A DNA stretch of 64,000 nucleotides. Source: Bacillota bacterium (GTDB lineage Bacteria; Bacillota_I; Bacilli_A; RF39; UBA660). The notes under the pieces were generated by a model, which ran no database searches, had not been told where the DNA came from, and saw only the letters and a program-made list of their open reading frames with translations. Position numbers and translations under genes: made by a program. Numbering within the stretch: the first letter of the stretch is position 1; every line of letters begins with the position of its first letter. Positions 1-64,000 of this stretch are shown here, in pieces. The stretch lies in assembly GCA_015059485.1 (NCBI GenBank), contig SVAH01000004.1:15822-79821 (forward strand), given 5' to 3'.

Positions 1-3000
1 TATATATCTTCTACAAAGTCTTCTATTTCTTGTTCTGGAGTACTAAATGCTATATTTTTTAAGTTTGCATCATGTGATGGCTCTCTTATTACTGTTATTG
101 TATAGTCTTTATACTCTCCAAGTGAATTATAAACTCTTACTATTACAGGATTTTCACCTGTTGTAAATCCATCATTGCCTATTATTTCATAGCTTTGGAA
201 TCTACTCTTAAGTGTTACTGCTATATCTACTGAGTTAACTCCAAATGGTACTGTAAATGTGAAATTATTATTTTCTTCTTCTGCATTTGGATCATATTCA
301 TGATCTAATTTACATATTCCAGTACAATCGAATGAATTTGCTAAACTAACCTTTAATGATGCAAGTTTTAATTCTCTTGTTTTGTTTTGAACTAATCTAA
401 ATGTGTAATTCTTTACAAGTCCTGATTCACTAGTTACTGTAACTAGTAAATCTTTTCCATTATTCATTGTTTTTGGAAGCGTAATATTATGAGCTCCATC
501 TTCATTATTAAGTACTATATTTTTTAATTCTTTAGTAGTTTCATCATCAAATATACCATACTCAATTACTGGGGATGATTGACTATTTTGTTCACTGGTA
601 AGTGTTACAACTTCATCATTTATTGTATATGATTTAATCGTATTATCATTAGATAAGATATGAGTAACATTAATTATATATCTTTCATGTGTTTCACCAT
701 CTTCTGCTGTTGTTGTTATTACATAATTATTATCATTACTACTAAAGTCTAATGTTAATGTTGCTGGGAAACTTACTGTTGCATTTGGATCCATCAATTC
801 ATATGATAAATCACTTCTACTTAATGTTGGCTTAGTTTTTGGAACTCTTAATGTATAAGCTTTAATATCTGGATCAAAATCTCCTTCATCAAACTTATAT
901 TGTCCGAATGATAATTTTTTGATTCTTGCTTCTGTTGATGCTGCTCTTGTTATTTTAAATACATATGCAGTTTTAGAACCATCTTCTGCAACTCCATATA
1001 TTGTACATTCTTTTTCTTCTGGTTTTGTTAGTTTACATTGTGTCATAATTGCAGTTGCACCAGGATGTTCCATTTCATAACTCATATCATTTAATGATAA
1101 TTCTCTTACATCACTTGGAACACTTACAGTATATTCAAGTATATCTTTATTAAATCCACTAAATGATATTTCATTATTTCTGAATGATAAACTCTTTATC
1201 TTAGAATTATCTGATAAATCTCTTGTAACATGGATTATATATTCTCTAGCTTCTCCTTCTCTTGGTGTTACTGTTATTGTTATAGTTTTAGTGTGTTCAC
1301 CTATTGCTAGATCATATTTTTCTGCTCCAGTTACTGTTGATTTTGATACTTCTGGTATTGCTGATACTGTTAAACTTGAAGTATTAGCTGGTAAAGAAAT
1401 ACTATATTCTAATGTTTCTTTATCAAATTCTGGTGTTAATACTCCATCAACATCGTCATCACCATTTCTATATACGACTTGTAAACTTGATAAGTAATTA
1501 TTTAAATCATCAGTACTCTTAATGTTTACTGTATAAGTCATAGTAGATTCTCCATCTTCTGCAAGTGTTGTAATCTTTAGTGTTCTTACCTCAGATTCAC
1601 CTATTGTTGGAATTTCTATACTTCCAGTAAATTCTCTTAATGGTTCACTTAATACTTCATCATCATTTACTTTAATACTTGTCATTCTCGCAGTATCTTT
1701 TAATGTTATTGCATTTAAATCAAGTTGTGTTACATCATTATCAATAAATATTGTATAAGTAATTGTATCTTTATCAAATTCTGGTATTAATGTTGTATTT
1801 TCTATACTTATATTTTTAAGTCTTGGATTTTTTGAAATCATTCTAGTAGCATCTATTTGATATTCTTCTTCTGTTTCTCCATCTTCAGCTGTTACTGTTA
1901 TTATTACTGTATATGTTTGTCCAGCTACTTCAAAGTTTTCATTTCCTTCAACTTCATATGAAGCCCAATCATCTACTAATTCTAATTCACTTAAGTCAAG
2001 TTTTGTTTCATCAACCATTACTGCATATATTCTTCCATTTTCAGTAATTGGTGGAACAGTTGTAAATCCAAATGATTTAATTTTTGCTTCATCATTTAGT
2101 TCTCTTTTTATTGTTAATGTATAATCTTTTGTTACACTTCTATCTTCTGCATATCCTCTTAGAATTACTGTTCTTTCTTCAGCTACGCCTTTTGTAAATT
2201 CAATTGTACTTGATATTTCATTATCACTTTCATCAAATAGTTTATATGTTGCATATTCACTATCTTCCATTATTGCTGTGATATCAATTGAATGTGCTTT
2301 TGTATTTATTTCATATTCTGTTGTATCTGGATCAAAATCTTCTAATTCTTCATCTGAAACTTTAATTCCACTTACATTAGGATTTTTATTCAATACTTTT
2401 TCAATTATTACTTCATATGTTAATTCTGTTCCTACTTCTGATGTAACGATTACTCTAAATCTATTTTCTCCTACATTTAGAACTACTGGTAAATTAGTAT
2501 AGTCGTTACCCATTTCATCTAATATTCTATATGTTGCCCATCTATATGATAATGTTGGAGTTATAACTGCTGTTTTTTCATGAGTTGATGATTCATAAGT
2601 ATACCAGTCTTTATCAAATTCTGGAGTATATCCACTTGATACATATAAATCTTTTAATGTTGCATCACTACTTGTTGTTCTTATTACATTTAATTTATAG
2701 TATCTCTTTTTACCATTTGAATTTGTTACAGTTATTATTATTTCGTTTTCACCAAGTTCTAAGTTTGTATTAGAAATAGAAACTCTTGAGGATTCACTAA
2801 TTGGAACTGCATGTATATCTAGACTATGATATGTTGTTTCAATATTATAAGTATTAATATATTGATTAAATTCTGGATCTAATGTATGATCTTCTACTGT
2901 TAATTCTTTTAAATAATTATCTTCAACTGGATCTTTTATTATATTGATAATATATCTTTCTTGTGTTACTCCATCAGATGCTGTTGTTGTTATAATATAA

Positions 3001-6000
3001 TGATTATCACCATTTTCAAAATCTAATGTCATTCTTGCTGGGAAATCTGCTTCTGCATCATCATCCATCATTGTATATGTGAAATCATCTCTTCCAATTG
3101 AAGTTTTTACTTTAGGAACTTTTAATGTATATTCCATTACATCTGGATTAAATTCACCTTCTTCAAATTCATATAATCCAAATTTTAATGTTTTAATTCT
3201 TGCATCAGTTCCAACTTGTCTTGTTACATTGAATGTATAATCTGTTTTAGAACCATTTGCTGCAACTCCAGATATAACACATACATTTACATGTTTACTA
3301 GTTAACTTACATACTGGCATTTCTATTGTTGCTGATTCATCTTCCATTTCATAATTAATATCATTTATAGTTAACTCTTTAACATCATTTAAAACGTCTA
3401 TATTATATGAATATACATCTTCTTCTAATCCATCAAATTTTATTTCTGAATTTTTAAATGATAAACTCTTTATCTTAGAATTATCTGATAATTCTTTTGT
3501 AACATGAATAATATATTCTCTTGTTTGTCCTTCTTTATTAGTTACGGCTACTATTACATCTTTACTATTTTCACCTGATTCTAAAGTATAATTTGTATTT
3601 CCAGTAACAGTTGATTTTATAACTTCTGGTATTGCTGATACTGTAAATGCTGATGTACCTTTTGGCAATTCAATAGTATACTCTAATGTTTCTTTATCAA
3701 ATTCTGGTGTTAATACTCCATCAACATCAGTATCACCATCTTTATATACTAATTGTAAGCTTGATAAGTAGTTATTTATATCATCTGAACTCTTTATATT
3801 AACTGTATATGTCATAGTAGATTCTCCATCTTCAGCAAGTGTTTTAATTGTTAATGTTCTTACCTCAGATTCACCTATTAAAGGAATAGTAATAGTATTA
3901 TTATATTCTCTTACTGGTGTTGATGTTATTTCTGTATCATTTAATTTAATACTTATTATTCTTCCAGTATCTTTTAATGTTTTAGCATTAAGATTAATAC
4001 TTGTTACATCATTATCTACATATACTTTATATGAAGTTGTATCTTTATCAAATTCTGGTGTTAATGTTTTATCATCTATTTTTATAAATTTTAATCTTGG
4101 ATTTGTTGAAATAACTCTTAAAGCATCTATATTGTATTCTTCTTTTGTTACTCCATCTTCTGCTGTTACTATTATTTTTACTGGATATGTTTGACCATAT
4201 GTATCAAAGTTTTCATTTCCTTCAGTTTCATAAGTAGCCCAATCATCCATTAATTCTAAATCTTCTAAATCTATTCTAGTTTCGTCAACTGTTGTATTGT
4301 AATTTCTTTCTGTTTCATTTAATGTTGGATCTGTTGTAAATCCAAATGATTTAATTTTTGCTTCACTACTTGGACTTCTATTAATTGTTAATGTATAGTC
4401 TTTTGTTAAGCTTCTATCTTCTGCATATCCTCTTACTATAACTTTCTTTTGAACAGTTTGACCTTTTGTAAATTCAATATGTGAAGATATTACATTTTCA
4501 GATTCATCAAGTAACTCATAAATTGCGTATTCACTATCTTCCATTGTTGCTTCTATATCTAATGAATGAGCTGTAGTATTTATTTCATATTCTTGAGTAT
4601 TTTTATCAAATCCCTCTAATTCTTCATCTGAAATTTTTATACTACTTACATTAGTATTTCTGTTAATTATTTTTTCAATATCAATTTCATATGTTAACTC
4701 ATTTCCATTTTCTGCTGTTACTACTATTCTAAATTTATTTACTCCAACATTTAATACTACATTTCCATCTGCATATTCATTATCCATTTCATCTAATAAT
4801 TTATATGTCGCATCATCACTACTTAATGTTGCAGTTATTTTTGCAGTATTTTCATGAGTGCTTGATGTATATTTAAATTGATTTTTATTAAATATTGGTC
4901 TATAACCAGTTGATACAGATAAATCTGTTAAGTAAGCATCATCACTTAAAACTCTTTCAATATTTACTATGTATGTTAAACTATCTCCATTTTCTGCTGT
5001 TGTTACTATTCTAAAAGTATTTATTCCTTCATTTAATGTAACTTTTCCATCTTCATATTCATTATTCAAAATATCTAATATTTTATAACTTCCCCATTTA
5101 TTATTCATAGTTGGAATTATAACTGCTGTTTTCTTACTAGTTTTTGAATTATAAATAAGTTGATCTTTATCAAACTCTGGAGTATATCCAGTTGTTACTT
5201 TTAAATTTTTTAATGTTGCATCATCACTTAGTGTTCTAGTTACATTTAATTTATAATATCTTTCTACATCTGTTTCACTAGTTACTGTTATTATAATTTC
5301 ATTTTCACCAAGATCTAAATCAGTTTTTGAAATAGACACTGTTGCATATTTGTTATTAGGGATTGCATTTATTTCTAAACTATGATCTGTAGTTTCTATA
5401 TTATAAGTATCTACTTCTTTATCAAATTCTGGATCTATTGTATTACCAGTAACCGTTAATTCTTTTAAGTAATTATCATCAGATAAAATGTATACTACAT
5501 GAATTCTATATGTTTCATGAGCCTCTTTATCTTCTGATTCTGTTTCTATTACATAATAATTATCTAAACTCTTGAAAACTAATGATACGGAATTTGGGAA
5601 TGTTGCTTTTGCTTGATCATCCATCATTTCATAAACAAAATCATTTCTTCCAATTGTTTTCTTAGTTCTTGTAATATTTAATGTGTAATCATGAACATCT
5701 GGATCAAATGCTCCTTCTTCAAATTCATATGAATTACATGATAATGATTTTATTCTAGCATCTGTTCCTTTTTCTCTTACAATTTTTAATTTATATGTAT
5801 GAGTTTCACCATTTTCTGCTGTTACTGTTATTAATCTTTCATAAGGATTTGTAGTTAATAAGTTTACATTTTCTACATAAACTGGATTAGTTCCAATAAC
5901 TGCTCTTTGATTTTTATTTGCAATAGCTGTAACTTTTACTTCTTTAATATCATGAGTTACTACTAAATTGTATTCATCTATTACTGGTGAGAACTCTGGT

Positions 6001-7400
6001 GTTAATAAGAAGTTTTCATTTCCATTTGAAACAGTTAAACTTACTAAATCTTTATCAGAATAAGCAGTTCTTATAATGATAATTGAATAATCATTATAAG
6101 AACCATCTTCTGCTGTTGCTCTAACTGTAAATGTATTTCTTCCAGCATTTAAGTAATTAACATTGCCTTCTACTATTGCGTATGAAGTTGTTGTCTCTTG
6201 TGGTGTTGCAGTTATTTTAATATTTTCTAATGTTGGTGGTGCATATATATAATATACAAATTTTTCACTTTCAAATTCTTCTGCAAAATTTACTACATTA
6301 TCATATGCATCAAATACCTTCAAGTCACTTAGTAATGCATTTGAGTTTGCTGCTCTATTAACTGTTATGTTGTAATCAAGAGTACTTCCATCTTGTGCTG
6401 TTACTGTTACTTTAAACGAATTCTTTCCAACATTTAATGTTTTATCTCCTAAACCTGCTACTGTTGCAAGATCTTCTTTTTCAGCTTCTCCATCAATTCT
6501 TAAGTTTGTAACATCATTATCTACATTTAATATATATTCTGTTACTCCTTTACTAAATATTGGAGTTAATGGTAATTCTTGTTCACTATTACTATTAGTT
6601 GTATTATAAACATTTAATGATTTCAAGAATGCATTATTACTTCTTAATCTTGTTACATGAATTGTATAAGTTTTTTCAGCTCCATTATTTGCTGTTACTG
6701 TTATTGGAATATGATTATCTGAACCATATTCTAGTAGATCAATATTTTCAATATTAACTGCTGCTCTTATATCATCAGGAATAGCTTCTATTTCAATATG
6801 TTCTACTTCATTTGCAACTGTTATATAGTAATCAGTTACGTTATATGAATAATTTAAAGTAGTTTCTGGATCTGTTACTTTTAGAGATGCAAGATCATTA
6901 TTACCAGTCATATCCCTAGTAATTTTGTAATAATATTTTGTTTCATTCATCCTGTCTTCTGCTTTTACATAAACTTCTATTTCATTTAATCCACCATCAA
7001 GTCTGTAAATTCCATCTCCATTTACATCTTGATAATAATGTGCTTTATCAACTGTTATATTTATTTCTCTTATTTGATATGGAACAGTTATTTCGTATTC
7101 ATCTGTATTTTTATCAAATGCATATTCACACATATGTTCATGTAATCTACAGTATGTAGGTAACATTCCTTCTACTGCTATTTTTTTAGGATATGGATTA
7201 TGATCAGTTTCTCTATGTACATGTACAGTATATGTTTTTACAAGTCCTGATTCACTTGTTACTGTAAGTAATATATCATGATCTCCTGCTTCAATGAAGT
7301 AATTTCCATTTCCAGCAACTGATGCTTTTTCATCTGCTGGAACGCCTTCTATATTAATTTCTGTATCAACACTCTCTAAGTCTAAATCATAAACTGATCT
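1..7400 (-). repeat. Array of tandem cadherin-like beta-sandwich domain repeats (about 255-270 nt per unit) within the giant ORF. Two more units lie at about 8300-9200, between glycine-rich modules 3 and 4
   Basis: Protein-level periodicity of about 85-90 aa with recurring motifs (...DA.L..L.V..G.L.P.FD...Y.Y...V......I.A.P......V.I......L..GEN.I.ITVT.E.G....Y.I.V.R). Units are diverged at the DNA level but clearly periodic. Confidence 0.65.
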
Positions 7401-10400
7401 ATTATAATCCCATTCTTGTCTCATTTCTCCACGATTTGAAATTATACCTGACAAGAAGTTATTTTCACTTTTTTGATATGGTATTGATAGTTTTACATAT
7501 CCATCTCCACCATGTCCTGTTTCATTTCCTGTGTGAGCTGTATTAGGAAAACTTTCTGAACCAGAGTATGTTTGAGCATCTGTTAATAAGTAGTCTTCTG
7601 AAACTAACCATTTTCCTCCACCAAATGTTTCAGATAATAAGTCAGTTACAATAGCGTAAGATTCTTCGTTATAAATAAATCCAGAACCTCCACCACCACC
7701 AGATGACCATCCTGATGTTGCACCAGAACCTCCGCCGTAGAAGCCGCCTCCGCCGCCTCCACCATAGTAGCCTCCACCACTATTAGGACCTGCTGCTCCG
7801 ACTGCAAATCTTCCTGTTGCTCCACGTGCTCCACCAGTTATACCATAAGTTCCTCCTTGAGTTTGTGTTCCACCTCCGGCATTAGTACCACATGATCCTT
7901 GACCATTTTTACCTCCACCGTTTTGGCCTCCACCAACTCCACCAAAGGCACATCCGTCACTTCCGTGACCTCCACCACCTCCGGCAATTAGGATTCTTGA
8001 ATATACTGAATTTGTTCCAAATCTAATATCAGATGCACCTCCACCGTAACCGGCTCTTGATGATCCTCCACCATTGAATCCACCATTGTCTCCAGAACCT
8101 CCTGCACAAAGATATAAAACTTCACCTTTGTTCAAATAAACTTTTCCAGTTGAGTAACCACCTCGGCCACCACCTCGGCCACCTTGAGCTCCCCAAGCTT
8201 CTAATTGATATTCATGACTATATGGAACAACAAATGTAGTACATGTTCCTGTATAACCTGTATTTTGTTCAAATCCACTAACTGTAATTCTTTTAATATT
8301 AAATATGTATGTTGTTGGATCACTATGTGGCTCTGTTATATTTACTAAGATAGTATATATATCAGATGATATATATCCATCACCAATAACTTCATATTCA
8401 GCTTCTGCATCAAATAATTCTGGTATTGCTCTTGCTGTTGCTACATAGCTTTCAAGTTCAATATTATAAACTTCTTTTCCATCTTCCATCATGTATTCAA
8501 ATTCTTCATCAGAACCTGATATTAATGTTAGTTTTTTCAATTTACTTGAATGTGGTAATGTTACATGTAATGTATAAGTTTTACTACTTGTATGAGTTTC
8601 ATTTTCAACATTAATAACTAAATCATATGAATTATGTTTTTCTAAAATATGTGCAACAGATTCTTCAACTCCAAATTTGTGTGTAGGATCAATGCTTGAG
8701 TAAATATCAAATACTTGATCAGCTGATCCTTTTGTTATATTTAAATCATATTCATCAAAACTATAAGGAAGTGTTATGTTATATTCATATGTATTCTTAT
8801 TAAAATCAACTGACGAATAGTTAGATAGGGATTTATCATTGATTTTTAAATCGTTTAATATGTCTATATCATTTGCTTCTCTTTCGATTTTATAATTAAA
8901 TATATCAACTGCTCCATTAACATATGTTATTGATATTGGATAATTATTTTCTCCAACATGTATTTCATGTCTTCCTGCATTTTGATATGTAAGTACCGAT
9001 TCATCATCTGTTAAATCTACATCAAAGTCTACTACTGATGATGTATTATCAACTGTACCAATATAATTTTTTGTATCATAATCAAATGGTTTATCAAGTG
9101 TAACATTATCAGAAACATTAATTTTATATTTATAAGATAAAGTAAAATCAAATCTGACATATCCTTCTCCATAATTTCCAGTCATTGTTCCTGTTCCATC
9201 ATGGTTTGGCATTGATGAGTAACCATTTAATATTACTGGGTTTGTTAGGAATCTAGATCTTGATACTTCGTAATCTGCTGGTACATAGCCTGCATATTCA
9301 CTGCACCAAACGTATGAAGATCCTCCTCCTCCTCCATTATCGTCGTTTCCTGATCCATCTGGATATCCGTGGCCACCGCCATACCAGCCGCCGCCTCCGG
9401 CTCCAACATAACCGTCATTACCCAAATATTGTGATGCTCCTTTAGCCCACATACCGCCGTCCCAGCCACCGCCGGACATTGTTCCTCGACCACCTTGTGA
9501 TCCACAACCACCATTATTTCCTTCGGCGTCACCTGGTCCTCCAGTACCTCTTGCTCCAGCGCCACCGCCGCCTCCGGCAACTAGCACTCTATGATATGTT
9601 GTTTTTCCACCTAAACGAATGTCTGAGGCACCTCCACCTCTTACACCCCAAGGTATTACTATATTTTGGTTACCATCTCTATATTGATATGGTTCACCAC
9701 CACCATTATATCCTCCATTGGCACCACTACATCCTACATATACATAGACAGTTTCACCTTTTGATAAGAATATATTAGCTTTTGTATAAGATCCTGGCCC
9801 ACCTTGTACTCCAGTTGATTGTCCTTGAGCTCCCCAAGCTTCAACTGTATAAATTCCACTGGCTGGGGCCATAAATTCTTGAACATCTTTTGTACAACCA
9901 TATCCATAACTTCCAGTTGATCCTGCTTGCCAATAATAGCTAGATTTTCTAAATGTTATGTTGTATGTTCTACTAAGACCTGTTATATCATTTGTAACTT
10001 TTAATGTATATAAATATTCTTTTTGATTTGCATCACTGAAATCATAATTACCACTATGATTTTCAGTACGGCTAAATCCATCTGCAATTATTGCATTTAC
10101 ATTAATATATTTAGTATCATCTGATACTGTTATTGTATAATCGTATTTTGTATAATCAAAATCTATTGGTATTTTTCCACCATTTATTGAAATAGAATCA
10201 ATACCATTTAATAATTTTGGAGTTAATCTGATATAACCATTTCCTCCATGTCCAGTTTCATTTCCACCAGCCGGGTTTTTAAATGATTCCCAACCGCCAT
10301 GAATAAAGCCATTTGACATATAGAATTTATCAGATACTTCATAGCCTTCTGGTACGTAGCCAACGCTTCCGGCGCTCCAGATAAATCCAGAACCTCCGCC

Positions 10401-12107
10401 ACCTCCAGAGTCATCATCTCCAGAGCCATCTGGGTATGCTCCGCCGCCGCCGTACCAGCCGCCGCCTCCAGCTCCTCCGTAACCTCCAGCATGATAGATT
10501 TCAGATCCTCCAGTCTGCCATGTACCACCGGCATAACCTCCGCCAGTCATTCCTCCGGCATATCCAACCGTTCCACAACCAGCGCCACCATTTCCACTTC
10601 CGGCTCCACCAACAACTCTAGCTCCAGCGCCACCACCTCCGGCAGCAACTAAAAGTCTATGTTTCAAAGTATTTCCACCAATTCTTATATCAGTAGATCC
10701 ACCACCATATACATTTGTTGGAGCTTGATAGAATCCACCGTTTGAATAATACCAATAGCAGTGACCTCCACCATTCCATCCTTTTGTTCTTCCATCACGT
10801 GTTACAGTACTTCCTGCTCCACCTACATAAAGATAAAGTTTTTGACCTTTAGAAAAATCAACATCTGCTACTGTATAACCGCCTCGGCCTCCAGCAGGTC
10901 CTCTATTTCCACCTTGAGCTCCCCAAGCTTCTACTGTCCAAGTACCTGTTGATGGAATATAGAATTCTTGATATTCACCAGTATATGGAATATCATAATA
11001 AACTTGATTTCCTGATTGTTTCAAATAATAGTTTACTTGATTTATTTTTACATTATATATGCTAGTAAGTCCTGTTGCTACATGAGTTACTGTTATCACT
11101 TCAGTAGCTGAAGTTGTACTTGATAAATCTAATCTTCTTTGAGAATAAGAAATTGTATATCCCTCTTTAGGGGTAATATTAAATAGAACTGATTTAACAT
11201 CATTATCAACTGTTATAGTATAATTTTTTAATTTGTATGTATAAATTATATTTACTGCACCATTATTTAATTTTATTGTATCAATGCCATCTGGTTCAAC
11301 AGTAGTAATCCTTGCAAAACCATCACCAGCTCTTGCACCTGTTGAATATGAAAAACTATACATTTGTAAACGAGCAGGTACTGTATAACCACTAGGGACA
11401 TTACCAGTAGTTCCTTCATTCCAAATAAATGAAGAACCACCTCCACCACCTTTGTCATCGTCACCAGATCCATCAGGGTATGCTCCGCCGCCGCCGTACC
11501 AGCCGCCGCCTCCAGCTCCAGCATATCCTCCGGCTGCTACATATCCAGCACCACCTTGTCCAAATGATCCGCCATTTCCGCCGCCTCCATTAATGGAAGC
11601 TCCTGCACCTCCGGATCCACATCCGCCACAAGTTCCGCCACCATCAAGTCCGCCAGAACCTCCACAGTTACGATCAGCACCATCAGTACCTCCACCTCCG
11701 GCAACAATTAAACGAGAATATAGTGAATCTGTATTAAATCTAATATCAGTAGCTCCTCCACCATAGTGAGAAAATCCATTTCTTTTTCCTCCACCATTCC
11801 ATCCTTGGTGAGTTTGCCCTGAACCACCTACATAAACATAGAATCTATCGCCTTTTTTAACATACAAATACCCGCTAGAGTATCCACCACGTCCAGCGTT
11901 ATCTCCGCCACGGTATCCACCTTGAGCTCCCCAAGTTTCAAAACGATATATACCATCTGTAGGAGCTACCCATTCTTGAGCATGTCCTGAATATGGAAAA
12001 TCATAAACAGTTTGAGTAGGTTCATCCGCAAAAACCTCCACGCTAAAAAGTATATTCATTACAAATATACATAATAAAAAATTTACAAAGTGTTTTACTT
12101 CTCTCAT
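1..12107 (-). CDS. Giant secreted surface/adhesin-like protein, 5' part only (ORF continues past the left window edge; >4,030 codons in-window). It has a signal peptide, four glycine-rich modules, and at least 35 cadherin-like (CHB-type) beta-sandwich repeats
   Basis: ATG at 12107 (rc of cat 12105-12107), preceded by AGGGA 5 nt upstream. Reading downward in frame (12107 mod 3 = 2) gives coherent protein: MREVKHFVNFLLCIFVMNILFSVEVFADEPTQTVYDFPYSGHAQEWVAPTDGIYRFETWGAQGGYRGG... No minus-strand ORF in this frame is listed anywhere in 1-12107 in the ORF track, which is what is expected if the ORF lacks a stop inside the window. The small listed ORFs here (for example the P-rich 11452-11766 + ORF and the EAAAGTAAAEH minus ORFs) are alternate-frame or reverse-strand shadows of Gly codons. 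The downstream repeats carry the typical cadherin-like pattern L..L.V..G.L.P.F......Y.V.V......V.V.A...D..A.V.I......L..G.N...I.VTAE.G....Y.I.V.R. Confidence 0.7.
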   Translation of the reverse strand, partial: MREVKHFVNFLLCIFVMNILFSVEVFADEPTQTVYDFPYSGHAQEWVAPTDGIYRFETWGAQGGYRGGDNAGRGGYSSGYLYVKKGDRFYVYVGGSGQTHQGWNGGGKRNGFSHYGGGATDIRFNTDSLYSRLIVAGGGGTDGADRNCGGSGGLDGGGTCGGCGSGGAGASINGGGGNGGSFGQGGAGYVAAGGYAGAGGGGWYGGGGAYPDGSGDDDKGGGGGSSFIWNEGTTGNVPSGYTVPARLQMYSFSYSTGARAGDGFARITTVEPDGIDTIKLNNGAVNIIYTYKLKNYTITVDNDVKSVLFNITPKEGYTISYSQRRLDLSSTTSATEVITVTHVATGLTSIYNVKINQVNYYLKQSGNQVYYDIPYTGEYQEFYIPSTGTWTVEAWGAQGGNRGPAGGRGGYTVADVDFSKGQKLYLYVGGAGSTVTRDGRTKGWNGGGHCYWYYSNGGFYQAPTNVYGGGSTDIRIGGNTLKHRLLVAAGGGGAGARVVGGAGSGNGGAGCGTVGYAGGMTGGGYAGGTWQTGGSEIYHAGGYGGAGGGGWYGGGGAYPDGSGDDDSGGGGGSGFIWSAGSVGYVPEGYEVSDKFYMSNGFIHGGWESFKNPAGGNETGHGGNGYIRLTPKLLNGIDSISINGGKIPIDFDYTKYDYTITVSDDTKYINVNAIIADGFSRTENHSGNYDFSDANQKEYLYTLKVTNDITGLSRTYNITFRKSSYYWQAGSTGSYGYGCTKDVQEFMAPASGIYTVEAWGAQGQSTGVQGGPGSYTKANIFLSKGETVYVYVGCSGANGGYNGGGEPYQYRDGNQNIVIPWGVRGGGASDIRLGGKTTYHRVLVAGGGGGAGARGTGGPGDAEGNNGGCGSQGGRGTMSGGGWDGGMWAKGASQYLGNDGYVGAGGGGWYGGGHGYPDGSGNDDNGGGGGSSYVWCSEYAGYVPADYEVSRSRFLTNPVILNGYSSMPNHDGTGTMTGNYGEGYVRFDFTLSYKYKINVSDNVTLDKPFDYDTKNYIGTVDNTSSVVDFDVDLTDDESVLTYQNAGRHEIHVGENNYPISITYVNGAVDIFNYKIEREANDIDILNDLKINDKSLSNYSSVDFNKNTYEYNITLPYSFDEYDLNITKGSADQVFDIYSSIDPTHKFGVEESVAHILEKHNSYDLVINVENETHTSSKTYTLHVTLPHSSKLKKLTLISGSDEEFEYMMEDGKEVYNIELESYVATARAIPELFDAEAEYEVIGDGYISSDIYTILVNITEPHSDPTTYIFNIKRITVSGFEQNTGYTGTCTTFVVPYSHEYQLEAWGAQGGRGGGRGGYSTGKVYLNKGEVLYLCAGGSGDNGGFNGGGSSRAGYGGGASDIRFGTNSVYSRILIAGGGGGHGSDGCAFGGVGGGQNGGGKNGQGSCGTNAGGGTQTQGGTYGITGGARGATGRFAVGAAGPNSGGGYYGGGGGGGFYGGGSGATSGWSSGGGGGSGFIYNEESYAIVTDLLSETFGGGKWLVSEDYLLTDAQTYSGSESFPNTAHTGNETGHGGDGYVKLSIPYQKSENNFLSGIISNRGEMRQEWDYNRSVYDLDLESVDTEINIEGVPADEKASVAGNGNYFIEAGDHDILLTVTSESGLVKTYTVHVHRETDHNPYPKKIAVEGMLPTYCRLHEHMCEYAFDKNTDEYEITVPYQIREINITVDKAHYYQDVNGDGIYRLDGGLNEIEVYVKAEDRMNETKYYYKITRDMTGNNDLASLKVTDPETTLNYSYNVTDYYITVANEVEHIEIEAIPDDIRAAVNIENIDLLEYGSDNHIPITVTANNGAEKTYTIHVTRLRSNNAFLKSLNVYNTTNSNSEQELPLTPIFSKGVTEYILNVDNDVTNLRIDGEAEKEDLATVAGLGDKTLNVGKNSFKVTVTAQDGSTLDYNITVNRAANSNALLSDLKVFDAYDNVVNFAEEFESEKFVYYIYAPPTLENIKITATPQETTTSYAIVEGNVNYLNAGRNTFTVRATAEDGSYNDYSIIIIRTAYSDKDLVSLTVSNGNENFLLTPEFSPVIDEYNLVVTHDIKEVKVTAIANKNQRAVIGTNPVYVENVNLLTTNPYERLITVTAENGETHTYKLKIVREKGTDARIKSLSCNSYEFEEGAFDPDVHDYTLNITRTKKTIGRNDFVYEMMDDQAKATFPNSVSLVFKSLDNYYVIETESEDKEAHETYRIHVVYILSDDNYLKELTVTGNTIDPEFDKEVDTYNIETTDHSLEINAIPNNKYATVSISKTDLDLGENEIIITVTSETDVERYYKLNVTRTLSDDATLKNLKVTTGYTPEFDKDQLIYNSKTSKKTAVIIPTMNNKWGSYKILDILNNEYEDGKVTLNEGINTFRIVTTAENGDSLTYIVNIERVLSDDAYLTDLSVSTGYRPIFNKNQFKYTSSTHENTAKITATLSSDDATYKLLDEMDNEYADGNVVLNVGVNKFRIVVTAENGNELTYEIDIEKIINRNTNVSSIKISDEELEGFDKNTQEYEINTTAHSLDIEATMEDSEYAIYELLDESENVISSHIEFTKGQTVQKKVIVRGYAEDRSLTKDYTLTINRSPSSEAKIKSFGFTTDPTLNETERNYNTTVDETRIDLEDLELMDDWATYETEGNENFDTYGQTYPVKIIVTAEDGVTKEEYNIDALRVISTNPRLKFIKIDDKTLTPEFDKDTTSYKVYVDNDVTSINLNAKTLKDTGRIISIKLNDTEITSTPVREYNNTITIPLIGESEVRTLTIKTLAEDGESTMTYTVNIKSSDDINNYLSSLQLVYKDGDTDVDGVLTPEFDKETLEYTIELPKGTSAFTVSAIPEVIKSTVTGNTNYTLESGENSKDVIVAVTNKEGQTREYIIHVTKELSDNSKIKSLSFKNSEIKFDGLEEDVYSYNIDVLNDVKELTINDINYEMEDESATIEMPVCKLTSKHVNVCVISGVAANGSKTDYTFNVTRQVGTDARIKTLKFGLYEFEEGEFNPDVMEYTLKVPKVKTSIGRDDFTYTMMDDDAEADFPARMTLDFENGDNHYIITTTASDGVTQERYIINIIKDPVEDNYLKELTVEDHTLDPEFNQYINTYNIETTYHSLDIHAVPISESSRVSISNTNLELGENEIIITVTNSNGKKRYYKLNVIRTTSSDATLKDLYVSSGYTPEFDKDWYTYESSTHEKTAVITPTLSYRWATYRILDEMGNDYTNLPVVLNVGENRFRVIVTSEVGTELTYEVIIEKVLNKNPNVSGIKVSDEELEDFDPDTTEYEINTKAHSIDITAIMEDSEYATYKLFDESDNEISSTIEFTKGVAEERTVILRGYAEDRSVTKDYTLTIKRELNDEAKIKSFGFTTVPPITENGRIYAVMVDETKLDLSELELVDDWASYEVEGNENFEVAGQTYTVIITVTAEDGETEEEYQIDATRMISKNPRLKNISIENTTLIPEFDKDTITYTIFIDNDVTQLDLNAITLKDTARMTSIKVNDDEVLSEPLREFTGSIEIPTIGESEVRTLKITTLAEDGESTMTYTVNIKSTDDLNNYLSSLQVVYRNGDDDVDGVLTPEFDKETLEYSISLPANTSSLTVSAIPEVSKSTVTGAEKYDLAIGEHTKTITITVTPREGEAREYIIHVTRDLSDNSKIKSLSFRNNEISFSGFNKDILEYTVSVPSDVRELSLNDMSYEMEHPGATAIMTQCKLTKPEEKECTIYGVAEDGSKTAYVFKITRAASTEARIKKLSFGQYKFDEGDFDPDIKAYTLRVPKTKPTLSRSDLSYELMDPNATVSFPATLTLDFSSNDNNYVITTTAEDGETHERYIINVTHILSNDNTIKSYTINDEVVTLTSEQNSQSSPVIEYGIFDDETTKELKNIVLNNEDGAHNITLPKTMNNGKDLLVTVTSESGLVKNYTFRLVQNKTRELKLASLKVSLANSFDCTGICKLDHEYDPNAEEENNNFTFTVPFGVNSVDIAVTLKSRFQSYEIIGNDGFTTGENPVIVRVYNSLGEYKDYTITVIREPSHDANLKNIAFSTPEQEIEDFVEDI
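7440..12030 (-). repeat. Four tandem glycine-rich coding modules (about 0.7-1.0 kb each) inside the giant ORF; each begins with a (E/A)(T/A)WGAQGG motif and ends with GGGGWYGGGG...GGGG(S)SxFIW
   Basis: The DNA motif gagctccccaag(c/t)ttc occurs four times on the + strand, near 8195, 9822, 10910 and 11919. A stretch of at least 44 nt, gggtatgctccgccgccgccgtaccagccgccgcctccagctcc, is identical at 10432-10475 and 11476-11519. Translated modules share Y.YVGG.G...GGYNGGG...GGGASDIR...R.LVAGGGGG...GAGGGGWYGGGG.YPDGSGDD..GGGGGS.FIW. Confidence 0.75.
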
Positions 12108-12131
12108 ACAAATCCCTATCCTTATTATCTA

Positions 12132-12170
12132 CTAAGTAAATTATAACATAAAAGTATCTTATTCGACAAT
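12132..12170 (-). promoter_or_regulatory. Putative sigma-A type promoter for the giant gene: -35 TTGTCG (rc of 12164-12169), 18-nt spacer, extended -10 TGtTATAAT (rc of 12140-12148)
   Basis: The reverse complement of 12139-12170 reads ttgtcgaataagatacttttatgTTATAAT, located about 25-60 nt upstream of the ATG at 12107. Confidence 0.4.
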
Positions 12171-12180
12171 TTTTTTCTAA

Positions 12181-12220
12181 AAAAAACATAAAAAAAAGAA
12201 GATTTATTTTTTATCTTCTT
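12181..12220 (-). terminator. Rho-independent terminator ending the rimP-nusA-infB-rbfA-truB-ORF12204 transcription unit
   Basis: Stem aagaagat (12196-12203) pairs with atcttctt (12213-12220) around a 9-nt loop. It is followed on the minus strand by TTTTTTTATGTTTTTT (rc of 12181-12195). The hairpin overlaps the stop of ORF 12204-12680. Confidence 0.55.
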
Positions 12221-12680
12221 TCTTATCAAATCCACAATCTAAATAAACTGAAATTTTATAATCTTTTTTGCCATATGGGTTAGTTGGATATATAGTTACC
12301 ATTGATTTTTCAGCATTGCATTTTTTCTTTTTTTCAGTATTTTCAAACTTAGTTTTATTCTTATCTTTTAAAGTATTGTTGTATCTTTGAAGATTTTCTA
12401 AATTAATCTTTAATCCAACACTAGAAAAATTTTGTAAGTATTCTTTCTTATCTTTTAATTCTTCAGAATTTGCAGCAGAGGCATAATAATAATTTTCATA
12501 ATAATCTCTGCCAATTTTTTCTAGTTCTTTTGTAAGCATTTCTTCTTCACTTACTTTATCTTTTCCAAATATACAAACAAGTGCAATAATCAAACCAACT
12601 ACTGCTATAGCTCCTACTACCACCAAAGTAATCTTTTTATTCTCTTTAATTTTACTTATAACATTTTTCATTCTTATCAC
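12204..12680 (-). CDS. Hypothetical small membrane-anchored protein (N-terminal TM helix, Lys/Glu-rich extracytoplasmic part)
   Basis: 158-aa ORF. Hydrophobic segment ITLVVVGAIAVVGLIIALVCIF. No recognisable family. Confidence 0.5.
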   Translation of the reverse strand: MIRMKNVISKIKENKKITLVVVGAIAVVGLIIALVCIFGKDKVSEEEMLTKELEKIGRDYYENYYYASAANSEELKDKKEYLQNFSSVGLKINLENLQRYNNTLKDKNKTKFENTEKKKKCNAEKSMVTIYPTNPYGKKDYKISVYLDCGFDKKEDKK

Positions 12681-12713
12681 TCCATTAAATTAATTATAAC
12701 ACACTTTTTTAAA

Positions 12714-13565
12714 TTATAAATAATTATTTTTTAACATAACAAGTGGTTTAAATAAATCATCATTTTTTTCGTATATAGCAATTAATTCACCATTATATTT
12801 CAATAATACTTTATCATTATTAGATTTTAATTTTATTTTTGAACCATTTACTACTTTTTTATACATATTTTCTTCTAAATTAATAACTTCATAATCTAAA
12901 ATATCTTCTACATTAACGAATTTATACTTATTATCTTCTATATCTTTTAGAGTATATGAATCTTCTATTTTAAATTTTCCCTGTCTAGTTCTAACTAAAC
13001 TATTCATAGTACCTACTGTACCCATTTTTTTGCAGATACTTTCTATTAAACTTCTTATATAAGTTCCTTTAGATACTTCACATTTAAATTTAATAATATC
13101 ATTTTTAAATTCTAATAATTCTATTCTTTTTATTTCAATCTCTCTTTTAGGTATTTCTACACTTTCATTATTTCTGGCATATTCGTATAATTTTTTTCCA
13201 TTTACTTTTATTGCAGAATATATTGGTGGAGTCTGCAATTGTACGCCAATAAATGATTTTAATGTTTCTTTTATTATTTCTTCATTCAAATTATACTCTT
13301 TAGTTTCTAATACATTACCTGTAATATCCAAAGTATCAGTTTTTATGCCTAATTTTATTTCTGCTATATATTCCTTATCAAATGAAGTTATTAGATTAAC
13401 AAGTTTAGTGTATCTCCCAATGCAAACAACAAGTACACCTGTTGCAATTGGATCAAGTGTACCTGTATGCCCTATTTTTTTAGTTTTAAAATATTTATTT
13501 AAAACATTAACTACATCTCTTGATGTATAATTAACATCTTTATTAATAACTAAAATTTCATTCAT
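12714..13565 (-). CDS. truB: tRNA pseudouridine(55) synthase TruB
   Basis: 283 aa. Catalytic motif KIGHTGTLDPIATGVLVVCIG. Position after rbfA is canonical. Confidence 0.9.
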   Translation of the reverse strand: MNEILVINKDVNYTSRDVVNVLNKYFKTKKIGHTGTLDPIATGVLVVCIGRYTKLVNLITSFDKEYIAEIKLGIKTDTLDITGNVLETKEYNLNEEIIKETLKSFIGVQLQTPPIYSAIKVNGKKLYEYARNNESVEIPKREIEIKRIELLEFKNDIIKFKCEVSKGTYIRSLIESICKKMGTVGTMNSLVRTRQGKFKIEDSYTLKDIEDNKYKFVNVEDILDYEVINLEENMYKKVVNGSKIKLKSNNDKVLLKYNGELIAIYEKNDDLFKPLVMLKNNYL

Positions 13566-13911
13566 TATCTTTTTCTTCTTTTAACTCTTTTAAAATTGAT
13601 TCTATTTTATTTCCATATTCAATTGATTCATCATATACAAATTTTAATTTAGGTATAATTCTAAGTTCTATTTTAGAAGCTAATTCTGTTCTAATAAATG
13701 ATGCAGCTTCATTTAATTCTTTTTCTAATTGTTCCTTTGATAAATCACTTATAGAAGTAAAATAAACTTTTGCAAAAGATAAATCATTTGCTACATCACA
13801 TGCAGTTATTGTTGTTGTTTTAAGTATTTCATCTCTTGCATCATTAGCTATTATTTCACTAATTACTTTTACTATTTCCGAACCAACTTTTTTAGATTTT
13901 AAACTTGCCAT
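13558..13911 (-). CDS. rbfA: Ribosome-binding factor A
   Basis: 117 aa, RbfA-like sequence, immediately downstream of infB. It overlaps the truB start by 8 nt. Confidence 0.85.
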   Translation of the reverse strand: MASLKSKKVGSEIVKVISEIIANDARDEILKTTTITACDVANDLSFAKVYFTSISDLSKEQLEKELNEAASFIRTELASKIELRIIPKLKFVYDESIEYGNKIESILKELKEEKDNE

Positions 13912-13913
13912 AA

Positions 13914-16025
13914 TTATCTTTTAACCTCTACCATTTCATAATTTTCAAGGACATCTCCTTCTTTGATATCACTATAGTTTTCTAATGTAATACCACATTC
14001 ATATCCTTTTTTAACTTCTTTAACAGTATCTTTTTCTCTTTGAATTGATGCTATTTTACCATCATAAATTATTACTCCATCACGTACGACTCTAACAGAT
14101 GCACCATTTTTCATAATTCCATCAGTTACTAAAACACCAGCAATTTTACCAACTTTAGAGAATGTAAATATTCTTTTAATTTCACATGATCCAAGTATTT
14201 TTTCTTCAAATTCAGGATCAAGCATACCTTTCATTGCAAGTTCCATTTCTTCTACACATTTATAAATTATTGTATAAAGTCTTATATCTACATCATATTC
14301 TTTAGCTATTTCCTTTGTAATTGAAGATGGTACTACATTAAATCCGATTATAATAGCATTTGATGCATTTGCAAGTACTACATCACTTTCAGTAATTGTT
14401 CCTATACCAGATCTAATAACTTTAATTTTAACACCTTCAACATCAATTTTTTCAAGAGACTGTTTAACAGCTTCTTCAGAACCTCTAACGTCTGCTTTCA
14501 AAACAACATTTATTTCTTTTTGTCCCTCTTCAATTTTAGAGAATAAATCATCTAAAGATAATACTTGTTTTTTATTTTTCTTTAGTTTTGCTGCATCAAG
14601 TCTCTTTTGTGCTACTTCTTTTGCTTCTCCCTCTGTTTCAAAAGCCATAAATTTATCACCAGCTATTGGGTTATCTGAAAGTCCTGTTATTTCAACTGGA
14701 GTTGATGGACCTGCTTCAACTATTGATTCACCTAAATCATTTTTCATTGTTCGAACCTTTCCTGCAAATGTTCCAACAACTATTGGATCACCAAGTCTTA
14801 AAGTACCATTTTGAATAAGTATTGATGCTATACCACCAATGTTTTTATCTACTTTAGACTCTATTACAGAACCCATTGCATATCTATTTGGATTAGCTTT
14901 TAAATCATTCATTTCACTAATTAATGTTATTGTTTCAAGTAATTCTTCTACACCTTCACCACTTCTTGCAGAAATGTTTACAAATGGATATTTACCACCC
15001 CATGCTTCTGGAGTTATTCCTATTTCAGACATTCCAGTCATAATTCTTTCTACATTAGCTTCTGGTTTATCTATTTTATTTACAGCAACAATTATTGGGA
15101 CATTAGCTGATAAAGCATGATCTACTGCTTCTTTAGTTTGAGGCATTACACCATCATCTGCAGCAACAATAATAATAACAATATCAGTAACACTTGCACC
15201 ACGTGCTCTCATTTCTGTAAATGCAGCATGCCCTGGAGTATCAATAAATGTTATTTTTTCTCCTTCATGTTCAACTTGGTAAGCACCAATATGTTGTGTA
15301 ATTCCACCAAATTCAGTTTCAGTAACTTTTGAATGACGAATGTAATCAAGTAATGTAGTTTTACCATGATCTACATGTCCCATTATAGTAACTACTGGTG
15401 GTCTTTTTACTAAATCAGCTTCATTATCCACCACTTCATATTCTTCGAAATTAGAAACATCTTGAGTTTCTTCTCTTTTTAATGTTTTACCATAATCTAA
15501 AGTAAGAATTTCAGCATTTTCAAAATCAATAGCTTGATTTACACTAACCATCAAACCTAAGCCTATTAATTTTTTTATTATTTCACTTGAAGAAACTTCT
15601 AAAGAATCAGCAAGTTCTCCAACAGTCATTCCTTCTTTATATACTACTACGTTTTCTTGTTCTGCATTTTTAGATAACTTATCTTTATTTTTATACATTT
15701 GTTTTCTTTTATTAAAATATTCTTCTTTAGAACTTTGTACTACAGAACGTTTCTTTAATTTTTGCTTTTTATCAGTATCATTTATCGTTTTAATACTTGA
15801 AGTTTCCATAATATCATCAACAACTTCATCCATTGCATCTTCTTCATCCAATGTAGTTTCTTCGTCTGTTGATATTAGATTTATTGCATAATCTAGATTT
15901 ATGATATCATCTTCAGATAATTCATCTGCTGCTGCTTTTACATCTATATTTATTTCCTCACACTTTTTTAATACCTCAGCAACAGTCATATTCATACTAT
16001 CTGCATATTCTTTTACACTCATCAT
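13914..16025 (-). CDS. infB: Translation initiation factor IF-2
   Basis: 703 aa. GTPase motifs [17 protein letters not shown] and NKID. Has the C-terminal IF-2 domains. Confidence 0.95.
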
Positions 16026-16050
16026 AGTCGTGCACCTTCTTTCTTAAATT

Positions 16051-16308
16051 TTATTCATTTACTTTATTTAATAATTCTTCATATATTGAATCTGGAATAC
16101 TAACCTCTAATGCTCTATCTAAAGCTTTTAACTTCTTAGCTTTTTCTATTACTTCTTTATCTTTTTTTAAGTAAGCACCTTTACCATTAACTTTACCACT
16201 ATCATCTACAAGTACTCCAAGTTCTTTATTTCTAACAACTCTAATTAAATCTCTTTTATCATATTTTTCACGAGTTATTAGACACATTCTTTGTGGAATT
16301 TTTTTCAT
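16051..16308 (-). CDS. ylxR: YlxR/DUF448 family RNA-binding protein (nusA-infB operon member)
   Basis: 85 aa: MKKIPQRMCLITREKYDKRDLIRVV... is the typical YlxR N-terminus. Located between nusA and infB. No L7Ae (ylxQ) gene follows it. Confidence 0.8.
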   Translation of the reverse strand: MKKIPQRMCLITREKYDKRDLIRVVRNKELGVLVDDSGKVNGKGAYLKKDKEVIEKAKKLKALDRALEVSIPDSIYEELLNKVNE

Positions 16309-17423
16309 TATTTATTTCCTTCTTCGTTAATTTGTTGCATTGTTTTAACTTCAATTTTGTATTTAGTTAATCTTGATGCAAGTTTTATATTAATTCCTTT
16401 TTTACCAATAGCAAGTGATAAGTTTTGATCATCAGGTACTATTGCTAATGCTTCTTTTTTCTCAGGATCTATAATGTTTACTATAACATTTTTAGCTGGC
16501 GATAATGCATTTGCTATAAATTCTTCTGGATTTTCTGAATATAATACTAAATCTACTTTTTCACCATTTAATTCTTTTAAAATACTTGCAATCCTTGAAC
16601 CTTTCTCGCCAATACAAGCACCAATTGCATCAACATTATCTACTGTTGAATATACTGCAACTTTAGATCTAACTCCTGCCTCGCGAATAACTGAATATAG
16701 TTCTACAGTTCCATCCACTAATTCTGGTATTTCTGTTTCAAATAATCTTTTTACAAAACCATAATGTTTTCTAGAAAGTAGAATTAATGGTCCTTTAGTA
16801 GTTTCTTCTACCTTAGTAATATATACTTTAATAGTAGATCCCATTTTAACTGTTTCACCAGGTATCATTTCACTCTTAGGTAAAATAGCTCTTGCTTTTT
16901 CAAGATCAACATAATAGTTTCTTGAATCTTCCATAGCAAGTAAACCTAACATCATTTCTCCTTCTTTATCAGAGAACTCATTCATAATACTAGCTCTTTC
17001 AGCTTCTCTTATTTTTTGAGTTACAACTTGTTTAGCAGTAGATGCTGCAACACGTCCAAAATCTTTTGGTGTAACTTCTCTTTCAATTGTTTCTCCAACC
17101 TTTATACCAGGAACTATCTTTTCTGCATCTTCTAAAAGAATTTGAGCATCAATATTAACTTCTGGTGGAATTACTACTGTATTTCCTTCTTCATCTACAG
17201 TTTCTTCTCCCTCATCAATTTCTGGTACTACTACTAAATAAGATATTACTTTAATTTGACCACTTTCACGATCAATGTCTACTCTTACATTAGTCTTTGA
17301 ATCAAAATTTTTCTTATAAGCTGTTGCAAGTGCTAATTCCATAGCTTCAAATACAACATCTTTAGAAATATTCTTCTCTTCAACTATATGATTTAAAGCT
17401 TTAATAAATTCTTTACTATTCAT
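16308..17423 (-). CDS. nusA: Transcription termination/antitermination factor NusA
   Basis: S1 and KH domains. The track ORF extends to 17474, but the start is more likely the ATG at 17423 (MNSKEFIKALNHIVEEK...), which has AGAGGT 7 nt upstream. This is the typical NusA N-terminus. Confidence 0.9.
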   Translation of the reverse strand: MNSKEFIKALNHIVEEKNISKDVVFEAMELALATAYKKNFDSKTNVRVDIDRESGQIKVISYLVVVPEIDEGEETVDEEGNTVVIPPEVNIDAQILLEDAEKIVPGIKVGETIEREVTPKDFGRVAASTAKQVVTQKIREAERASIMNEFSDKEGEMMLGLLAMEDSRNYYVDLEKARAILPKSEMIPGETVKMGSTIKVYITKVEETTKGPLILLSRKHYGFVKRLFETEIPELVDGTVELYSVIREAGVRSKVAVYSTVDNVDAIGACIGEKGSRIASILKELNGEKVDLVLYSENPEEFIANALSPAKNVIVNIIDPEKKEALAIVPDDQNLSLAIGKKGINIKLASRLTKYKIEVKTMQQINEEGNK

Positions 17424-17679
17424 CTTCATTACCTCTTTCTTTACTTGATATATCAAGTATATATTCATCATCAATTAAATCTAATTCATCAATAATTGGA
17501 TTTATTATATTTGTTGCTTCAACTATTGTGTCTAGATCTAAGCCACTAGCCTTATCTAAATAGATTTTTAGGTTATTATAGTTACCTTCTTTTTCCCATA
17601 ATACAGAATCAACTATAATTTCCATTTCATTCATTGGGCCAGTTATACTTTCTTTAATTTGTTCTAATATTTTCTCCAT
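17416..17679 (-). CDS. rimP: Ribosome maturation factor RimP, short form (N-terminal domain only, about 87 aa)
   Basis: The track ORF runs 17416-17727, but the probable start is the ATG at 17679 (MEKILEQIKE...), with AAAGGAG 4-5 nt upstream. The sequence matches the RimP N-domain and the gene precedes nusA, as is universal. The C-terminal Sm-like domain appears to be absent. Confidence 0.6.
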   Translation of the reverse strand: MEKILEQIKESITGPMNEMEIIVDSVLWEKEGNYNNLKIYLDKASGLDLDTIVEATNIINPIIDELDLIDDEYILDISSKERGNEDE

Positions 17680-17694
17680 ATGACTCCTTTCATA

Positions 17695-27135: not shown

Positions 27136-27717
27136 CTATCTTTTAAAATCAAGATTTTTAAATAAAGTCCTATAGATTAATCTAAAAGTAAATAAAATTA
27201 AGCTATTTAAGTATAAATCCTTTAATACATCTTCTCTTTTAGAAAAATAATCATGTTTTAATATAATCCTATTATTAATAGATAAACATTTTAATATAAT
27301 TAAATCTTCATATTTAATAGTTCTAATTCTTTTACAAACTTCACTACAATTAAACAACTTACACGTCAAGTTAGATGTTGTACATCCATTATTACTTTGA
27401 TGATTACATTTTCTACAACAACCATTTATCTTATCATTTAATCTTTGAGTATAGCATTTACCATTAATAAATCCACATATATTTTTATTCATATTATAAT
27501 CATCTATCTTTTTACATGCACTATCATATACAAAAGTTATTCTTTCTTTTCTATTTTTTATATTTAAAGCGGTAATTATCACTTCTAAATCACTATCTTT
27601 AATATTTGATTCTAATTTAAATTTGCAATTTCTAAAAAAGAAAGATTTATAATATTTAATCTTTCTTAAAAATTTCTTTTTATCAAATTCATTATTTATA
27701 ACTACTATTTTTTTCAT
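27136..27717 (-). CDS. Cys-rich hypothetical protein (9 Cys in about 45 aa: CGFINGKCYTQRLNDKINGCCRKCNHQSNNGCTTSNLTCKLFNCSEVCK); possible metal or Fe-S binding protein
   Basis: 193-aa ORF. Its start overlaps the stop of ORF 27714-29171 by 4 nt. It lies 32 nt upstream of sufB. It is not a clean CxxCxxCC (YkgJ) or radical-SAM motif. Confidence 0.45.
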   Translation of the reverse strand: MKKIVVINNEFDKKKFLRKIKYYKSFFFRNCKFKLESNIKDSDLEVIITALNIKNRKERITFVYDSACKKIDDYNMNKNICGFINGKCYTQRLNDKINGCCRKCNHQSNNGCTTSNLTCKLFNCSEVCKRIRTIKYEDLIILKCLSINNRIILKHDYFSKREDVLKDLYLNSLILFTFRLIYRTLFKNLDFKR

Positions 27718-29171
27718 CGTTTTATATTGCTTTCTTGTTCATCACGTAATGATTCATTATATTTTTCTGATTTCAATTTAATATCATCAAGAACTTTCTT
27801 AAGAATCTGAATATTCTCTAATAAATTTTTTTCTTTATCCATAGGAATTACATAACCTCCAAATAAATCATCAACCAAGTATCCTAATTTTTTTAGAAAA
27901 CTACCTTCAGCTCTATCATAAATAGATATATAACTACCATTTACTCTAACATGTATTCCAAATGAATCACAATAATTATTTATCGAAACAATAAGATTTT
28001 CTAAATAACCATTTTCCTTTAATACTAAGTTATCTTCTTTTGATAAATATTTTATTTTTTTAGATAATAATTCATTAATCAAATTAGCTTCTTCATAAGT
28101 TTTTTGATTTTCTAATAATCTTTTATATAATTCAAATTGATTTTTTAGATATTCATCATTTAAAATATACTTGTCTTTAATTTCTCCGAAAGATTCATCA
28201 TCTGTATACTTTTTCCATCTATCAATTGTTTCATGAGTATTAAATAGTTTTATTTCATTATTATTAAACTCTATTCCAAATTTGATTATTAAGTGTGAAA
28301 ACTCATTAAAATTTAATTTTTCACCTTCAGATAATAGGATAAATTGATTGAAAGTCATATTTTTCAAGTCATTACTGTCAATTTCTCTATCGAATATTGA
28401 TGAAAAAAATAAATCTCTTTTTAAAATATAACCTTCTACTTTTCTGTACACGGTTTCAGAATGATAAAAAGTTCCATAATTATTTTTTTTAGAATATTCT
28501 TCTATTAACATTTCATTTTTTTCATTTTTTATTGTATGTACTAATAAAGACTGAGGCTTATATCCCATTGCTATCATTGCTTTAGTTGCAGCAATTATTG
28601 TATCTCCTGTATAAAAAACTATTTTTGCTTTAATACTATTTACATCCAATTGGTCTTTCTCTTCTTCTTTAACTAATATTAATGCATTTTCACTTAGTTT
28701 AATTCTATCTAAAAAAAATGTATCAGAAGCACCAAAACCACAAACTTCACTATCAATTTCATTAAAAGGCTGCAATACAATAAATTTTTTCTTTCTCCAA
28801 TCTCCACCGTTATTTGGCTTTACAACACAATTTAAGGTTGAATGAACTGTAACTCTATGACTTACAGATTTATTTTCTTTATATGTTGATAATAAATCTA
28901 TTACTTTTGCTTTTCCTAATTCACTTGAAATTATTTCACTATTTCTAGGAAAAAAATCTGTTGCATGTACTACGCATAATTCATTTTTTAAGTCCTCATT
29001 AAAATCTAAATCAATTAATTGTTCTAAAGGAATATTTCCTATTGTTGGATTATCTCCATCAATAACAAATCTTTTATCTTTTAACATTGTTGAATATAAA
29101 TATCTAGCATATTTAAAATATTCTATTTTATTTTCCATTTCTTTATCCATTATTTCTGTCATTATTATCAC
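27714..29171 (-). CDS. Hypothetical 485-aa cytoplasmic protein; no family recognised
   Basis: Long ORF with good coding character. Translationally coupled to the Cys-rich ORF. Confidence 0.5.
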   Translation of the reverse strand: MIIMTEIMDKEMENKIEYFKYARYLYSTMLKDKRFVIDGDNPTIGNIPLEQLIDLDFNEDLKNELCVVHATDFFPRNSEIISSELGKAKVIDLLSTYKENKSVSHRVTVHSTLNCVVKPNNGGDWRKKKFIVLQPFNEIDSEVCGFGASDTFFLDRIKLSENALILVKEEEKDQLDVNSIKAKIVFYTGDTIIAATKAMIAMGYKPQSLLVHTIKNEKNEMLIEEYSKKNNYGTFYHSETVYRKVEGYILKRDLFFSSIFDREIDSNDLKNMTFNQFILLSEGEKLNFNEFSHLIIKFGIEFNNNEIKLFNTHETIDRWKKYTDDESFGEIKDKYILNDEYLKNQFELYKRLLENQKTYEEANLINELLSKKIKYLSKEDNLVLKENGYLENLIVSINNYCDSFGIHVRVNGSYISIYDRAEGSFLKKLGYLVDDLFGGYVIPMDKEKNLLENIQILKKVLDDIKLKSEKYNESLRDEQESNIKR

Positions 29172-29261
29172 CTCATTTTAAATAATACATTAAGAAATTT
29201 TCTTTTTCTAAATTTTTCGTGAAGAAAATAAAAGAAATGTAAAAATCCTCATAATAAGACT

Positions 29262-30557
29262 CTACCTAAACATTGTTGAAATCAAATAAACTATTGATAA
29301 ACATGACATAAATATTATAGATAAAATTACCATTAAAGAAACTTTGCCATCTTTATTGCTTGTACTTTTTTCTAATTTTCTTTTTAATTCATCTTTTCTC
29401 TCTTCACTCATTCCTTCAAGTTTCTGTTTTTTCTCTAAAGGATTTGTTAATTCATAAAATTTTTCTACTGCATTAATTTGATTTTTGTTTAGCATTCCTT
29501 GTTCTTTATAGACTTCCAATTCACTTATATAAATATGATATTTTTTAAAATATTGTAATACTTCCTCTGATAAATATTCTTCATAAATATACATATCTCC
29601 TAAAGTCTGTTCCCATAGTTTAACTTGACTTTCTTGTTCTTTATTAAGTGGATTTGGACTATTATTTAAATCTAGAAAATCTTGGAATGGTATTAATTCA
29701 ACTTTTTCTTCTTCTTTTTTTGTTTTATCTTCTAACTGTTCTTCATTTTCTTTTAGCTCTTCTTTACTATTATCTTTCGCCTTATCATTTTCTTCTTTTT
29801 CTCTACCATATTTTTCAACAACTAAATTGCCATCATTATCTCTTTTATAAGTTCTAGTTTCATTATTTTCAGGATGTAAAGTATCCACTATTGTTATTAT
29901 ATCTTCATTTTCATTACCATAAACATGAACTCCTTGTTTTCCTTCAAACTCTTTTTTTACACCATCTATTTTATTTTTAAAGTCTTCAGAAACATATGAA
30001 TTATTATCCATATTTAAAGTATTATCTAAACTAACTTCTGGCAAATATCTACTTACAAGACTAATAAAAGAATCTAAGTTTTTATCATTTTTCATTAAAT
30101 ATTCATCCATGACTATAGAAAGATCAAAATCTCTATCATTTTTAAACATATGTACTTTAGAAGAACTATCAATCATATTAAAATATTGTTCATGTGAAAA
30201 ATCATGGTCTTTATTAATAACCGTAATATTTTTTAATACTTCATTACCTTTTTTTACTTGATTAATTAGTTCAGTATTTCTATCTTTAATATTAAAACTA
30301 CCCGTTTTTAAAGATGCTGCCATTACATCAGAATTTATTTTTAAAATATTAAATAAAGATTCCATTTTCATAGTATATATTTCTTTTAATAATTTTTCAT
30401 TAGCATTAACAATATTTTTAATATTAATTTTATCAAGTGGAAGAGTTTTTCCATTATATATAAGATTTTTTCCATCTAGTTTAACATCTTTAAATTCATC
30501 TGGATTAATCCCATTTAAATATCTTAAAACTTCCATATTTTCTTCTAAATTAGTCAT
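29262..30557 (-). CDS. Hypothetical 431-aa protein with acidic coiled-coil region and C-terminal TM anchor (tail-anchored)
   Basis: The last about 25 aa, VSLMVILSIIFMSCLSIVYLISTMFR, are hydrophobic. Mid-region is Lys/Glu-rich. Confidence 0.5.
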   Translation of the reverse strand: MTNLEENMEVLRYLNGINPDEFKDVKLDGKNLIYNGKTLPLDKINIKNIVNANEKLLKEIYTMKMESLFNILKINSDVMAASLKTGSFNIKDRNTELINQVKKGNEVLKNITVINKDHDFSHEQYFNMIDSSSKVHMFKNDRDFDLSIVMDEYLMKNDKNLDSFISLVSRYLPEVSLDNTLNMDNNSYVSEDFKNKIDGVKKEFEGKQGVHVYGNENEDIITIVDTLHPENNETRTYKRDNDGNLVVEKYGREKEENDKAKDNSKEELKENEEQLEDKTKKEEEKVELIPFQDFLDLNNSPNPLNKEQESQVKLWEQTLGDMYIYEEYLSEEVLQYFKKYHIYISELEVYKEQGMLNKNQINAVEKFYELTNPLEKKQKLEGMSEERKDELKRKLEKSTSNKDGKVSLMVILSIIFMSCLSIVYLISTMFR

Positions 30558-30665
30558 AAATATTACCTCTATTCTATATACAATAGAATATCATAATTTT
30601 TATATTTTAACAATTGATAATAAATACTATTTTTGATATACTCATATTATGCTAGGAAGGTTTTT

Positions 30666-31580
30666 ATGAACGAGTATATTTATAATGAGAATACTAAATT
30701 TATAAATAGTTGGAAATCAATTAATCCAAATTTAAAAAATATTACTTTAGAAAACAATATACTAAAAGATTCTAAAGGTTCAAGTATTAATTTAAAAACT
30801 TATTTAATTTCTACTATTTTAAAAAATGATTTTGTTAATAATAATATAAATTCTATAAATGAAGAATTATTTTTAAAAATAGTTGAACTTAATTCTAAAG
30901 CTTTTGAAATTTCTAATAGTCATTTAGAAAATATTACTATTGATGAAAAAATCAGAAAAATTAAAATTAATGAAAAAGGCGAAGCTATTGCTGAAACTGA
31001 AAAAAATAATAATGTTGAAATAACTGGGCATAAAGCTTTAAAAGTATTAAGTACTTATACTAGCTTAATTGCAAATAATACTGTTCATATATCCCTTTCT
31101 ACTCTACTAAAAAAACTTAATAATAATAAATTTTATGATTTAATTGAAACTGATTATGAATTATCTAATAGTGATTATGAATATATAACTAACTTTTCTA
31201 AGTTTATGTTAGAGTTATCTATAAATAAAGATTATATAACAGAAGAAACTAAATCTTTATTAAATAATTATGAATTTTTAATGTTTAATTTAAAAAATAG
31301 TGATAGTAAAACTAGAAATCAAAAACTTGCATTAGATCAATATGAAAGCAATCAAATAATATTTAAAAATACTAATAAAAAAAATGATGATATAAACGAA
31401 AATAAAAATAACGTTAATCAAACTATTAAAATGAAAAACATAATTATTAATGAAAATAAAAAAGAAGAAACTTTAGAAAATAAAGTATCTCCTTCTTATG
31501 GGTTTAATTCTTATGTTTTAATTGGTATTTCAATTTTCATTACATTAATGTTTACTATATTACTCATAATAATACAATAA
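30666..31580 (+). CDS. Hypothetical Asn/Lys-rich protein with C-terminal TM anchor
   Basis: The track ORF starts at a TTG at 30633. The ATG at 30666, preceded by AGGAAGG with a 5-nt spacer, is the more likely start. C-terminus is YVLIGISIFITLMFTILLIII. Confidence 0.5.
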   Translation: MNEYIYNENTKFINSWKSINPNLKNITLENNILKDSKGSSINLKTYLISTILKNDFVNNNINSINEELFLKIVELNSKAFEISNSHLENITIDEKIRKIKINEKGEAIAETEKNNNVEITGHKALKVLSTYTSLIANNTVHISLSTLLKKLNNNKFYDLIETDYELSNSDYEYITNFSKFMLELSINKDYITEETKSLLNNYEFLMFNLKNSDSKTRNQKLALDQYESNQIIFKNTNKKNDDINENKNNVNQTIKMKNIIINENKKEETLENKVSPSYGFNSYVLIGISIFITLMFTILLIIIQ

Positions 31581-31584
31581 TTAC

Positions 31585-33528
31585 TTAACTAAGTAATTTT
31601 TTTATTATATAAATTCCTAATAAAAACATATAACAAATATTATTACTATTTTTTAACGTATTAGGTACACTTACTTCCATTACATCACCTGTATACTCAT
31701 CTTTTATATTATTGTTTTCATCTAATTCTATATAAGATATTACATTATCATTTTTATCTTCTTTTTCATCTATATTTACCTCTTTATTCTCATCTATTTT
31801 AGAAATATTATTTTCTTCTTTTCTATGTCTAGATAAATAATAATATAATTCTACTAAACGATAACCATCTTTCTTTTTATACTCTGTATTTTTATTAAGA
31901 GTAAATTTTATAGTATCACTTTCATAATCATAGTTTTTAGAATTAACTAATTTAATTGCATATTCACCTTCATTATAATAACCATAAAATAATATATTTC
32001 CAAACTTATCTGTCTTGTAAGTACACCTTGAATCACTACATATTTTTCTATGATCTTTATCATATATTTCAAATTCAATACCTTCTATTTTTTCTTTAGT
32101 ATTTTTATCACTTACATTTAAATTTACTTTATATTTAATTTTGTTATCTACAAATGTTAATATATTAACTTTTTTAGAATCTTTTACATATATCTTATAA
32201 TCATCTATCATTTCATATCCATCATATACGCTTAATTGTTTTAATTTATATTTACCATATGGTAATTCAAAAGCAATCTTACCATAATTATTAGTTTTGT
32301 ATTTTTCTATCAAATTATTACTTTCATCATATATTCCAAATTCAATATTACTTTCAGCTTTCATAATATTATCATCTTTATATAATTTAGTAATTTCATA
32401 ATTTTCTTTAATAACTTTTTCTTTTAAAGTTATACTTATAGCCGGGCTATTTCTAGTAATATCTAGATAATACTTATTAGAATCAATTAGATAGCCATTA
32501 CTAGCTTCTAACTCTTGTACATAATATCTTCCTTCTTTCAATTTTTTATTAAATCTTATGTTTCCACTTTTATCTGTTCTTTTTTCTTCAATTAAATTGG
32601 AATTATTATCATATAATCCATATAATGCATTTTCTAAACTAGCACTTCCTTGAGGCGTAGATAGTGATGTATCATGGTCTACTTTATAGATAATTATAGT
32701 TCCATATGTAGTAGTTATTTCTTTTTTTAGTACTACATCTTCTACATTCCCTGGTAATAATAAATTTTGACTATTACTTGAAACATAAACAACTGGATTA
32801 TTATTATAAAAGTTATTATTTTTTACAAAATTAATTGAACCAAACATATTATTTTCATTGTTGTTATTTACAATTAAAGAATTTCCATTTGTTCTAACAT
32901 TTAATGTATTTGATGTAACACTGAATTTGGATAAAACAGTATTTGTATCAACAAATGAAGTATCACTTCCTAAAAATACATCTAAATAATTAGTGTTAAA
33001 ATTAGGAACAATATAATGATTATTTACAATATTTTCAAGTTCACTCATTTCATTTGTATATTTAACTATTCTATTTCCATTTAAAGTATTTGTAAAATAA
33101 ATATCATAATCTAAATTATTTACTTGCCATATCATATACTGAGTTACAACATACCATTTTATATCTGTATGATCATAATAATCATCTTTATAACCATATC
33201 CATAATATGCAAGCAGTTTAATTTTATTCCATTTTTCTTCACTTAAGTTTGCATAATCTTTTTGATTATCATCATAACCAGTAAATATTTCATTTTCATC
33301 TATTGATTTACCAGGCTCAATACAATATAAAAATCTACCATCACTATTTCTTACTATCTTTGTCATTTGCTGGTATTTTTTTATACCATTTTTTTCTTTT
33401 GTAACATATTCATTAGAAATCCACATTCCGTGTTCATTTACTTTGTCTTCATAAATTGATGCATAAACATTTTTTGTACTAAGAAATAATACAATTAAAA
33501 CAACCAAAAACCCTATTTTTTTTAACAT
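31585..33528 (-). CDS. Secreted surface protein with three Cna-B/SpaA-type (prealbumin-like fold) repeats
   Basis: Likely start is the ATG at 33528 (MLKKIGFLVVLIVLFLSTKNVYA signal peptide; AAAGGAGA upstream). Repeats: TDKSGNIRFNKKLKEGRYYVQELEASNGY, TNNYGKIAFELPYGKYKLKQLSVYDGY and TDKFGNILFYGYYNEGEYAIKLVNSKNY. The C-terminal tail SVPNTLKNSNN-hydrophobic-KKLLS resembles a sortase sorting signal with a non-canonical motif. Confidence 0.65.
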   Translation of the reverse strand: MLKKIGFLVVLIVLFLSTKNVYASIYEDKVNEHGMWISNEYVTKEKNGIKKYQQMTKIVRNSDGRFLYCIEPGKSIDENEIFTGYDDNQKDYANLSEEKWNKIKLLAYYGYGYKDDYYDHTDIKWYVVTQYMIWQVNNLDYDIYFTNTLNGNRIVKYTNEMSELENIVNNHYIVPNFNTNYLDVFLGSDTSFVDTNTVLSKFSVTSNTLNVRTNGNSLIVNNNNENNMFGSINFVKNNNFYNNNPVVYVSSNSQNLLLPGNVEDVVLKKEITTTYGTIIIYKVDHDTSLSTPQGSASLENALYGLYDNNSNLIEEKRTDKSGNIRFNKKLKEGRYYVQELEASNGYLIDSNKYYLDITRNSPAISITLKEKVIKENYEITKLYKDDNIMKAESNIEFGIYDESNNLIEKYKTNNYGKIAFELPYGKYKLKQLSVYDGYEMIDDYKIYVKDSKKVNILTFVDNKIKYKVNLNVSDKNTKEKIEGIEFEIYDKDHRKICSDSRCTYKTDKFGNILFYGYYNEGEYAIKLVNSKNYDYESDTIKFTLNKNTEYKKKDGYRLVELYYYLSRHRKEENNISKIDENKEVNIDEKEDKNDNVISYIELDENNNIKDEYTGDVMEVSVPNTLKNSNNICYMFLLGIYIIKKLLS

Positions 33529-33651
33529 ATAGTCTCCTTTCTTTACTGCTTGGAGACTTATTATAAATATATATTTTCTACTTTCAAGTCTTTCGACAAA
33601 AGATATCAAAACTAGAACTTTTTTGACATAAAAAAAAGGCTTATCTTAAGC

Positions 33652-35823
33652 CTAATTATTCTTAAATTGTGAATTATATAGATCTGCATAGAAACCTTTT
33701 TGTTTCATTAATTCTTCATGTGTTCCAGTTTCTATAATATCTCCTTCATTCATTACTAAAATATTATCTGCATTTTTAATAGTAGATAATCTATGTGCAA
33801 TAATAAATGATGTTCTACCTTTCATTAGTTTATCCATAGCTTTTTGAACTAATTCTTCTGTTCTGGTATCTACATTTGATGTAGCTTCATCAAGAATTAA
33901 GAAAGGAGCATCCTCAATCATACCACGTGCTATAGTTAAAAGTTGCTTTTGACCTGCAGAAATACTATCATTGTTAGAGACTATAAAATCAAGTCCTCCA
34001 GGTAATGATTTCACAAAATGATCTATACCTACAGTTTTTAGGGCATTCCATATTTTATCATCTGAAATGTTTTTCTTATTATATTTTATATTATCTCTAA
34101 TTGTTCCTTCAAATAACCAAGTATCTTGAAGAACCATTATAAATAAATCATGTATATTTTCACGAGTTAGTTCTTTTGTAGAAGTATCATCAATTATAAT
34201 ATCTCCACCATTGATATCATAAAATTTCATAAGCAAATTAACCATAGTTGTCTTTCCAGCACCTGTAGGACCAACTATTGCGATTTTTTCACCAGGTTCT
34301 GCTTTAGCACTAAAATCTTTAATTATTATTTTATTCTCGTCATAACCAAATTTAACATCTTTAAACTCAATTTTACCTTTTACTTCTTCTCTTTTTAACT
34401 TAAACTTTAAGTTTTCTTGACTAGGCATTTCTTTTTCATCTAAAAATTCAAATACTCTTTCTGATGCTGCAGCTGATGATTGTATACTTGTCATACTTTG
34501 TGCTATTTGGCTCATTGGATTTGTAAACATTCTAACATATATCATAAATGCTACAATTACGCCAAATGTTATAACACTATTCATAACAAGTAAAGCTCCA
34601 ACTATACAAACTGCAACATATCCAAAATTACCTATAAACATCATAAATGGAGGCATAAGTCCAGATAAAAATTGACTTTTTCTATTCGCTTCATATAATT
34701 TTTCATTTAAATCATCAAATTTATCTTTAGCTTCATCAACACCATTATATACTTTAACAACTTTATGTCCTGTATACATTTCTTCAATAAATCCATTTAA
34801 ATTACCTAAATCTTCTTGTTTTCTAACAAAATATTTTTGTGACTTAGATAATATTTTAGCCATAAAGATAAATCCAAATAAACTCGATAAAATTGCAGTT
34901 ATTGCCATTATCCAATTTGTTACAAACATCATTATAATAGAACCTAAGAAAAGTGTAATATTCGAAACCAAACTAGCTAAAGACATATTAAGACTTTGAG
35001 CAATAGTATCTACATCATTAGTAATTCTTGAAAGTATATCTCCTGTTTCATGACTATCAAAATACTTAAGAGGTAATTTATTTATTTTATTGCTTATATT
35101 AGTTCTTAAACTTTGGGCAAATCTATTAGATACAGTTGACATTGAATAATTCTGAATATATCCAAATAGTGACGATAAAACAAGTAAAGTAATAAGAATT
35201 ATTGATAATTTTTTTATTTTTTTCATATCTATACTTGGTTTTACTAAATTGTAAATAGATTTTGGTAATTTATCAAATAATTTAACTTGTTCTTCTTGAT
35301 CATCTTTATTTAAATTTTTCATTATCTTAATAAATTCAAGTTCATCTTTTGAACTAATTATTATATTATCTACTTCTATATCATTTAGTAAATACAACAT
35401 TACACTATCAGGCATTTCCATAAATAGTTTATAATTATCTTCACTTTTTTCATTAGTTGTATTTGCTAGTATTTCTGTTGTTTTTTTGACATCTTCTTGA
35501 GGTATATCTGATGATGTAAGTATCGTAAGCATTTTTTCTTGCATATTTTCTTCACTGAAATTTTCAAATATTTTATTTGAAATAGTTTCTAATTTTTTTG
35601 TATTAGGCTGTAATCCTAACGCTATTGCATCCGCAAAATCAGATAATTTATTTGGTGTTATTAACGATAAAACTGCACTTAACACAGCAAGTACTAATGA
35701 TAAGTATAACAGTACTTTCCATGGCCTTAAATTGTTGATTAATCTTTTTACAGCATTTTCTAAATTCTTAGGCTTTTCTATCTTTTTATTTGGTCTAGGC
35801 ATTAGATAGCTCCTCCTCTCCAA
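33652..35823 (-). CDS. ABC exporter, fused permease/ATPase subunit, with an approximately 170-aa extracytoplasmic insertion between TM1 and TM2
   Basis: 723 aa. Walker A GPTGAGKTT, signature SAGQKQ, Walker B ILDEAT. Has the type I exporter TMD. Confidence 0.85.
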   Translation of the reverse strand: MERRSYLMPRPNKKIEKPKNLENAVKRLINNLRPWKVLLYLSLVLAVLSAVLSLITPNKLSDFADAIALGLQPNTKKLETISNKIFENFSEENMQEKMLTILTSSDIPQEDVKKTTEILANTTNEKSEDNYKLFMEMPDSVMLYLLNDIEVDNIIISSKDELEFIKIMKNLNKDDQEEQVKLFDKLPKSIYNLVKPSIDMKKIKKLSIILITLLVLSSLFGYIQNYSMSTVSNRFAQSLRTNISNKINKLPLKYFDSHETGDILSRITNDVDTIAQSLNMSLASLVSNITLFLGSIIMMFVTNWIMAITAILSSLFGFIFMAKILSKSQKYFVRKQEDLGNLNGFIEEMYTGHKVVKVYNGVDEAKDKFDDLNEKLYEANRKSQFLSGLMPPFMMFIGNFGYVAVCIVGALLVMNSVITFGVIVAFMIYVRMFTNPMSQIAQSMTSIQSSAAASERVFEFLDEKEMPSQENLKFKLKREEVKGKIEFKDVKFGYDENKIIIKDFSAKAEPGEKIAIVGPTGAGKTTMVNLLMKFYDINGGDIIIDDTSTKELTRENIHDLFIMVLQDTWLFEGTIRDNIKYNKKNISDDKIWNALKTVGIDHFVKSLPGGLDFIVSNNDSISAGQKQLLTIARGMIEDAPFLILDEATSNVDTRTEELVQKAMDKLMKGRTSFIIAHRLSTIKNADNILVMNEGDIIETGTHEELMKQKGFYADLYNSQFKNN

Positions 35824-37552
35824 ATTGTGACAAAGCTATTTCTTTATAAACATTACAGCTTTTTAATAATTCTTTATGAGTTCCAACTCCAACACATTCA
35901 CCTTTATCTAATACTATAATTTTATCTGCGTTTAAAATTGTTCCTATTCTTTGCGCAACAATCAAACTAGTAGCATCTTTTGTATATTTTTTTAACTCTT
36001 TTCTAAGATTTGCATCAGTTTTATAGTCAAGTGCTGAGAAAGAATCATCAAATATATATATTTCTGGATTTCTAAATATTGCTCTTGCAATAGATAGCCT
36101 TTGTTTTTGTCCACCAGATACATTAGTTCCACCAAATGCTATGTGCGAATCATATGTTTTTTCCATTTTTTCAACAAAATCTTCACCTTGTGCTACTTTA
36201 ATTGCTTCTTTAACTTTATTTAATTTTTTCTTTACTCCATTATTTCCATAGCTTACATTATCTTTAATGCTTCCTGTAAACATAATTGCTTTTTGAGAAA
36301 CATATCCTAATTTTTCATATAATTTTTCTAATTTATAATCTTTTACATTTATTCCATCTATAAGTATTTCTCCATCTGTTACATCATAAAATCTTGGAAC
36401 TAAATCTATCAATGTCGTTTTACCTGAACCTGTTGAACCTATGAATGCAACAGTTTCACCTTTTTCAGCTTTAAATGAAATATTTTTTAATATATATTCG
36501 TCTGCATCTGGATATTTAAATGATACATTTTTAAATTCAACTGTTCCTTTTTCTTTTGTATCTTTAAAGTACTCTCCATCTTCAATAGATACTTTTTCTT
36601 CTAATACTTCATTAATACGTTTAGCACTAATACTTGCACGTGGTGCCATCATAAAAATTAATGCTAACATTAAAAATGACATTATTACTTGTATTCCATA
36701 ACTTGAGAATACTACCATATTAGAAAATAATTCTATTTTTTCACTCATTAATGCATTTTCTATTAAGAAAGCTCCAATTATATATATTCCAGCAGATAAA
36801 CCATGCATTACAAAGTTCATCATTGGAAACATTATTGCAAAACATCTTTGTGTAAATAGTTGAGTATTTGTTAAGTCATTATTAACTTCAAGAAATCTTT
36901 CTTTTTGAAACTTTTCTGCATTAAATGCTCTTACTACTCTAATACCAGTTAAGTTTTCTCGTGTTACTCCATTTATTTTATCAACTAGTTTTTGAACTTT
37001 TGAAAACTTTGGTAAAACTATTATCATAAGTATTCCAATTACAGTTAAAAGTACTAAAACACATATTCCAGTTAAAATACTCCATTCTACTCCTTTATCA
37101 ATTATTTTTAGTATTGCCCAAACTGCCATAATTGGAGCTTTGATCATCATTTGTAGTCCCATAGATATAAGCATTTCTATTTGAGTAACATCATTTGTAG
37201 TCCTTGTTATTAAACTACTTGTTTGAAATTTCTTTATTTCAGCAGTAGAAAATTTACTTACTTTTCTAAATATTTTTTCTCTTAAATTTTTTGAAAAACT
37301 AGATGCTATATTAGCAGCATAATATCCTACAAAACATGCAGCAGCAAGTGAACCAAATGCACAAAGTAACATATACACTCCTTGCTCTACTATTTCACTC
37401 ATTTTACTTCCTTCCGTTTGAACAAGTCTAGTAACTGAACTCATATAATCAGGAATTTTTAAATCAAGATAAACTTGAAAAACAATTAACGAAACACATA
37501 TAATAATGAAAAACAAATCTTTTTTCTTAAAATTTTTAAATAATTTAAACAT
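35795..37552 (-). CDS. ABC exporter, fused permease/ATPase subunit (heterodimer partner)
   Basis: 585 aa. Walker A GSTGSGKTT, signature SGGQKQR, Walker B IFDDSFSALD. Overlaps the downstream ABC gene. Confidence 0.85.
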   Translation of the reverse strand: MFKLFKNFKKKDLFFIIICVSLIVFQVYLDLKIPDYMSSVTRLVQTEGSKMSEIVEQGVYMLLCAFGSLAAACFVGYYAANIASSFSKNLREKIFRKVSKFSTAEIKKFQTSSLITRTTNDVTQIEMLISMGLQMMIKAPIMAVWAILKIIDKGVEWSILTGICVLVLLTVIGILMIIVLPKFSKVQKLVDKINGVTRENLTGIRVVRAFNAEKFQKERFLEVNNDLTNTQLFTQRCFAIMFPMMNFVMHGLSAGIYIIGAFLIENALMSEKIELFSNMVVFSSYGIQVIMSFLMLALIFMMAPRASISAKRINEVLEEKVSIEDGEYFKDTKEKGTVEFKNVSFKYPDADEYILKNISFKAEKGETVAFIGSTGSGKTTLIDLVPRFYDVTDGEILIDGINVKDYKLEKLYEKLGYVSQKAIMFTGSIKDNVSYGNNGVKKKLNKVKEAIKVAQGEDFVEKMEKTYDSHIAFGGTNVSGGQKQRLSIARAIFRNPEIYIFDDSFSALDYKTDANLRKELKKYTKDATSLIVAQRIGTILNADKIIVLDKGECVGVGTHKELLKSCNVYKEIALSQFGEEELSNA

Positions 37553-38000
37553 TCACAATCTCCTCCTTGTAATTCTTTGAATTTTCTATTATCTTTTCTA
37601 TTACTTTGCAAAAAATTTCATACTCATCTTCACTTATACTTTTCATAAGTATTTCTTCAGCTTCTTTATGAATATTTTCAAATTCTATATTTAATTTTTT
37701 TGATTTTGGCAATAATTTAATCTTCTGATACCTTTTATCTTCATTGTTATTTACTAAAATAATATAATTTTTATTAACTAATGATGTCAATATTTTTGAT
37801 ATATATGCTTTTGAAAAACAATGTTTTTTTACGATATCGCACGCGCTATTTATTGTATTATCATTGGTCAAAAAAAATATTACAAATATTTCTTGTATAG
37901 TTAAATCATATTTAACACATATTTTTTCAAGTTTTTTATTAATTAACTTTTTAGCATATTTTTCCAATAAAAAAGTGTTTTCAATCAATTTTTTATTCAT
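37545..38000 (-). CDS. MarR-family transcriptional regulator
   Basis: 151 aa with a winged-HTH region (TIQEIFVIFFL...). Overlaps the first ABC gene. Confidence 0.6.
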   Translation of the reverse strand: MNKKLIENTFLLEKYAKKLINKKLEKICVKYDLTIQEIFVIFFLTNDNTINSACDIVKKHCFSKAYISKILTSLVNKNYIILVNNNEDKRYQKIKLLPKSKKLNIEFENIHKEAEEILMKSISEDEYEIFCKVIEKIIENSKNYKEEIVNV

Positions 38001-38095
38001 TATTATTCCACCTTTTTAATAGTTCACTAGTGAACTGCCTATATAAGTATATGATTTTAATAAAAAAAAGTCAACAAAAAAAATAGCACATTGTG

Positions 38096-39364
38096 CTATT
38101 CTGTAAATACATATGGATCATCTATATTTCCACTGCCAACAACATTTAACGTTCCTTTTAAATTGATTACCGGTCTAATAGATACTGTATTTATTGCTAC
38201 ATTATTTTCTCTCAATTGTGTATCTAAATACCACTCTTTCTTTTCATTTGTTCTATTACTCTCGCCAGCTTTATTCATAAGCCATGTAGTATTAAAACTA
38301 TTATTTAAATAATTTTGTACACGAGTATTATAATTTATACCCGCCATTACCACTTCACCATATGTAAGTAGCCCTATCTTTAATTTATTATCTTGACATT
38401 TTAAGTTTGGTATATATTCTTGATACGTTTTATCTTCTTCACTAGTCTTATAATTTTCTGCAGTTACTATAGTATCTCCATAACAATAGTTTTCGGCTAT
38501 TACCATTGAATCATATGATTTTAAAGTACTTTCATAATAACTATCTAAAGCATTTTTAACATTACTGTTCATATAATCATTAGCATTATCTGATACTTTA
38601 TCTTCATTAAATACGTAAGTTCCTTCTAAACTATTTTCTCTTATTATACGAATACTTCCATCTTCATTAATTCTAACTATTCTATATAATTCTTCATTAA
38701 ACTTTACATAATTATTACTTACAAATCCTTTAAAATAATATATTGGATTTCCACTATTAGTTTCAGTTGTTTTAAAAAGACCATCATTTACATCTTCAGA
38801 TGCCAAATTATTATTAGCAAGTAAGTAGTTAGTAGCAGTTTTAATATCAGAATTTATTGTTAATGAATTTATTTCTAATCGTGCACTAAATTTTTTATCT
38901 GCATAATTTTCTATAGGTTGTCCATTTTTATTTATTAATTTCATTTTTAAATTATATTGTTTTTTTTCAGCACCTTTAAGTGCTATATTTAGTTTTATAT
39001 ATCCATCATCTGATGTTTTAGGAGCAATTGTCTGACTTACCACTAATTTTTCTCCTTCATACAATGAATATACAAGTTCATTTGTAAAATCATTTGTTAT
39101 ATCACTTAATAATATATTAAAATTTGAGTCTTGATCTGATAGATTCTCTATTACAAATCTTTTTTCTATTTCATTATCATATTCTAAATTATTTAAACTT
39201 ATATTTTTATCATCAACATTCAAATTAATTACATCACTTAAAATTACAGTTTTGGTGTCACTAACATACTTAATATTGGCTAAATAGCTAGAATAGTCAA
39301 TACCTACTACTAAAAGTAAAAATATAAAAATTGCATCTACTGTCAAGAATACTTTTTTTAGCAC
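38096..39364 (-). CDS. Secreted protein with TasA/camelysin-like N-terminal domain and C-terminal DUF1566/FGE-like lectin-fold domain
   Basis: 422 aa. Apparent GTG start at 39364. The N-terminus ...LLVVGIDYSSYLAN... followed by FVIENLSDQDSNFNILLSDITNDFTNELVYSLYEGEK is homologous to the N-terminal domains of the 17779-19557 and 54905-62260 proteins. The C-terminus ...WYLDTQLRENNVAINTVSIRPVINL resembles the DUF1566 ending vRpV. Confidence 0.55.
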   Translation of the reverse strand: MLKKVFLTVDAIFIFLLLVVGIDYSSYLANIKYVSDTKTVILSDVINLNVDDKNISLNNLEYDNEIEKRFVIENLSDQDSNFNILLSDITNDFTNELVYSLYEGEKLVVSQTIAPKTSDDGYIKLNIALKGAEKKQYNLKMKLINKNGQPIENYADKKFSARLEINSLTINSDIKTATNYLLANNNLASEDVNDGLFKTTETNSGNPIYYFKGFVSNNYVKFNEELYRIVRINEDGSIRIIRENSLEGTYVFNEDKVSDNANDYMNSNVKNALDSYYESTLKSYDSMVIAENYCYGDTIVTAENYKTSEEDKTYQEYIPNLKCQDNKLKIGLLTYGEVVMAGINYNTRVQNYLNNSFNTTWLMNKAGESNRTNEKKEWYLDTQLRENNVAINTVSIRPVINLKGTLNVVGSGNIDDPYVFTE

Positions 39365-39457
39365 GTTATCACATCCTCTACTCTATATCTATTATAGAAT
39401 AATAAGATGCTATTTGACAAGAAAAAAAGTTAACTTTTGTTAACTTTTTTCATTTAC

Positions 39458-40144
39458 TTAACACTCACTTTCTTCATTACAAGAAGAATCTGAGATTTTA
39501 AGGAGTATATTAGTGTAAATATCAAACAATTCTTCTTTTTCTTCTTTAGTAAGTTCAACATTAATTTTATCATCTGTCATATTACTTTCTAGTGTTCCTA
39601 AATGATAATCAACTATTTCTTTGTCTTTAACTACCACTACAGTTGGTGTAAATATCTTTTTCTGTACTGTTCCAACTTTATTACCATTTTCATCTTCTAT
39701 TTCATATTTTTGAAGTAATACATCCAATTTTTCTAATAATTTTTTATATTCTTCAGTTGTATTATCAACTAAATTATAAGTATCAACATAATAAACTTTT
39801 TCGATACCAACTGATTCAACAGCATTCATAAGTGGATTAATTGCATTACGACAAATATTATCTTTTGAATTTCCAAATAATATAACTGAATTTTCTTTAT
39901 CAATGATATCTAATACTTGTTTTATGTCTAATTTTTCCACTTTAACATCTTTAACAACATCTACTGTTACATAAGTATATCCCAAATCATTAACTACTCC
40001 ATTTAAAGATTCATATTCTTCTTTAAATGCATTTATTATTTTATTTGATTTTTTTTCTTTATTAAAAGCTAGAAATCCTATTAATATTGCTACAATTACT
40101 AAAATTCCTACTATTAAAAGTAATACTTTTTGTTTTTTTTCCAT
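39458..40144 (-). CDS. Hypothetical membrane-anchored protein (N-terminal TM; Cys-containing acidic C-terminal tail)
   Basis: 228 aa. MEKKQKVLLLIVGILVIVAILIGFLAF signal-anchor. No family recognised. Confidence 0.5.
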   Translation of the reverse strand: MEKKQKVLLLIVGILVIVAILIGFLAFNKEKKSNKIINAFKEEYESLNGVVNDLGYTYVTVDVVKDVKVEKLDIKQVLDIIDKENSVILFGNSKDNICRNAINPLMNAVESVGIEKVYYVDTYNLVDNTTEEYKKLLEKLDVLLQKYEIEDENGNKVGTVQKKIFTPTVVVVKDKEIVDYHLGTLESNMTDDKINVELTKEEKEELFDIYTNILLKISDSSCNEESEC

Positions 40145-40255
40145 CTTTTACTTCACCTACAAGTTAATTTTAAAGCATTTTTCATACTTTTACAATATTT
40201 TTTTATTTTTTTATTGTCAAAACTAAAATCATCTGCTATAATAACATTGTTATTT

Positions 40256-40332
40256 GGCGAGATAGCTCAGTTGGCTAGAGCGTCTGGTTCATACCCAGAA
40301 AGTCGGGGGTTCGAATCCCTCTCTCGCTACCA
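40256..40332 (+). tRNA. tRNA-Met (CAT), elongator type
   Basis: GGCGAGATAGCTCAGTTGGCTAGAGCGTCTGGTTCATACCCAGAAAGTCGGGGGTTCGAATCCCTCTCTCGCTACCA folds as a cloverleaf. Closely resembles Bacillus elongator tRNA-Met. CCA is encoded. Confidence 0.9.
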
Positions 40333-40344
40333 ATTTGAATTTAG

Positions 40345-40370
40345 AGACTTGTTATAAGTCTTTTTCTTTT
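40345..40370 (+). terminator. Rho-independent terminator after tRNA-Met
   Basis: Stem agactt (40345-40350) pairs with aagtct (40356-40361), followed by ttttctttt. Confidence 0.5.
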
Positions 40371-40387
40371 GTAAAGGAGTAATAATT

Positions 40388-40984
40388 ATGAATAATGAAA
40401 AATCAAAAGTGGTTAATCAAAATGTAACATATAAACTAACGTTAAATAGAAAAAAGTCTTTTGTTGGATGTTTAATAGGATTTGATATTTATATTGATAA
40501 TAAAAAAGTGACTAAAATTAAAAATGGACAAACTGTAGAAATAAGTGTTCCTGCAGGAAATCATTTAATATCTGTTAATAACAAAAATACAGTTAATATA
40601 TTATTTAATGATAATATTACAGCCGATGTCGTTGTATTTGGTTCTAATGATTTTGGAATAACTAATATAAGTGGTCAAAATTCAAACGCAGTTGAAATTA
40701 CATCTAATAATATTCATTTAGATGAAAACAAAAAGAAAACAGATATTTTATTAATCTTTAGTATTATTATGCCCATATTATCAATAGTATTAATATATGA
40801 ATTTAATTTATATATTAAAGCATGGGTATATGGTTTATTTATTGGATACACAATAGTTACTATCGCTGGATTAAAAAATGATAAAAATAGTCTTGAATAT
40901 AAATCACTACTATTAAAAAATATAATTGCTGCTATAATTTATGGAATTTCTGCTATTTTAACTGTTTTTTTATCAGTTATATAA
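40388..40984 (+). CDS. Hypothetical membrane protein (beta-rich N-domain, two C-terminal TM helices)
   Basis: 198 aa. AAAGGAG RBS 7 nt upstream of the ATG. Confidence 0.5.
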   Translation: MNNEKSKVVNQNVTYKLTLNRKKSFVGCLIGFDIYIDNKKVTKIKNGQTVEISVPAGNHLISVNNKNTVNILFNDNITADVVVFGSNDFGITNISGQNSNAVEITSNNIHLDENKKKTDILLIFSIIMPILSIVLIYEFNLYIKAWVYGLFIGYTIVTIAGLKNDKNSLEYKSLLLKNIIAAIIYGISAILTVFLSVI

Positions 40985-41014
40985 TTAAAAATGGATAACT
41001 AATTATCCATTTTT

Positions 41015-41596
41015 TTGTTGTATATAAATAATAATTATGCTAATATATGTGCAATAAAAAGTGGTGATTTTATGGAAGATATTAATATAATTTGTAATGA
41101 TAATAATTCAAGTGAATTTTTAAATTACCAATATTTTTTAAAAGAAGATTTCAAAAAAATTAGAAATATACTTGAAAGTTATAATGAATCTGAAAATAAA
41201 AAATTACTAGTTGCGTATATAAATAATTTAATATCATCTTTAGAAAAATGTATTTTAGTTAATTATAATAATACTTTACAATTTAAATTAACAGATAAAT
41301 ATGCTATATTTTCATACTACGACTATAATGAAAACTTTGAAAGACTATTTAATATCCCTACTGTTGTCATATTAAAAAGAAATATTAAAGAAATATATTT
41401 TATAACTGAACTATATTCTGAAGATTTGAGTTCTATATGCTACTCTTTTATACAATTTAAATTAGATAACAATAATGTTTTATTTAATGAATTTGATTTG
41501 CCTAATTATTCACATGAAATGTTCGATAATGCTTTTAATAATCCTGATGATCATATCTATTTAATTAAATATTTAATGAATAAAAAAAATCGTTAA
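41015..41596 (+). CDS. Hypothetical protein
   Basis: 193-aa ORF. The start may instead be the ATG at 41072 (MEDINII...). Confidence 0.4.
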   Translation: MLYINNNYANICAIKSGDFMEDINIICNDNNSSEFLNYQYFLKEDFKKIRNILESYNESENKKLLVAYINNLISSLEKCILVNYNNTLQFKLTDKYAIFSYYDYNENFERLFNIPTVVILKRNIKEIYFITELYSEDLSSICYSFIQFKLDNNNVLFNEFDLPNYSHEMFDNAFNNPDDHIYLIKYLMNKKNR

Positions 41597-41603
41597 AAAC
41601 GAT

Positions 41604-42008
41604 TTATACCCTATCAATATAAGTTATTTTTCTTTCCATAACATCATCTTCAATTGAATCTCTTAAAAGTTTCCTAACTTTTTCACAGTCTTTAATATTT
41701 CGTACATATATTTTTTCACCAGCTCTATTACTTGAACTTTTACTATCAACCATTACTGATATCGTCCCAATTCCTAATAATCTTTGATATAAAGTAACTG
41801 TATAATCTGGATCTTTTAATAAATAAAGTTCAATAGTATTTACTTTTTGTCTAAAAAAGCCTGTTTTAATTATCAATTCATCTTTTGTTATTTGATAATA
41901 AGTAAAGTTTAAATGTAGTATTGATAAAAATCTTTGCCATAGTCCTTGAGGTTGTCCTTCCCATTTTATTTCAAACTCTACATTATCTATATTATTTTTA
42001 CTTGCCAT
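41604..42008 (-). CDS. Bacterial PH-domain (bPH_2/YdbT-like) protein, soluble
   Basis: 134 aa. The pattern Y.IT.DELIIKTGFF....TIEL......L.Q...G.GTI resembles bPH_2. Confidence 0.35.
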   Translation of the reverse strand: MASKNNIDNVEFEIKWEGQPQGLWQRFLSILHLNFTYYQITKDELIIKTGFFRQKVNTIELYLLKDPDYTVTLYQRLLGIGTISVMVDSKSSSNRAGEKIYVRNIKDCEKVRKLLRDSIEDDVMERKITYIDRV

Positions 42009-42174
42009 AATTTTCCTCTTTTCATTAACAAAATATTAACATATTAAAAAACTAGTTTCAATAAATATTTATTTAAGTAAAATATCATTATAAATTAAAT
42101 ATTAAAAAAAAATTAAAAGATTATAGAAAAAATCACTTTTTTTTTGTTACAATAGATATAGAAAGAAGGATAAT

Positions 42175-43080
42175 ATGGAAAAATCTAAAGTATATTATAC
42201 AAAAGAAATAACACCTGAGTCATTAATTAAAATATATGAATGTTTAGGTGTAAATTTGGATGGAAATGTAGGTATTAAAGTATCTACTGGCGAAGCTGGT
42301 TCTAAAGGATATTTAAAAGCTGATTTAATTGGTTCACTTGTTAATAAGTTAAATGGAACTATAATCGAATGTAATACTGCCTATCCTGGCAAACGTAATA
42401 ATGCCTCTGCTCATTTAAAGGTTGCAAAAGAACATGGATTCATGGATATGGGGAAAGGTATTGAAATAATGGATGATTTAGGTGAAATAGAAATACCTAT
42501 TAAAAATGGTAAACATTTAGAATATGATATTATTGGTGCTGGTTTTGATAATTATGATTCAATATTAAATCTTGCTCATGGAAAGGGACACGCTATGGGA
42601 GGATTTGGAGCCAACTTAAAAAATCAATCTATTGGAATTGCTTCACGAAATGGAAAAGCATATATTCACTCTTGTGGTAAAACAAAGTCTCCAAGTAAAT
42701 GTTGGATTACTAAATATGAACAAAAAGATTTTATTGAATCAATGGCTGAAGCTGCTAAAGCAGTATCTGATTATTGCAGAGAAAATAATAAAAAAATAAT
42801 TTATATAACAGTTATGAATGCTCTATCTGTTGATTGTGATTGTGATAAAAATCAAGGTGATCCAGTAATGGGAGATCTTGGTATAATTGGTTCTTTAGAT
42901 CCAGTTGCAAATGATCAGGCATTTATTGATATGATATGGAATTCTAATGACCCTGGTGCAATAAAAATGAAAGAAAGAATTGATAGACAAATTGGTAGAC
43001 ATATTACAGAATATGCTGAAGAATTAGGTTTAGGTTCTACTTCATATGAGCTTATAAATATAGATAAAAAAGACTCTTAG
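42175..43080 (+). CDS. DUF362-like domain protein
   Basis: 301 aa. Motifs HGKGHAMGGFGANLKN and CDCD. Tentative family assignment. Confidence 0.35.
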   Translation: MEKSKVYYTKEITPESLIKIYECLGVNLDGNVGIKVSTGEAGSKGYLKADLIGSLVNKLNGTIIECNTAYPGKRNNASAHLKVAKEHGFMDMGKGIEIMDDLGEIEIPIKNGKHLEYDIIGAGFDNYDSILNLAHGKGHAMGGFGANLKNQSIGIASRNGKAYIHSCGKTKSPSKCWITKYEQKDFIESMAEAAKAVSDYCRENNKKIIYITVMNALSVDCDCDKNQGDPVMGDLGIIGSLDPVANDQAFIDMIWNSNDPGAIKMKERIDRQIGRHITEYAEELGLGSTSYELINIDKKDS

Positions 43081-43877
43081 AGTCTTTTTATTTGATTACC
43101 ACATTTTTTACAAAAGTTATCATCGTTTGATATCGTTGAACCGCAGTTAGTACAATAATTATTATTTGTTTGTACTATACTATTTTGAATATTTAATAAT
43201 TTAATATTATTCTTAGCACATTTATTCACTAATTTAAAACAAATAATAAAAATCACTATTACAAATACTATCCAAATTATAAAGAATAACAAAATTTTAC
43301 TCATTAATAAATAATCGTATATCGCATGAATTAGCGTTGGAACAAACAAGCTTAAAAATAAATATTTTTTGGCTGTTCGATTATCTCCATCACATTTATG
43401 TTGTTTAGACCTGCCAAAAAAATATCCCATAAGTATTGCATCACATGCATGTGAAGGAACAGCAGTAAATGCTCTATATACTCCAGTTTTTGCTCCATAC
43501 ATTAAAACAAAGCAAATATTTTCTAAGCATGCAAAACCTAATGAAGAATAAATTGAATAAACTATTCCATCATACATTTCATCAAATTCATCATTTTTAT
43601 ATGCTATTATTTTTACTATTATCCATTTGAAAAATTCTTCAACTAAAGCAACTGAAATAAATACACAAACAAATAAAAATAACAAATCACTATTATTATC
43701 AATTGGAAATATTTTCTGTAATAATAGTTCAATTATTATGCATGGAACTATTATTATCATTCCAAATATAAATGTTTTTCTTAATAACCTGCTCGGCTCT
43801 TTATTATTATCTTTGTCATAAATGAATTTTAATAAAAATACAACTGGTAAAATAGCCAAGCCAACTAAGTAATTCAT
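43077..43877 (-). CDS. PrsW-family intramembrane protease homolog with C-terminal zinc ribbon
   Basis: 266 aa. Multi-TM. Motifs LVEEFFKW (EExxK), FACLEN (FxxxEN) and HAIYDY (HxxxD). C-terminal CTNCGSTISNDDNFCKKCGNQI. Confidence 0.55.
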   Translation of the reverse strand: MNYLVGLAILPVVFLLKFIYDKDNNKEPSRLLRKTFIFGMIIIVPCIIIELLLQKIFPIDNNSDLLFLFVCVFISVALVEEFFKWIIVKIIAYKNDEFDEMYDGIVYSIYSSLGFACLENICFVLMYGAKTGVYRAFTAVPSHACDAILMGYFFGRSKQHKCDGDNRTAKKYLFLSLFVPTLIHAIYDYLLMSKILLFFIIWIVFVIVIFIICFKLVNKCAKNNIKLLNIQNSIVQTNNNYCTNCGSTISNDDNFCKKCGNQIKRL

Positions 43878-44019
43878 TTAACTCACCTACTACAATAAGT
43901 TTAATAGTAATTTTCTATGTAGTAAAGAATAAAAATAATATATTTACGTTTTATTTACTCCAATATTACTTGTTTTTTTTTATAAATAATATATAATATT
44001 CATAAATTGAGATGATATT

Positions 44020-45078
44020 ATGGAAAAAACAGAATTATTAATAATAAATAGTTTTAATAACTTAGCAAAAAAAGTTGTATCTGAAAAAAATAATGCTGCT
44101 GCACTTGCACATTTTATTGGAATAAATAACATACAAGATTTATGTTTAGAATTACCAATCAGTTTTAAAAAATTAAATATTTCTAAGTTAAATTCTTCTA
44201 CTATTTTAAAACTTAACCAAGAATATAATAAGTTTTTATATAGAAATTATCAAGATTGTAATAATTGTTTTAATTTTACTGCTAATCTTATGAAAAATAT
44301 ATCTGAATATTTACAAAAGTTTGATTATAATGATAACATTGAAAATAAAAGAATAAAACTAGTAGATTTAATAACTATAGCATATGACTTTTTAAAATGG
44401 TATAACAAAGATTATAAAGAAACACTTATAAATTTAAATAACAACGGTAGATTAATTTTTAAAGATTGTAAAAATTCTTTTACTTCAAAACATGGAATAA
44501 CATATTTTTCTTATGAACCAAATGATATATATATAGTAATCAATAATTTAAAAACTCTAATTACATCAAGTTGCATTGCACATGAAATAACCCATGCATA
44601 TTATATAAATTTAGATAATAATTGTTCTTATAAAAAAAGAATTAGAAGAGATTATAACCTTACAGGTGAAATTGCATCTTATACTACTGAATTATTTTTT
44701 ATAGATTATTTATTTGAAAAAAATTTTTCATATGAAGATATTTTTCTTTTAATAAATGATTATGATTATTATTTATTTATGCTAACATCTTGTTGGAAAT
44801 TATTTTTTGAAACTAAACATAAAATGACTAGTATAGATTATAAAAATGAACAAAAAGAATTTGAAGATGATATAAGTGATTTTTTTGGTAAAGCAATGGC
44901 ATACTATTTGCATTCCTTAAACGATAAAGAAAAAGTATTTTATTTACTTGATAGAATTCACATTGAATCAAAAGAAAAAAATTTATTAGAAATATTGAAT
45001 AATAATAATATTGATATTGATTATATAGAAAGCTTTGATTATGCAAAGAAATTAATAAATAAACATTGGAGATGTTAA
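44020..45078 (+). CDS. Hypothetical protein with HExxH zinc-metallopeptidase-like motif (CIAHEITHAYY ... GEIAS)
   Basis: 352 aa. HEITH with a Glu about 24 residues downstream, a gluzincin-like arrangement. No confident family. Confidence 0.35.
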   Translation: MEKTELLIINSFNNLAKKVVSEKNNAAALAHFIGINNIQDLCLELPISFKKLNISKLNSSTILKLNQEYNKFLYRNYQDCNNCFNFTANLMKNISEYLQKFDYNDNIENKRIKLVDLITIAYDFLKWYNKDYKETLINLNNNGRLIFKDCKNSFTSKHGITYFSYEPNDIYIVINNLKTLITSSCIAHEITHAYYINLDNNCSYKKRIRRDYNLTGEIASYTTELFFIDYLFEKNFSYEDIFLLINDYDYYLFMLTSCWKLFFETKHKMTSIDYKNEQKEFEDDISDFFGKAMAYYLHSLNDKEKVFYLLDRIHIESKEKNLLEILNNNNIDIDYIESFDYAKKLINKHWRC

Positions 45079-45079
45079 A

Positions 45080-45496
45080 ATGAAACAAAATAAATTTACT
45101 TTTTTTAATATTTTATCTTTTAAATATGAAGGCCTATATGGTGAAGTTTTAAAAATTAATTATAATTCATATAGATATAGAAAATGTTTTATAGTTAATA
45201 ATGCATCATTTTATGATGAAGAAACTCATGCTCCATTAATTTTTTTTCTAGAAACTGGAGATATTATTAAATATGTGGATATATCACCTGGATATGTAAA
45301 TAATACTATTTATGAAAATCAACTGTATTATATATATGAATTCGATAATCCTGATGAAGTGTTAACAAAATATGATCCTACAAAAAAAGAATATGATAAA
45401 GCAAATGATATATATGTAAAATTTCTTTTAGAAGAAGAACTTATTAAAAATAAAAAATTAGTAAGAATAAAAGGTAATAAACTTTATGAAATATAA
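45080..45496 (+). CDS. Hypothetical protein, translationally coupled to the HExxH protein
   Basis: 138 aa. Start is 1 nt after the upstream stop. Confidence 0.4.
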   Translation: MKQNKFTFFNILSFKYEGLYGEVLKINYNSYRYRKCFIVNNASFYDEETHAPLIFFLETGDIIKYVDISPGYVNNTIYENQLYYIYEFDNPDEVLTKYDPTKKEYDKANDIYVKFLLEEELIKNKKLVRIKGNKLYEI

Positions 45497-45559
45497 AATT
45501 CATTACCTTTTTTATTATCATCTTTTAATGTAACGCTTTTTTCCATAGTTAACCTCTTT

Positions 45560-45925
45560 CTACATTGGACCAAGAACTGGATATATATTTCTTAATATTC
45601 CATAAACTATTAGAATAATAATTAAAAAATACCATACTTTATTATTTATCTTTTTATACATTGATTCTTTATTTTTTATGTCACTATAAATACTTTCTAA
45701 AAATAAGAATACAAAAAATGGAGATAGTATAAATATGAGAATGTTATACCTAAATGCTTTATAAAAATCAAACTTCAATATTGATAAAATCATTCTTGTA
45801 ATTCCACATCCTGGACAATATAGTCCTAATATTTCATGAATTGGACAAGAAAGATACAAGCCTGTTAGTTTTCCAAATATAAAGTATAAAATTGCTAAAA
45901 TTACTAATTTATATTTTTCTTTCAT
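45560..45925 (-). CDS. DUF2752-family membrane protein
   Basis: 121 aa. Signature CPIHEILGLYCPGCGITRM. Confidence 0.6.
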   Translation of the reverse strand: MKEKYKLVILAILYFIFGKLTGLYLSCPIHEILGLYCPGCGITRMILSILKFDFYKAFRYNILIFILSPFFVFLFLESIYSDIKNKESMYKKINNKVWYFLIIILIVYGILRNIYPVLGPM

Positions 45926-45945
45926 ATATATAATAAAAGAGCTTT

Positions 45946-46329
45946 TTAAGCTCCTATAGTATTATTTGTAGAATTAGTTGTATTTAAATCTGCAATTTTA
46001 TTTAAATCTGACTGAATTAAAGCTTGGCTAACAATTTGAAGACCAACTATTTGTAATATTAAATATACAACTGCATTGTCATTACCTTGCATTCCTCTAC
46101 TTGTTTGAGCAGTTTTCATTAATTCTCCCATTTTATAAGCCCAGTAAAATCCATATATACCACATGTTAATAGTGTATATACAAATGCCAATCCTCCTGA
46201 TGCAATATTATTATCATTAGCCACATTCTTTACATCATCAGTCATTACAACAAACCAATAAATATTATAAATACCACAAGTAACTATTGATAAAATAATT
46301 GAAACTACAATATCTCTTTTTTGTATCAT
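45946..46329 (-). CDS. DUF4234-family membrane protein
   Basis: 127 aa. IVVSIILSIVTCGIYNIYWF is the GIY..YW signature. Confidence 0.55.
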   Translation of the reverse strand: MIQKRDIVVSIILSIVTCGIYNIYWFVVMTDDVKNVANDNNIASGGLAFVYTLLTCGIYGFYWAYKMGELMKTAQTSRGMQGNDNAVVYLILQIVGLQIVSQALIQSDLNKIADLNTTNSTNNTIGA

Positions 46330-46440
46330 CTTACTTCACTCCTTTAGTTAATTATAAAAAATTTTTTTAAGTATTTCTACATTTTTTTATACTCTTTACG
46401 TTTTATTTACTTTTAAAAGGATGTTTTATTTTTTCTTTAA

Positions 46441-46655
46441 TTGCTGCATGGATTATATAAATAGCTTTTTCATAAATATCAATAGCTTCATTTTCACAAA
46501 TATTTAATCTTTCTATTAAATTATTTATAATTTTTTTCTTTACTCTTTTTGCTTAAGAAAAAATTTTCTTCTAGTGTATTATTAATAATTATTGCTTTAT
46601 TTTCTTCACATTTTAATTCATTTTGTAATTCTTCTATAAATTCTTTTTTATTCAT
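46441..46655 (-). pseudogene. Small ORF downstream of the XRE regulator that appears interrupted at an A7 homopolymer (possible frameshift or sequencing slip); HAAS/DUF1700-like N-terminus MNKKEFIEELQNEL
   Basis: The ATG at 46653-46655 overlaps the TAA of the upstream gene (ATGAATAA). The frame stops at 46521 after ...KSKEKNYK. Removing one A from the gaaaaaaat run near 46531-46539 extends it to ...EKIINNLIERLNICENEAIDIYEKAIYIIHAAIKEKIKHPFKSK, ending near 46441. Confidence 0.25.
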
Positions 46656-47568
46656 TTTCATCACCATACATTTTTCCTTTTGAATCAAGTTGAATCTCAT
46701 GACCATATTCAAAAATATATGACATACTAAATAAGAATAAAATTTCTATTAAATCAAACACTTTTATTCCTAGATCAAAATCTTGATTTATTAAAAAATC
46801 TGATGAAGAGCCACCAATTCCTGAAAAAATTATACTTGCTATCATAAGATATGCCATCTTTTTAATATATGAAACATTTTCTAAAGTAAATGGCGTATCC
46901 CCATTATAAATATTATCAAATAGTTTTTCTAAGTATTTTAAAATCACTATAATAATAATTAAATAAGCTATAAGTAGTAATAAAATTAATTCTAATCCTA
47001 TTATTACCACTATTTTAGAATGGTTATCAAATACTTGTTTTATCATCCAAAAAGTATTTTTATCACTTTCTTTAGCAATTTCACCATTTATTGTCACTTC
47101 AAACTCATTATTTTTTTCATAAAACTTAATTGTATCATTAGATATTTGCTTTAATTCAATTCCTTCATTTGTGACATTAATCTTATTTAAAAAAATTGGT
47201 GCAATTATCATTGATAGAAATATAGTTACTACTCCTATTATGGTAAATATTCTACCTACTTTTGCAATTATTTTAATTGCTTTACTTAACACTTTCATTT
47301 TCTTTTGCTTTTCATCCTTAAATTTGACTACACTCATTTTAACATCTTCATCTAATGAATCTATATCAATAATACAATCATTAATTAAATCATTAATATT
47401 ACAGTGAAAAATTTTACATAATTCTAAAATGTTATTCATTTCAGGATATGCATCTCCTGTTTCCCATTTTGATACACTTTGTCTTGAAACACCAACTCTT
47501 GCTGCTAATTCTTCCTGCGATATTTTTTTTGATTTTCTTAAATGTCTTAAATTATCTCCAAACTTCAT
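46648..47568 (-). CDS. XRE-family HTH regulator fused to a multi-TM C-terminal domain
   Basis: Likely start is the ATG at 47568 (MKFGDNLRHLRKSKKISQEELAARVGVSRQSVSKWETG), with AAGGAG 9 nt upstream. The C-terminal half has about 4 TM helices. Confidence 0.6.
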   Translation of the reverse strand: MKFGDNLRHLRKSKKISQEELAARVGVSRQSVSKWETGDAYPEMNNILELCKIFHCNINDLINDCIIDIDSLDEDVKMSVVKFKDEKQKKMKVLSKAIKIIAKVGRIFTIIGVVTIFLSMIIAPIFLNKINVTNEGIELKQISNDTIKFYEKNNEFEVTINGEIAKESDKNTFWMIKQVFDNHSKIVVIIGLELILLLLIAYLIIIIVILKYLEKLFDNIYNGDTPFTLENVSYIKKMAYLMIASIIFSGIGGSSSDFLINQDFDLGIKVFDLIEILFLFSMSYIFEYGHEIQLDSKGKMYGDENE

Positions 47569-47668
47569 TAGACATTTCTCCTTTCTATGAGCCAAATTAT
47601 ATTATGAGTATATATTTAGTTCTAGCAACTTTCAGTTGCATTTTTCATTTGCAACTAATAGTTTACAT

Positions 47669-48220
47669 TTATTTAATTAATATATAAGAAATTCTATCTA
47701 ACATATAGATTATTATTAGAATATAAGAAATTACATATAATTTATTTTTAGAATATTTTTCATATATTTTGAAAATAAATGGAATTATTATATATATTAA
47801 TAATAAGCTTGATATTGCAAAAAATAAAACTGATCTCAAACATACAAATCCATCTATATTAAAATAGTTTAAAATTTCTGTATTATAATTCCATAATCTC
47901 AAATTAAAGATTTTTAATATTATATAACCAGAAAAATATTCAAATATTCCAGTAAGTAAAAAGTTTATTAGAAATACTATCATTGGATTATTCTTATAAC
48001 GATATGTAAATAATGTTATTAATAAACCACCATATACATAAATAGGTATTATTGGTCCAAATGTTGCCCCCCTTTTAACAAAATAGCCTAAATCAAATCT
48101 GTAAAATATTTCTTCATATATAAATCCAAATACTCCACTTATTATCATAATATAAATTAATATACTAATAACATCTCTATTATCTAAATTTTCATCATTA
48201 AAAATATTTAACTTTCTCAT
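47669..48220 (-). CDS. Hypothetical polytopic membrane protein
   Basis: 183 aa with 5-6 hydrophobic helices. Confidence 0.45.
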   Translation of the reverse strand: MRKLNIFNDENLDNRDVISILIYIMIISGVFGFIYEEIFYRFDLGYFVKRGATFGPIIPIYVYGGLLITLFTYRYKNNPMIVFLINFLLTGIFEYFSGYIILKIFNLRLWNYNTEILNYFNIDGFVCLRSVLFFAISSLLLIYIIIPFIFKIYEKYSKNKLYVISYILIIIYMLDRISYILIK

Positions 48221-48333
48221 ATTTACTTCCTCTTATTTTATTAATTATAACACAATTAAAAAGCTTTTTTTAAGAAAAAACTTGCTTTTTGCAACATATT
48301 ATTATATAATCTAAATGCGTTTAGCAAAAAAAT

Positions 48334-48410
48334 GCGCCCATAGCGCAATTGGATAGAGCGTTAGACTACGGATCTAAAGGTTGGGGGTTCGACTCCCTCT
48401 GGGCGTACCA
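48334..48410 (+). tRNA. tRNA-Arg (ACG)
   Basis: GCGCCCATAGCGCAATTGGATAGAGCGTTAGACTACGGATCTAAAGGTTGGGGGTTCGACTCCCTCTGGGCGTACCA. Anticodon loop CTACGGA. Resembles Bacillus tRNA-Arg(ACG). Confidence 0.9.
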
Positions 48411-48495
48411 TTTTATTAAGTTTGTAAAAAAAAATATGCCAAGTGCACTTTTTTGTAACAAATTTAAAATTTTGTGATATAATATATCATGTAAC

Positions 48496-48572
48496 CGAGA
48501 AGTAGCACAGCTTGGTAGTGCACTTGGTTTGGGACCAAGGGGTCGCAGGTTCGAATCCTGTCTTCTCGACCA
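48496..48572 (+). tRNA. tRNA-Pro (TGG)
   Basis: CGAGAAGTAGCACAGCTTGGTAGTGCACTTGGTTTGGGACCAAGGGGTCGCAGGTTCGAATCCTGTCTTCTCGACCA. Anticodon loop TTTGGGA. Confidence 0.9.
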
Positions 48573-48655
48573 TTGAATTTACAAAGTCTAGAAATAGGCT
48601 TTTTTTTCATGAATAACTGCGGCCCCTTGGTCTTTCCTACAATACATTACTATTA

Positions 48656-49396
48656 CTAATTATACTCAGTAAATAGTAGTTTTAAATCTTTTTTGGATAT
48701 TTTAAAAGATGTACCATGATCATGGTATTCTCCTTTATGAATTCCACTTTTATATATTCCATATTTAAAAGTTACATAAATTGTTCCGGTTTCAATCAAA
48801 TTTAAAAATTTTTCAAATGTTTTTAAAACATAACACTTTATTTCCTTATAAAAATAATAATAATTACCATTTGAATAAATTTTATCAGTTGTTATCAGAG
48901 CTAATTTTGATAATTTTAATTCTAATTTTGATTTTACATCATCAAAATCCCAATAAAGATCTGAATTTATTAATTCTTTTTTATAATTATAAATATCTAA
49001 AATAATTTTTTGATTAACATAATCTACTCTTAATTTATAATAATTAAACAACCCAATTTTCCTTAGTTCATTTCCATAAATATCACCTTTAAATACTTTT
49101 TTATTTTTAAAGTCTTTATCTGGATATCCATATTTTTCAGCAATCCATTGCGTCGAAAAAACATGATTACTATCTGGTGTAGAATTAAATAAATCAAATG
49201 TGGCATCATTATAATTTCTGATAGCTTTTAATTCAATTCCATAATAATCCGGAAAGCAAAAATCACTTCCACCTGCATTTAGCATTTTTTCTAAAGTTTG
49301 TCCAGCACCATTTGCACTTTTTATTTCAGATTTAACAAATCCTTGTTTCTTTATATTTTCAAATTCTTTAAGTAACTTTTCGAAATCTTTATCCAT
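48656..49396 (-). CDS. MvaI/BcnI-family (MutH-like PD-(D/E)XK) type II restriction endonuclease homolog, apparently without adjacent methyltransferase
   Basis: 246 aa. Catalytic-type motif CFPDYYGIELKAIRN (D-x4-E-L-K). The N-terminal ...LLKEFENIKKQGFV...GAGQTLEKMLNAGGS and the C-terminal YHDHGTSFKISKKDL match my memory of BcnI/MvaI (about 240 aa, ending ...HDRGPHLRIPISKL). Confidence 0.5.
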   Translation of the reverse strand: MDKDFEKLLKEFENIKKQGFVKSEIKSANGAGQTLEKMLNAGGSDFCFPDYYGIELKAIRNYNDATFDLFNSTPDSNHVFSTQWIAEKYGYPDKDFKNKKVFKGDIYGNELRKIGLFNYYKLRVDYVNQKIILDIYNYKKELINSDLYWDFDDVKSKLELKLSKLALITTDKIYSNGNYYYFYKEIKCYVLKTFEKFLNLIETGTIYVTFKYGIYKSGIHKGEYHDHGTSFKISKKDLKLLFTEYN

Positions 49397-49506
49397 TTTT
49401 TCCTCCTTTCATTATTTTTAGGAGATTATCACCTCCTACTATACATATTACAAAAAAATTTGTAATTTCCTTCTTTTTTTCAAAATTTTATAAAAAAAAC
49501 AAAAGA

Positions 49507-50595
49507 TTATTCATCTTTCGTTTCAATTTTATCTAATTCAACTTTATTTATAGAATTAAATCTATTAGTTATTTTTTCTGTAGTAATATGAATATCTTTA
49601 ACATCTTTTGATACTGTATCAATACTTCTAGATAATTTATCCCATCTTTCTTTATATCTTGCAAAGTCTATGGATAATTTATTTAACTCAGTATGTATTA
49701 CCTTTGCATATTTGTCTCTTTCCATATTTTTTACTATCATACTTATAGTTGTCAAAGTACTCATTAGTGTAGTCGGACTTGTTATCCATACATTTCTACT
49801 GTAAGCATATTCTACTAAATCAGAATGATATGCATTTATCTCAGCGAATATTGCTTCTGCTGGTAAAAACATTATTGCTTCACTTGCAGTTTCTCCAGCC
49901 ACTATATATTTACTACTAATAGCGTCTATATGTTTTTTTACATCCAATTTAAACTTTTTAAATGCTGCATCACGTATATCAGCAGGTAATTTTCTATCAG
50001 TCATTCTCTCATAATTTTCAAGAGGAAACTTTGAATCGATACATATTGTTCCAAGGGGGGATGGTGCAAAAAGAATTGCATCTGCTATATACCCATTACT
50101 CATTTTATGTTGTATATCATATATTCCAGTATTCTTATCGCCAAATACACTAGTCAAAATATAATTTAAATTTACTTCTCCAAATATTCCCCTAGTCTTT
50201 TTATCAGTTAATACGCTTTGAAGTGATACTATCTCTGATGATAACCCATCTATTTTCTTTTGTGCTTCATCTATTTTAGATAATCTTTCTATTATATTAT
50301 TAAACGTTTTATTTGTTTTTTCAAAGTTTTGATCAATTCTTTCGTTTACTTTATCATTTATAAGAATTAATCTTCTCTCAATTTTTTCATTTAAACTTTC
50401 AAAATCTTTTCTAAGATCTTTAGAAAAATCAACTTTAAAATTTCCAACTTCTCTAGTAAGTTCTGTTTCAAACTTACCAAGTCTTTCAATCATATCTACG
50501 CTTTTATCATCATTTTTTCTAAATATTAATACAACAAGTAAAATAATAATTAATACTAATATACCTATAATTACATAATCTAACATAACAACCAC
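49507..50595 (-). CDS. rmuC: DNA recombination protein RmuC
   Basis: 362 aa. N-terminal TM, coiled coil, and a conserved RmuC core (TRGIFGEVNLNYIL...). Confidence 0.75.
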   Translation of the reverse strand: MVVMLDYVIIGILVLIIILLVVLIFRKNDDKSVDMIERLGKFETELTREVGNFKVDFSKDLRKDFESLNEKIERRLILINDKVNERIDQNFEKTNKTFNNIIERLSKIDEAQKKIDGLSSEIVSLQSVLTDKKTRGIFGEVNLNYILTSVFGDKNTGIYDIQHKMSNGYIADAILFAPSPLGTICIDSKFPLENYERMTDRKLPADIRDAAFKKFKLDVKKHIDAISSKYIVAGETASEAIMFLPAEAIFAEINAYHSDLVEYAYSRNVWITSPTTLMSTLTTISMIVKNMERDKYAKVIHTELNKLSIDFARYKERWDKLSRSIDTVSKDVKDIHITTEKITNRFNSINKVELDKIETKDE

Positions 50596-50597
50596 CT

Positions 50598-51179
50598 TTA
50601 TAAATTAAATTTTTTTGATACTATTTTACTAAAAATATAAGCAATTAAAAGCATAATTCCAACCTTTATAAGTATAATTGGATTAGTTAAACTTTGAACT
50701 AAATTGGTTCCTATAAATGCCCAAAAGTATACCATAAAAAACTTTCCAATACATATACCTGTCATAAATTTTTTAGTATCCATATCTGAAAGACCGGCTG
50801 CAATATTAACTAAAAAAGCTGGAGTAAATGGTACTGCTACGATCAACGCTAGAGATGATACTTTACAATTTTCTATTGTTTTCATCATTTTATTTATGCT
50901 TTCTTTATTTCTAACCTGCCTATCAAACCAACCTTTAAGTTTACTATCACATATTCTAAAAGATATAAAACATCCAAGGCATGTAAATATCCAAGACATA
51001 ATAAAACCAAGTATGTACCCAAAAGTCATACAGTTTAAAGTAATAAATACACAAAGTGGAAGCACTGGTAACATTGATTCTACTACTATAAGTATACATC
51101 CAAGTATTGGACCCGAAGCTCCTAAGTATTGTATTAAACTATTTATAAATTCATTAATTGTTTCTAACATATTCATCAC
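50598..51179 (-). CDS. TVP38/TMEM64 (DedA/SNARE-associated) family membrane protein
   Basis: 193 aa. Multi-TM with the typical G-rich re-entrant loop region. Confidence 0.55.
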   Translation of the reverse strand: MMNMLETINEFINSLIQYLGASGPILGCILIVVESMLPVLPLCVFITLNCMTFGYILGFIMSWIFTCLGCFISFRICDSKLKGWFDRQVRNKESINKMMKTIENCKVSSLALIVAVPFTPAFLVNIAAGLSDMDTKKFMTGICIGKFFMVYFWAFIGTNLVQSLTNPIILIKVGIMLLIAYIFSKIVSKKFNL

Positions 51180-51210
51180 AATAATATTATAAACTATTTA
51201 TTAAAAAAAA

Positions 51211-51474
51211 TCACTCTTTATATACTTGAGTGACATTATAACCGTAAAGTTCTAGTATACTAACAATTTTTTTACTTTTTACTCCACCACTGCATATAAT
51301 ATAATATGGTTTATTTTTATCAAGCAAATTTTGATAATTATAAATTAATTTTTGATAAGGGATATTAATACTACCATTTATATACCTAAATTTATTTTCA
51401 ATTTCTAAATCTATTAATGTTCCTAGACTACTATTATAATCTTTTAAATTAATTCTTTTCATTCCATTCACCAA
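51211..51474 (-). CDS. Single-domain rhodanese-like sulfurtransferase
   Basis: 87 aa. Active-site loop YYIICSGGVKSKK (CxGGxR/K-type). Confidence 0.55.
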   Translation of the reverse strand: MVNGMKRINLKDYNSSLGTLIDLEIENKFRYINGSINIPYQKLIYNYQNLLDKNKPYYIICSGGVKSKKIVSILELYGYNVTQVYKE

Positions 51475-51573
51475 TATATATTATGTAAAATTCAAAAAAA
51501 TTTGTGGACTTTTATTTTATTTTTATCAAAAATTTGATATAATTCCTAGTATAGAAAGAAGTGTGAAGTAAAT

Positions 51574-53067
51574 ATGTCAGAAGACAATAATGTTTCAAAT
51601 AATGTTGAAACGAATGAAACAACAAATGCTGCAGTAGAAAATAATGATGCAAATGTTGTTTTAGAAAATAATACATCCAATGTAAATACACAATTTATTA
51701 CACCAAATGATAGTACACCATTAGAGGCAAAAAAGAAAAGCAAAGCTTTACCAATTTGCATTGTTCTAATTGTTGCTCTATGTATTTGTCTTGGAGGTTT
51801 CTATTTTTATTTTAGTACTCCTAAAAAGATAGTATCAAACGTAATCAACAAAGCATATGAAAAGTACGATGAAATTGCTAACAAGGATGTTAAATTTGAT
51901 ATAGCAAAAGATTCAGTTAAAGTTGAAGGAAATTTAAATTTTGATACTAATATACCAGGATTTGACACAATAAAAAATGATGTTATTAAATTTACTGGTG
52001 GTATCGATTATAAAAATAAAAAAGCTGAAGGTGGTCTTTCATTAGATGAAAAGAATAAAACTTTAGCAGATATAATGGCTTATGTTATAGATGGAAATGC
52101 TTATATGACTTTAGGAGATGATTATAAAGGTCTAGTTAACGTTGGAAAATCTGATTTTGAAGATGTTTTAAATTTAGAAGATTTAGAAAAAACTAAAATT
52201 GATAAAGACGATATTAATTATGTTGTTAAAGCTTATAAAGATATTTTAATTGATTCTATTGATAAAAAAGACCTTGAAAAAAGCTCTGATACTATAAAAA
52301 TTGATGGTAAAGATACTAAAGTAACTAAAATATCATATAAAGTTAATAAGAAAAATTTAGAAAAACTTTCTAAAAATATAATTGATAAAACATTAAGCGA
52401 TAAAGAATTATTAAAAAAACTTGCAAAAATAACTGATACTGATGTTGAAGATATTAAAGATTCATTAAAAGAAGCTAAAGATGATTTAGAAATTGAAGAT
52501 GAAGATTTAAATATGACTTTAAACATTTATACAAAAGGATTTATGAATGATTTTGTTGGATTAGACTTAAAAATTGATAAAGATAATTCTTTAAATGTTG
52601 TTGTTAATAAAGATAATACTAAAGTAACAATTAAAGCTGGAAATGAAATGACTTTTGTTGCTACTATTAAAGAATATAATGATGAAAAAATTGATATCGA
52701 TTATAATGTAAAAGTTGCAACTACTACTGTTTCTGGTAATTTAACTATTACTGCTAAAGAAACTAAAAAAGATCATTATAAAGGTTCATTAAATTTCACA
52801 GTAAAATACGCTGGATTCAATGCATCAGTAAAAATGGATTATACTATGGAAATTGGTGCTAAAATAGCTGATATTAATACAAGCAAAGCTGTTGATCAAA
52901 ATAAAGCATATTATGATTTACAAATTGCAAGTAATAAAATATTAAATAGATTACAATCATCTAACATCGGTACTATTATTAGTAGTTTTGCTGATTCATT
53001 TGAAGAAGAAGATGATGATGATGATTATAGCAGTTATAATTATGATGATGAAGATTACGTTTATTAA
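51574..53067 (+). CDS. Hypothetical membrane-anchored extracytoplasmic protein (N-terminal cytoplasmic tail, one TM, Lys/Asp-rich ectodomain, acidic tail)
   Basis: 497 aa. TM segment LPICIVLIVALCICLGGFYFYF. C-terminal EEEDDDDDYSSYNYDDEDYVY. Confidence 0.5.
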   Translation: MSEDNNVSNNVETNETTNAAVENNDANVVLENNTSNVNTQFITPNDSTPLEAKKKSKALPICIVLIVALCICLGGFYFYFSTPKKIVSNVINKAYEKYDEIANKDVKFDIAKDSVKVEGNLNFDTNIPGFDTIKNDVIKFTGGIDYKNKKAEGGLSLDEKNKTLADIMAYVIDGNAYMTLGDDYKGLVNVGKSDFEDVLNLEDLEKTKIDKDDINYVVKAYKDILIDSIDKKDLEKSSDTIKIDGKDTKVTKISYKVNKKNLEKLSKNIIDKTLSDKELLKKLAKITDTDVEDIKDSLKEAKDDLEIEDEDLNMTLNIYTKGFMNDFVGLDLKIDKDNSLNVVVNKDNTKVTIKAGNEMTFVATIKEYNDEKIDIDYNVKVATTTVSGNLTITAKETKKDHYKGSLNFTVKYAGFNASVKMDYTMEIGAKIADINTSKAVDQNKAYYDLQIASNKILNRLQSSNIGTIISSFADSFEEEDDDDDYSSYNYDDEDYVY

Positions 53068-53094
53068 TTAAATAAAACATCCTAAATGGATGTT

Positions 53095-53739
53095 TTATTT
53101 TTGATTAAAAGCTTTCATCTTTTCTATACTTCTCTTCTCATATCTTGATACTTTAGCTTGAGATAATTTTAATTTTTTTGCAACTTCCATCTGTGATAAA
53201 TCTTCATAATATCTACACATAATAATTTTTTTCTCTTCATCACTTAAACTATTAATACTTTCTTCTAATATCAGTTTATCATCTAATGAAATATTTTCTA
53301 CTACTGATATCATTTCAGATAAATTTCTAGAATTATCATTATCCTCATCAAAGCTAATAGTATTTCCAATATTTGTTGCACTACTTACCAAAGATAATTC
53401 AATGTTCAAATATTTGGATATTTCTAAATTAGTTGGAATTCTCCCATATTCCTGAGCAAGTGTATATCTAGTTAATTCTATTTTCTTATAAAGCCTTATA
53501 AGGTCTTTTGATACTTTATAATTATTATTAGAATTAACTAAATTATACATTTCACCGTAAATGTAATCGTATGCATACGTTGAAAATTTAGTGGTACCAT
53601 TTTTTTGATAATTATTATAAGCCTTTAATATACCAACAACCCCCACTTGATATAAATCTTCTAAATCTACATTATAAAATTTTTTTGCTATTTTATAAAT
53701 AAGATTAGTATTAAGATTTATAACTTCCAGTGTGGTCAT
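53095..53739 (-). CDS. Sigma-70 family (SigB/F/G-like group 3) RNA polymerase sigma factor
   Basis: 214 aa. Region 2 YQVGVVGILKAYNNYQKNGTTKFSTYAYDYIYGEM. Region 4 HTH LSQMEVAKKLKLSQAKVSRYEKRSIEKM. Confidence 0.75.
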   Translation of the reverse strand: MTTLEVINLNTNLIYKIAKKFYNVDLEDLYQVGVVGILKAYNNYQKNGTTKFSTYAYDYIYGEMYNLVNSNNNYKVSKDLIRLYKKIELTRYTLAQEYGRIPTNLEISKYLNIELSLVSSATNIGNTISFDEDNDNSRNLSEMISVVENISLDDKLILEESINSLSDEEKKIIMCRYYEDLSQMEVAKKLKLSQAKVSRYEKRSIEKMKAFNQK

Positions 53740-53748
53740 AATTTCCTC

Positions 53749-54090
53749 CTAAATTTTTAATAAATTTAACGCTGTAAGTTCACTGCTGGTTTCTTTTAAA
53801 CCAGCTTTTTTAAATTGTTTTTCGTATTCATTTGCAATCTCACAAACATACATCTTTCCCTTATTTGTTTTAATTGCACATTTAGTATTTAAAATTGCAT
53901 TCATTCCACATTCGTCAATGCTTTCAAGTAGAAAACAATTATATACTAAGTATTTAATCTTATGTTTTAGAATAACCGGTACTAAATAGTTATTTAATTT
54001 ATAAGAAGTACTACGATTTAAAATTCCATCTAATCTTACAAATAGAATTCCATGATTATACTCCATATCCATTTTTAACATTTTTATCAC
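53749..54090 (-). CDS. STAS-domain anti-sigma-factor-antagonist (SpoIIAA-like) protein, with Glu at the position of the phospho-serine
   Basis: 113 aa. Aligns to SpoIIAA (ILFVRLDGILN ~ VLCIRLTGELD). The DSSGLG loop corresponds to DECGMN here. It lies 10 nt upstream of the sigma gene with no kinase gene between. Confidence 0.55.
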   Translation of the reverse strand: MIKMLKMDMEYNHGILFVRLDGILNRSTSYKLNNYLVPVILKHKIKYLVYNCFLLESIDECGMNAILNTKCAIKTNKGKMYVCEIANEYEKQFKKAGLKETSSELTALNLLKI

Positions 54091-54179
54091 CTTTGTAAGA
54101 ACACTATACTACAAATAGAATTATAATTAAAGCGATTCGACAAAGCTCGACAAAACTTTTAAAAAAGAAAAAAGAAGAA

Positions 54180-54890
54180 TTATTTTTCTTCTATTTTTTC
54201 AATTAATACTTTATTATTTTTTACTGTATAAGTAATGGTAATATCTTTTATTTTTTTTGCATTATTTTTATTAATATATTTTAAAATATTATCTATACTA
54301 CCTTTATTTTGTAAATATAATTGAATTTCACTTACCTCATCTAACTTATTATTATCATTATAATAATTCAATACTTTATACGGATCTTTTACTAATAATT
54401 TATCATATTTAACAATATATTTATCACTTTTCTTATACATATCTTTTATTTTATATGATACTATTTCTTTTGCAGCTATCTCTCTTATATCAGTACCTTT
54501 ATCTATGCTAAATGTACTTGTTGTAAAATCATAAGTTATTTTTTCATCAATCATTTTAGAAGTTATTCCAATATTTAATATATCCTTCTTTGAAATATTT
54601 TTATTGAAAGTATTATTTATTTTATTAATAATTTCTTTTATAGTCATTGAATCTTTATTATTATTTTTTAATATATAAATTATATATCCATCTAATTTTT
54701 CATTATTATCAATACATTCTAAATATTTAGTTACACCATTACTAATTTCTTCTAATTTTATTTTTTCTAGATTACTTACTTTTGAAGTATAGAAAATATG
54801 AAAGTACGATAATATCACTAGAAGGAAGAATATTATTCCTCCTAGTAACATTAATATTTTATTCTTATTATAAATTATTTTACTTAACAT
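54180..54890 (-). CDS. Hypothetical membrane-anchored protein immediately downstream of the giant beta-helix gene
   Basis: 236 aa. N-terminal TM (ILMLLGGIIFFLLVILSYFHIFY). Confidence 0.45.
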   Translation of the reverse strand: MLSKIIYNKNKILMLLGGIIFFLLVILSYFHIFYTSKVSNLEKIKLEEISNGVTKYLECIDNNEKLDGYIIYILKNNNKDSMTIKEIINKINNTFNKNISKKDILNIGITSKMIDEKITYDFTTSTFSIDKGTDIREIAAKEIVSYKIKDMYKKSDKYIVKYDKLLVKDPYKVLNYYNDNNKLDEVSEIQLYLQNKGSIDNILKYINKNNAKKIKDITITYTVKNNKVLIEKIEEK

Positions 54891-54904
54891 AAATTAACTC
54901 CTTC

Positions 54905-57900
54905 TTAATCTATTCCATATGTATTAATTAAATACTTTTGATTTGCTATTATTGTATTATCATCATGCTTTTCATTAGCAATTGCAACCATCTTATAATA
55001 TATGTTTCTATTTGCTGTATATCTTCCATAATTACCTAACCAATAATTAGGTTCATAATAACCATTATTAATATCTGTATATACTAATTCTCCATTAATA
55101 AAATATTTTGAAACATTATTAATTGAATCATAAGAAATTGATATAACATTATATTTTGTTGCATTAGTTGTACTAGTATAGTGTGTCTGATTAACGTAAT
55201 GAGTAAATGTAATGTCATGATCTGTATTGGCTGCAATACCTGCAAGTGGAGAGGCTGTACTACCATTACCTGTCATTATAATATTTGCATTATCTAATGC
55301 TTTTGCAACTACATATATAGTAATATTATCATATTTTTCAAGTTTTAAATTATTGTTAGCTTTTCCAGTTAAGAATAAATTTCCGTCACTTATAGTAACT
55401 CCTTCATTAATAGTAAAATCTGCATTTCCTAAAACTTTATTTTCCCATACTTTAGAACCACTTACTAAGTTTGAATTATCAAAGTACCAATTAACACCTG
55501 TCATATCAAAAGTTAAATTTGGATCAACTAGTTGTACTCCAAAATCACAATCAAATGTTTTACTAGTATTTCCAGTATTTTCAATTTCAATAATATACTT
55601 TTCTGAATAATTCCAATTGATATTTTGATCTTCTAGTAACTTTATTGTATCCCCATTACCTAAGCTCTTGTTTTCTATAATTACATTTCCATTAGTATCT
55701 TTAACTGTATACACTAAATTTGTTGAATCAAATCCAGATGATAAATTAGTTATATACATATCAAAACTTTTAAGTTTATTAGATGTATTATCTATCTTTA
55801 TTGTTTTTGTACAACTTTCATTTTCTCCTATAGTACAGTTCATAGAATTAGTACTAAAATATCTTACAATGACATCTTTATCTTCTCCTAATTCTTGTTT
55901 AATTATTAAACTAGGACCTTCTAAGTATTCTAAATAACATTTTTGATATCCTGTTCCTTCATATAATTCAAATGTTGTTTCATATTTGTATTCAACTTCA
56001 GTTGTTGATTCTGGTTTTGCTTCTGTTGAACCAACTATTACTCCATCATAATATTTAAATAATCCATCTATCTTTTTAACCCCAATTCCTGTATCAATTC
56101 CAACTCCAATTACATACGGATCATTTTGTTTAGGAACATTAGGAAGGCCACTTCCATCATATTCCCCTAAAACAACTTCACCTTTATTTGCATATATTCC
56201 ATAAGCATTTCTAGCATTTGAAACATCAATATTTCCAGATTTAATTGTAACTTTAGAACTAGCATTTTCATTATATATACCATAGCTTATTTTTCCACCT
56301 GTTGATATTACATTTCCTGAATTAATAGTAATATTTCCACTATTATTATTTCTTATTGCATAGTGTTTAGTATTCATTATAGAAGTATCATTTTTTATAA
56401 TATCTGAATCATCTACTACCACTGTTCCAGTATTATATAGTGTTGTAAGTTCATTACTAGTATTACTACTTTCTTTTTTTATTTTTAATGTTGAATTATC
56501 TAAGTTTAATGTACCTGTATTAGTAACAAGTGTTATATTACCTGATTTATGTTCATATATATCACTAGAGTCTTTTAGATTTAATGTTCCACTATTATTG
56601 ATTGTTCCATTAAGTTCTGATGAATCAATTGTTACTATACCACTTCTAGAATTATTAATTGAACCATTTAATTTTATATTTGTTATATCGAATTTCATAG
56701 TAGCATAATAAGTGATATTTCCTACTATGCTATCTGTAGTATTCGAATTATCTATCATAATATTTGAATTACTTGATTTATAAAATGAACTTGAATCACT
56801 TTTTAAAATCACATCTGTAAAAGTGCTATCTTTTGTCGAATAATCTGATATTGCATAACTTTTTCCATAAATATTTCCACCTGTTGCAGTTAATGCTCCT
56901 GTATTACGTATAGCAGTATCTGTAACATTTGTATTAACGTTTTCTAATATTAACTCATTAGTACTTTCAATTCCTTTTTTACCATCAAATGAGCAGTTTG
57001 TAATGGTAACAACACCATTTGTACCATTATTATAAATTTGATATCGATCAGTCAAACTATTTTCAAATGAAATATTAGATAAATTCAAGGTTTTACTATT
57101 AGTTACAGTATTATATAAATGAGTTTCTTTTATCTTAGAATTACCACTATTAGTTGAATCTTTAATTGTTAATGTTCCACTATTTGTAATTCCTTTTGAC
57201 ATTGTAAGTGAGTACCCTACCATATCAATAGTTATATTTTTAGAATTAGTTATTGGATAATAAATTGATGCATTTCTTTTTAAAGTCAATGTTGAACCAT
57301 CTGGTGATTCAGTTATTGCTGTTTGAAGATTTTTAAAATCCGTCATTCCATTATTAACCAGCCAATCCTCTGTTTCTAATGTATTAGTAATATATGTATT
57401 ATCATCAATCGTTTCTGTATCTACTTTTACTTGTGAATTTTCTAAAACATTTGAATATCCAATATTTGTAGCATCTACTATACCTTTTATAATTCCATCA
57501 TAGAAATATAAATAACCATTAGCATTAAATGCAATTGTATAAATTCCATAACTTTCCCCTTTTATAACTGGTGATGTAGTATCAAGCGAATCTTCATTAG
57601 AACCTATAATTATTTTAGAACTTGGAGCATTATTGTAAACACCATATACTCCACCAGTTACTTCACCACCAAGTATTTTAGTAGTTCCATTATAAGTTTC
57701 TATAGCATTCTTTGGTGATTCTATGACTCCACCTTCTACAGTAAATGTCCCACTGGCATAAATACCTGTAGTAGTTAAACTTTTAACATTACCACCTTTT
57801 ACAGTTATTTTTCCACCACCATTTATACCGATTCCATTTTTTCCAATTATAGTTCCACCGTTTACCGTTATCTCACTATTACTGTTATATTCATAAATAC

Positions 57901-60900
57901 CACTTTTAGAGCTTATCTCTCCATTATTTATAGTAAGTTTCTTTCTGTTTTCTATTCCATTATTATCTTGTGCAGTTATTTTGGTGTTATTATTAATAGT
58001 AGCCTCTCCAAGATTTTGCATTACTGTTCTAGAAATTGAATCATAAACTCCACCATTAAATGTTATATTACCATTTTCTTTATTAATTATAGTCCAGTTT
58101 TTTGATTGCATATTTGGATTTGTAAGTACTAGTGTTCCATTATTGGTTACAATGTTTGCATAATCATTTCCATTAGTAGAACTTATTGAAAAATTACCAC
58201 TTTCAATTGTCATATTTGAATTATTAATAAGCATTGATATTGCTTCTGTTGTAGATATTGTTCCAGTTGTTTTACCATCTTTAATTGTAAATGTTCCATT
58301 ATTAGTTATAGGTTGCGTTGTTTGATAAGTATTATCATTTAAATCAAAAGTTATATTCATACCTTCTGGTATTTCAACTGGAACTTTTTGAACTTCTGGT
58401 GTTGCAGTAAGTGTCATTGTTCCAGTATTTCCAGCTTTTTGAATTACGGAAATTGCTTTTTTCAAAGAATTATATTCTGTTCCATTTACTTCAACAAAAT
58501 TATCTTGTTCTTTTAAATATGCTGTTTTATATTCAACACTATCTATCATTTCAGTATCATTTATAACAGATGTTGCATCAGGTATTTCTGAAATTGTTAC
58601 TTGATATGCTGCTGTTTTCCCTTTTAAAATACCATCATAGAATTTTAAATATCCCTTATTAAAGGTAACATTATTAATACTTGATGTTCCTCCTTGTATA
58701 ACAGGTTTTGTTGTATCTACAGAAGTTTCAGCATCACCAAGTGTTACTTTACTATCCGAAGCAAGTTTTATACCATATGTTCCACCTATTACTGTTCCAT
58801 TTTTCAAATTCAATGTTCCATTTGCCATATTTATTGCTTCTTTATTAGCTGGAGATGTTACTGTAATATTTTCAACGTTTGCTGTTCCACCGATATACAT
58901 AGCTGTATTTGTTTCACTAGTAACATTTGCATTTGTTATATTTGTTGTTGAAGAATAAAGATATATACCATAATTGCTAGTTCCTGTAAAAGTACCACTT
59001 GTTATTGTTACATTTCCACCAGTTACATTCAAACCATAAATTCCCTTTAAAGTAACATTTTCTAAAGTTAATGTAGAATTACTATCAACTCCATAATTAG
59101 TAGTAGATGTTGCAGTAACATTTTTTAAAGTCATAGTTTTTTTATTTATTAAAGATGCTCTATTAGATGTAACATTTCCACCATTCATTGTAAACGTTCC
59201 TTCTGAGAATATAGCATCATATCCTGATTCAATTTCAGCTGTTGTAATATCAACTACACCTGTATTTGTATTTTTAATTACATACATATTATTATTTGCA
59301 TTAGTATTTACGAGCTTTCCTTTTAATATATTCAAATCTTTTTCATTATTTATTAAAACAATTTTTGAATCAGTTCTAATAGTACCATTTGTTTTACTAT
59401 CTTTAATAGTAAGTGTTCCTTTGTTTGTTATTGACTGTGCTGTATCATATGTACAACCATTTAAATCAAATGTTATATCTTTACCAGCTGGTATTTCAAT
59501 TGCAACTTTTTGAGTATCTGGTGTTTTAAACATTTGTATTTCACCAGTTGTCTGTATCTTACCAATTGCAGTTTTTAATGAATTATATTCTTTACCATTT
59601 AATAATAAGAAGTTTTCTTGTCCCTTTAAATATGCTTTTTCATATTCTACGTTATTTATTGTTTCATTTGAAGTTGTTATTTCCATAGCATCTGGTATTT
59701 CATAAACTATTCCTTCAATACCTTTTACTGTTCCCATTAATACACCATCATACAAAGAAACATTACCATTTTTTATATACAATCCATGTGTTCCACCTTT
59801 TATAACTGGTGTTGTAATATCAAGTGTCTCATTATTTTCTCCAATTATTAAATCAGAACTACTAATATTGTAAATTCCATAAGTTTCACCAGTTATTGTT
59901 CCACCTTTTATCGTTGCATTTCCTTGTTTATATAATCCATAAGTTCCACCAATTATTGTTCCACCAGTAATTTCTAATTCTTCTTTTTTACCATCTGCAT
60001 AACATTGTTCCACTCCTGCAGTTGTTCCTTCAATTGTTCCACCTTTAATGTAAACTTTGCCACAATTGTAATGCCATGTACTACCATACCAAGAATATAG
60101 ATCATTATCTATTCCAACATTTCCTGTGAATGTTCCATTATTAACCGTTAAATTTGCTGATGAACCTTGATTTGTAATTCCCGCTAATGTTTGAGATGTA
60201 AATGTTCCATTATTTATTATTGTTTTATTAGTATTAAAAAGTCCACTTCCAGTATTAGATGAATAATTTCCATCATTTATTGTTAGATTAGATTCATTAT
60301 GTATAGAATCTTTTGTTGTAGTAATTGTAGCATCATTTATTACTAAATCTTTTTTATTATGAATTCCACCTTTTTCATCATTTATAGAAATATCCTCTAC
60401 TGTTAAAGTTTTTTCATTGTATACTGCATAATCATTTGGGCCTGATTTATAATCACCATCTATAATTTTTAGAATTCCATTATTTCTTAATCCTTCTATA
60501 TGTCCTCCTGATAAAGTAACTTCACTTGTTGATTCATTATACACTGCATACCCATTTGCTTTTAAATACGTTTTACTATCAAGTGTGACTGTTCCATTTG
60601 CTCTTATATCAAGTGCATATCCACCTAATGCAGTTAGTGTTGTATTAGATAATGTAGCATTTCCACTATTAATTACTACGTTATCAGATGTAGTTTGAGT
60701 TATATCTATATCTTTTATTGTTAAATTTCCATTATTTGTTATAGCAACTGATTGATTAATTTCACCAGTCTTTTTTGTATCCTTTATGGTTAGATTTCCA
60801 TTATTTGTTATAGAATAACCAGTATCAATTGTATATCCATCTAAATCTATTATAGCATTTGCATTATTATTTATGGTTAATGTATATGCTGCTTCGAAAT

Positions 60901-62260
60901 TTCTTATTATAGTTATATCCAATTCATTTATACTTGCTGTATTTATTGCATCTTGAAGATTAAAATATAATACATCTGAACCTTGTGTTGTTTTTGCTAC
61001 TGCTCTTGTTGTTGATTCAATTAAATATTCTACTTGGTAATCCCTAACATTATCATGGTCAACAAAAGCAAAGTATCCATCTGGTGTTGCATCAAGTACA
61101 CCATTTATTGCTATTTTACCTTCTACTTTTCCATCATAGAAATTTAATATTCCTGTATCTTTTATTCCATTTATTTCACCAGTTATTTTTATAGAAGTTG
61201 TTGATACATTTCCATCATTATATCCAATATTTAAAGTACCACTATTATCTATTGCAATGTTAGAAGAATTTAATAAATTACCATGATCAATAGTAATATT
61301 TCCTGTATTTACTAATTTACCTTCTACTGTAAATCCACCATAATCTATTCTTAAAGTTTTATTATTTGCATACGTTTCTTCAGTATCCTTTAATATTTCA
61401 ATTAAATCATCAGTATTTGCATCATTGATAGCATTTTGAATAGTTGAATAATATGTATCATTTATTTTTGCAACAACATTATCTGATACTCTCCAATTAG
61501 CTATAACTTCAATTGAATTATTTTCCATTGTAATAGTATTTCCTGAAAGTGGCTGCTCATTTATTGTCCATCCTACAAATTCATAAGCATCGCTTCTTGT
61601 AGGTATACCTATTTCGTATTCATCACCATTTTCCATTTTTATTTTTGTTTTTTTATCACTATTGTTATAAATTCCACCATTAGGATTAATTGTTAAAGTA
61701 TGTACACCTGCTTCTTCTGCATCTTCTTTAGTATCTATACCAACTGTGCCAAAAAATGAAACACCTTGACTTAAATCTTGCTTTTGATCTTCTAAATATT
61801 TATACTCTACTATTAATTTGTAATATTGTATTTTTGGCGATGCTTCTATTGGTATATTAACTTTTAAATATGATTTACCTATTTTAGTATTTGGCAATTT
61901 AGCTTCATCAACTACTGTATCTAAATCATTTCCAGAATTATCTGTTTCTACTATTTTATAAACTAAATCATCACTAAATTCATTAGTAACATTTTCCATA
62001 TAAATATTATAATTAAGTTCTTTATTAGATTTATTTTCAACAGTAAAGTTTTTTATATATGTCTCACCAGGTACCATAGTTGGGAAAGATATTTCCTCAA
62101 TTCCAGTATATACTAAATCTAATTCGTTTGTTTTAAGATTTGTAACAGTTTCATTTATTTTTTCTACATTTGATTTATAGAAAGAATATGAAACACCTGT
62201 AAAAATTAACAGAACAAGTAACATACCAATTATGAATAATGTTAATTTTTTACTCTTCAT
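54905..62260 (-). CDS. Giant (2,451 aa) secreted surface protein. It has a TasA/camelysin-like N-terminal domain, a long array of right-handed parallel beta-helix (PbH1-type) repeats, a second TasA-like domain near the C-terminus, and a terminal LamG/concanavalin-like domain
   Basis: The N-terminus MKSKKLTLFIIGMLLVLLIFTGVSYSFYKSN...ELDLVYTGIEEISFPTMVPGETYIKNFTVENKSNKELNYNIYMENVTNEF is homologous to the 17779-19557 N-terminus. The middle has many NNGTLTIKD/TNNGNLTI/IxNxGxL repeat turns. The C-terminal region ...DMYITNLSSGFDSTNLVYTVKD... is a second TasA-like copy, followed by a jellyroll-like tail. Confidence 0.75.
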   Translation of the reverse strand: MKSKKLTLFIIGMLLVLLIFTGVSYSFYKSNVEKINETVTNLKTNELDLVYTGIEEISFPTMVPGETYIKNFTVENKSNKELNYNIYMENVTNEFSDDLVYKIVETDNSGNDLDTVVDEAKLPNTKIGKSYLKVNIPIEASPKIQYYKLIVEYKYLEDQKQDLSQGVSFFGTVGIDTKEDAEEAGVHTLTINPNGGIYNNSDKKTKIKMENGDEYEIGIPTRSDAYEFVGWTINEQPLSGNTITMENNSIEVIANWRVSDNVVAKINDTYYSTIQNAINDANTDDLIEILKDTEETYANNKTLRIDYGGFTVEGKLVNTGNITIDHGNLLNSSNIAIDNSGTLNIGYNDGNVSTTSIKITGEINGIKDTGILNFYDGKVEGKIAINGVLDATPDGYFAFVDHDNVRDYQVEYLIESTTRAVAKTTQGSDVLYFNLQDAINTASINELDITIIRNFEAAYTLTINNNANAIIDLDGYTIDTGYSITNNGNLTIKDTKKTGEINQSVAITNNGNLTIKDIDITQTTSDNVVINSGNATLSNTTLTALGGYALDIRANGTVTLDSKTYLKANGYAVYNESTSEVTLSGGHIEGLRNNGILKIIDGDYKSGPNDYAVYNEKTLTVEDISINDEKGGIHNKKDLVINDATITTTKDSIHNESNLTINDGNYSSNTGSGLFNTNKTIINNGTFTSQTLAGITNQGSSANLTVNNGTFTGNVGIDNDLYSWYGSTWHYNCGKVYIKGGTIEGTTAGVEQCYADGKKEELEITGGTIIGGTYGLYKQGNATIKGGTITGETYGIYNISSSDLIIGENNETLDITTPVIKGGTHGLYIKNGNVSLYDGVLMGTVKGIEGIVYEIPDAMEITTSNETINNVEYEKAYLKGQENFLLLNGKEYNSLKTAIGKIQTTGEIQMFKTPDTQKVAIEIPAGKDITFDLNGCTYDTAQSITNKGTLTIKDSKTNGTIRTDSKIVLINNEKDLNILKGKLVNTNANNNMYVIKNTNTGVVDITTAEIESGYDAIFSEGTFTMNGGNVTSNRASLINKKTMTLKNVTATSTTNYGVDSNSTLTLENVTLKGIYGLNVTGGNVTITSGTFTGTSNYGIYLYSSTTNITNANVTSETNTAMYIGGTANVENITVTSPANKEAINMANGTLNLKNGTVIGGTYGIKLASDSKVTLGDAETSVDTTKPVIQGGTSSINNVTFNKGYLKFYDGILKGKTAAYQVTISEIPDATSVINDTEMIDSVEYKTAYLKEQDNFVEVNGTEYNSLKKAISVIQKAGNTGTMTLTATPEVQKVPVEIPEGMNITFDLNDNTYQTTQPITNNGTFTIKDGKTTGTISTTEAISMLINNSNMTIESGNFSISSTNGNDYANIVTNNGTLVLTNPNMQSKNWTIINKENGNITFNGGVYDSISRTVMQNLGEATINNNTKITAQDNNGIENRKKLTINNGEISSKSGIYEYNSNSEITVNGGTIIGKNGIGINGGGKITVKGGNVKSLTTTGIYASGTFTVEGGVIESPKNAIETYNGTTKILGGEVTGGVYGVYNNAPSSKIIIGSNEDSLDTTSPVIKGESYGIYTIAFNANGYLYFYDGIIKGIVDATNIGYSNVLENSQVKVDTETIDDNTYITNTLETEDWLVNNGMTDFKNLQTAITESPDGSTLTLKRNASIYYPITNSKNITIDMVGYSLTMSKGITNSGTLTIKDSTNSGNSKIKETHLYNTVTNSKTLNLSNISFENSLTDRYQIYNNGTNGVVTITNCSFDGKKGIESTNELILENVNTNVTDTAIRNTGALTATGGNIYGKSYAISDYSTKDSTFTDVILKSDSSSFYKSSNSNIMIDNSNTTDSIVGNITYYATMKFDITNIKLNGSINNSRSGIVTIDSSELNGTINNSGTLNLKDSSDIYEHKSGNITLVTNTGTLNLDNSTLKIKKESSNTSNELTTLYNTGTVVVDDSDIIKNDTSIMNTKHYAIRNNNSGNITINSGNVISTGGKISYGIYNENASSKVTIKSGNIDVSNARNAYGIYANKGEVVLGEYDGSGLPNVPKQNDPYVIGVGIDTGIGVKKIDGLFKYYDGVIVGSTEAKPESTTEVEYKYETTFELYEGTGYQKCYLEYLEGPSLIIKQELGEDKDVIVRYFSTNSMNCTIGENESCTKTIKIDNTSNKLKSFDMYITNLSSGFDSTNLVYTVKDTNGNVIIENKSLGNGDTIKLLEDQNINWNYSEKYIIEIENTGNTSKTFDCDFGVQLVDPNLTFDMTGVNWYFDNSNLVSGSKVWENKVLGNADFTINEGVTISDGNLFLTGKANNNLKLEKYDNITIYVVAKALDNANIIMTGNGSTASPLAGIAANTDHDITFTHYVNQTHYTSTTNATKYNVISISYDSINNVSKYFINGELVYTDINNGYYEPNYWLGNYGRYTANRNIYYKMVAIANEKHDDNTIIANQKYLINTYGID

Positions 62261-62349
62261 ATCCCTTCACCTACTATAATAAATTATACCAATTTTTTTT
62301 GATATTGTAAATGAATTGAAGCAAATAAAAAAGTAGATTTTTTCTACTT

Positions 62350-62907
62350 TTAATACCCTTTTTTCTTATAATATTTGTATAATTCTTTAAATCTATTAAA
62401 ATGAACTATTTCCCTTTGTCGCAAAAATAATAATGGCCTTATTACATCTTCATCATCACATAAGTCTATTAAATTTTCATAAACAGCTCTTGCTTTTTCT
62501 TCAGCAGCCATATCCTCTGATAAATCTGCTATTGGATCTCCTGTGACTGCTATATATGCAGTTGTAAATGGTATTCCTGATGCATTAGACGGATATGTTC
62601 CAAATCCATGTTCAGCATATAAATCAGAAAGACCTGCTTGTTTCATTTCTTCAACAGTTGCTCCTTTAGTAAGTCCCTTAATCATTGCTACTATCATTTC
62701 ACAATGTCCTAATTCTTCAGTAGCGATATCATTTAAAAGTGCTTTTCCTTTTTCATCTGGCATTGAAAATTTTTGGCTAAAATATCTTAAGGCAGCTGCA
62801 AGTTCTGAATTTGGTCCTCCAAATTGAGTATACATTATTTTAGCCATTTTTAAATTTTTCCTTTTTATGTCTACTGGAAAATTTAATGTTTTCATATATT
62901 TATACAT
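62350..62907 (-). CDS. cotJC: CotJC-like manganese catalase family (spore coat protein CotJC)
   Basis: The track ORF extends to 62982, but the likely start is the ATG at 62907, with GGAGG 8 nt upstream. Motifs MYTQFGGPNSELAAALRYFSQ and ATEELGHCEMI match CotJC (QYGGASGELGAAMQYLNQ, ATEELGH). Confidence 0.75.
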   Translation of the reverse strand: MYKYMKTLNFPVDIKRKNLKMAKIMYTQFGGPNSELAAALRYFSQKFSMPDEKGKALLNDIATEELGHCEMIVAMIKGLTKGATVEEMKQAGLSDLYAEHGFGTYPSNASGIPFTTAYIAVTGDPIADLSEDMAAEEKARAVYENLIDLCDDEDVIRPLLFLRQREIVHFNRFKELYKYYKKKGY

Positions 62908-63373
62908 ACATACTACCTCCAATATTTTCCCATGGCCATGGATTTTCATCCCATTTATATTCCATTTGATTTGTCTCATCAATAGTTAGTGGTCCATATT
63001 TTTTGGAATATGCATCTTTTAATTCCATACATTTTTTTGTATACATCTTAAACCTCTCATACATTTCTTTATCTTCTGGATATAAATCTAAATAAAGATT
63101 AATATCATTTATTGCAAAATCAATTTCCATTATTTCATATAATAGATATTCTTTTTCATTTTTAGGTTTAAGTGGTAAATAAGTTAAATCTTTATATGGA
63201 TCATATAAATTTCCAAACATATTTCCTCTTAAAAACCCCTCTTTAGATGAAACTAATTTTGAATCACCATATTTTTTTATTTTTTTATCATCTATCATAG
63301 TTATATCTTCAATTTTAACTTCTTGCGGTATCATAGGCATACCAAAGTCAAAATCATTTCCATCAAAAAACAT
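62900..63373 (-). CDS. cotJB: CotJA-CotJB fusion-like spore coat protein (CotJA-like N-part, CotJB-like C-part)
   Basis: 157 aa. The N-part motif EGFLRGNMFGNLYDPY resembles the CotJA motif ALQKGTLWKDLYDFY. The C-part IMEIDFAINDINLYLDLYPEDKEMYERF...KKYGPL...PWPWE matches CotJB. No in-frame stop separates the two parts. Confidence 0.6.
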   Translation of the reverse strand: MFFDGNDFDFGMPMIPQEVKIEDITMIDDKKIKKYGDSKLVSSKEGFLRGNMFGNLYDPYKDLTYLPLKPKNEKEYLLYEIMEIDFAINDINLYLDLYPEDKEMYERFKMYTKKCMELKDAYSKKYGPLTIDETNQMEYKWDENPWPWENIGGSMYV

Positions 63374-63436
63374 TTTTTTCTATTCTCCCTTCTAGGATAT
63401 ATTATGAAATAATAAAAAAATAGCCATTATAAATGC

Positions 63437-63931
63437 CTATTTAAATAATGATATTAGTACATCAACTACATATATAACGGTTAATAAAAATGTTAATGAC
63501 TTTGGAATTTTTTTTATAAATTTAACTATTTTAGGAATTACGTAATATACTGAAATTACAGAAAGTATTCCCCATACCAAAGCTACTTCTAAAGACATAT
63601 AATGACCAATATTAAAATGATAATTATCGTAATTCCAATAAATTACATTTTTAGTTTTTTCAATAATAAATCCAGTTAATCCTTCAAGTAAAGACAAAAC
63701 TATAGATATAGAAAAATAATATATTATTTTTTCCTTTTTCTTAGAATAGTTTAACCTGTTAATCATATAATAAACGATTAACATTATATAAACTGCAAAT
63801 CCATAAACACTTGTCCAAGGTCCATAAAGGACACTACTATTATATGATTTTCCAATGATAAACATAAGTATTTCTTCAAAAAAGTATCCCATAATTGAAA
63901 ATAATAAATATAAATTTATATAAAAGTACAT
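63437..63931 (-). CDS. Hypothetical polytopic membrane protein
   Basis: 164 aa with 4-5 hydrophobic helices. Confidence 0.4.
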   Translation of the reverse strand: MYFYINLYLLFSIMGYFFEEILMFIIGKSYNSSVLYGPWTSVYGFAVYIMLIVYYMINRLNYSKKKEKIIYYFSISIVLSLLEGLTGFIIEKTKNVIYWNYDNYHFNIGHYMSLEVALVWGILSVISVYYVIPKIVKFIKKIPKSLTFLLTVIYVVDVLISLFK

Positions 63932-64000
63932 ATTTTATTCACCTATTTATTAGTTTACACAAATAATATTCAATCATGTGTACAATTTATCAAAAACATC

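Follow-up and report, generated by a model that had tools for sequence, protein, structure and literature searches.

A giant Firmicute protein with four ALK/LTK-type glycine-rich domains, a probable dockerin-tethered surface fibre

The window analysed here, a stretch of 64,000 nucleotides, encodes on its minus strand the N-terminal 73% of a 5,564-residue (~0.6 MDa) protein, in which four glycine-rich domains of the family found in the receptors ALK and LTK are set among, and followed by, a long series of beta-sandwich repeats. We consider it probable that this giant protein is a secreted surface fibre resembling the fibrillar adhesins, tethered to the cell through a dockerin and presenting the four glycine-rich domains as recognition heads. 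The giant protein belongs to a large, still uncharacterised family whose architecture is common in metagenomes. Each of its domains is already catalogued, many similar database entries are known, and no long-standing question is opened.

Reading frame and full length of the giant gene

Translation of the minus strand from the ATG at 12105-12107 yields a single frame (positions 3-12107) that stays open over 4,035 codons, bearing out the claim of a preliminary description that more than 4,000 codons are open here. The frame is still open where it runs off the window at base 1, so that the visible gene (1-12107, minus strand) comprises the first 4,035 of 5,564 codons. Across the same 12.1 kb, the remaining five frames contain 188-566 stops, and their longest open stretch is 140 codons; the chance of a stop-free frame of this length, estimated from base composition (32% GC), is ~1e-164. 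The frame is closed by a stop a few codons ahead of the start ATG. Within the frame there are 29 TGG and 0 TGA codons, which rules out the use of TGA as a sense codon. The gene is missing from the program-made list of ORFs because that list leaves out ORFs running off the end of their source.

The preliminary description also held that the protein extends past position 1, and this is what the complete gene shows. Two public contigs (L014 and L015), one from JGI (Ga0214506_1001094) and one from ENA (ERZ27247007 k141_94111), share 16.4 kb of identical sequence with the window, and on them the complete product is called as a protein of 5,564 aa. A Logan contig (L016) has the same upstream gene; its sequence was left out of the 16.4-kb identity comparison. 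NCBIfam has no model for the giant protein. Its size had been expected to place it among the largest bacterial proteins, an expectation that was too high: a length of 5,564 aa, though large, is no extreme, as relatives reach 7,663 aa and metagenomic proteins of up to 85,804 aa have been reported (bioRxiv 10.1101/2023.11.21.568195). The "Dockerin-type" giants of Omnitrophota in that study are, like the giant protein, very long and repeat-rich; they are extracellular, as is predicted for the giant protein, and have a proposed role in attachment. The analogy is not close, however, because the Omnitrophota proteins exceed 30,000 aa, carry many dockerin/EF-hand and thrombospondin repeats together with transmembrane anchors and SecA-like domains, and thus represent another domain set in another phylum.

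Direct reading of the sequence reveals a Shine-Dalgarno-like purine stretch, AAGGATAGGGA (12113-12123, minus strand), that ends 5 nt before the ATG. Farther upstream, a consensus scan picks out a promoter-like TTGTCG-18 nt-TATAAT with a TG extension, that is, an extended -10 element (12140-12169, minus strand), which is a pattern match only. The first 27 residues (12027-12107, minus strand) look by eye like a signal peptide, with MREVKH, a hydrophobic core, and an end in VFA before a putative cleavage site and DE, such that small residues (V and A) occupy positions -3 and -1. The N-termini of orthologues are of a similar signal-peptide-like type despite only 22-30% identity in that region. Export would occur by this putative Sec-type signal peptide.

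A quite different account of so long a frame is that it is non-functional or artefactual, either a chimera of repeat assembly or a decaying pseudogene. Misassembly is common in long repeat arrays, and the stalk does contain a duplicated block of ~850 aa: alignment pairs residues 2112-2963 (9 domains) with residues 2964-3729 (8 domains), together spanning 921-5774 on the minus strand. However, the two blocks share 58% amino acid identity over ~700 aa and 72-77% DNA identity, which makes them too diverged for easy collapse or chimerism. Moreover, the JGI and ENA contigs match the window identically, 4,035 codons are free of stops at 32% GC, and colinear orthologues occur in many genomes. An artefact or pseudogene is thus very improbable, and we regard that reading as close to refuted. 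The closest orthologue, P0121, is 917 aa shorter overall than the 5,564-aa protein and, judging from this difference in length, may carry a single copy of the block.

Four glycine-rich domains and their relatives

The four glycine-rich modules of the preliminary description, with the short motifs by which it had recognised them, were found at residues 29-285 (11253-12023), 362-646 (10170-11024), 722-1004 (9096-9944), and 1275-1562 (7422-8285), all on the minus strand. Their tentative assignment to PF12810 was confirmed by an HMM search, in which they score 113.6, 96.8, 97.5, and 93.4 bits, respectively, far above the Pfam gathering cut-off of 24.5 bits, each covering nearly the whole profile (~6-242 of 243 positions; 6-242 for domain 1, which is 30% glycine). 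The modules are 44-52% identical among themselves, and in a four-module alignment, domains 1-3 contain a DGSGDDD motif that domain 4 is without. PF12810 is today named the ALK/LTK glycine-rich domain (ALK_LTK_GRD), formerly Gly_rich. The occurrence of Gly_rich proteins in Firmicutes and Trichomonas, mentioned in the preliminary description, agrees with Noel et al. 2010 (PMC2843621), who also pointed to homologues in Clostridium difficile and in phages of that species and described the domain as new and of unknown function.

A beta-solenoid-like tip had been proposed for these modules, but the structural comparison leads elsewhere. An AlphaFold model of module 1 (pLDDT 91.1, pTM 0.90) matches the TNF-like plus glycine-rich ligand-binding domain of ALK/LTK: in a Foldseek search of the PDB, the top 21 matches are all ALK or LTK (E 2e-8 to 4e-6, probability 1.0), and these are the sole solved structures matched at E<=1e-6. 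The similarity is moderate (TM 0.42-0.50, ~20% identity). On this evidence, a beta-solenoid head was rejected in favour of an ALK/LTK-type fold. The relationship can also be detected by sequence, as a profile of 30 bacterial heads finds ALK, LTK, and SCD-2 chains among the PDB sequences (E 2.6e-6 to 7e-3); the 30-module profile was needed for this, the search of the same sequences with module 1 by itself having returned nothing useful. In the module 1 model, beta strands lie at both ends, and residues ~109-200 contain neither helix nor sheet by DSSP (pLDDT 80-97). This middle portion, as modelled, is compatible with polyglycine-II helices.

All four modules match the full Pfam profile of the ALK/LTK receptors (PF12810; PDB 7NX1, 7MZY, 7LRZ, and 7N00), yet the proteins that surround the domain differ. 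The giant protein has no kinase, EGF-like, or transmembrane part. It is bacterial and predicted to be secreted, and it holds four copies per chain with beta-sandwich domains between them. The ligands of ALK/LTK are the ALKAL cytokines, which have no known counterpart for the giant protein. Its overall plan also resembles that of the BspA-like proteins of Trichomonas vaginalis, which are predicted surface proteins with an N-terminal glycine-rich domain followed by repeats. Those proteins, compared here by description rather than by alignment, are set apart by their eukaryotic host, by a single glycine-rich domain on a body of leucine-rich repeats, and by having no dockerin.

The same domain is found in phages. 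A search of BFVD gave 87 matches to the head fold, the best with a TM of 0.89 and 46% identity, and the heads match three PHROG families (1589, 5811, and 7388), labelled "unknown function," at E 1e-33. An alignment-based scan of IMG/VR found 280 stretches matching the heads; a single-sequence scan of viral contigs with the head found nothing, and the GenBank phages yielded no tblastn match to module 1, a negative that the low-complexity filter probably explains. On one viral contig (L040), the tape measure gene is followed two genes later by the head gene, which precedes the endolysin. In a prophage-like region of Blautia wexlerae, a triple-head protein is encoded upstream of a GH25/CHAP lysin, and a gene two ORFs farther upstream weakly matches tail-fibre PHROGs. 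The phage proteins, among them uncultured gut siphovirus proteins and those of Blautia, share the glycine-rich domain at up to 46-52% identity, and their genes lie between tape measure and lysis genes, their role being deduced from gene position. They differ from the giant protein in their length of 300-1,060 aa and in having no cadherin-like stalk, and they have no dockerin; in the triple-domain prophage proteins, moreover, the first domain starts from residue 2, with no signal peptide.

Because the domain occurs in the ligand-binding region of ALK/LTK, in the tail-tip module of phages, and in the Trichomonas BspA-like proteins, we take it for a binding module and the giant protein for a multivalent adhesin. 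The adhesin role is predicted by analogy, bacterial members of PF12810 having no demonstrated ligand or adhesion. The four modules would be old, diverged paralogues of ALK/LTK type, placed 1-3 stalk domains apart in the N-terminal third of the chain and acting as distal recognition heads.

The relationship to phages could also be taken to mean that the protein is a device for attachment to other microbes, with phage-derived receptor-binding heads that target the cell envelopes of neighbours and serve in epibiotic attachment, in competition, or as a phage decoy. The closeness of the heads to phage proteins in both fold and sequence and the position of the phage genes in the tail-tip module are in keeping with this idea, and four diverged heads at conserved positions would suit several targets. 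Such a target is, however, hypothetical, and Pfam detected no toxin or enzyme domain in the visible 4,035 aa. A bacterial target is, moreover, not implied by the domain, because eukaryotes have it too, both on receptors and on the surface proteins of a parasite. We consider a device of this kind improbable, and prefer to see in the giant protein a multivalent adhesin.

The cadherin-like stalk and the C-terminus

Between and behind the heads, the protein is built of repeats, which an HMM built from them resolves into 31 complete domains and 1 partial domain in the window, fewer than the more than 35 counted in the preliminary description. Domain 1 (residues 286-361; 11025-11252; E 1e-14) follows the first head, domain 2 (residues 647-721; 9945-10169) the second, and domains 3-5 (residues 1005-1274; 8286-9095) the third. 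Domains 6-31 and the start of a 32nd form the stalk proper (residues 1563-4035; 1-7421; all on the minus strand), which is acidic and contains 4% glycine. The numbers of repeats after heads 1, 2, 3, and 4 are thus 1, 1, 3, and 26. The earlier statement that the repeats follow the modules holds for the 26 behind the fourth module and fails for the five that are interleaved with the heads. Interleaving of heads with stalk domains is unlike the classic adhesin layout with a single tip.

That the repeats belong to the cadherin-like beta-sandwich family PF12733 is well founded. Their total score, from repeated matches, is 410 bits against a gathering cut-off of 24.2 bits, with an E value of 1.9e-125 for the stalk, and Pfam recognises 19 stretches of the visible 4,035 aa at E<=0.1 and 27 at E<=10. 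An AlphaFold model of one stalk unit is an eight-strand all-beta sandwich (pLDDT 92.5). The name cadherin-like applies to the repeats only as Pfam uses it. Classical cadherin EC domains were considered and rejected, because the best cadherin match to the stalk unit is weak (E 0.05, TM 0.44) and lies amid generic Ig-like matches (Rib domains, BF4250), and because the alignment of the 31 units, which has two nearly invariant tyrosines only and no invariant column, offers no conserved column for acidic calcium-binding linkers.

The arrangement of heads and repeats is shared with relatives. The preliminary description had considered several glycine-rich modules ahead of an adhesin stalk to be unusual, but when cluster representatives were searched with the stalk, 41 of the best 150 proved to carry such heads, from one to nine per protein. 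Two orthologues, P0121 (4,647 aa) and L001 (4,809 aa), are colinear with the giant protein over the first 2,100 aa, and the orthologues retain four heads at the same positions. Each head is 66-77% identical to its positional counterpart in P0121 and 52-66% identical to that in L001, versus the 44-52% that separates it from its paralogues. At the other end of the visible sequence, the last 1,200 aa find a best relative of 36% identity among cluster representatives, and the last 536 aa find only relatives of 33% identity or less among genome and metagenome contigs.

The last 1,529 of the 5,564 residues lie beyond the window, and the C-terminus was inferred from orthologues because the remaining 4.6 kb of the gene is outside it. 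Past a common marker, 1,557 aa are left in the giant protein versus 1,577 aa in P0121. By colinearity with P0121, about 13 further cadherin-like domains would be expected there, bringing the total to ~45. If an Ig-like domain is taken to be ~4 nm long, a stalk of ~45 PF12733 beta-sandwich domains would measure ~150-200 nm when extended.

The anchor that we expect from the related sequences is a C-terminal type I dockerin after a Big_2 domain, not an LPxTG motif. Dockerin_1 (PF00404, Pfam cut-off 22.9 bits) scores above cut-off at the C-termini of L001 (26.6 bits), L002 (38.2 bits), and P0121 (27.4 bits); Big_2 is also present in P0121 and L001, and the closer relatives that are paired with the same small upstream gene are listed with the glycine-rich domain, the cadherin-like domain, Big_2, and Dockerin_1. 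More broadly, an HMM built here finds a C-terminal dockerin in 69 of the 150 best relatives, of which only two have an LPxTG-like motif within the last 60 aa. No such motif occurs in the last 60 aa of P0121, and none is visible at the C-terminus of L001. For the giant protein itself, the precomputed Pfam matches of the 5,564-aa product include a "faint" one to Dockerin_1, a class of which ~2 in 10 pass threshold, and Pfam gives no Dockerin_1 match in the visible 4,035 aa even at E<=10. A dockerin at its C-terminus would bind a cohesin-bearing surface partner non-covalently; the ORFs of at least 150 aa scanned in the window included no cohesin. A parallel is offered by cellulosomes and non-cellulosomal cohesin-dockerin systems, since the type I dockerin at the end of the orthologues has a duplicated loop and scores above the Pfam cut-off. 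In contrast to cellulosomes, the visible part of the giant protein showed neither glycoside hydrolases nor carbohydrate-binding modules, and no cohesin partner was identified.

Proposed role and genomic setting

Fibrillar adhesins of Firmicutes have a common N-to-C order of N-terminal non-repeat domains, a repeat stalk, and a C-terminal attachment (Monzon et al. 2021, PMC8286594). The preliminary description had placed the giant protein among such adhesins, and we consider this probable: the signal-peptide-like N-terminus, the heads, and the repeat stalk, with its 26 consecutive tandem domains in the window behind the fourth head, fit the fibrillar-adhesin-like definition given by those authors. 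It differs from the adhesins they describe in that the heads are multiple and interleaved with the stalk, and in that the orthologues have a dockerin instead of LPxTG. The main text of their paper contains neither PF12810 nor PF12733 and does not count the dockerin among the anchors; in the follow-up to it, cadherin, glycine, dockerin, and PF12810 are all absent.

If the giant protein is indeed a dockerin-tethered adhesin, uncultured Firmicutes of gut and rumen carry half-megadalton fibres with heads from the domain family that includes the ligand-binding domain of human ALK/LTK and proteins encoded in the phage tail-tip region. Bacterial PF12810 members, listed as "function unknown" since 2010, would gain a testable role, and a head domain and a dockerin anchor would join those that Monzon et al. 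2021 list in their main text. Such fibres would also suggest that phages and the surface proteins of their hosts have exchanged recognition modules.

The gene has a conserved partner immediately upstream, which encodes a 155-aa single-pass membrane protein with no Pfam family (12204-12671, minus strand). Homologues of this protein (38-41% identity) lie directly upstream of a giant gene at L001, L003, L017-L024, L114, L115, and L116, and the genes farther upstream differ among the loci that share the pair. The family is small, with 15 proteins, all without Pfam annotation. At L001-type loci and at L116, a longer order is kept, in which the small membrane protein and the giant head gene are followed by a second giant gene. 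The second product, also cadherin-like, likewise ends in Dockerin_1 at the orthologous loci. It begins with a conserved domain of ~200 aa, for which one of three homologues matches Cohesin below threshold, though over almost its full length (E 0.045, 14.4 bits); when PDB sequences were searched with a profile of this N-terminal domain, nothing was found.

This gene order bears on whether the giant protein acts alone. It could instead be a subunit of a larger extracellular cohesin-dockerin array, whose partners would be the second, dockerin-ended giant protein encoded downstream and possibly the small membrane protein encoded upstream, with the glycine-rich domains serving assembly, matrix formation, or cell-cell cohesion as in aggregation and biofilm. 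Both the conservation of the three-gene order and the combination, in the second giant protein, of a Dockerin_1 end with a near-full-length Cohesin match are what an array would predict. The Cohesin hint, however, comes from one homologue in three, falls below the Pfam cut-off, and has no match among PDB sequences, and the region downstream of the giant gene is outside the window, so that synteny is here assumed. An array would, moreover, overlap with an adhesive role rather than exclude one. We judge a structural subunit of this kind to be unlikely, albeit worth keeping in mind, and continue to favour an adhesin tethered through its own predicted dockerin.

A bolder version, to which we give little credence, would make the three genes a cassette: their products would chain via cohesin and dockerin into a fibre of several hundred nm, bearing four phage-related heads, each with its own target, and the head would be a general recognition module. 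Were this so, the domain of bacteria and phages would be a recognition module of the kind later used by metazoan ALK/LTK.

Among the other products encoded in the window are a Mur ligase, CotJB/CotJC, and a thioester/SpaA adhesin, from which it follows that the host has a wall and other surface adhesins. A wall-less, "Tenericutes-like" host, in which the giant protein would need a membrane anchor, is ruled out by the Mur ligase and CotJB/CotJC. The host is an uncultured, low-GC, spore-forming, wall-bearing Firmicute of gut type.

The giant reading frame and its domains

The minus strand can be translated directly from the ATG at 12105–12107 to base 3 of the window without meeting a stop, giving the 4,035 open codons of the single continuous frame that the preliminary description had proposed. 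The GC content of the coding strand is 32%, a composition at which a stop is expected every ~11 codons, so that the chance of such an open frame is about 1e-164; the remaining five frames contain 188–566 stops each, with no open stretch longer than 140 codons. The frame uses 29 TGG and no TGA codons, and table 11 is therefore adequate. A stop codon lies in frame a short distance 5' of the ATG, which is preceded by a purine-rich stretch (AAGGATAGGGA) and by a TTGTCG-18-TATAAT site with a TG extension (both pattern matches only). The frame is indeed missing from the ORF track, because the listing leaves out ORFs that run off the source end.

As also foreseen, the protein continues past position 1. 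TruB, whose gene stands two places upstream of the giant one, is encoded as well on a JGI contig (3300021318 Ga0214506_1001094, 35.8 kb) and an ENA contig (ERZ27247007), which are 100% identical to the window across 16.4 kb. The giant-gene product called on identical sequence has 5,564 aa and ends well within the contig; the window thus carries the first 73% of the protein. NCBI entries for the neighboring proteins (MBE6161078.1 and others) belong to a MAG named "Firmicutes bacterium", on a 108-kb contig. That the ORF is an artefact or a pseudogene is hardly credible, given that the same sequence occurs in these two independent public contigs and that orthologues are conserved.

The N-terminus, read by eye, resembles a Sec signal peptide (aa 1–27; MREVKH, a hydrophobic core and VFA|DE). 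Four glycine-rich heads of the PF12810 type follow, at aa 29–285, 362–646, 722–1004, and 1275–1562. Each is ~260–290 aa long, contains 26–31% glycine, shares 44–52% identity with the others, and, as predicted from the sequence alone, matches the whole profile (currently named ALK/LTK glycine-rich domain) with 93–114 bits against a Pfam cut-off of 24.5. The remainder of the protein matches PF12733, the "cadherin-like beta sandwich domain" (E 1.9e-125). A search with an HMM that was iteratively trained on these repeats finds 31 complete domains in the window and a 32nd starting at its edge, so the earlier estimate of >35 was too high for the window. Nor do the heads simply stand ahead of the repeats, as had been thought; by the same HMM, stalk domains interleave with them, with 1, 1, 3, and 26 domains after heads 1 to 4, respectively. 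A stalk block of nine domains (aa 2112–2963) recurs as eight domains (aa 2964–3729), with 58% amino-acid and 72–77% DNA identity, and this old block duplication made the stalk longer.

Folds and carriers of the head domain

The AlphaFold model of head 1, based on an alignment of 30 head sequences, has a pLDDT of 91.1 and a pTM of 0.90. It places beta strands at either end, and its ~90 central residues form neither helix nor sheet, yet are modeled with high confidence. In a Foldseek comparison with solved structures, every one of the top 21 matches is an ALK or LTK ligand-binding domain (E 2e-8 to 4e-6, probability 1.0, TM 0.42–0.50), followed by a chain from the tail tip of mycobacteriophage Bxb1 (E 1.7e-3). 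At the sequence level, too, a profile built from the bacterial heads picks up ALK, LTK, and the nematode homologue SCD-2 (E 2.6e-6 to 7e-3). These model and profile matches indicate that the head is a true member of the ALK/LTK glycine-rich family; the beta-solenoid-like module suggested in the preliminary description is ruled out by the ALK/LTK-type fold of the model. One stalk unit was modeled from the 31-unit alignment and folds as an eight-strand beta sandwich (pLDDT 92.5), in line with the proposed beta-sandwich repeats. A specific likeness to cadherins did not survive: the matches of the unit in the PDB are weak and of a generic kind (to Rib domains, to a secreted protein of Bacteroides, and, at E 0.05, to cadherin-6), and the alignment of 31 units contains no conserved acidic linker motif. 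The stalk repeats are "cadherin-like" in Pfam's sense only.

In ALK and LTK, the head-type domain is the extracellular ligand-binding domain according to PDB entry titles, a role for which De Munck et al. 2021 and Reshetnyak et al. 2021 are cited in PMC13243192. Noel et al. 2010 (PMC2843621) found the domain N-terminal in twelve Trichomonas BspA-like surface proteins, and also in C. difficile and its phages, and named it a new domain of unknown function. Phage carriers are numerous. PHROGs 7388, 5811, and 1589, all labeled "unknown function," match head 1 (E 1e-33 to 1e-25); IMG/VR contains 280 matching stretches (identity up to 52%); and BFVD gives 87 matches at E<=0.001, the best being an uncultured siphovirus protein (TM 0.89, rmsd 1.4 A, 46% identity) and others including a tail-collar-domain protein and a mycobacteriophage minor tail protein. 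On one viral contig (L040), the head gene is found two genes past the tape measure, ahead of the endolysin. In Blautia wexlerae (JAAIPC010000011.1; L034 10001–13192), a prophage-like region encodes a protein of three head domains, with a 2,407-aa protein (Pfam DUF6273 only) on its upstream side and a GH25/CHAP lysin on its downstream side; a gene with weak tail-fiber PHROG matches stands two ORFs ahead of the three-domain gene. Hundreds of 870–1,063-aa proteins built of three glycine-rich domains occur in gut Firmicutes.

All of these carriers are extracellular, predicted to be surface-exposed, or encoded in phage tail-tip modules, and by analogy we read the heads as putative binding modules. 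The protein might be a device for attachment to other microbes through phage-derived heads, but we consider this improbable. The best-supported reading, which we hold with moderate confidence, is that of a secreted, dockerin-tethered fiber with four recognition heads, similar to fibrillar adhesins. The protein would be exported, carrying its N-terminal signal peptide-like segment; a C-terminal dockerin would tether the fiber to a cohesin; and the stalk would hold the four recognition heads away from the cell.

Relatives, the C-terminus, and the spread of the architecture

For the N-terminal region, the closest database entries are fragments (45–52% identity) that alternate head and stalk domains in the same way. 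Full-length relatives include P0121 (4,647 aa), an ORF of "uncultured Tenericutes bacterium UMGS484" (L001; 4,809 aa) with near-identical copies in several human-gut contigs, and proteins of mouse-gut MAGs (3,018 aa, three heads). P0121 and the L001 protein are colinear with the window protein across the first 2,100 aa. Because the heads are closer to their positional counterparts (66–77% identity in P0121, 52–66% in L001) than to their own paralogues (44–52%), the four-head arrangement is old and has been maintained. From the marker REPSHDANLK to the end there are 1,557 aa in the 5,564-aa product and 1,577 aa in P0121. Overall, P0121 is 917 aa shorter, near the size of the duplicated stalk block, which on this close agreement could be the source of the difference.

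Type I dockerins end P0121, the L001 protein, and a protein of locus L002 (27.4, 26.6, and 38.2 bits; Pfam cut-off 22.9), preceded in the first two by a Big_2 domain, and the C-termini of two further relatives, P0122 and P0123, contain the same duplicated loop motif. The small upstream gene led to two closer relatives of 4,621 and 4,608 aa, whose records name GRD, Cadherin-like, and Dockerin_1 together with Big_2 or another family that matches weakly. Dockerin_1, graded "faint", also appears in the Pfam record stored for the 5,564-aa product; since Pfam finds no Dockerin_1 in the window's 4,035 aa even at E<=10, this match, if real, falls in the C-terminal part beyond the window. From the dockerin-ended relatives and this record we infer that the window protein ends in Big_2 and dockerin domains. 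A different glycine- and serine-rich domain, N-terminal in some giant relatives (P0122 aa 1–370; P0123 aa 1–420 and about 2000–2400), comes on top of the ALK-type domains.

Used as a query, the final 1,200 aa encoded in the window match 4,240 cluster representatives at E<=0.001, of which 358 reach E<=1e-30. Among the best 150 of the 4,240, the longest of which has 7,663 aa, 41 carry 1–9 heads, 69 end in a dockerin (scored with an HMM built from five examples), 31 have both, and only two contain an LPxTG-like motif. Tandem glycine-rich modules before a stalk, earlier considered unusual, are thus not a singular insertion, and the head-stalk combination is a widespread, diversified family in gut-type MAGs.

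The window protein agrees with the head-stalk-anchor plan of fibrillar adhesins in Gram-positive bacteria (PMC8286594). The main text of that paper mentions neither PF12733 nor PF12810, and its anchor list does not include dockerin; all three go unmentioned in the follow-up. The protein is much smaller than the Omnitrophota giants and differently built, and in the literature searched no paper describes giant bacterial proteins that bear such heads. Its support is good, and it looks like an ordinary giant surface protein; the one point of interest is that ALK-type glycine-rich domains, shared with phages, are used as multiple heads on a stalk that is probably anchored by a dockerin.

Neighboring genes

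Upstream on the same strand lies rimP-nusA-ylxR-infB-rbfA-truB, and between this group and the giant gene is a gene (12204–12671, minus strand) for a 155-aa protein that crosses the membrane once and belongs to no Pfam family. Its family is small (15 proteins). Homologues immediately precede the giant gene in L001, L003, L017–L024, L114, L115, and L116, and the genes further upstream differ between these loci. The protein is probably a conserved functional partner, a candidate chaperone, anchor, or assembly factor. On the 3' side, L001-type loci and L116 carry a second giant gene (L001 16865–22270; L116 24516–31973; also L018, L020–L024) for a protein of 1,800–2,485 aa. This protein has a conserved domain of ~200 aa at its N-terminus and contains cadherin-like repeats; the L116 version also ends in a dockerin of its own. 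Of three such N-terminal domains, one matches Cohesin over nearly the full length but below threshold (E 0.045); a profile search of PDB sequences with this domain returned no match, and there is no cohesin among the window ORFs scanned. That the protein is a structural subunit of an array assembled through cohesin-dockerin contacts, with the second giant protein as a further component, is an unlikely reading, and it overlaps with the favored one of a tethered adhesin.

The window also encodes a Mur ligase (20680–22074), CotJB and a CotJC-type manganese catalase (spore-coat proteins; overlapping ORFs at 62350–63373, minus strand), and a thioester-domain/SpaA adhesin, gene content that points to a wall-bearing, probably spore-forming Firmicute with other surface adhesins. 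Relatives nonetheless carry the labels 'Tenericutes' or 'Bacilli'. The adhesin (674 aa; 31585–33609, minus strand) has a thioester domain (TED) and three SpaA prealbumin-like domains, which mark it as a predicted pilin or adhesin of the covalent-binding type; three unannotated ORFs with no Pfam family (27136–30557) adjoin its gene. A 592-aa protein (17779–19557, minus strand), whose first 80 residues weakly resemble camelysin/TasA (Peptidase_M73, 26 bits), is possibly another secreted fiber or matrix protein. The second very large ORF of the window (54905–62260, minus strand; 2,451 aa; MBE6161120.1, hypothetical protein) combines a hydrophobic segment at its N-terminus with extended arrays of short repeats of beta-helix-like character, such as 'NNGTLTIKD', and gives no Pfam or NCBIfam match at E<=0.1. 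It is adjoined by a 236-aa ORF of no family (54180–54890), with a sigma-70 family gene nearby (53095–53739). Genes for an MvaI/BcnI-family restriction endonuclease (48656–49396, minus strand) and an RmuC-family protein (49507–50595) adjoin each other. The two strands of the window are strongly asymmetric: of its 38 ORFs with 150 aa or more, 30 lie on the minus strand, and the plus strand contains 26,448 T versus 20,811 A and 10,328 C versus 6,413 G (GC ~26%).
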